64,000 nt of DNA, from contig OZ024751.1 of the NCBI GenBank assembly GCA_964016885.1, forward strand, positions 10,540,001-10,604,000. The letters run 5' to 3'. The DNA is from Eledone cirrhosa. Taxonomy: Eukaryota. The notes below the pieces were generated by a model. The model saw only the letters and a program-made list of their open reading frames with translations. It ran no database searches and was not told the DNA's origin. A program made the position numbers and the translations under genes. This document shows, piece by piece, positions 1 through 64,000 of this stretch; position 1 is the first letter of the stretch, and each line of letters starts with the position of its first letter.

Positions 1-654
1 CTGCCAATAACAGCTCTACAGTCACCACCACCAACAACACCACCACCACTGCCAATAACAGCTCTACAGTCACCACCACCAACAACACCACCACCACTGC
101 CAACAACAGCTCTACAGTCACCACCACCAACAACAACACCACCATCACCACTGCCAATAACAGCTCTACAGTCACCACCACCAACAACAACACCACCATC
201 ACCACTGCCAATAACAGCTCTACAGTCACCACCACCAACAACACCATCACCACTGCCAATAACAGCTCTACAGTCACCACCAACACCACCACTGCCAATA
301 ACAACAGCTCTACCACCAACACCACCACTGCCAATAACAACAGCTCTACAGTCACCGCCACCAACACCACCACCAATAACAACGGCTCTACCACCACCAC
401 CACCACCACCAATAACAACAGCTCTACCACCGCCAACAACAACACCACCACTGCCAATAACAACAGCTCTACCACCAACACCACCAACACAACCACCACC
501 AACACAACCACCACCAAGAACACCACCACCAACACCACCACAACCAAGAACACCACCACCACCAACACCACCAACACAATCACTACCACCACCACCACCA
601 ACTTACATAACACATACACACAAAAGCTTACATATTACACACACCAATGTCTAA
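1..654 (+). repeat. Degenerate ~48-bp/triplet low-complexity repeat, possibly the 3' part of a Pro/Thr-rich coding exon running off the window start
   Basis: Unit ctgccaataacagctctacagtcaccaccacc... Frame 1 reads LPITALQSPPPTTPPP repeats, open to TAA at 652-654. Frame 3 reads TANNSSTVTTTNNTTT (mucin-like). Confidence 0.6.
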
Positions 655-1040
655 GCATGTGTGTATGTGTATTTGTATGCAAATGAGTGTCTATGTGTGT
701 GTGTGTTTATGCAAGTGAGAGTGCATATGTACATGCATTGGAGTGTGTGTATGCATGTGAGTATGTGTATGCAAGTGAGTGTGAATGCAAATGTGTATCC
801 AAGTGTGTGTGTGTATGTATGTATGCAAGTGTGTGTATGTATATGTGTGTGTGAGTGTAAGCAAGTTTTTGTGTGTGTAAGCAAGTGTATGCGTGTGAGT
901 CTAAGCAAGTGTGTGTGTACGAGTGTTTGTGCATGTTTATGCATGTGTGTGTATGTGTATGTGTATGTTTATGCATGTGTGTGTCTGTGTGTGTGAATGC
1001 AAGTGTGTATTTGTGTAAGCACATGTGTATGTGTGTGTCA
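655..1040. repeat. Degenerate (TG)n/(TGTA)n microsatellite
   Basis: Direct inspection; explains the H/T- and C/V-rich ORFs. Confidence 0.9.
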
Positions 1041-1312
1041 GAGAGATCAATCACCTAAAATCAGGATTAGAAAATAGATTTGTCATTCATATAAATGGAA
1101 GCCCAACACTTGAGATAACAGGATGCAGCTTCTTCAGTGTCCAAGTAGATCCATTTTGAGAACATTTCCTGCTTTTTCTATTGTAGGCATTTGACATTGT
1201 TATCATGGAAAGACTAACTGACCACTACAGCCAAAGTCATTGTTACTACTGGGCAGATACTGGTCAAGTGGTCACGTCTTCTTGAATAGAATCATGATCT
1301 CTACTATCTAAT

Positions 1313-1835
1313 AATTGTTTCTGCTTTTGGCACAAGGCCAGCAATTATCCCCAGTGCATTACTGGTACTTTATTTTATCGACCTCGTAAGGATGAAAGGC
1401 AAAGTTAACCTCGGCAGGATTTGAACTCAGAACGTAAAGGGCCATAACTATGCTGAAAAGCTCTACCGATACTGCCAATCCACCACTATTTCTACTATAT
1501 AATTATTGTTTGTGATTTTGGCACAAGGCCAGCAATTACCTCAGTGTATTACTGGTACTTTCTTTTATCGACCCCCGTAAGGATGAAAGGTAAATTTAAC
1601 CTCGGCAGGATTTGAACTCAATAATAATGATTTCTGATTTAGACGCCAGCAATTTTTAGGGGAGGGAAAAATAGATTAAATTGACTCCAGTGTATTACTG
1701 GTGCTTTATTTTATTGATCGACTCCGTAAGGGTGAAAGGCAAAGCTAACCTCAGAAGGATTTGAACTCAGATCGTAAAGGAACGTAACTCTATGCTGCAA
1801 ATATGGTGTCCGACGCTCTACCGATTCTGCCAATC
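1313..1835 (-). mobile_element. Three adjacent copies of tRNA-derived SINE family 1 (Meta-like core)
   Basis: Repeated ttgtttctacttttggcacaaggccagc...ctggtactttattttatcgacccc..aggatgaaaggcaaagttaacctcggc.ggatttgaactcag. Reverse complement has a B box (gagttcaaatcc) and an A box (tggcagtatcggtag). Confidence 0.85.
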
Positions 1836-2089
1836 AAATAGAATAATGACATAGGGTAGGGAGGAAGAGAGGTTGATGAGGAAAAAACCCATGGTATAAC
1901 AGACAGTGCCGGATTTAGGACAAATGAGGCCCTGTATTAGTTAAGTGATGAGGCCCCTTTTAAATGTTTGACATTTGAAAAACATTTGAAAAATTCATCG
2001 TAAAAATTTTTTGGGGCAGGAAGATACCCCCCTGTGCTTAAGCACACCTAAACACAATGATAAATCCAGCACTGATAAAGTCTGTCTCG

Positions 2090-2352
2090 AGTTCGGAGGC
2101 TCATAAGGGAGGCTGGTGCTTATCTCGGTTTACCTGGCGTAAAGTGACTAAGAGTACAAGACTTTACCTACTGAACAGGACGCCAGTTCATCGTAGGGTT
2201 AAACCTGCCAGCTATTGCTGGTACTCATTTTCAGCTGAGTATACTGGGGCAACGTGAAAATGAAGAACACAACACTCAACCCAGTCCAGGAGTCGAACCT
2301 ACGACATTATGACCATAAGTCAAATATTCTTAACACTAAGCCACGCACCTCT
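2090..2352 (-). mobile_element. tRNA-derived SINE family 2 copy
   Basis: cagctgagt..actgg.gcaacgtgaaa...gaacctacgac...ctaacactaagccacgcacct, shared with ~11440-11540, 17436-17572, 26813-26943, 54640-54762 and 60045-60175. Confidence 0.7.
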
Positions 2353-2423
2353 TATGAATTGTAGTATTGTGGTGGAAATCTAAGAATTCATACAATAACC
2401 AGTATCTACTCTATATTGATCAG

Positions 2424-2520
2424 TTTACCTTACCACCAGATTGGGAGACTAGTGTACAAAACAGACGGATTGGTCCAAGTTGGAGTGGATGTTATCGGAG
2501 GTCTGTTCGATCAGGACTGA
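2424..2520 (+). CDS. Possible terminal coding exon (LPYHQIGRLVYKTDGLVQVGVDVIGGLFDQD*) of an unidentified gene
   Basis: Acceptor-like ttgatcag| at 2423, stop TGA 2518-2520, AATAAA near 2590, non-repetitive composition. No homology recognised. Confidence 0.2.
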
Positions 2521-2634
2521 CTCGGGACTAATCAACGTCAACACTAATAATCTTAGAAAAAACAACCCAGATTTATAAGAAAACGAGTGAAATAAAATGT
2601 AAAATGCTCGACGGATTTGAAGAAATATCACAAT

Positions 2635-3075
2635 AATTGTTTCTACTTTTGGCACAAGGCCAGCAATTATTCCAGTGTATTACTGGTACTCGGCGGGATT
2701 TGAACCCTATCACAAAAATAGTATTTGTTTATAGAGTTTTGCTTTTGTTGGTATAAAATACAGAACACATTGAAATTCTAAGTTGAAGTTAGTATCAGAT
2801 ATAATAATTGTTTCTTCTTTAGGCTCAAGGCCAGCAATTATTCCAGTGCATTACTGGTCCTTTATTTTATCGACCCCTTAAGGATGAAAGGTAAAGTTAA
2901 CCTCGGTGGGATTTGAACTCAGACCGTAAAAGGGTGTAACTCTATTCTGATCAGGTATAATAATTGTTTCTACTTTTGGCACAAGGCCAGCAATTACCCA
3001 GTGCATTACTGGTACTTTATTTTATCGATCGACCTTTATTTTATCGATCGACCAAGGGTGAAAGGCAAAGTCAAC
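2635..3075 (-). mobile_element. Fragments of SINE family 1
   Basis: Same core motif as 1313-1835. Confidence 0.8.
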
Positions 3076-4393
3076 AGATACAATAATGTTTTATTAAGGC
3101 ATAACCGTCAATGTATTACAAATAGAAAGAGGAAAAGAAAGGAAAGGGAAAGGAAAAAAAAAGCAAGAAACACACACACCAGCAGGTAATACACACATCT
3201 AGGACCACATACAACCAAAAGCAGGCGAAAGATGTGGACAAACGAACCGCTGCCAGAGCAAAAGATAATATCGCGAGGAGCACTGGTGCGTTGTATTTGT
3301 GAGGTTCCTAGCAATAGTTAATCGTATTTGTAATATGTGTTTATATTTTCATTCTAAAATAATTTAGAGCAATTTGTAATGTTATTTATGTCTATACTGG
3401 ATAACTAGACACACGTTTTTTCTCTCCTCCTAAAATTGTTTCCAGTTCTTCGTTCTAATATGACTTTTAGAAATAATGTGTTAGGTTGTATGCTCCGAAA
3501 GGATGAAAGGAAAAGCTAACCTCGACGGGATTTGAACTCAGAACGCAAAGGGCTGGAGTGGTTTCCAACATAAGGCACAAAGCCAGACATTTGAGGGAAC
3601 GGGTTAGTCGAATAAATCGAATACCAGTGCTTGAAAGATACTTTATTTATCGACCTCTGAGGGATTTGAAATTAGTATGGAAATGGTCGGAAAAAAATAC
3701 TACTGGTACTTTATTTTATCGATCGACCTTTATTTTATCGATCGACCAAGGGTGAAAGGCAAAGTCAACAGATACAATAATGTTTTATTAAGGCATAACC
3801 GTCAATGTATTACAAATAGAAAGAGGAAAAGAAAGGAAAGGGAAAGGAAAAAAAAAGCAAGAAACACACACACCAGCAGGTAATACACACATCTAGGACC
3901 ACATACAACCAAAAGCAGGCGAAAGATGTGGACAAACGAACCGCTGCCAGAGCAAAAGATAATATCGCGAGGAGCACTGGTGCGTTGTATTTGTGAGGTT
4001 CCTAGCAATAGTTAATCGTATTTGTAATATGTGTTTATATTTTCATTCTAAAATAATTTAGAGCAATTTGTAATGTTATTTATGTCTATACTGGATAACT
4101 AGACACACGTTTTTTCTCTCCTCCTAAAATTGTTTCCAGTTCTTCGTTCTAATATGACTTTTAGAAATAATGTGTTAGGTTGTATGCTCCGAAAGGATGA
4201 AAGGAAAAGCTAACCTCGACGGGATTTGAACTCAGAACGCAAAGGGCTGGAGTGGTTTCCAACATAAGGCACAAAGCCAGACATTTGAGGGAACGGGTTA
4301 GTCGAATAAATCGAATACCAGTGCTTGAAAGATACTTTATTTATCGACCTCTGAGGGATTTGAAATTAGTATGGAAATGGTCGGAAAAAAATA
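3008..4393. repeat. Near-perfect 694-bp tandem duplication with breakpoints in SINE sequence
   Basis: Identical ORFs offset by 694 (3108/3802, 3558/4252); junction at tactggtactttattttatcg. Confidence 0.9.
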
Positions 4394-4582
4394 CGGCTAA
4401 AAATAACTTATCTAACTTTCTGACTTATTCTGCAAAAATACCAATAATAATGGGTAATTCCTATCCCCCCTTTCTCTGTCTTATATTATATATAGTAATA
4501 ATAAGCTTTACACTTGAGTAAACAATGACGCTTTTTGATACCTCGTCCCTACTTATTATTACTATATGTGCGTGTGTGTATA

Positions 4583-4929
4583 TATATTAACAAAAGGAAT
4601 TCTAATTTTGTCTGATTTACTCGTTTTATTTACAATCCTTTAAAATTATAATGATATTATAATGAAATAGTATGGTAGAATATTAAATGTTAATTGAAGA
4701 AGTACTTTCATGCTTTCGCAATCTTCAGGTTCATATTCAGTGGTGACAGTCAAGTTTGCAATTTTCATTGCAAACTTGACTATCATCACTGAATCTGAAG
4801 ATTGCGAAAGCATGAAAGTACTTCTTCAATTAACATTTAATATTCTACCATACTATATCATTATAATTTTAAAGGATTGTAAATAAAACGAGTAAATCAG
4901 ACAAAATTGGAATTCCTTTTATTAATATA
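4583..4929. mobile_element. Fold-back (~170-bp arms) of Penelope-pLTR-like sequence with a minimal hammerhead motif in each arm
   Basis: 4583-4762 is the reverse complement of 4767-4929. CTGAAGA-t-tgc(gaaa)gca-t-GAAA-gtac-TT at 4795-4823 (+) and about 4700-4728 (-). Confidence 0.7.
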
Positions 4930-4955
4930 ATCTTCTATACACAATCATACACACT

Positions 4956-5009
<54 letters not shown>

Positions 5010-5061
5010 CCGAATAATTGTTCTCGGTAATGGTGAACTAACTGTTGTGGAACTAATATAT

Positions 5062-5215
5062 ATATATATATATATATATATAATAATAATAATATTTATA
5101 GTTATATATACACTATATACAACTATAAACAGGAAAGGTCAGTAATTTATTACTACCTTATTACCATTGTCAGCAATAGTTGTATATAGTGTATATATAA
5201 AACTATAAATATTAT

Positions 5216-5225
<10 letters not shown>
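5062..5225. repeat. Short AT-rich inverted repeat between TA microsatellites
   Basis: aatatttatagttatatatacactatatacaacta ... tagttgtatatagtgtatatataaaactataaatatt. Confidence 0.7.
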
Positions 5226-5257
<32 letters not shown>

Positions 5258-5357
5258 AAGTTATTTTAATAATATCGCTGAGAAAGGAATAATCATTACG
5301 CCATCAGATTTCACCATCTTAAGTAAAAAAACAAATAAACGGTACCAACAATTAAAA

Positions 5358-5538
5358 TAATTGTTTCTACGTTAGGCACAAGGCCAGCAATTATCCAGTG
5401 TATTACTAGTACTTTATTTTATCGACCCCGTACGGATGAAAGGCAAAGGTAACCTCGGCGGGATTTGAACTCAGAATGGCAAGGGCCGTAACTCTATGCG
5501 TCAAAGCATGGCGTCCGACCCTCTACAGATACTGCCAA
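5358..5538 (-). mobile_element. SINE family 1 copy
   Basis: Core motif plus A/B boxes on the - strand. Confidence 0.85.
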
Positions 5539-5716
5539 AAATAATAATAGTATTTGGTGCTGTTTGTTTTTACAGAAGAAGAACCAGAAATAAAATTAAG
5601 AAGATGTGATGTTCATGAGTTTCCATAGAGAAAGGCATTAACTAAATGAAAAGAAAAAGCAAAACGTAAAACCAGCGAAAAAACTATGCTGGTGTTCCGC
5701 CGAGTGTAGTACTTAC

Positions 5717-5889
5717 TGTCTCGTCGGTCAAGATTGGAAGTTTTCACTTTGATGTCTTCGAATAAGCTTTTCGTTTCTTCCAGAATTTGTTTAAGTCTTT
5801 GAGAGTTCTCTGTGAAACTGTTTATTTCTTCAACTAAGGCCATGGCTGTTTGGCATGAAGTATTATCCATTAGCTCAGACATTAAAGAT
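5717..5889 (-). CDS. Possible coding exon, coiled-coil-like (SLMSELMDNTSCQTAMALVEEINSFTENSQRLKQILEETKSLFEDIKVKTSNLDRRD)
   Basis: Perfect GTAAGT donor on the - strand (acttac 5711-5716), weak AAG acceptor at 5890-5891, heptad-like helical peptide. Confidence 0.4.
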
Positions 5890-5949
5890 CTTTTAGAAGC
5901 AAATACCCACGAAATTCAAAACGACATCAATAAAAATATAAGTACCAAT

Positions 5950-5986
<37 letters not shown>

Positions 5987-5988
<2 letters not shown>

Positions 5989-6021
5989 GACCCTGTGATA
6001 AGCAGGCGAAACTCCAGAGTA
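5987..6021 (+). ncRNA. 5'-truncated hammerhead ribozyme remnant
   Basis: (ctg)ATGA-c-cctg(tgataag)cagg-c-GAAA-ctc(ca)gag-TA directly after a TA repeat. Confidence 0.5.
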
Positions 6022-6642
6022 ACAAGACTCACTTTTTAACCTTAATAATAATAATGTGTTTTTACTTCACTATCCACTTGCGTGGACAGTGCTCTCTGTA
6101 GAGTAGAGAATGACAACTCTGTATATACAATGAGTATTATATATACACATGTGTGTATATAAGTGTTTGTGTGAACGAAGTAGGGAAGTTCTCGTCAGCT
6201 GTAAAGTTTGTGCATTGTTTTTTTTTGTTTGTTTGCTTTTTTCCTTTGTTCGCTTTCTCTCCCAGACACAAATCTAAACTTATAATAAAGGTGCCTTAAT
6301 TATATCGATTTCCGTGCGACTGAAGTACTTTTAAAACAAGGGTCTTCTATTAATGAGTATTCTTTGTTTAGAATTAGATTATCGTGAAAATTTACTTTCC
6401 TTTTCCCCTCTCTCTTTCTCTGTCTTTTTCTTTCTGCCACTTTCTCACTGTCTCTCTCTGCTCCTCTTTCTCTTCCACTTTCTCAGTGTCTCTCTCTCTT
6501 CCCCTGTCTCATTCTCTGTATTCCCCACCTTATCAAACAATTTATCTATATAATTGCTTTGCTGTACATATAAATCTGGCTAAATAACTATACATCAATC
6601 TATCTATTAATAATCTCACACTATTACTCCCTTGCTGTCTGT

Positions 6643-6737
<95 letters not shown>

Positions 6738-7229
6738 CAACGAAACAGGAAGACAGGGCGTAACAGCTAATTTTTCTGAAGGTGGGTGTCAACAGAACCA
6801 ACAGATATTCACACACACATATAATATAGCACATCTTAACGGACGCATTTATCTATGTGTCTCCTTTCATAATTTAGTCCAGCCGGATTAAAATGTTTCA
6901 TCACTATGACAATTACGTTTTTTCTCCTTTACTTTTTTCTGTTTTCTCTCATTCATAATTTTCCTGCTGATCTCACATTTTTTAAAATTAGTTTTCTACG
7001 CATTTTTGTTTTTTAACGAGTTACTTTTCACCTAAGGTGTGAAATCGTATACACAATCTTTTACAAAATCGTTTACAATTTGTTAAATACATGCTTTATG
7101 TATATATATATGCCAGGGGAGAAGGGGACGTGCATGCAGTGCATGCGTTATATTATCTTGAGTTGATCAATGCGTCGGTTGAAGCAAGCAGAATTTCCGC
7201 GCTGTTCGGCGCATCGATCAGTAAGTACT

Positions 7230-8000
7230 CGCCAACGGTCACGATCAGCGGCAACTTTTTCGAGACCGTGCCAGGTGATGTTGGCTGCCATCAGGTCCTT
7301 CCGGAACATTCGTCGCCAGGTGATCCTTGGGCAACCCCGCCTCCGTTTACCGCCAGGCGGAGTCTAGTTCATCTCTGTTTTCGAATGCCGTTCATTTGGC
7401 AGACGCAGAATATGGCCAGCCAGACGGCACCGACGCTCCGTGACCACTCGTACTCGATCGCGCCAGGACACACGAAGGATCTTTCGCAGGCACAGCTAGT
7501 GGAAAGCGTTCAGCCGTCTCTCTATTTTTGCCGTACTCTTCCAGATCTCGCTCTCATAAAGCACTGTTGGCAGCACGATGCTCTTGTACAGGCGGAGCTT
7601 GGTCTTGGTGCTAATGCATGAAGACGACCAGACTGGGCACAGCCGCTGGAAAACTGCGGCTGCTTTGTCGATCCGACAGTTGATGTCGAGCTCCGCGTCG
7701 CCGCTGCTTGTCGGGATGCTTCCCAGATAGGTGAAGTGATTGACTTCCTCGAGGTCCTGTTGGTTGACTCTGATCACTGGACCTGTTTGCTGGCCGTTCT
7801 CATGACCTTGGTCCTTTTGGTGTTGATTCTCAGGCCACTGTTGTTCCTGCTGGCAGCCGATTTTGTACTAAGGCGAATGGATGAAGGACCCGGTCGAAGA
7901 ATCCCATGGAGAGGGCAGTCGAGGCTGAGGGACCTGGCATTCGCCGACGACATCGCTTTGATCGCTGAAAACAGTGCAGATCTGCAGGCCCTAACAACAT
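7230..8000 (-). mobile_element. 5'-truncated RTE/L2-like LINE fragment of a different family, with a 5' inversion
   Basis: - strand: EEVNHFTYLGS...RIDKAAAVFQRL...TKLRLYKSIVLPTVLYESEIW (7496-7777). + strand ~7850-8000: DLAFADDIALIAEN (RT catalytic motif). Confidence 0.85.
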
Positions 8001-8002
8001 GC

Positions 8003-8495
8003 TAAACTGTAGACACATAAAAAGATAACACACACACACACACACACACACAAACAAACACACAACAGCGTCGGTTGAAGCAAGCAGAATTTTGGCTGCT
8101 TGCTAAATCGTAGACACATAAAAATACAACATACACACAAACACACGACAGCGCCGGTTGAAGCAAGCAGAATTTTGGCTGCTTGCTAAATCGTAGACAC
8201 ATAAAAAGATAACACATACACACAAACACACGACAGCGTCGGTTGAAGCAAGCAGAATTTTGGCTGCTTACTAAATTGTAGACACATACAGAGATAACAC
8301 ACACACAAACACACAAACACACGACAGCGCCGGTTGAAGCAAGCAGAATTTTGGCTGCTTGCTAAATCGTAGACTCATAAAAAGACAACACACACACATA
8401 CATACAAACACACGACAGCGTCGGTTGAAGCAAGCAGAATTTTGGCTGCTTACTAAATCGTAGACACATAAAAAGATAACACACACACACACACT
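8003..8495. repeat. ~85-bp minisatellite with variable CA tracts (about 5.5 units)
   Basis: Repeated gacagcgtcggttgaagcaagcagaattttggctgcttgctaaatcgtagacacata; the motif also occurs at 7172-7197. Confidence 0.85.
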
Positions 8496-8689
8496 AGATA
8501 ACACTACATGTGGCTTTGACCGAGAGGGTCATTTAGAGTGAATTGGGGAGAGGTTTAAGGCTGCACAGCCCCACTTTCCGGCATGGTGATTGGACTGCAT
8601 GCTCTGCTTTCCAGGTTACCCTCCGCCACTGATATATATATATACTCTTTTACCTGTTCCAGCCATCCGGCTGAGGCCATGCTATATAT

Positions 8690-8772
8690 ATTATAAAGAG
8701 TTGGAACCCCGACGGCTGAGCTCTTGCCGTTTCAACAGCTACTTCCAGACTGGGGTCCCGACTCTTTATAAT
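8690..8772 (-). other. Hairpin with hammerhead architecture but missing the CUGANGA core
   Basis: - strand: ataaagagtcgggacccc...GAAA-cggc(aagagctca)gccg-TC-ggggttccaactctttat; long stem I and 4-bp stem III intact. Confidence 0.5.
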
Positions 8773-9199
8773 ATAACCATACACTACAAACCCAAGTATT
8801 GAGTACTCTGTTGAGTAATGGTCTAACCAGTAAATTCAAACTGATTTATATATATATATATATATGTATAAATATTTCGTATCTCCAAAGAAATCCTGTT
8901 TTAGGAAGCCGTAGCTATGCAAACACTGGGGGGGGGGGGAGCTAATGCCCTCTGGTGATGTCCAGCAGAAGCAAGGAGGACAACCGTCTATGCATATATG
9001 CTACATCTCTGGGTTGTGAGAGTTTTCTTGGGAGCTAACTGTGTCACCCATTGCTCCATATCCCCCTAGAAGTTTACAGCTGTTGGTCCGGGGTTGCTTA
9101 TTCGTTCGGCAGGAGCCTGCCTATCACAACTAACCATCATATCTGTTGACCGTATCGCTATCCGCCACCGGCGACCCTTTCTCTAGCAGAACAGAAGAA

Positions 9200-9237
<38 letters not shown>

Positions 9238-9517
9238 TTAGAAAATATAAGCTTTCACCGTATTTTAGACTAAAGAAATTTCTAGCCTGATAGTGGGGTT
9301 TATAACCCTCGGAGAAATGGAAAAAGATGAGTGTTGCCGTATATTTTTGGTTATTCAGACCACTGTGCTACCATTACACCAATACTCATCCCATCTCCTT
9401 CCATTCGAATTAGAAGCTATGAACTTAGCAAGTGAATGATAAACAAGCAAATTTCTAATTTCAAACTCGCGCACCGTTTCAAAAACATACTTACATGTTT
9501 ACGTTTATAATTTGCTT

Positions 9518-9579
<62 letters not shown>

Positions 9580-9733
9580 TTATGTATGTATGTATGTATG
9601 TATGTATGTATGTATGTATGTATGTATGTATGTGCGATGAAATATCAATGATGGTTGGCAAATCACTGACGAAGGACTATTTTTATCATATGTAACCCAT
9701 GTGCAACCACACAGTATTCTTCTTTCTTCTCAT

Positions 9734-9780
<47 letters not shown>

Positions 9781-10249
9781 CATACATATATACATAATGC
9801 TTGTGTGTAACAAATTGTTTTGTATGTAGATGTTTCTGTAAGACTTTTCATAAGTACATAAACTCACACAGGCTTGTCAACCTTCAATCTTTACGCACAA
9901 ATTTTCAACACTAAGAGTTCTGCATTTACAATATTTTGAATTTCACTCCACAACTTTTAATTGGGACAGTCTTCCAGCTTATACTAAAGTCTGTAAAAGA
10001 AAAAAAAAGGTTGACTTGTTGGTTTAAACAGGACCCCTGCTTTTTATAACCAATCCAGAGACCATTAGTTGTCTTGTTTATTCTTGAACAAAGACTTTTA
10101 TTTTAATATTATAAATCACATACATAAATAACATTACAAATTGCTGATGATTCTTTCAGAAATGTAATATAAACACGTACAAGGTGAACAGGGCATTGCT
10201 TATTCCAGCCACTTGAAGTGATTTATTTATATATATCATCATTATCATT

Positions 10250-10500
10250 AACTTTGGGCATGTGGTTAGAATGTCTGAGGAAAAAATCGCTGGACAGATT
10301 TTACAGGCAAAACCAACTGACAGGAGACCCAGGTTTAAACCTTGAGCAAGATGGTTGGATAACATCCATGAGCGTGGCTGGTCACGCTTGGTTATCCAGT
10401 CAAATCATTTGAAGACGGTTGCTTTTAATAGGACCCATTGGAAGGTGTGTTTGAGGACTCTGCCCCCACAACCAGGAATAAGTGGGCGAAGAGAAAGAAG
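10250..10500 (+). mobile_element. Decayed LINE ORF2 3' fragment
   Basis: FGHVVRMSEEKIAGQILQAKPTDRRPR..RWLDNI, typical RTE/L2 C-terminus. Confidence 0.6.
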
Positions 10501-10799
10501 AACTTTCTCATTGTATTGTTTGAAACCAGGTAAACTGAAAAGGACCATTGGAACCAGACAGATTATATTTATAATTCAAAGTAGCCATGACATTAAATGT
10601 TTTATCATAAAATGTGGGCTCTTTTCAATGAAGACAATAAAAATAAAAATTAAAATTAACAATAAATAATACATAAAAACAAACAAAAAACAATACCAGT
10701 ACATTTAAATGTTTCTCTTTTGTGTCACAGTTGTTATATATAAAACAACACTTGATATGGAGGTTGTTGTTCTTCTTTTTATTCGCCTACTTATTCCTG

Positions 10800-10833
<34 letters not shown>

Positions 10834-11659
10834 GCAGATGACTCAAAAAGATTTTCCAGAGTTTCCTATCACAAGCAACAGTTTGCAATTGATCTGGTTG
10901 GATCCCCAAGCAAGACAAACTAAGCTTATGGATGTTTAACCATCATGTGCTTTGTCTACCTCTGGGTTTCTGTCCATTTGGATTTGCCTGTTAAATTTGT
11001 TCAGACATGCTAACCATATGTCCGTAATACCAGAGATGTGATCTCTCAAGGTGGAAAAGTAGTAGCTATACCTGGAGTGACTCCCTGATCTCTGAGCTGT
11101 ACACCCAACCATGTAATGTTATTTCAAAGACCCTTCAGAGGAGCCCTATTTTGGCCACTTGTATTCAATATCATATTCTTTTAGTAATTGCCAAGATTCA
11201 TGACCATAGATAAGGTTAGGCATGAGTACCAGATTGAAGAAGGAGCTTGTTAGTTAAATGATTCATAAGATGAGCCAGTGAGAAAGTTTATGTTAGGGCT
11301 GGAAAACCCATTAATAATCAACAAGATCCCAGACCTCATTCACTTACTGAGTGGGGTGGAGTTCATCAAATCGAACTAATGAACCAATGTTACCATTGGG
11401 CTTTCCATTGCTGATACTACCTACCAGTTGCAACTCCTGGCAGAAGGAAAAACAAAATAAAGTGTCTTGCTCAAGGACATAACACATTGTCCAATTATGA
11501 TTGTGATTCAAATTCTCTAACCACTAAGCTATGCCCCTTAACTAGGCAAGAGTTCACCCCCATTTATATTTGAAACTGCCTGCTGGCAAAGTTATAAATT
11601 CACTTATGCAAATAACAATAACAAAGAGGAAGGTTTAAGTAATTTAATATAAGTAATAT

Positions 11660-14600
11660 TGTTGTATTCAAGAGACCAGGTGGAGGGGTGTGTCTGCTAG
11701 ATTCATTGTGGGTATAAAACGATGCTATAAGCTTTTCTGGGTGGGAAATGACAATGGGCTGGGTGGAGTAGGAATCATGGTAGCAGAAAAGTGGGCAGAT
11801 AAGATAATAGACGTAAATAGAGTGAACGACAGAATAATTAAAATAAGACTTGTCCTCAATAGAACTACGGTGACAGTAATATCTGCGTACGCACCCCAAT
11901 CCAGACTGCCCGGCACTATAAAAGACAGATTCTATGAGACACTGATGCTCACTACCTCCCAAATAACCGACAGTGACTATATAATTATTGCAGGCGACCT
12001 AAATGGTCACGTTGGACAACATTGTGACGGCTACGACGAAATCCATGGAGGCTATGGGTTTGGTACTAGAAATGAGGAAGGCTCCAGAATCCTGGAATTC
12101 TGTGACGCAAATAACCTAACTATCTGTAACACTAACTTCAAAAAACGTGACAATCACCTGATCACCTATAGATCGGAGGAACACACAAGCCAGGTAGATT
12201 ATATCCTTACCAGAAGACGTGACAGAGTGTCTGTTGTAAACATTAAATCCCTCCCCCATGAAGAATGCACGTCTTAACATAGACTCATAATTAGCAACCT
12301 CATAGTCAGGACGAGACGTATTCAACAACAGAAGAGGACTATCCTCAGGAGAAAAATATGGAAATTAAAGGACCCCACAGCCAGTCATAAATTTAAAAGC
12401 ATATTACTTGATGCTTTTGATAGTAAGGAAGAGCAATTAGAGTCGTACAATATAGAGGAACAGTGGGAATTCCTGAAAGCAAACCTGCTGATGGCGGCAG
12501 ATGAAGTCTGTGACTGGAGCAGGCCTGTAGGCAGGAGGAGAGTAACATGGTGGTGGAACAGTAAGGTGAAGGGGTCAATTAAGGCCAAAAAGCAGGCTTG
12601 GAAAGTATGGCGGGATGGGGGAAGTAGAGAAGACTATCAAGTGGCCAAGAGGGAAGCTAGGAGAAAAGTGTACTTCGCAAGAAGGGAAGCAGAGGAAAGA
12701 AAGTTCAAGTATGTTCTACAACGCGAGGACCAAAAACGTGAGGTGTTCAGGATTGCTAGGCAATGTGTCAAGGAAAACCGTGATATTGTCGGGGAGAAGT
12801 GTGTACTTAATGATGACGGCGTACTTGCCATCACCGACGCTGATAAGAAGGTAGCTTGGAAGTGTCACTACGAAAGGCTACTAAATGAGGAGAATAAATG
12901 GGAGAAAGACAGTCTCCCCCACATAGACCCAATAGAGGGACCAGCAGTGTTAGTCGAGGGTAGTATAATAAGTAAGGCAATCAAAGATATGAAGACGGGT
13001 AAGGCGGCTGGGCCTTCAGAAATAGTTGCTGAGATGCTGAAGGCATCTGGTACGGTGGGACACACCATGGTCACCCGGATAGTTAACCAAGTCGTACAGA
13101 ATGGGGTTGTTCCGAAGGACTGGCATAGCAGCATCATCGTTAACTGTTATAAGGGAAAAGGAGATGCCCTAGATAGGAGTAACTATAGAGGCATTAAATT
13201 AATCGACCAGGTCATGAAGGTCACGGAAAAAGTAATAGCGCAACTAATCAGAGAGAGAATTGATCTAGATGAAATGCAGTTCAGGTTTGTGTCAGGGAAA
13301 AGTACCATAGACGCTCTTTTCATTGTACGACAACTACAGGAGAAGTACCTAGTTAAAAGTAAACCCCTATACTTAGTTTTTGTCGACTTGGAGAAAGCCT
13401 TCCACAGAGTCCCCCGTTCCCTTATCTGGTGGGCTCTTAGAAAACTAGGTGTTGACGAATGGCTTGTGAAAGCTATACAAGCCATGTATAAAGAAACAGT
13501 CAGCAAGGTTAGAATTAACAACGAATATAGTGAAGAGTTTAGCGTAAAACTTGGTGTCCAGCAGGGCTCTGTTCTTAGCCCCCTACTATTTATTATTGCC
13601 CTTCAGGCTATAACAGAGGAGTTCAAGACCGGCTGCCCATGGGAACTCCTATACGCAGATGACCTAACACTCATAGCTGAATCAATGGCCGAGCTAGAGA
13701 AAAAATTCCAAGCATGGAAGCACGACCTAGAATCAAAAGGCCTTAAAATTAACCTGGCTAAGACTAAAGTTCTAGTTTGTAAGAAAGAAAATAAGGCGGC
13801 GGTCCCTTCCGGGAAGTGGCCATGCTCAGTGTGTAGGAAAGGCATAGGTAGAAACTCCATTTTGTGTCCCAAATGCAAAGTATGGGTGCATAAAAGATGT
13901 AGTGGGATCACAGGTAAGCTAACTAAGAACATAGATTTTACATGTGGCCGGTGCTCTGGTGCAATAAGTAGCAGCAAGTGCCCACAAAATACTAGCTCTT
14001 TCAACTGCACAGAGGGTTCTATAGAAATAGTGGACAGCTTCCGTTACCTGGGTGACAAAATCAGCAGTGGGGGAGGATGCTCTGAAAGTACAGTAGCTAG
14101 AGTCAGAACTGGATGGAAAAAGTTCAGAGAGCTTATACTACTATTAGCTGCTAAAGGGTTCTCCCTAAAAATGAAAGGCAGGTTGTATGATGCCTGCATA
14201 CGAACAGCAATGTTGCATGGCAGTGAGACCTGGGCATTGTGTGCAGAGGATATACGCAGACTAGAGAGGAACGAAGCTTGCATGCTCCGCTGGATGTGTA
14301 ATAGTAATATACGTGAACGGCAAAGCATAAACGAACTAAGGAAAAAATTAGAAATAAGAGGGATCAGATGTTGTTTACTCGAGAGAAGGCTACATTGGTA
14401 TGGTCACGTGATGCGCATGAAAGACGATAGCTGTATAACAAAGTGCAGGGCAATAAAGATAGACGGTAGCCACGGAGTAGGTAGACCCAGAAAAACCTGG
14501 GACGAGCTGATAAATTCCGACCTCACACACTTACACCTCTCCAAGAGAATGTCACTGGACCGAGACCTTTGGCGGTACTCAGTAATAGAGAAGACCCGCC

Positions 14601-15118
14601 TTACCTAAATACAAAGTAAAACCTACTACAGTCAGTAGGCATCTCTAACAAAATACACCCCCGTCCCACCACCCCCACCCCACCCATCCACACCGCCCCT
14701 TTCAATGTAAAGTTATGTTGGTGCCACAACATCCAGGCCGAAACAAATGAGATCGTGTAGGTGTCACGACAAAAAAATCACACAGTCCACGCTGTAATGT
14801 GGCCGTGTAGGTAACATGGTAAAAACCTCCCAGCCCCACACTGTAAATGTAGTTGGTGTTAGGAAGGGCATCCAGCTGTAGAAAACCCGCCAGACAGTCC
14901 ACGCTGTAATGTGGCCGTGTAGTCAACACGGTAAAAACCTCCAAGCCTCACACTGTAAATGTGGTTGGTGTTAGGAAGGGCATCCAGCTGTAGAAAACCC
15001 GCCAGACAGTTCTATGCGAGCAAGACAATCACTCTTGCCTCAAGTGGGAAAACCCCCGTCCAAACCCATGCAAGCGGGGAACACGGACGTTAAACGTTGA
15101 TGATGATGATGATGATGA
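11660..15118 (+). mobile_element. Near full-length RTE-clade LINE (5'-truncated in the APE domain) with repetitive 3' UTR and (TGA)n tail
   Basis: APE motifs (IQETRW, SAYAPQ, GDLNGHVG, SQVDYIL), RT motifs (NYRGIKL, FVDLEKAF, QQGSVLSP, LLYADD, FRYLG), tail tgatgatgatga at 15097-15118. Confidence 0.97.
11663..14608 (+). pseudogene. RTE ORF (APE endonuclease + reverse transcriptase + PHD-like finger) interrupted by one in-frame stop
   Basis: ORFs 11690-12277 and 12491-14608 share a frame. The only interruption is TAA 12275-12277, at the usual Q of the APE 'QHR' motif. Confidence 0.9.
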
Positions 15119-15209
15119 TTAGTTATATAGATTATATAATTTAATACTAATTGTTTATCTAATTATTAATATTAGTTATATAATTTATTATTTGTTACAT
15201 ATGCTTATA

Positions 15210-16945
15210 TCCAGACAAAACTTGACTAGCATAGATAGCTAGGCCTACATCTATCCCAGACTTGGTTAGCATAGATAGCTAGGCCTACTTCTATCCCAGA
15301 CTTGGCTAGCGTAGATAGCTAGGCCTACATTTATCCCAGACTTGGCTAGCATAGATAGCTAGGCCTACATCTATCCCAGACTTGGCTAGTATAGATAGGC
15401 CTACATCTATTCCAGACTTGGCTAGCGTAGATAGCTAGGCCTACATTTATCCCAGACTTGGCTAGCATAGATAGCTAGGCCTATATCTATCCCAGACTTG
15501 GCTAGCGTAGATAGCTAGGCCTACATCTATCCCAGACTTGGCTAGCGTAGATAGCTAGGTCTAGATCTATTCCAGACTTGGCTAGCATAGATATCTAGGC
15601 CTACATCTACCCCAGACTTGGCTAGCATAGATAGCTAGGCCTACATCTATCCCAGACTTGGCTAGTGTAGATAGCTAGGTCTACATCTATCCCAGACTTG
15701 GCTAGCATAGATAGCTAGGCCTACATCTACCCCAGACTTGGCTAGCATAGATAGCTAGGCCTACATCTATCCCAGACTTGGCTAGTGTAGATAGCTAGGT
15801 CTACATCTATCCCAGACTTGGCTAGCATAGATAGCTAGGCCTACATCTATCCCAGACTTGGCTAGCGTAGATAGCTAGGTCTACATTTATCCCAGACTTG
15901 GCTAGCATAGATAGCTAGGTCTACATTTATCCCAGACTTGGCTAGCATAGATAGATAGGCCTACATCTATCCCAGACTTGACTAGCATAGATAGCTAGGT
16001 CTACATTTATCCCAGACTTGGCTAGCATAGATAGCTAGGCCTACATCTATCCCAGACTTGGTTAGCATAGATAGCTAGGTCTACATTTATCCCAGACTTG
16101 GCTAGCATAGATAGCTAGGTCTACATCTATCCCAGACTTGGCTAGCATAGATAGCTAGGCCTACATTTATCCCAGACTTGGCTAGCATAGATAGATAGGA
16201 CTACATTTATCCCAGACTTGGCTAGCATAGATAGATAGGACTACATTTATCCCAGACTTGGCTAGCATAGATAGATAGGACTACATCTATCCCAGACTTG
16301 GTTAGCATAGATAGATAGGACTACATCTATCCCAGACTTGGTTAGCATAGATAGCTAGGTCTACATCTATCCCAGACTTGGCTAGCATAGATAGCTAGGC
16401 CTACATCTATCTCGGACTTGGTTAGCATAGATAGCTAGGCCTACATCTACCCCAGACTTGGCTAGCATAGATAGCTAGGACTATATTTAGCCCAGACTTG
16501 GATAACATAGATAGGCCTACATCTATCCCAGACTTAGCTAGTATAGATAGCTAGGCCTACATCTATCCCAGACTTAGCTAGTATAGATAGATAGGACTAT
16601 ATTTAGCCCAGACTTGGATAACATAGATAGGCCTACATCTATTCCAGACTTGGCTAGCATAGCTAGGCCTACATTTAGCTCAGACTTGACTAGCATAGAT
16701 AGATAGGTCTACATCTATCCCAGACTTGACTAGTATAGATAGCTAGGTCTACATCTATCCCAGACTTGGCTAGTATAGATAGGCCTACATCTATTCCAGA
16801 CTTCGCTAGCATAGATAGCTAGGCCTACATTTAGCTCAGACTTGACTAGCATAGATAGCTAAGTCTACATTTATCCCAGACTTAGCTAGCATAGATAGAT
16901 AGGCCTACATTTAGCCCAGACTTGGATAGCATAGATAGATATGTC
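15210..16945. repeat. 40-bp minisatellite (~43 units)
   Basis: Unit cccagacttggctagcatagatagctaggcctacatctat. Confidence 0.97.
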
Positions 16946-17435
16946 TATTCTTAGCCCCAAAATAACTGAGTGAAATTATCTAATGTATTCTTCTTTTCTT
17001 CAAGATGAAAAGATGTAATTTCAGATAGATTTGGTTGCTATTTCTAGCAGGCAAGAAATCATATAGAGGCTCTCCCATCATGGACTAATATATAGTTTAG
17101 TAGTTTTCCATTGAACTTTATTTAAATAAGAGCCTGTGAATAAATTTTATCAGTATTCAATGCTGACTTGCTTTTTAACAATTTAATAAGTGATCTGCTT
17201 ATATTATCTATGAGAGGAATTTAATATAAATATCAAGTGTCAGATATGAAATCCTGTTGATATATATATCTCACAAGTGAGAATTTGAGACAGAAATGGG
17301 AAATCAGCCAACTGGCAGAATATGAGCCACACATCTACCAGTTGTTAGGCAACTAAACCACAGAGCTTCTGCCATTCTATTGCTTTGAAATCATCATCAT
17401 CATCATCATTTCATTTTACATTTCATTTTACATTT

Positions 17436-17572
17436 CTACAGCTGAGTAAACTGGAGCAATGTGAAATAAAGTGCCTTGCTCAAGGAAACAACACATCACC
17501 CGGTCTGAGAATTGAACTCACAACCTTTCGATTGCAAGGCCAATGCTCTAACCACTAAGCCATGTGCCTCCA
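17436..17572 (-). mobile_element. SINE family 2 copy
   Basis: Nearly identical to 26813-26943. Confidence 0.8.
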
Positions 17573-17644
17573 TAGATATCATAATGTGTTTCTCCTATTT
17601 TAACTGTACTAAACTTGCCCAAGGTAACAAATACAATTGCTCAA

Positions 17645-17790
17645 AGACAGTTACAATTTGCAGGGCAGTACTGGAGAAGTATGCATGAAGTTATACACAA
17701 GCGGATGTTGTGGGAAACAACTCATGGGAGACGCAATAGAGGAAGAAATACTCAACCTTCATTGATTAACTCTCAGACAATATAAACAAA
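17645..17790 (+). mobile_element. Old LINE 3' fragment, continuing at 20745-20893
   Basis: FAGQYWRSMHEVIHKRMLWETTHGRRNRGR, then TFIGQLSDNSNLSREQLPGAMEN and a (TGA)n tail after the minisatellite. Confidence 0.6.
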
Positions 17791-17796
17791 CCTCAT

Positions 17797-20745
17797 AGTG
17801 CTGGTGCCATGACAAAATGTACCGAGTACACTCTGTAAAGTGGTAGTGCTGGTGCCATGACAAAATGCGCCCAGTACACCCTGTAAAGTAGTAGTGCTGG
17901 TGCCATGACAAAATGTACCGAGTACACTCTGTAAAGTGGTAGTGCTGGTGCCATGACAAAATGCGCCCAGTACACTCTGTAAAGTAGTAGTGCTGGTACC
18001 ATGACAAAATGTACCGAGTACACTCTGTAAAGTAGTAGTGCTGGTGCCATGATAAAATGTACCCAGTACACTCTGTAAAGTAGTAATGCTGGTACCATGA
18101 CAAAATGTACCCAGTACACTCTGTAAACTAGTAGTGCTGGTGCCATGATAAAATACACCCAGTGCACTCTGTAAAGTAGTAGTGCTGGTGTCATGATAAA
18201 ATACACCCAGTACATTCTGTAGAGTATTGCTCCTGGTGCCATGATAAAATACATCCAGACTACTCTGTAAAGTAGTAGTGCTGGTGCCATGACAAAATGC
18301 ACCCAGTACACTCTGTAAAGTAGTAGTGCTGGTGCCATGACAAAATGCACCCAGTACACTCTGTAAAGTAGTAGTGCTGGTGCCATGACAAAATGCACCC
18401 AGTACACTCTGTAAAGTAGTAGTGCTGGTACCATGACAAAATGCACCCAGTACACTCTGTAAAGTAGTAGTGCTGGTACCATGATAAAATGCACCCAGTA
18501 CACTCAGTAAAGTAGTAGTGCTGGTACCATGACAAAATGTATCCAGTACACTCTGTAAAGTAGTAGTGCTGGTGCCATGATAAAATGCACCCAGTACACT
18601 CTGTAAAGTAGTAGTGCTGGTACTATGACAAAATGCACCCTGTACACTCTGTAAAGTAGTAGTGCTGGTACCATGACAAAATGTACCCCGTACACTCTAT
18701 AAAGTAGTAGTGCTGGTACTATGACAAAATGCACCCAGTACCTTCTGTAATGTAGTAGTGCTGGTGCCATGATAAAATGCACCCAGTACACTCTGTAAAG
18801 TAGTAGTGCTGGTGCCATGATAAAATGCACCAGTACACTGCTACAAAGGTAAAGGTGATGCACTAGATAGAGGAAACTATAGAGGTATAAAGCTGATGGA
18901 CCAGGTCATGAAAGTAACAGAAAGAGTTATAGCACAGTTGATTAGGGACCGGGTGAAAATAGACGAGATGCAATTTGGGTTTGTACCAGGAAGAGGCACC
19001 ACTGATGCCCTCTTCCTTGTGAGGCAGTTACAGGAAAAGTTCCTAGCTAAAAGTAAGCCACTCTACTTGGCATTTGTCGACCTTGAGAAAGCCTTTGACA
19101 GAGTTCCACGTGCTGTAATCTGGTGGGCTCTTAGAAAACTAGGAGTAGATGAATGGCTTGTGAAAGCGATACAAGCCATGTATAGGGGAGCAGTCAGCAA
19201 AGTTAGGATTAGCAATGAGTATAGCGAGGAATTTAGCGTACAGGTTGGGGTCCACCAGGGCTCTGTTCTTAGCCCCCTCCTGTTCATCACAGTCCTGCAG
19301 GCAATAACGGAGGAGTTTAAGACCGGATGCCCATGGGAACTCCTGTATGCTGATGACCTCGCACTTATAGCTGAATCTATGGTAGAACTAGAGAATAAAT
19401 TCCAAACTTGGAAGCAGGGACTAGAAAGAAAGGGTCTCAAAGTCAACATGACAAAGACTAAGGTCCTTGTAAGTAGACGAGAAAACAGAACCCAGATCAC
19501 CTCAGGGAAATGGCCTTGCTCAGTATGTAGGAAAGGTGTAGGTAGGAACTCCATTCTCTGCCCCAAATGCAAACAATGGGTACACAAGAGATGTAACGGG
19601 ATCTCAGGAAGCTTAATTAAGAATGTAGGCTTCACATGCAGCAGCTGTGCTGGGACAGCAATCAGCAAACAGCCACAGGAAACAAGTACCACCAATCTCT
19701 GGGAGGGCTCTGTAGAAACAGTAGACAGCTTCTGCTACCTAGGTGACCGAATTAGCAGCGGAGGTGGGTGTTCAGAAAGTACAATAACTAGGGTAAGAAC
19801 GGGATGGAAGAAGTTTAGGGAACTACTACCACTGCTAGCTGCAAAAGGCTTCTCCCTCAGAATGAAAGACAGACTGTATGATGCGTGTATCCGAACAGCG
19901 ATGTTGCATGGTAGTGAGACCTGAGCGCTGAAGGTGGAAGACTTACGTAGATTAGAGAGAAACGAAGCCTGCATGCTCCGATGGATGTGTAACAGTAATA
20001 TACGTGAACGACAAAGCATAAATGAATTGAGAGAGAGACTGAGCATAAGAGGAATCAAATGCTGTGTGCAGGAGAGGCGGTTGCGCTGGTATGGACATGT
20101 GATGTGTATGAAGGATGACAGCTGCATAAAAAGGTGCAGAGCACTAGAAGTCGATGGAAACCGCGGAGTGGGGAGACCCATGATGACCTGGGATGAGGTG
20201 ATAAAAGCCGACCTTACCCAAAGGCAATGACACACGACCGTGACCTCTGGCGTCACACAGTAATGCAGAGTACCCGACCTCCCATGGGTACAAGCTGAAG
20301 CATATAGACAATATTCCCCCACATCCCCCACCGCAAGGTGGTCGTGGAGGTGCCACGGCAAAAAAGCACCCAGCCACACTGTAAAGTGGACGTGTAGGCA
20401 CCACGAAAAAGCACCCAGCACTCACTGTAAATGAGACCAGACACTGCCCACAACAGGACAACCCGTCTAACCCATGTTAGCATGGAAGAACGAACGTAAA
20501 ACGGTGATGATGATGATGATGACACTCTGTAAAGTAGTAGTGCTGGTACCATGACAAAATGTACCCAGTACACTCTGTAAAGTAGTAGTGCTGGTGCCAT
20601 GATAAAATGCACCCAGTATACTCTGTAAAGTAGTAGTGCTGGTGTCATGATAAAATGCACCTAGTACACTCTGTAAAGTAGCAGTGCTGGTACTATGATA
20701 AAATGCACTCAGTACACTCTATAAAGTATTAGTGCTGGTGCCATA
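17797..20745. repeat. 48-bp minisatellite (17797-18838 and 20522-20745) interrupted by an RTE insertion
   Basis: Unit gtagtagtgctggtgccatgacaaaatgcacccagtacactctgtaaa; 16-aa periodic ORFs. Confidence 0.95.
18837..20521 (+). mobile_element. 5'-truncated RTE LINE (RT + PHD-like finger + 3' UTR + (TGA)n tail)
   Basis: ORF 18896-19924 with LLYADD, nonsense codon at ETW, continuation 19934-20230. Confidence 0.95.
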
Positions 20746-22123
20746 GAGGAGGAACTGCTCAACCTTCATTGGTCAACTCTCAGACAATTCAAACCTGAGT
20801 AGGGAGCAGTTGCCAGGAGCAATGGAAAATTGTGAATTGTGTTGAGACTTAGTCAGGAATGTTCGACTGTGGTCACAATGATGATGATGATGATTTGATC
20901 TCCATATGAAATATAATCCACACATCTACCACTTGTTAGGCAACTACGCCACAGAGCTTCTGTCATTCTAAGTCTTCAATCAGCATCATCATCATTATCA
21001 CCAACATCATCATTTAACATCCACTTTCCCTGGTAGCAAGGGTTGGACAGGTCTACATAGACCAAGTCAATAATGAAGCAGAGCTACTGAGCTCCCAGAC
21101 AGGCCGAGAGGTGTGTATGCCGGTCATATTGAATGTAGAGGAGAAGTTGTAGTGTCTTTTGACACAAACTGAAGGGTCTTTCTAACCCCTTGTTTAGCAA
21201 ACTTTCTACAGCTGGATGCCCTTACTAACACCAACCATTTTACACAATGTAGTGGGTACTTTTATTGTGTAGATCACCAGCAATGTAGATCCTTTCTACA
21301 TTTTAACCCTTTAGAATTTAAACCAGCCATCTCTGGCCAGAATTCTCTCACCTCTATCTGTTCAAACTGGCCGCTTATACTGGCGTTAGGATATTGTTCT
21401 CAAAATATATAACATCAAAATCTCATAGATTCGATATTATGTGAGATAAAGTGTTTACTGTGAAAATATAATAGGAATCATAGAGTAATGTAAATGCTGA
21501 AGAGTTAATTGTTTCTCCTATTCTAAATGTAATATTTGGTCTCCAGTGAAAATTGTTAGATATTGTAGTTGTTTAGCCTTAGGTAAGCTCTTTTTGAGCA
21601 GATATATGATCAAAATCATGCCAACCATGACCATGCCATATTTTTTGGGAAAAAGTGGGGGCTTTAGTTCTATATTATCCAATGTGCCCTTCCTTTTTAA
21701 AGACTGAAGTACAGTATGTGATTTGAGAGAGTTTTGGCTGTTATTTCTAGCATTCAGGTAAGTTCCTTACTGTGTAAAAGAGCCTTTCATTGGCTCAATG
21801 AACAAAGAATTGTTGTTGCTGTTGTTGTTATAGTTTAGCCTCAGACTGGCTCTGATTGTACAACCCAAAGATCAAAGGTACACCAGCTGTGACTACCTTA
21901 CCATTCAGGATCATTATCCATCATCAGTGACATTTACTAAAGCTTATATGCTTTGTTGCATATGAAACATTGGCTGGAGATGATCATATATATCTACATA
22001 CTTCTATTATGTGTTAGTGTTACTGCTAACTAATGTAAATATACATATATATATATATATATATTATTGAGTAAAGGTGGCCAGAGTTGCCAGCCTGGGT
22101 GACCGCCTATATATATATGAGGA

Positions 22124-22335
22124 CAGTGGATTGGCAGTATCGGTAGAGAGTCGGACGCCATGCTTTGCAGCAAAGAGTTACGGCCCTTTATGATCTGATT
22201 TCAAATCCCGCCAAGGTTAACTTTTGCCTTTCACCCTCACGGGGTCGATAAAATAAAGTACCAGTCACGCACTGGGGTCGATTTAATCTACTTTCCCCTC
22301 CCCCAAATCACTGGCCTTGTGCCTATATAAGAAAC
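22124..22335 (+). mobile_element. Full-length SINE family 1 copy
   Basis: A box tggcagtatcggtag, B box-like ttcaaatcccgcc, core gcctttcaccctcacggggtcgataaaataaagtaccag. Confidence 0.85.
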
Positions 22336-22589
22336 CTATATATATATATATATATATAGTAAAAGAATGAAGAATAACATGGTCGGCTGTACAATAGAGT
22401 TTATTTACAGTATTAAATTGTTTCTTTAATCAGGTGAGTCTAAAAGCCGCTGATCGTTAGAAGTTAGATCACTCAACTTTATTTACAGTTCATACCTGAT
22501 CAAATCGTCAGAATACTGATGCGTATATAACACAGGGCACTGGTATTTATAGATACATCGGAGAATAACATAAATGAAAACAATAATAA

Positions 22590-22915
22590 TAATTGTTTCT
22601 ACTTTAGGCACAAGGCCAGCAATTGTCCCAGGGTATAACTGGTGCTTTATTTTATCGACCCCGTAAGGATGAAAGGCAAATTTAACCTCGGCGGGATTTG
22701 AACTCAGTCCGTAAAGGGACGTAACTCTATGTTGCAAAGCATGGCGTCCGACCCTCTACCGATACTGCCAATCCACCGCCCTATACAATAATAATAATTG
22801 TTTCTACTTTAGGCACAAGGCCAGCAATTACCCAGTGCATTACTGGTACTTTATTTTATCGACCCCGTAAGGATGAAAGGCAAAGTCAACCTCGGCGGGA
22901 TTTGAACTCAGATCC
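22590..22915 (-). mobile_element. Two SINE family 1 copies
   Basis: Same core, reverse orientation, (AAT)n tails. Confidence 0.85.
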
Positions 22916-23496
22916 TATACAATAATAATAATGGTTTCTGATAATAATAGTAGTGGTAGTAGTCATAGTTGTAATGGTGAGTAGATAGATGTGTAAAATA
23001 TATATACAGTATATATTATTTATTTCTTCAAAGTATTGTGTTGTTTACTTTGTTATTTCTGTTTACCTTTTACACAAACACATACACACACACATATACA
23101 TATATATGTATATAGTATTACTATATAAGGGAACAAAGAATCAGTGTTGCATCATATACATATTTAATTACATATTCCATATGTTTCACTGTCGATCAGC
23201 TCAAGGAACGATCTATTAATGATCGAACCTGATTCTGGAATCTGAAGCTCCTCAGATAAGTTTCAACATGTTGACTCACGCCTGAGAGTGGTTGAATATT
23301 ATATATATAAAGAGAGATGTGTTAATGTGTGGAGATGCTATAAAATAGCTTATAAAATAGGGTGAAAACCCTTAAAGATGCAAAAAGAAGTTGCCATCGG
23401 CTGCTTATATATATATATATATATAAACAAGAAGTGTAAGTCAACAGGTTAAGATTAACTTCGTTTATTCATATTTTGTTGTAATATATATTTCAG

Positions 23497-23610
23497 TGAT
23501 AACCATTATTCAACAGCTATGACCTCATCAGACCAGCTAGAACTTGAACAGAAAAAAACAGTGAAACATAATGGTGGAACTGAGTTTCCTTTGATATGCC
23601 CTGTCCCCAA
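23497..23610 (+). CDS. Probable internal exon, phase 2/2 (DNHYSTAMTSSDQLELEQKKTVKHNGGTEFPLICPVP)
   Basis: tttcag| acceptor, |gtatgg donor, 114 nt without a stop, phase-compatible with the exon at 29322. Confidence 0.6.
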
Positions 23611-23669
23611 GTATGGTGTTGTTCTCTCAAAGAACATATATATATATATACATATATGTATATGTATAT

Positions 23670-25534
23670 CATCATCATCATCATCATTTTACGTCTGCTT
23701 TTCCCTGCTTGCAAGGGTTGGACGGGTCCTATTCAGCACAGCGTCTCTCCACCTGTCACGGTCCTTCGTCATCTCCACCCATGTTTTTGTGGTATACCTC
23801 TACTGCATCTTCCTTCTACTGGGATTTCTTGGCACTTCTTTACCCAGTGGTCATCCTCCATGCGCATCACATGTCCATACCATCTCAGTCTTCTCTCCTG
23901 CAAACCACAACTTATCCCTCTTATACCCAGTTTCTTTCTCAACTCGTCTATGCTTGGTCATTCACGCACATTGACATTGCAAATCCAACAGAACATGCTT
24001 GCTTCATTTCTCTCCAGCCATCGCATATCCTCTGCAGTTGCTGCCCATGTCTCACTACCATGCAGCATCGCGCATCTCACACAGGCATCATATAACCGTC
24101 CTTTCGTACGCAGGGAGAAGCCCTTCTTTGTCAACAGAAGAAGCAGCTCCCTAAACTTCTTCCAACCCGTCCTTATTCTAGATACTATGGCCTCGGAACA
24201 CCCCCCTCTCCCATGCTAATCTGATCACCAAGGTACCGGAAGCTATCAACCACTTCTATAGAACCCACATGCATTGGAAAAATGTGTCTATCACTGCGAT
24301 TATTACTGCCATCTTTCCCTGTACATCTACTGCATACGTAGTTTTCCCTACCTGTTAGTTTGCCTGCTATCCCACTACATCTCTTGTGTACCAAGATCTG
24401 CATTGCATACATTTTATGGCATTTATGCCAGTTCCTTTCCCACATATCGAACATGGCCATTTCCCTGATGGAATCAGAGTATTGTCCTCTCTTATACTTA
24501 TCAACACTTTTGTCTTAGCTATGTTCACTCTCAGTTCTCTTGATTCCAACTGCTGTTTCCATAGCCAGAATTTATTCACTAGCTCCTCTACTGATTCTGC
24601 TATAAGAACCAGATCATCAGCATAGAGAAGTTCCCATGGACATCCAGTCTTAAACTCCTCTGTTATGGATTGGAGGACTATAACGAACAAGAGCAGGCTG
24701 AGGACCGAACCCTGATGTACACCTACTTGTATCTGGAATTCCTCCCTAAACCCCATTCCTACTCTCACTTTACTGACAGCACCCCTGTACATAGCTTTCA
24801 CTGTCCTCACAAGCCATTCCTCAACACCTATTTTCCTTAGGGACCACCAGATGACAGATCGGGGTACCCTATAAAAAGGTCTCCTCTAGGTCAACAAAAG
24901 CTAAGTATAGTGGCTTATTCTTCTCTAAAAACCTCTCTTGTAGTTGTCTCATTAAGAAGAGGGCATCTGTTGTACTTTTCCCAGGCACAAAACCAAACTG
25001 CATCTCATCTAGTTTGACCCTTTCTCTAATTAGTTGCGCTAATATCCTTTCTGCCACTTTCATAACCTGATCCATCAGCTTTATGCCCCTATAATTGCTC
25101 CTCTCCAGAGCACCCCCTTTATCTTTGTAGCAATTTATGAGAATACTGCTGCACCAGTCTTTGGGTATGACACCACCATATATAGCTTGATTAATGATGC
25201 TTACAACCAGTTTAGTGCCTACTTCTCCTGATGCCTTCAGCATCTCAGCAACTATCCCTGACGGTCCAGCAGCCTTACCATTCTTCATTTCCTTAATTGC
25301 CTCTTGTACCCTATATTCGTCAATCTCAATAGCTGGTCCCTCTGTCGGGTCTACTGGAGGTAATTTCTCTCTCTCCCATTCGTTCTCCACATTCATCAGT
25401 CTCTCATAACAACATTTCCAGGCCCGCTTTTTTTTAATCATTCGTGACACTAAGTACACCAGCATCATTCCGGACACACTTATCTCCAACAACATCCTGA
25501 TTTGCACTGACACACTGCCTTGCAATACGGAACA

Positions 25535-25538
<4 letters not shown>
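23670..25538 (-). mobile_element. Decayed RTE LINE fragment
   Basis: - strand ORFs with NYRGIKL, GVHQGSVLS, LLYADD, FRYLG; frameshifted; (CAT)n tail at about 23668. Confidence 0.95.
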
Positions 25539-25607
<69 letters not shown>

Positions 25608-25649
25608 ACATACACACATATATACTGTATATATATATATATAATATAT

Positions 25650-39933: not shown

Positions 39934-40620
39934 GGAAAAAATGAAACGATATTTCATTTCCCACTCTTAGTACGGCTGTTACTTAAATATAAGTATGTAC
40001 ACGTACATACATATATGTATACCGACGTACAGTAGTATGTATATATATATATACATACATGCACACATATATATATGCACGTATGGATTCACCGAACATT
40101 TATTATAATGCTCGGTGTGTTTGTAAACAAACATCCCGTATTAAGCCGTAGTGTCTAGCAACCACCGTTGCTCGTTTGTTCAACACTGACAAAGGAACGC
40201 TGTACTAGTTTCAAGCTTGTTAGCTATCGTCAGCAACGTATACCTTCCTGCCAGATTGTTGAACGTATATACTTACCTTATGCATATTAACGGCTGAGTA
40301 GCCCAATTTGCATATCGAGTGGGTTAATCGGCCGGGTGCACCGAAAACGATAAACGGAAAAAAATGAAACGATATTTCATTTCCCACTCTTAGTACGGCT
40401 GTTACTTAAATATAAGTATGTACACGTACATACATATATGTATACCGACGTACAGTAGTATGTTTATATATATATATATACATACATGCACACATTCAGT
40501 GTTGAAAAAACGAGCAACGGTGGTTGCTAGACACTACGGCTTAATACGGGATGTTTGTTTACAAACACACCGAGCATTATAATAAATGTTCGGTGAATCC
40601 ATACGTGCATATATATATGT
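39929..40620 (-). mobile_element. Diverged 1.67-mer of the hammerhead (retrozyme-like) repeat, with a 5' inversion (40496-40620)
   Basis: Colinear homology to the reverse complement of the 466-bp unit; period about 422 bp; flanked by (TA)n. Confidence 0.85.
40196..40240 (-). ncRNA. Type I minimal hammerhead ribozyme
   Basis: - strand: acgttg-CTGACGA-t-agct(aaca)agct-t-GAAA-ctag-TA-cagcgt. Confidence 0.88.
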
Positions 40621-40699
40621 GTGTGTGTGTGTAAAACTCAATCTTAGATAATTCATATGAACCTTATATAATTCCAAAATATACATATACACATATATA

Positions 40700-41938
40700 G
40701 TAATGTAATAAACAATATAAGGCAATTATTCCATTCACCAGTGGTTTCTTAAAAGCAAAATATTTTTGCCTTCAATCATCAGAATGAAAAAAACCTGGTC
40801 TATCTATATATGTATATATATATATATACACACACACATATACATATATATATACACATACACATACACATACATACACATACATTTTGGTATGTGAAGG
40901 GTGAGGCAAAAAAAAAAATATGGGGGGGGGGGGGGGGAAGGAGGGGGGGGGGGGGGGAAATGACATAGGAAAAGGTTAAATATAATGGGAGATAAGGGAG
41001 AAAAAGAATACAAGAGTACAGAACGTGGATTCAGCAGGTAAAAAAACCGTAGTAGAAGTAAAGAGCAGGAAAGGAGTTCAAGGCGGTTGAGTTACCATAG
41101 GGATGTCAATCCAGTTACAGATCAGATGTGGTTTCAGATGAGGACAACATCTGAAGATCTCGGTCTTTGAGTTTAGGCAAGCAGAAGTGGCTCTCAAGTT
41201 TAGCAAAATCCTATATTTTTCTGTGGTACACAAAGAACAATTTTTTGCGCCCCTTTGGTACCCCCTCGAATGGTCTAAGATAGACCAATCGATAGAGTAC
41301 GGGATGTTACTATCCTTGAATTCCCACACCTTACTTGCGAGGGCCGTTGTTGTTCGTTTATCGGAGTGCTTAAAAGAAGCGACATGTGAGTAAAACCTGG
41401 TTTTAAACTTGTCCTGGGTCATGCCGACATATCGCTCACTCCTGGCTGGCTGGTTGTTGATTAACGGTGTTATTTTAGCCTCATAAACAACAGATTTGGT
41501 GTTACATTTACCCTGAAATGGGCATTCATCCGGCTTCCTGCAACTGCATCCTGGATTTGTTCTCGTATGATTTGAACTAGTGATCTTGGACTTCATAGAT
41601 GGGCAACAAGAGTAACTGATCTAACCACAATAACAGGAAAAGGAAATTATTTGGTTCACACCCCCCTTCTCTCTAACTGTCAAAACTAATGTAGGAAGGA
41701 AATTCCTTGAACTCTTAGACAAACATTTTCCTCCTAATCATAGATATTATAAGATATTTAATAGGAACGTAGTTAAGATCAGTTACTCTTGTTGCCCATC
41801 TATGAAGTCCAAGATCATATAGATTCCATTTTTGTTTTTAAAATCCAAATTCAATAAACAGACCAGGATTTTTTCATTCTGGTGATTAAAAGCAAAATTG
41901 TTTGCTTTTAAGAAACCACTGGTAAATTGTTTATTACA

Positions 41939-41945
<7 letters not shown>
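40700..41945 (-). mobile_element. Penelope-like element fragment with an internal inversion and inverted pLTR-like ends bearing hammerhead motifs
   Basis: GIY-YIG ORF on -; upstream part inverted on + (IIWFTPPFSLTVKTNVGRKFLELLDKHFPPNHRYYKIFNRNVVKISYSC, ~41640-41818); 40700-40800 inverted relative to 41860-41945. Confidence 0.9.
41078..41596 (-). pseudogene. Penelope GIY-YIG endonuclease C-terminal domain
   Basis: CSC..CPFQGKC, SVVYEA..YVGMT..FKTRFYSH, CSLCTTEK, LNSKTE..CPH. Confidence 0.9.
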
Positions 41946-41996
<51 letters not shown>

Positions 41997-42004
41997 GGAA
42001 ACAG

Positions 42005-42915
42005 GCACCACCAAACTATGGGAGGACTCTGTAGAAACAGTAGACTGCTTCTGCTACCTAGGTGACCAAATTAGCAGCAGAGGTGAGTGCTCGGAAAGTA
42101 CAATAACTAGGGTAAGAACGGGATGGAAGAAGTTCAGGGAGCTACTACCACTGCTAGCTGCAAAATGAAAGGCAGACTGTATGATGCGTGTATACGAACA
42201 GTAGTAAGAGCTGGGCGCTGTCTCTAGAAGACTTGCATAGATTAGAAAGAAACAAAGCATGCATGCTCCGATGGATGTGTAATAGTGATATATGCAAACG
42301 GCAAAGCATAAACGAATTGAGAGAGAGACTGAGCATAAGAGGAATCAAATGCGGTGTGCAGGAGAGGAGGTTGCGTTGGTATGGACATGTGATGCGTATG
42401 AAGGATGACAGCTGAATAAAAAGGTGCAGAGCACTAGAAGTCGATGGAAGCCGCGGAGTGGGGAGACCCAAGAAGACCTGGGATGAAGGGATAAAAGCCG
42501 ACCTTACCCAATTGCATCTCTCAAAGTCGATGACACACGACCGTGACCTATGGCGTCACGCAGTAATACAGAAGACCCGACTTCCCACGGGTACAAGCCG
42601 AAGCTGAAGCATATAGACAATATGCCCCCACCCTCTCCTACTCCAAAATGATCGTGGAGGTGCGACGTCAAAAAAGCACCCAGTCCACACTGTAAAGTGG
42701 TGGTGTAGCCGCCATGGAAAAAAGCACCCAGCACTCACTGTAAATGAGGTTGGTGTTAGGAAGGGGATCCAGCTGTAGAAATCAAACCAAAATCAGTTCC
42801 CGCATGAACAAGACAAGGTCAGCTGACCTGGCACTGACCACAACAGGACAACCCGTCTAACCCATACTAGCGTGGAAGAATGTATGTAAAATGGTGATGA
42901 TGATGATGATGATGA
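42005..42915 (+). mobile_element. RTE 3' fragment (same subfamily as 18837-20521)
   Basis: FCYLGD..RLERN.ACMLRWMC..RRLRWYGHV; 3' UTR repeats; (TGA)n tail. Confidence 0.92.
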
Positions 42916-43199
42916 CATATATTTATATATATTTATATATATGTTTATATAAATATGTGTGTATGTGTGTGTGGGTATACATATATATATCATCATCATC
43001 ATCGTTTTATGTTAGCTTTTCCATGCCTGCAAGGGCTGGACAAGTCTTATCCTGCACAACAACATATCTCATTTTGGTCCTTTGATATCTCCTCTGTGAG
43101 CTTCATTGATTAAAGATCAGCTCTCACAACTTCTGTGCAGGACTTCCTTGATAGTGATCCATTACATATTGCATGTCGATACCAGTGTAGTCTTCTCTG

Positions 43200-44616
43200 T
43201 AGGAGATGCTCTAGATAGGGGAAACTATAGAGGCATTAAGTTAGTTGACCAGGTCATGAAGGTCACAGAAAGAGTTCTAGCACAACTAATCATAGATCGA
43301 ATTGATCTAGATGAAATGCAGTTTGGGTTTGTGTCAGGTAAAAGTACCACAGAATCACTTTTCCTTGTACGACAACTACAAGAGAGGTACCTAGCTAAAA
43401 GTAAACCCTCTACTTAGCTTTTGTTGACTTTAGTATCAAAAGGCCTTAAAGTTAACTTGTCTAAGACTAAAGTTCTAGTATGTAGAAAGGAAAATAGGGC
43501 ACAGGTGCCCTCTGGGAAATAGCAATGCTCAGTATGTAGGGAAGGAGTAGGTAGAAATTCCATTCTATGTCCCAAATGCAAACTATGGGTACATAAAAGA
43601 TGTAGTGGGATCACAGGTAAGCTATTTAAGAACGTAGATTTTATATATGGCCGATATTCAGGTGCAATAAGTAGCAAGTGCCCACAAGATACTAGCTCCT
43701 TCTACTGCCCAGATGGTTCCATAGAAATAGTGAACATTTTCCGTTACCTGGGTGACAAAATCAGCAGTGGTGGTGCGTGTTCTGAAAGTACAGTAGCCAG
43801 AGTCAGAACGGGATGGAAAAGTTCAGAGCTTATACCGCTGTTGGCCTCAAAAGGTTTCTCTCTAAAAATGAAAGGCAGATTGTATGATACCTGCATACGA
43901 ACAGCAATGTTACATGGCAGTGAGACATGAGCATTGTGTGCAGCGGACCTGCGCAGACTGGAAAGGAACGAAGCATACATGCTCCGTTGGATGTGTAACA
44001 GTAATATACGTGAACGGCAAAGCATAAATGAACAAAGTGAGAAATTAGGAATAAAAGGGATCAGATGCTGTTTACTTGAGAGGAGATTACGTTGGTACGG
44101 TCACGTGATGCGCATGAAAGATGATAGCTGTATAAAAAAGTGCAGGACGATAAAAATTGTGGGAAGTTACGGAGTAGGTAGACCCAGAAAAACCTGGGAC
44201 AACATGATAAAGTCCGACCTGGCACACTTACACCTCTCCAAGACAATGTCATGGGATCGAGATCTTTGGCGCCACGCAGTATTACAGAAGACCCGCCTTC
44301 CTTATGTGCAAAGTTAACCTACAGTCAGTAGGCCCCTCCAAACCAAACACACCCCAACTCACTACCCACTGCATCCTCCCACTCCCGCCAACATCACCCT
44401 TTCTCTATAAAGTTATGTTGGTACTACAACATCAAGTCCAAACTAACGAGATCGTGTAGGTGTCATGACAAAAAAAAAAAAAATACACAGTCCACGCTGT
44501 AATGTGGCCGTATATGTAACACGGTAAAAAGCTCCCAGTCCACACTGTAAATGTGGTTGGTGTTAGGAAGGGCATCTAGCCATGCATGGAAGATAGACGT
44601 TAAATGATGATGATGA

Positions 44617-44620
<4 letters not shown>
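43200..44620 (+). mobile_element. RTE fragment with the RT core deleted (same subfamily as 11660-15118)
   Basis: GDALDRGNYRGIKL..AFVD joined directly to SKGLKVN at about 43430; 3' UTR matches 14620-14870. Confidence 0.92.
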
Positions 44621-44693
<73 letters not shown>

Positions 44694-44697
44694 GTAG

Positions 44698-44726
<29 letters not shown>

Positions 44727-44732
<6 letters not shown>

Positions 44733-44751
44733 CAACAATAGGGATCAACAC

Positions 44752-44785
<34 letters not shown>

Positions 44786-45065
44786 TATTTATTTATTTAT
44801 TTATTAGTAATATCAATGTTTGTTACGTATGTCTCCATTACATCAGTTTCTAGACTTTTGTTGGAAATTCTGAGAAAAGTTATCCCCCACCCTCACGAGA
44901 GAGAGAGAGAGATAGAGAGAGAGAGAGATGGAGGAGACTGAAAAGTGTGTTTTATGATTAAGCACTGTGTAGGTATGTGAGGGTGGGGGATATCTTTTCT
45001 CAGAATTTCCAACAAAAGTCTAGAAACTAATGTAATGGGGACATCACAAACATTGATATTACTAA

Positions 45066-45100
<35 letters not shown>

Positions 45101-45156
45101 ATAGATGATGATGATGATGATGATGATGATGGTGTTGATCCCTATTGTTGACACAG
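44727..45156. repeat. Fold-back inverted repeat (~170-bp arms containing CAT and ATTT microsatellites)
   Basis: tgtgtcaacaatagggatcaacacc...cccccaccctcac versus gtgagggtggggg...ggtgttgatccctattgttgacaca. Confidence 0.85.
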
Positions 45157-45489
45157 TTTCTTTAACCACAAACCACTAGTTGAAGGTCTCCTAAACCTTG
45201 AGGATCATTACGTCAATGAGGTGATATCATTTATTTTGTGAACTTGGCGGGGACGAGGTCAATATTACATCATTGTGTGTGTGTGTGTGTGATAAGGATG
45301 TTAGGGTGGGTGTAGGTGTGGCTGTGTGGGCTGAAAGGGGTGGCTAGGTGTCAGAAATGAGTGAAGGTCATTAAACAAACTAATCACTTTACAGTTGATC
45401 AAAGATCTCCAGATAATGCTTCTAACATTTAAACACACACACACACATATATATACTTGTATATATATATATATATATATACATACATT

Positions 45490-45662
<173 letters not shown>

Positions 45663-46025
45663 ATATATATATATAGTACATCGTTCCTGTGTCAGTGTTG
45701 AACAAAAAGGTGACGTGGTTGCCTTAACACCGTATGGCATAAATTCAGGCTGTTCAGTTTGTTTACAAACGAACAAAGCGACGTTAGCGCCGCTAAACTG
45801 ATACGTGCATATATGTATGTGTACCTGTATGCATATGTATGTATATGTGTATATATATATATATATGTGCATGCTACTGTACGTCTGTATACATATATGT
45901 ATGTACGTATACATGCATACTTACATTTAAGTAAGTGCCATACTAAGAGTGAGAAATGAAATTTCGTTTTCATTTTGTTTCAATTTATCGTTTTCGGTAT
46001 GCCTGACCGATTTAACTCACTCAAT

Positions 46026-46078
46026 ATGCAAATTAGGCTGCTCAGCCGTTAATTTTCATAAGGAAAGTATATACTTTC
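46026..46078 (+). promoter_or_regulatory. Candidate snRNA/U6-type promoter cassette (octamer, conserved spacer, TATA-like), repeated in each unit
   Basis: ATGCAAAT 46026-46033 and TATATA 46068-46073; both retained in the diverged copy (~40265-40312, -). Confidence 0.4.
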
Positions 46079-46106
46079 GAACGTTCAACTATCTGGCAGA
46101 TGGGTA

Positions 46107-46151
46107 AACGGTGCTGATGATAGCTAACAAGCTTGAAACTAGTACATCGTT
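46107..46151 (+). ncRNA. Type I minimal hammerhead ribozyme (first of 17; others at +466 steps, last at 53563-53607)
   Basis: aacggtg-CTGATGA-t-agct(aaca)agct-t-GAAA-ctag-TA/catcgtt; 7-bp stem I, palindromic stem III, GUA cleavage at 46144/46145. Confidence 0.92.
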
Positions 46152-49100
46152 CCTGTGTCAGTGTTGAACAAAAAGGTGACGTGGTTGCCTTAACACCGTA
46201 TGGCATAAATTCAGGCTGTTCAGTTTGTTTACAAACGAACAAAGCGACGTTAGCGCCGCTAAACTGATACGTGCATATATGTATGTGTACCTGTATGCAT
46301 ATGTATGTATATGTGTATATATATATATATATGTGCATGCTACTGTACGTCTGTATACATATATGTATGTACGTATACATGCATACTTACATTTAAGTAA
46401 GTGCCATACTAAGAGTGAGAAATGAAATTTCGTTTTCATTTTGTTTCAATTTATCGTTTTCGGTATGCCTGACCGATTTAACTCACTCAATATGCAAATT
46501 AGGCTGCTCAGCCGTTAATTTTCATAAGGAAAGTATATACTTTCGAACGTTCAACTATCTGGCAGATGGGTAAACGGTGCTGATGATAGCTAACAAGCTT
46601 GAAACTAGTACATCGTTCCTGTGTCAGTGTTGAACAAAAAGGTGACGTGGTTGCCTTAACACCGTATGGCATAAATTCAGGCTGTTCAGTTTGTTTACAA
46701 ACGAACAAAGCGACGTTAGCGCCGCTAAACTGATACGTGCATATATGTATGTGTACCTGTATGCATATGTATGTATATGTGTATATATATATATATATGT
46801 GCATGCTACTGTACGTCTGTATACATATATGTATGTACGTATACATGCATACTTACATTTAAGTAAGTGCCATACTAAGAGTGAGAAATGAAATTTCGTT
46901 TTCATTTTGTTTCAATTTATCGTTTTCGGTATGCCTGACCGATTTAACTCACTCAATATGCAAATTAGGCTGCTCAGCCGTTAATTTTCATAAGGAAAGT
47001 ATATACTTTCGAACGTTCAACTATCTGGCAGATGGGTAAACGGTGCTGATGATAGCTAACAAGCTTGAAACTAGTACATCGTTCCTGTGTCAGTGTTGAA
47101 CAAAAAGGTGACGTGGTTGCCTTAACACCGTATGGCATAAATTCAGGCTGTTCAGTTTGTTTACAAACGAACAAAGCGACGTTAGCGCCGCTAAACTGAT
47201 ACGTGCATATATGTATGTGTACCTGTATGCATATGTATGTATATGTGTATATATATATATATATGTGCATGCTACTGTACGTCTGTATACATATATGTAT
47301 GTACGTATACATGCATACTTACATTTAAGTAAGTGCCATACTAAGAGTGAGAAATGAAATTTCGTTTTCATTTTGTTTCAATTTATCGTTTTCGGTATGC
47401 CTGACCGATTTAACTCACTCAATATGCAAATTAGGCTGCTCAGCCGTTAATTTTCATAAGGAAAGTATATACTTTCGAACGTTCAACTATCTGGCAGATG
47501 GGTAAACGGTGCTGATGATAGCTAACAAGCTTGAAACTAGTACATCGTTCCTGTGTCAGTGTTGAACAAAAAGGTGACGTGGTTGCCTTAACACCGTATG
47601 GCATAAATTCAGGCTGTTCAGTTTGTTTACAAACGAACAAAGCGACGTTAGCGCCGCTAAACTGATACGTGCATATATGTATGTGTACCTGTATGCATAT
47701 GTATGTATATGTGTATATATATATATATATGTGCATGCTACTGTACGTCTGTATACATATATGTATGTACGTATACATGCATACTTACATTTAAGTAAGT
47801 GCCATACTAAGAGTGAGAAATGAAATTTCGTTTTCATTTTGTTTCAATTTATCGTTTTCGGTATGCCTGACCGATTTAACTCACTCAATATGCAAATTAG
47901 GCTGCTCAGCCGTTAATTTTCATAAGGAAAGTATATACTTTCGAACGTTCAACTATCTGGCAGATGGGTAAACGGTGCTGATGATAGCTAACAAGCTTGA
48001 AACTAGTACATCGTTCCTGTGTCAGTGTTGAACAAAAAGGTGACGTGGTTGCCTTAACACCGTATGGCATAAATTCAGGCTGTTCAGTTTGTTTACAAAC
48101 GAACAAAGCGACGTTAGCGCCGCTAAACTGATACGTGCATATATGTATGTGTACCTGTATGCATATGTATGTATATGTGTATATATATATATATATGTGC
48201 ATGCTACTGTACGTCTGTATACATATATGTATGTACGTATACATGCATACTTACATTTAAGTAAGTGCCATACTAAGAGTGAGAAATGAAATTTCGTTTT
48301 CATTTTGTTTCAATTTATCGTTTTCGGTATGCCTGACCGATTTAACTCACTCAATATGCAAATTAGGCTGCTCAGCCGTTAATTTTCATAAGGAAAGTAT
48401 ATACTTTCGAACGTTCAACTATCTGGCAGATGGGTAAACGGTGCTGATGATAGCTAACAAGCTTGAAACTAGTACATCGTTCCTGTGTCAGTGTTGAACA
48501 AAAAGGTGACGTGGTTGCCTTAACACCGTATGGCATAAATTCAGGCTGTTCAGTTTGTTTACAAACGAACAAAGCGACGTTAGCGCCGCTAAACTGATAC
48601 GTGCATATATGTATGTGTACCTGTATGCATATGTATGTATATGTGTATATATATATATATATGTGCATGCTACTGTACGTCTGTATACATATATGTATGT
48701 ACGTATACATGCATACTTACATTTAAGTAAGTGCCATACTAAGAGTGAGAAATGAAATTTCGTTTTCATTTTGTTTCAATTTATCGTTTTCGGTATGCCT
48801 GACCGATTTAACTCACTCAATATGCAAATTAGGCTGCTCAGCCGTTAATTTTCATAAGGAAAGTATATACTTTCGAACGTTCAACTATCTGGCAGATGGG
48901 TAAACGGTGCTGATGATAGCTAACAAGCTTGAAACTAGTACATCGTTCCTGTGTCAGTGTTGAACAAAAAGGTGACGTGGTTGCCTTAACACCGTATGGC
49001 ATAAATTCAGGCTGTTCAGTTTGTTTACAAACGAACAAAGCGACGTTAGCGCCGCTAAACTGATACGTGCATATATGTATGTGTACCTGTATGCATATGT

Positions 49101-52100
49101 ATGTATATGTGTATATATATATATATATGTGCATGCTACTGTACGTCTGTATACATATATGTATGTACGTATACATGCATACTTACATTTAAGTAAGTGC
49201 CATACTAAGAGTGAGAAATGAAATTTCGTTTTCATTTTGTTTCAATTTATCGTTTTCGGTATGCCTGACCGATTTAACTCACTCAATATGCAAATTAGGC
49301 TGCTCAGCCGTTAATTTTCATAAGGAAAGTATATACTTTCGAACGTTCAACTATCTGGCAGATGGGTAAACGGTGCTGATGATAGCTAACAAGCTTGAAA
49401 CTAGTACATCGTTCCTGTGTCAGTGTTGAACAAAAAGGTGACGTGGTTGCCTTAACACCGTATGGCATAAATTCAGGCTGTTCAGTTTGTTTACAAACGA
49501 ACAAAGCGACGTTAGCGCCGCTAAACTGATACGTGCATATATGTATGTGTACCTGTATGCATATGTATGTATATGTGTATATATATATATATATGTGCAT
49601 GCTACTGTACGTCTGTATACATATATGTATGTACGTATACATGCATACTTACATTTAAGTAAGTGCCATACTAAGAGTGAGAAATGAAATTTCGTTTTCA
49701 TTTTGTTTCAATTTATCGTTTTCGGTATGCCTGACCGATTTAACTCACTCAATATGCAAATTAGGCTGCTCAGCCGTTAATTTTCATAAGGAAAGTATAT
49801 ACTTTCGAACGTTCAACTATCTGGCAGATGGGTAAACGGTGCTGATGATAGCTAACAAGCTTGAAACTAGTACATCGTTCCTGTGTCAGTGTTGAACAAA
49901 AAGGTGACGTGGTTGCCTTAACACCGTATGGCATAAATTCAGGCTGTTCAGTTTGTTTACAAACGAACAAAGCGACGTTAGCGCCGCTAAACTGATACGT
50001 GCATATATGTATGTGTACCTGTATGCATATGTATGTATATGTGTATATATATATATATATGTGCATGCTACTGTACGTCTGTATACATATATGTATGTAC
50101 GTATACATGCATACTTACATTTAAGTAAGTGCCATACTAAGAGTGAGAAATGAAATTTCGTTTTCATTTTGTTTCAATTTATCGTTTTCGGTATGCCTGA
50201 CCGATTTAACTCACTCAATATGCAAATTAGGCTGCTCAGCCGTTAATTTTCATAAGGAAAGTATATACTTTCGAACGTTCAACTATCTGGCAGATGGGTA
50301 AACGGTGCTGATGATAGCTAACAAGCTTGAAACTAGTACATCGTTCCTGTGTCAGTGTTGAACAAAAAGGTGACGTGGTTGCCTTAACACCGTATGGCAT
50401 AAATTCAGGCTGTTCAGTTTGTTTACAAACGAACAAAGCGACGTTAGCGCCGCTAAACTGATACGTGCATATATGTATGTGTACCTGTATGCATATGTAT
50501 GTATATGTGTATATATATATATATATGTGCATGCTACTGTACGTCTGTATACATATATGTATGTACGTATACATGCATACTTACATTTAAGTAAGTGCCA
50601 TACTAAGAGTGAGAAATGAAATTTCGTTTTCATTTTGTTTCAATTTATCGTTTTCGGTATGCCTGACCGATTTAACTCACTCAATATGCAAATTAGGCTG
50701 CTCAGCCGTTAATTTTCATAAGGAAAGTATATACTTTCGAACGTTCAACTATCTGGCAGATGGGTAAACGGTGCTGATGATAGCTAACAAGCTTGAAACT
50801 AGTACATCGTTCCTGTGTCAGTGTTGAACAAAAAGGTGACGTGGTTGCCTTAACACCGTATGGCATAAATTCAGGCTGTTCAGTTTGTTTACAAACGAAC
50901 AAAGCGACGTTAGCGCCGCTAAACTGATACGTGCATATATGTATGTGTACCTGTATGCATATGTATGTATATGTGTATATATATATATATATGTGCATGC
51001 TACTGTACGTCTGTATACATATATGTATGTACGTATACATGCATACTTACATTTAAGTAAGTGCCATACTAAGAGTGAGAAATGAAATTTCGTTTTCATT
51101 TTGTTTCAATTTATCGTTTTCGGTATGCCTGACCGATTTAACTCACTCAATATGCAAATTAGGCTGCTCAGCCGTTAATTTTCATAAGGAAAGTATATAC
51201 TTTCGAACGTTCAACTATCTGGCAGATGGGTAAACGGTGCTGATGATAGCTAACAAGCTTGAAACTAGTACATCGTTCCTGTGTCAGTGTTGAACAAAAA
51301 GGTGACGTGGTTGCCTTAACACCGTATGGCATAAATTCAGGCTGTTCAGTTTGTTTACAAACGAACAAAGCGACGTTAGCGCCGCTAAACTGATACGTGC
51401 ATATATGTATGTGTACCTGTATGCATATGTATGTATATGTGTATATATATATATATATGTGCATGCTACTGTACGTCTGTATACATATATGTATGTACGT
51501 ATACATGCATACTTACATTTAAGTAAGTGCCATACTAAGAGTGAGAAATGAAATTTCGTTTTCATTTTGTTTCAATTTATCGTTTTCGGTATGCCTGACC
51601 GATTTAACTCACTCAATATGCAAATTAGGCTGCTCAGCCGTTAATTTTCATAAGGAAAGTATATACTTTCGAACGTTCAACTATCTGGCAGATGGGTAAA
51701 CGGTGCTGATGATAGCTAACAAGCTTGAAACTAGTACATCGTTCCTGTGTCAGTGTTGAACAAAAAGGTGACGTGGTTGCCTTAACACCGTATGGCATAA
51801 ATTCAGGCTGTTCAGTTTGTTTACAAACGAACAAAGCGACGTTAGCGCCGCTAAACTGATACGTGCATATATGTATGTGTACCTGTATGCATATGTATGT
51901 ATATGTGTATATATATATATATATGTGCATGCTACTGTACGTCTGTATACATATATGTATGTACGTATACATGCATACTTACATTTAAGTAAGTGCCATA
52001 CTAAGAGTGAGAAATGAAATTTCGTTTTCATTTTGTTTCAATTTATCGTTTTCGGTATGCCTGACCGATTTAACTCACTCAATATGCAAATTAGGCTGCT

Positions 52101-53904
52101 CAGCCGTTAATTTTCATAAGGAAAGTATATACTTTCGAACGTTCAACTATCTGGCAGATGGGTAAACGGTGCTGATGATAGCTAACAAGCTTGAAACTAG
52201 TACATCGTTCCTGTGTCAGTGTTGAACAAAAAGGTGACGTGGTTGCCTTAACACCGTATGGCATAAATTCAGGCTGTTCAGTTTGTTTACAAACGAACAA
52301 AGCGACGTTAGCGCCGCTAAACTGATACGTGCATATATGTATGTGTACCTGTAGGCATATGTATGTATATGTGTATATATATATATATATGTGCATGCTA
52401 CTGTACGTCTGTATACATATATGTATGTACGTATACATGCATACTTACATTTAAGTAAGTGCCATACTAAGAGTGAGAAATGAAATTTCGTTTTCATTTT
52501 GTTTCAATTTATCGTTTTCGGTATGCCTGACCGATTTAACTCACTCAATATGCAAATTAGGCTGCTCAGCCGTTAATTTTCATAAGGAAAGTATATACTT
52601 TCGAACGTTCAACTATCTGGCAGATGGGTAAACGGTGCTGATGATAGCTAACAAGCTTGAAACTAGTACATCGTTCCTGTGTCAGTGTTGAACAAAAAGG
52701 TGACGTGGTTGCCTTAACACCGTATGGCATAAATTCAGGCTGTTCAGTTTGTTTACAAACGAACAAAGCGACGTTAGCGCCGCTAAACTGATACGTGCAT
52801 ATATGTATGTGTACCTGTATGCATATGTATGTATATGTGTATATATATATATATATGTGCATGCTACTGTACGTCTGTATACATATATGTATGTACGTAT
52901 ACATGCATACTTACATTTAAGTAAGTGCCATACTAAGAGTGAGAAATGAAATTTCGTTTTCATTTTGTTTCAATTTATCGTTTTCGGTATGCCTGACCGA
53001 TTTAACTCACTCAATATGCAAATTAGGCTGCTCAGCCGTTAATTTTCATAAGGAAAGTATATACTTTCGAACGTTCAACTATCTGGCAGATGGGTAAACG
53101 GTGCTGATGATAGCTAACAAGCTTGAAACTAGTACATCGTTCCTGTGTCAGTGTTGAACAAAAAGGTGACGTGGTTGCCTTAACACCGTATGGCATAAAT
53201 TCAGGCTGTTCAGTTTGTTTACAAACGAACAAAGCGACGTTAGCGCCGCTAAACTGATACGTGCATATATGTATGTGTACCTGTATGCATATGTATGTAT
53301 ATGTGTATATATATATATATATGTGCATGCTACTGTACGTCTGTATACATATATGTATGTACGTATACATGCATACTTACATTTAAGTAAGTGCCATACT
53401 AAGAGTGAGAAATGAAATTTCGTTTTCATTTTGTTTCAATTTATCGTTTTCGGTATGCCTGACCGATTTAACTCACTCAATATGCAAATTAGGCTGCTCA
53501 GCCGTTAATTTTCATAAGGAAAGTATATACTTTCGAACGTTCAACTATCTGGCAGATGGGTAAACGGTGCTGATGATAGCTAACAAGCTTGAAACTAGTA
53601 CATCGTTCCTGTGTCAGTGTTGAACAAAAAGGTGACGTGGTTGCCTTAACACCGTATGGCATAAATTCAGGCTGTTCAGTTTGTTTACAAACGAACAAAG
53701 CGACGTTAGCGCCGCTAAACTGATACGTGCATATATGTATGTGTACCTGTATGCATATGTATGTATATGTGTATATATATATATATATGTGCATGCTACT
53801 GTACGTCTGTATACATATATGTATGTACGTATACATGCATACTTACATTTAAGTAAGTGCCATACTAAGAGTGAGAAATGAAATTTCGTTTTCATTTTGT
53901 TTCA

Positions 53905-54009
<105 letters not shown>

Positions 54010-54177
54010 CATACATACATATACATATATATATATATATATACATATATATATACATACATATATATATATGATGGCTGCCCCCTCGTTATCGAGTATG
54101 GCCATTGCACGAAGAGAAATAAAAAAAAAAAATAATAATAATAATAAATAAATAAAAATAAAATAAAAAAAGAAAAG

Positions 54178-54242
<65 letters not shown>

Positions 54243-54445
54243 CATACATATATATTATATATTATATATTATATATATATATATCATCATCATCATCGTT
54301 TAACATACATTTTCCACTCTGGCATGGGTAGGACGAGCTGACCCTTTGAGAGAGAATCTGGTCAGCGACTGTTTCATTCACCCGGGGTTGATTTTGGTTT
54401 GGTTTCTACAACTGGATGCCCTTCCTAACGCCAACCGCATTTACA

Positions 54446-54526
<81 letters not shown>

Positions 54527-54639
54527 CATATATATAAAATAAAGGATCGATTGACTTTCGTCAAATTGAACCGAGGAAACAATGTTTTCGTCGGTCTTTC
54601 AAATTGCTAATACTATCTATCGGTCGCAACTCCAGGTAG

Positions 54640-54762
54640 AAGGAGCAACGTGAAATAAAGTGTCTTGCTCAAGGACATAACGCATCACCCGGTCCAGGAA
54701 TCGAACTCACAGCCTCAAGATTGTGAATCCAATTCTTTAACCACTCAGCCATGCGCCTTCAC
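54640..54762 (-). mobile_element. SINE family 2 copy
   Basis: gagcaacgtgaaataaagtgtcttgctcaagga...gaatcgaactc...taaccactcagccatgcgcct. Confidence 0.8.
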
Positions 54763-54768
54763 AAAAAA

Positions 54769-54800
<32 letters not shown>

Positions 54801-54851
54801 AGGGCGGTGCCCCAGCATGGCCTCAGCCGGATGGCTGAAACAGGTAAAAGA

Positions 54852-54883
<32 letters not shown>

Positions 54884-55079
54884 GCGTGCGTGCATACATA
54901 CATATATATACATATATACATATATACATATATTTCCCGGACCCATGGTTTTTCACATATTCCTTTCTTATATTCCAATACCTGATGATATCACCGGATT
55001 CATATGGAACCCGGTCATTGAAATGATCATAGTATAATAAACCTTTCAAGGATTTACACCAGTCCAGCCTCCTGTTATT

Positions 55080-55124
<45 letters not shown>

Positions 55125-55143
<19 letters not shown>

Positions 55144-56232
55144 GTTTGTGTGTATGTGTCTGTGTATTACCTATAGGGGCCTACATCTTACGACCGATTT
55201 TCATGAAACTTTACAGGCTCATAGATTAGTCATCAGGGAGTGTTTTCTATATATCAGCGTATCGATTTTTTTTAAATTTCGGGGTCATTCTGCAGATAAA
55301 AACCGATAGGGAGTCACCTTTTTTTAGGTATCGAAAAATAAGATTTTTGGCTCTAGCTCCCACATTTTGCCATCGATTTCGTTCAAATTTTAAAGCAAAA
55401 TAGAATTTATCATTGCACATCATGTAATGGTTTTATATTTTGCATTTGTTGTTCAGGGACGGCGTGGCAGCCGCTTAAATATTCAAAAATACCACTTTTT
55501 CGGCTCTAGTTCCCACATTAATCAACCTACTTTGTTCGAATTTTACACTACGCTAGATCTGATTATTTCACGTCTTAAAGTGGCTTTACATTTTGAATTT
55601 TTTGTTCAGGAACGGCGTGGCAGCCGCTTAAATATTCGAAAATACCACCTTTCGCTCAAATTTCCGCCTTTTCGGCTCTAGCTCCCACATTTTCCAACCG
55701 ATTTCGTTCCAATTCGAAACTTCGGGTCCACCTCACACATAAATCAATTTATTTGGTTCAACCTTTAGACTACGATAGGACCTATCATTAGCTCCCACAT
55801 TTTTCAACCGATTTCGTTCAAATTCGAAACTTCGGCTCCACCTCACACATAAATCAATTTATTTGGTTCAAATTTTATACTACGATAGAACCTATCACTG
55901 CACATCTTATAGATGGTCAAAGCCAAAACAATGGCTACTGAAGTCGTCTGAGCTTTTAGTTGTGTATTTGAGAATTCATCGGTTTCCAATCAAGTAGCGT
56001 GAGGAAATTTGGCTTAGTGTTAGAGGTCATTACCCCCCCCCCCCCCACCTCCCCAGCATGCCTCTTCGTCAGTCACCCGCGTTTCTCAGTGATAGAGGTC
56101 ATCACCACCCTCCCCCGCATGGCCTGTGTGTGGCCATAGATGAGTCATCGAGACGCAGTCGCTAAGATCAACACCTTTTCATCAAAGCAGATATTATTTT
56201 ACCTACCCAGGCAACGCTGGGTACTGCTGCTA

Positions 56233-56233
<1 letters not shown>
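55125..56233 (+). mobile_element. Non-autonomous Helitron-like element with internal subrepeats
   Basis: 5' tatatatataaaattaagtttgtgtg; 3' hairpin acccag(gcaacg)ctgggt then CTAG|t; internal repeats of gctcccacatttt..ccgatttcgttcaaatt. Confidence 0.7.
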
Positions 56234-56302
<69 letters not shown>

Positions 56303-56437
56303 GCACACACATACACATATATATACACATACACATATATATGCATACATACGCACACACACATATATATATATATATGTATTTATGTATATATATACAA
56401 ACATATATGCGTACACACACACACGAACATACATATC

Positions 56438-59417
56438 TGTAGTGATTTACATTCCGAGGGCTCACGGATACATTCTCCGTGCGTTGTTTGGCTCAGTTCA
56501 GCAAATCGCCGCCAGCGTAGGAGAATGTATTTCGACACGCCCTGAGGGAAAAATTCCCGCATCGATTCAGAAATCTCTCTCTTGCTGCTTGGGACTCTGA
56601 GAAATAAACACGCGATAATGTAACAGTGAGATTTGCACTTTGGCCTGTCGGCTTTCCTTGGGCCTGGCACAATGCCACATTCTTTTATATTGTTAACTTT
56701 AACTATCCAATTCAACAAACATTTACTTTGCGATTAACTTTGTCTCTTTCTCACTACAACAAATAAATATGCATCCATCATAATTATCCGTGTTGATATA
56801 TCCATCATTAGACGCATAGAGTTACGGCCCTTGCCATTCTGAGTTCAAATCCCGCCGAGGTTAACTTTACCTTTCATCCCTACGGGGTCGATAAAATAAA
56901 GTACCAGTAATACACTGGGGTAATAGCTGGCCTTGTGCCAAAAGTAGAAACAATTATCATATCTTTCTGCTAAAATAGTGACTCGACGTGAGGCTTGGTT
57001 TTCTTTTATAAATTGCTCTACAAACCTATCTGCTAAACTGGTGACTCCCGACGGAGGAATATTTTAATTACAAAATATTCCTTTAAAATAAAAAAACCCT
57101 GTATTTTCAAAATTATAGCACGAAAACATTTTTCTTCCAATGCGGCTTCCTGCAATATACAAACAAGCAAACACCAAACTCACGTGGTGACTCTTTCGTT
57201 GCAACACGCAATGAACCATTCCACCTAAAGTGACAACATCGCCGTTGGAACAAAACGAACACAAAAAATTTCTATTCCCACCTCACGTGGTGACAACGTT
57301 CAAATGCTTCTCACTTGGCTGTTTACACTTTCGCTACATCTTACTACGAACCATTCATTAAATTGGACTCTGTCATTTTTGAACATGATATTTCTTTTTC
57401 TGAAAATTACACCTCGTGTCTTTCTCGTTCAACCAAGCTTTCGTTTAAGACCAACAACCAATATGGCGACTGCTGCCTTCTTCTTTCATTTTTGAGCAGC
57501 CATCTTGTCTTCTTCGTTTCGTCATTTTCCCGCGCGGCGGATTTTACCAACAGACTCATTGCTATTCATCTCAAAGAATAGTTCGGCCACGAGCTACTTT
57601 ATTAATGCCAGTAAAAAAATTGCGACACCTTGCGTCGTAAATTGACGTCACTTGCTGGGCATTTTTATGCACGTTCGTTCTGCGGTCAGCTACTTAAAAC
57701 AAACTTATCTGGACTTACTCAGATCACAGCACTCAACTCTTTTTTTTTCAACACTGACCAACATATCTTGACTGAAATTTCTGTAAAAAAAAATTTTGCG
57801 CGCCCTTCTTTTTGGATCTTCTAACTCTGAACGAGTTGTTTCCCTTGGAACAACTTTAAAAGGCTGCGAGAGACAACAACCACTTAAAAAACAATTCTTT
57901 CTTTCTTTTTATTTTACAGGCAATGTTTGGACATTTATTTCCTTTAAACTGTATTATATGAAAATTCATTTTTTTCGCTCTATCATTGTATATATGACTG
58001 CACGCACACATTTTCTTTGCTGTATTACATGCCTGCATATGCACAACATTTCTTTGTCACACACCATGTTGTTGTCTATAGTATATGATCTTTGTAATAT
58101 TCTGCGAGATCCCTTTTCACCTGGTGGAGGTACCAAAACATTCTGTCGATACTTGCAGCTTAATTCACCTGCACCGCAACACGAGAATGCTAATTGCAGC
58201 TGGATTCAAACAGTTTCGCATCTCGTTGCACACTCATCATCCTATAGCATAACAACCTCCATCTTGTTACTTTGCCCGACTCACTGGGAAAACAACAAAT
58301 GGAACTGGACCTGTCAGCATTTCCACCATTTCTCCAATGGATTCGCCAGAATTATGGAATTACCGCTTCAACTGCTACCCACCTACAGATTCAAATTTCT
58401 TTTTTCTTTTCAAAGCAACTAGCCATTTTTCCTGGCTGCCTAGCACTTTCGGCAATTCATCTGGGAGGCCGACAATTTCTCGCCTACCCATCATCTTCAT
58501 GCCAACTCTGCTACAACATTTACCATAACAGCTCCAGCTATACAGCTCTGGTACAACATTTACCATAACAGCTCTGGTATAACACTTACCATAACAGCTA
58601 TGCAGCTCTGGTAAAGCATGAACAGCATTATCATTGACAACAGCTACTGGTAAACTACCATAACAGCTTCATCCACAGCTCTGGTACAACACTTACCATA
58701 ACAGCTAACATTTAATGCAAGAACAGCAACTTTTCCCATGTCAGACTTTATCCGTTTTCTGTTAGACTCCTGGTGGTCACGCATAAATAGCAAAACAGCT
58801 AGTCATTTGACACAGCGTCTCAACACGGCCCTTAGCGCCTCATTTTTCTTCTTGCATGCATTCTTTTGTTCAATTTTTTCATTAATGTTCTCTTTCAGCA
58901 TTTTTTCCTGCTGATTCAATTTTATATATCGTCTTGCGACTAGGAAGGCGATATTGTAGTGACCTACATTCCGAGGGCTCACGGATACATTCTCCGTGCG
59001 TTGTTTGGCTCAGTTCAGCCAATCGCCGCCAACGTAGGAGAATGTATTTCGACACGCCCTGAGGGAAAAATTCCCGCATCGATTCAGAAATCTCTCTCTT
59101 GCTGCTTGGGACTCTGAGAAATAAACACGCGATAATGTAACGGTGAGATTTGCACTTTGGCCTGTCGGCTTTCCTTGGGCCTGGCACAATGCCACATTCT
59201 TTTTATAACCTTTATATTGTAACTTTAACTATCCAATTCAACAAACATTTACTTTGTGATTAACTTTGTCTCTTTCTCACTACAACAAATAAACATACAT
59301 CCATCATAATTATCCGTGTTGATATATCCATCATTATTATATCTTTCTGCTAAAATGGTGACTCAACGTGAGGCTTGGTGATCTCTTATAAATTTCTCTA
59401 CAAACCTATCTTCTAAA
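56438..59417 (+). mobile_element. Non-autonomous Gypsy-like LTR element (5' LTR 56438-57037 containing a SINE at ~56812-56955; 3' LTR 58955-59417)
   Basis: Direct repeats starting TGTAGTGA; 4-bp TSD tatc; tRNA-Trp-like PBS tggtgactcccgacg 57039-57053; PPT-like aggaaggcgatat before the 3' LTR; no pol ORF. Confidence 0.85.
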
Positions 59418-59495
59418 TATCCATTCGCAAAAATACTTTGGTCTTCTTGCATTCATACATCTCTATACATAAAAGCGCCCTCCTCCACTCATGGA

Positions 59496-59620
<125 letters not shown>

Positions 59621-60548
59621 TCCCACCATCTCTGATTACGCCAACTAAAATACGAGGCTCTTGATTGGTCTAAAATATAGATGCATATAGTTGACACCCT
59701 TTATCAACATTACATAACAATATTACTAGCTTGGAATGGACCTCCACCGGTTTCAGCGATGAGTGTTCAAGTTGTTTGATCAAATGATCAGCCTGCTCAT
59801 GAACTTAATCTGTAAGTGGCTGAGCATTCCACAAACACATGTAATTGTGGCGGCACTGTGTTGGTTATGATGGTGAGTAGTCCTGTTGAAATGATCAGCA
59901 GAACAGTGTGCTTGTGAAATTAACGTACAAGTGGCTGAGCATTCCACAAAATAGATTACCTTTAACGTAGTTCTCAGGGAGATTCAGCATGACTCAGAAT
60001 GTGACAAGGCTGGATCTTCGAATTAACAAATACAACCTATTTTTGGCAGCTGAGTGGACTGGAGCAACATGAAATAAAGTGTCATGCTCAAGGACACAAT
60101 GTGTTGCTGGGAATCAAACTCGTGACCTTACGACCATGAGCCAAATACTCTAAGCACAATGCCACGTGCCTTCACAGACACGTGTACTTTTTGTATAATT
60201 CTCATGGGGATTAATTGTGACACAGAGTGTGACCAGGCTGACCCCTTGAATAATAGATACAGTCCATCTAATGGACTTATATACAATTTCTACAAATCCA
60301 GTTTTACTCAATGTTCATGTGTTAACCTAAGGCCCTGGTAAATGACACTTGCTGAAGATGCCATGCAGAGGGATTGAAACTGGGACCATATGATTGTGCC
60401 ATATGATCATTTGCTCATCTTGCATTTACAATTACTGGGTAAAGAAAGAGGGAACAATCATCTTGCATAACACTTCAAGCTTCTCTTCTTCCCAGCCTTC
60501 ACATATCCTCTGCATTTGCTGCTCATGTCTCACTGCTATATATACAGA

Positions 60549-61401
60549 TTTTCCTTCTTTCTCACATCTCATTCACAGCGAAAGGTCTGTTTGCTACACG
60601 CTCATGAATTCACACAGTTTATACTGATCGAATAACCATGTTGCTTGTTTTTCTTCCCATCATCGGTTAGCTTTCCCTTCGTGTTGTTTACTTGTCTCAC
60701 TCGCTTTATGCATTTCACTTGTCCCAATAACTTATTTTAGTTATTGCTCGCACCAACGTGAGGTATAGGATTTTTAATGCGATGAAATACCAATGATCGT
60801 TAGCAAATCACTGATGAGGGACTAATTTTATAATATGTAATCCATGTGCAACCATGCAGTATTCTTCTCCCCATATTTTTCATATATTTACCTAAACTGC
60901 GATTCTCTGTTTCTCTCTTTCTCTCTTACTGCTCCCTCGTTCTCTCTGTTTCTCTTACTTTCTTTCGTCCCCTCTGTCAGTTAACACTTTCTCTCGACTT
61001 ACCTCTTCCTCGCACTTCCACTCACTCACTCTCTGTTTCTACCTTTCTTACTTCCTCCCATTCGCTAGGAGTCAGCTTTTCCTTCTTTCTCACATCTCAT
61101 TCACAGCGAAAGGTCTGTTTGCTACACGCTCATGAATTCACCCAGTTTATACTGATCGAATAACCATGTTGCTTGTTTTTCTTCCCATCTTCGGTTAGCT
61201 TTCCCTTCGTGTTGTTTACTTGTCTCACTCGCTTTACGCGTTTCACTTGTCCCAATAACTTATTTTAGTTATTGCTCGCACCAATGTGAGGTATATGATT
61301 TTTAATGCGATGAAATACCAATGATCGTTGGCAAATCACTGACGAGGGACTAATTTTATAATATGTAATCCATGTGCAACCATGCAGTATTCTTCTCCCC
61401 A

Positions 61402-61405
<4 letters not shown>
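60549..61405. repeat. Partial tandem repeat (period 528 bp, ~1.6 units) ending in (TA)n; related fragment at ~9632-9738
   Basis: 60549-60877 matches 61077-61405. Confidence 0.85.
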
Positions 61406-61470
<65 letters not shown>

Positions 61471-61476
61471 TATATA

Positions 61477-63790
61477 AAGTGATCCCTCAGATACGAGTTT
61501 AATTCGTTCCGTGACTCAATTTACTCGTATCTCAAATCAATTTTCCTTATTGAAATTAATTGAAATGCTATTAATCCGTTCTGACCCCCCAAAACCACAC
61601 CAATTTATTTATGTTACGTGTTTTTAATAAGCAAAATATACTTTATAAATAACAAATAATGTATAATGAAATAATAAGAACATAATAAAAGAGAATGTAA
61701 AGAAATAAACTGGATTTATTAAGTGTATTTATTTTCAAGATGAAACGAAAAAGCTGGCAGAGGTGAAGGAGAATGACGGGGGAGGCTGTAAATGTTTTTC
61801 GTTTTGCGCTCTATCTCTTAACTTGACTTACTTACTACGCAGTTAATGGTATTTTTTATTGCTAAATTTAACTTATACACTTAATCGCTAAACTTAATTG
61901 CTATTTTTCTTTTACTTTTTTTTTCTTTTCGTACCATACGGTACTGTAGTTACTGTCATCATCATCTTCACTGACTTTTGGCTTTTTGGCCACACTTTCC
62001 TCGCCTTCGCTTTGAGGGCGTTTCAATAGAAACCTGTCTAAGGAGGAGGTTTGTTTCTTCCTCCCTTTTAAAATGTTTCTGAAATGAGTGAGGCAAGTGT
62101 CGTTAAACAGTGCCGACGCACGACTTGTTCCAACTTTTTCTGGATGATTTTTGTCAATAAAATCATTAAGTTTCTCCCAAATTCCCAACATTTCCTTAAT
62201 TTCGCTTGAAGGGATTACTACCTCCTCTGACTCTGGCCCCTCATTAATTTCTTGCCAAATCTCTGTATGCTGCTGGTCCTGTAGCTCCTTTAATTCCTCC
62301 GTTGTCAATTCCTCATTGTACTCTTCGACGAGGTCGTTGACGTCTCCTACGTCCACTACCAGGCCCATGGATTTTCCGATGGACACGATCTCCTCCTCCA
62401 CTAACTCTTCGGGTTCGAATCCTTCGAAGTCCCTTTCGGACACAACCTCGGGCCACAGCTTCTTCCATGCAGAGTTTGAGGTCCTCCTTGTAACACGCTG
62501 CCAGGCCATGTCTATAATTTTGAGGCAGGCTACGATAGTGTAATGTTCTTTCCAGAACTCTCGAAGGGCGAGGTTTGTGTTTTTCGTAACCTCAAAGCAG
62601 CGCTGGAAGAGATGCTTGGTGAAGAGCTTTTTAAAATTCGAAATCACCTGCTCGTCCATGGGCTGAAAGATAGGGGTGGTGTTGGTTGGAAGGTACAAGA
62701 CCTTAATAAACTTGAATTCTTCTAAGATGTCATCCTCGAGATTTGGTGGGTGTGCGGGAGCATTGTAAAGGACGAGTAGGGCTTTCAGGGGCAGGTTATT
62801 ATCTAAAAGATACTTCTTGACTGCTGGACCAAAAACCAGGTTTACCCACTGCACAAAAAACTCCCTGGTGACCCATGCCTTTGGGTTTGCCCTCCACATA
62901 ACCTGCAGTTTTTCTTTAAGAATCGTATGACTCTTAAAGGCTCTGGGTTTTTCCGAGTGATATAAGAGCAGCGGTTTAATCTTTAAATCGCCACTCGCAT
63001 TTGCACACAGTGCAAGGGTCAACCTATCCTTCATAGGTTTGTGGCCTGGCAAGCTCTTCTCCTCTGCTGTTATGTACGTTCTCCTTGGCATCTTTTTCCA
63101 AAATAGCCGTCTCGTCACAGTTAAAGACTTGCTGGGGGATGTATCCTTCGGCTTCTACCAGTTCACCAATAAATGAAGTAAATTCTTCAGCTACCTTAAA
63201 ATCTGAGCTTGCAGCCTCACCATGCGTGACGACGGAGTGAATGCCAGTCCTCTTTTTAAAATTATTAAACCATCCCCGACTGGCTTTGAATGACTCTTCC
63301 GATGCCTCGTCCGAGGATGATCCCGCCGTCTGCCGCACCAAATCTCCATAAATAACTCGTGCCTTCTCACAGATGATGGTCTCGGTTACGGTATCTTCAG
63401 CGAGCTGCTTCTCGGTCAACCACCCCAACAGCAACTTTTCCATCTCTTCATGGACAGAGGTCCGGAGCTTAGAAATTATCTTAACACCCTTAGCTGGTGT
63501 CATAGCCTTTATTGAATCCTTTTGTTTCAAAATAGTACATATTGTAGAAGTATTACGATCGTACTCCTTTGCCAAGTCAATAACACGCACACCACGCTCA
63601 TGTTTTTCTACGATTTCGTGCTTAATATCCATAGACATCATCCTTTTCTTTTTCTCGCCAGTGTTCTTGGCACTCACTTTCCTAGGTTGAAACTAAGATT
63701 TTTATCGAAATAAACCCAAAACAACTAAAATCACAACAGTAACACAACAGAGATGCTCGCGTGCCGAGGTTACCACGTGGACTGACCGCT
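61477..63790 (-). mobile_element. Tigger/pogo-family DNA transposon, defective
   Basis: TIR-like agtgatccctcagatacgagtttaattcgttcc at ~61478; transposase ORFs on -; other end not resolved. Confidence 0.9.
61901..63677 (-). pseudogene. Tigger transposase (HTH/CENP-B + DDE_1), frameshifted
   Basis: FKASRGWFNNFKKR, VFNCDET//LFWKKMP frameshift near 63108, KDRLT, LLVLYNAPAH (catalytic D changed to Y), QPMD. Confidence 0.93.
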
Positions 63791-63871
63791 CTCAGAGGGT
63801 TACTGAATTAATTTAGCCACTTAATTAATTTCACCCGGTGAAACCCAACCAAAGTTACTCCCGTCGTTTAT

Positions 63872-64000
63872 ATCCGTAAAGTGACTAAAACAAATGTAAT
63901 ATATTTACGGTTAGGGTTATTTTTTAGGATTAGGTTTAATTCAACCCTAACCCTAACCGTAAATATATTACATTTGTTTTAATCTTTAGTCAATTTACGG
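63872..64000. repeat. Palindromic element with ttaggg/ccctaa core, running off the window end
   Basis: ccgtaaagtgactaaaacaaatgtaatatatttacggttaggg versus ccctaaccgtaaatatattacatttgtttt..agtcaatttacgg. Confidence 0.7.

Follow-up and report, generated by a model that had tools for sequence, protein, structure and literature searches.

The hammerhead array and its diverged copy

The segment under study (45960..46106, 147 nt) lies in a 64-kb window, by which we mean the whole stretch of DNA that was analysed, and corresponds to the final third of unit 1 of a tandem array whose 466-nt unit carries a hammerhead motif (Table 1). The array is bordered on either side by (TA)n tracts, its last base matching the unit is 53910, and its sequence has a single substitution among 17 full copies. 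No stop-free frame of at least 120 aa was detected within the array. Pattern searches for copies of the unit gave none in bacterial and archaeal genome contigs (two patterns) and none in plasmids. Within the window, the combined octamer and block pattern described below matched 18 times, 17 in the array and once at 40286-40313 on the minus strand, and no near-copy of the block was found outside the element at up to 2 mismatches (18 matches, all inside). A search of Rfam with 45930-46110 returned 0 matches at E values up to 5 and hence no sign of descent from a known RNA. At gathering scores, Rfam gave 0 matches in the whole 64-kb window, and hence no snRNA gene of the host for comparison. For the TA-rich part of the unit (45800-45912), folding predicts one long hairpin, shared by the two copies of the element; matches to microRNA families of Rfam in this part were rejected as TA-repeat noise. 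We found no literature on octopus hammerhead repeats or on this 466-bp element in open-licence text.

Table 1. Positions of the hammerhead element, its motifs and predicted helices, and the neighbouring Penelope-like fragment.
Feature	Position	Strand	Details
Diverged copy	39928..40495	-	568 nt; 423-nt unit; intact hammerhead motif (core 40233)
Inverted 5' part of diverged copy	40496..40633	+	138 nt; begins 13 nt after cleavage site
5'-truncated Penelope-like fragment	40690..41945	-	~60 nt from diverged copy; not part of unit
GIY-YIG-like ORF end (C-terminal) of Penelope-like fragment	41081-41620
Tandem array of 466-bp unit, each with hammerhead motif	45674..53910	+	17.68 copies
Enclosing helix	45947-45953/46016-46022	+	Predicted; A-U to G-C double change at 45952/46017 in diverged copy
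Hairpin with T-rich tract as 3' arm	45954..45975	+	Predicted; 45968-45975 pairs with 45954-45961
T-rich tract	45966..45981	+	Two T4 runs (45967, 45973)
15-nt run identical in both copies	45984..45998	+	Partly unpaired; contains shared 3' insertion end
Octamer and block hairpin	46025-46060	+	Predicted; octamer is the 5' arm
Perfect octamer	46026..46033	+	Also in diverged copy at 40306-40313 (minus)
Conserved block (proposed PSE)	46041..46063	+	T4 run at 46053
TATATA	46068..46073	+	Centre of perfect 16-nt palindrome (46063-46078)
Type I hammerhead motif	46100..46162	+	Core 46114-46120; GAAA 46135; GUA triplet ending 46144

In the hammerhead motif, stem II has 4 bp with a U-U at its base, stem III is short and palindromic, and stem I, whose arm begins at 46107, is bulged. 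The motif aligned with the whole Hammerhead_HH9 model of Rfam at 18.5 bits (E 0.014), short of the gathering score, which is 52. We call it a motif and not a proven ribozyme, and its self-cleavage is predicted. Co-folding is predicted to pair two hammerhead copies through their palindromic stems. Among predicted retrozymes of Xenopus, 8 of 9 gave no cleavage in vitro, according to the part of a 2026 preprint on retrozyme origin cited here (bioRxiv 10.64898/2026.07.22.740005).

A second, diverged copy of the element lies on the minus strand and is 84% identical to the array unit over aligned bases. Together with its inverted 5' part this insertion totals 706 nt (568 + 138) over a 423-nt unit, i.e. 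a 1.67-mer. The 1.67-mer form put forward in an earlier note on this DNA thus describes the diverged copy correctly but not the locus to which the note applied it, which is unit 1 of a 17.68-mer. The two insertions, 16% apart, stop at the identical unit base, equivalent to 45988, the diverged copy running into (TA)n at that point (39928). This shared stop lies 12 nt beyond the last T4 in the array and 8 nt beyond T6 in the diverged copy. The 5' ends of the insertions fall 5 nt upstream of the hammerhead cleavage site in the array and 13 nt after it in the diverged copy. The 15-nt run that contains the shared 3' end is a candidate internal reverse-transcription start site, a function suggested by the shared end itself.

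The Penelope-like fragment beside the diverged copy carries its own minimal hammerhead motif (core 40782, minus strand), in which G occupies the cleavage position. It also contains a piece of ORF in inverted orientation, with 42 nt duplicated (41581-41622/41776-41817). A second Penelope-like end, inverted, more decayed and likewise hammerhead-bearing (~41854-41945), runs into (TA)n. The GIY-YIG-like fragment received Atlas feature scores of 0.95-0.97, which we take as a lead only, and had no Pfam match and no match among longer proteins. Comparison of the unit with the neighbouring Penelope-like end revealed no sequence likeness (best match 10 nt, E 0.52). In the text cited, reverse transcription by a Penelope-like enzyme begins at fixed internal positions that correspond to the ends of genomic insertions, and the enzyme cuts AT-rich DNA (PMC11167929), while inverted 5' pieces and microsatellite targets are given as hallmarks of Penelope-like elements (PLEs) (PMC8557442). 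Here the diverged copy and the fragment next to it alike show inverted pieces and a microsatellite target. We regard the Penelope-like fragment as context for the likely mobiliser of the unit.

The rest of the window is AT-rich and packed with (TA)n microsatellites, pieces of LINE-like retrotransposons and a Tc5/DDE transposon. LINE-like copies with endonuclease, reverse transcriptase and PHD finger in the ORF lie at 11657-14608, 18824-19924, 24367-25654 and 43100-44317; in the first, one stop precedes a stop-free frame of 776 aa, and relatives of the LINE-like ORF reach at most 56% identity among the matches listed. Two minisatellites were observed, one of 40 bp in 43.5 copies (15220-16938) and one of 48 bp in 21.8 copies (17796-18839), the 48-mer lying at the edge of a LINE-like copy. 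A 6.8-kb CAC/CAG-type repeat at 29345-36111 has stop-free frames of more than 2000 codons (Thr/Ser-rich, His/Gln-rich and Pro/Ala-rich) and could be a mucin-like exon or a plain satellite; a similar short stretch occupies 1-600. The Tc5/DDE (pogo-like) DNA transposon at 61901-63692 on the minus strand has two overlapping frames, and SINE-like repeats at 54580-54860 presumably resemble octopus elements. A scan for host genes covered 78 stop-free frames of at least 65 aa, from the window apart from low-complexity frames, the array and 11600-26600. It gave 4 Pfam matches, all in transposon-like frames, so that read-through may or may not come from a host gene.

Promoter-like motifs and predicted RNA folding

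The earlier note had proposed that each unit may carry its own snRNA- or U6-like promoter and T-tract terminator, naming in this order a T-rich tract, an octamer, a conserved block and TATATA, followed after 33 nt by the hammerhead, and a pattern scan located all of these elements in that order and at the coordinates claimed. The note also held that the diverged copy retains them. Every motif is indeed present there, with T7 at 40364 and T6 at 39941, but 8 nt are missing between TATA and the hammerhead, the distance from TATA to the hammerhead core being 46 nt in the array versus 38 nt in the diverged copy. The 16-nt palindrome 46063-46078 occurs in the array unit only, and the 8-nt gap of the diverged copy lies beside its TATATA. 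The palindrome may derive from a fold-back duplication.

How much these motifs say depends on the motif. TATATA is present in both copies, while 23% of 150-nt background windows hold it and 50% hold TTTT; both words are thus common background and neither carries weight. The octamer appeared in 3.4% of unit shuffles on the same strand, in 6.1% on either strand and in 0.5% of 150-nt background windows, and an octamer followed by a TATA-like word, a pattern chosen post hoc, in 0.12% of shuffles of the 147-nt segment. Full conservation between the two copies holds for 20% of the 8-column windows, the conserved 13-nt block ranks sixth in length among 16 conserved runs of at least 8 nt, and the 48 columns starting from the octamer rank 15th of 418 for conservation (87.5% versus a median of 75%). 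Judged from these two sequences, the conservation of the motifs is not exceptional.

The same motifs take part in a predicted RNA fold. Region 45944-46066 and its diverged counterpart have the same predicted layout when folded alone, and the block supplies, in its 3' half, an imperfect reverse complement to the octamer arm; the mismatch is not the same in the two copies. Compared with shuffles, the predicted folding of the segment reached a z of -2.9 in the array (0 of 200 shuffles as stable) and -3.6 in the diverged copy (2 of 200), and the octamer and block hairpin alone was equalled in stability by 0/200 and 3/200 shuffles, respectively. Folded as circles, the monomers gave z values of -7.75 and -6.5 against shuffles, aided by the TA-rich hairpin. 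Their predicted energies were -152 and -142 kcal/mol on the hammerhead strand versus -111 and -116 kcal/mol on the opposite strand (26-41 better).

Covariation was assessed with null tests in which the observed substitutions were redistributed; these tests compare two sequence variants and have no control for relatedness. Broken pairs in the segment numbered 1 against 4.5 expected in the first alignment (P 0.013), and in the second alignment 2 against 6.2 (P 0.011) one way and 3 against 5.6 (P 0.093) the other. Outside the TA-rich part, double changes that keep the pair numbered 5 against 1.6 (P 0.018) and 7 against 2.0 (P 0.002), and such changes are found at 45952/46017, 45735/45940 and 45739/45936. 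They did not reach significance within the segment by itself (1 observed, P 0.27-0.52) or over the whole monomer in the first alignment (2 against 1.2, P 0.32). With RNAalifold, 7 of 115 pairs were changed on both sides; its structure did not contain the long octamer hairpin, keeping a 4-bp core and pairing the 5' part of the octamer with the TATA region. A reverse-complement control gave a signal too (P 0.014-0.029 in three regions, 0.21 in the segment), and the covariation test alone therefore cannot separate RNA structure from inverted repeats in the DNA. Covariation thus lends modest support, from two sequences, to the predicted structure of the segment. Overall, the folding models suggest that the conservation of the motifs is owed mainly to RNA structure. 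With this predicted structure the conservation can be explained without a promoter, and the structure would be compatible with promoter activity as a second role.

Proposed transcription and copying of the unit

The T-rich tract had been read as an oligo-T terminator, a role that the ends of the insertions contradict. Both insertions contain the tract, as T4+T4 in the array and as T6/T7 in the diverged copy, whose first unit holds T7 and T4 too, and both end past it. Because they include the tract and end 12 nt beyond it, the template RNA must have been read through it. Human Pol III stops within a T run in 75% of cases at T4, in 95% at T5 and completely at longer runs, according to the data cited (PMC5725217), and the four T4 runs of each unit would allow ~0.4% read-through at these human rates, from which those of the host may differ. 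It is unlikely, on the sequence of these insertions, that the tract is a stop signal or the end of the RNA. One part of the earlier argument holds, namely that an upstream promoter would survive copying only through read-through of tandem units. The segment is clearly inside the copied RNA. The further proposal that read-through is the cause of the 0.67 remainder does less well, this remainder being better explained by a fixed internal start of reverse transcription of the kind reported for the Penelope-like enzyme in the text cited (PMC11167929).

We consider it likely that the element is a non-LTR retrozyme: its entire unit would be transcribed, undergo self-cleavage and be copied, with a fixed internal start and a Penelope-like enzyme as the probable reverse transcriptase. 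Metazoan non-LTR retrozymes are described as tandem type I hammerhead units with a GC content under 45%, expressed as linear and circular monomers, and PLEs have been proposed as their mobilisers (PMC7229834; bioRxiv 10.64898/2026.07.22.740005, both as excerpted). The array has 17 full copies of a complete type I hammerhead motif with identical cores, the few-hundred-bp unit is non-coding and low in GC (466 and 423 nt, with 36% and 38% GC, in the array and the diverged copy, respectively), and the predicted circular monomer is highly self-paired. The 466-nt unit exceeds the 170-400 nt given for expressed retrozymes in one source (PMC7229834) and falls within the 51-972 bp given in the 2026 preprint.

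As we envisage it, read-through transcription of tandem units, likely by Pol II, would yield an RNA that includes the T tract and the promoter-like motifs. Cuts at successive hammerheads, possibly acting as dimers given the palindromic stem III, would then release 466-nt monomers, which would, by analogy, be circularised. Target-primed copying, probably by a Penelope-like enzyme, would begin from the 45984-45998 motif on nicked (TA)n through a TAT microhomology. Copying would thus start at unit position ~0.67, go round the circle or hop between linear monomers, and halt near the cut site, leaving n+0.67 copies (1.67 and 17.68) with no need of a terminator. Read-through is the likely source of transcription, and we infer Pol II rather than Pol III as the polymerase, as well as cleavage, circularisation and the identity of the reverse transcriptase.

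It is possible, though doubtful, that the motifs serve twice and that a compact Pol II promoter of the snRNA type (SNAPc-dependent), such as the one reported for newt satellite 2, is built into every unit. In that case the octamer would be the enhancer, the PSE would lie within 46033-46063 and transcription would start near 46098-46107, with TATATA and the T tract incidental; transcripts would read through the next unit, so that the promoter would be rebuilt in every monomer. The octamer is perfect in both copies, where chance gives 3.4-6.1% for its presence in the unit and ~20% for an 8-mer remaining intact, and the 48 columns that start from it stand high in the conservation ranking given above. 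In each copy the mismatches of the hairpin lie on the right arm and leave the octamer intact, although these are two events only. When a 21-nt window is set 35 nt before TATA, the spacing of the U6 promoter of S. japonicum, it falls on 46033-46053, touches the octamer and is conserved at 19 of 21 positions. The promoter of newt satellite 2 is reportedly a Pol II promoter, shown by experiments that are attributed to Coats et al. in 1994. Precedents in the passages cited are the snRNA promoter of newt satellite II used by Pol II (cited in PMC2220036) and the compact human H1 promoter, with its DSE beside the PSE (PMC6023835), and the high expression of retrozymes in many tissues (PMC7229834, as excerpted) would be explicable by a built-in promoter.

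Against such a promoter stands first its geometry. The octamer of the S. japonicum U6 promoter is at -253, its PSE at -71 to -51 and its TATA at -36 (PMC5460494); in human promoters the PSE is found 40-70 bp upstream and the distal element between -250 and -170 (PMC9652321), and in U6 and 7SK ~150 bp separate the distal element from the PSE (PMC6023835), in the parts of these sources cited. The usual distance between octamer and PSE is thus ~150 bp or more, whereas in this unit 7 nt separate the octamer from the block and 0 nt from the U6-spaced window, with 42 nt from octamer to TATA and 27 nt from the start of the block to TATA. The block is moreover largely the complement of the octamer arm, and its conservation is therefore already accounted for by structure. 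By eye it matches neither the S. japonicum PSE (PMC5460494) nor the invariant core of the Drosophila PSEA (PMC1761439) as given in the cited passages, although PSE elements change fast between taxa. The 8-nt gap of the diverged copy displaces the motifs relative to the hammerhead. Retrozymes seem to be without promoters according to a passage in a review (PMC7761336), and the 2026 preprint never mentions a promoter. A bolder form of the idea, which we think unlikely, would make the inverted repeat itself an ultra-compact snRNA-type Pol II promoter. It would act in DNA as octamer, degenerate inverted octamer and PSE and in RNA as a stem of the circle, near a fixed Penelope-like reverse-transcription start that sets n+0.67.

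Growth of the array after insertion is improbable as an overall explanation. It holds that the array expanded by unequal crossing-over from a 1.67-mer, or is partly an effect of assembly, and is now a passive satellite served by outside promoters, if any, with its motifs left over. Recombination between the direct repeats of a 1.67-mer would give exactly n+0.67 copies; the one base difference among 17 full copies points to very recent expansion or homogenisation, and unequal crossover is the accepted route to such arrays in the text cited from the 2026 preprint (bioRxiv 10.64898/2026.07.22.740005). However, a single round of rolling-circle copying predicts near-identity equally well, and growth after insertion explains the copy number only. 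It leaves unexplained the 3' end shared by insertions that are 16% diverged, the 5' ends near the cut site and the conservation of hammerhead and helices. If the element is a retrozyme, n could in addition have been raised afterwards by unequal crossing-over.

The model of the earlier note, in which a U6-type promoter drives Pol III, transcripts end at the oligo-T of the next unit and rare read-through generates 1.67-mers, is highly improbable, and we reject the U6 and terminator reading. The order of the motifs does match that of type 3 promoters, and a TATA at -30 to -36 would place the start at 46098-46104, just before the hammerhead. TATATA is nevertheless a background word, found in 23% of 150-nt windows, and the 27 nt from the start of the block to TATA depart from the 35 nt of the published U6 promoter. 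The T6/T7 runs lie inside the insertions, whereas runs beyond T5 halt human Pol III fully in the source cited above, and the ~0.4% read-through at human rates would apply to every unit. Were the transcript to end in the tract, it would contain neither the promoter nor a second hammerhead, and could thus not be circularised, be cut to monomers or pass a promoter on. In a leaky variant, a stop at the third T4 (45991-45994) with priming slightly inside the end would produce the shared insertion end; this accounts for the end point but not for read-through of T6/T7. A scan for the snRNA 3' box gave one match with up to 2 mismatches, at 45761, and none near the shared end. A tRNA-type internal promoter was rejected, as no tRNA gene was found and no A-box match on either strand, and the one B-box-like word of the unit is on the minus strand only.

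A non-LTR retrozyme copied from a fixed internal site remains the reading we favour. The element class is already known, but the promoter of animal retrozymes, which are abundant as circular RNAs, is unsettled, as is the way they are copied. To these questions the locus brings a single-base candidate for the start of reverse transcription, common to two insertions 16% apart, and a conserved octamer hairpin as a promoter candidate. If such a built-in promoter were real, the solution seen in newt satellite 2 would be a recurrent one, and animal retrozymes would count as transcription units in their own right instead of read-through passengers. A positive promoter test would matter given the view, expressed in the review passage cited above (PMC7761336), that retrozymes have none, though the newt offers a precedent.

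Comparison with known systems

Like newt satellite 2, the array is a tandem hammerhead satellite with a short palindromic stem III and an octamer upstream of the ribozyme motif in each unit. In contrast to that satellite and its experimentally demonstrated Pol II promoter, the octamer of the array abuts the candidate PSE and is predicted to pair with it, and its promoter role is putative. With type 3 Pol III (U6-like) promoters it shares the order of octamer, conserved block and TATA-like word, for which H1 is a compact precedent in the source cited. It differs from them in an octamer placed 42 nt before TATA instead of ~200, in a distance from block to TATA that is 8 nt short and in T runs that are read through. 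The schistosome hammerhead satellite is also a tandem hammerhead repeat, reportedly with its own internal Pol III promoter (as cited in PMC2220036), whereas the unit described here has no A box, a B-box-like word on the minus strand only and no tRNA gene.

Partial-tandem and inverted insertions, microsatellite targets, a hammerhead and fixed internal ends link the element to Penelope-like pseudo-LTRs (PMC8557442 and PMC11167929, as excerpted), but its unit has no reverse transcriptase or endonuclease ORF. Its hammerhead is of canonical size with an extended stem I, unlike the minimal one of the neighbouring fragment. From the metazoan retrozymes of coral, mussel and axolotl it departs in a 466-nt unit with a long internal TA-rich hairpin, in the lack of a sequence link to the local PLE end and, relative to their description in the text cited, in the fixed 3' end and n+0.67 form shared by two insertions. 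With these retrozymes it has in common tandem type I units, low GC, no notable ORF, a self-paired predicted circle and a Penelope-like fragment nearby, and with the axolotl HHR_Amex2, as described in the excerpt, a U-U at the base of helix II.
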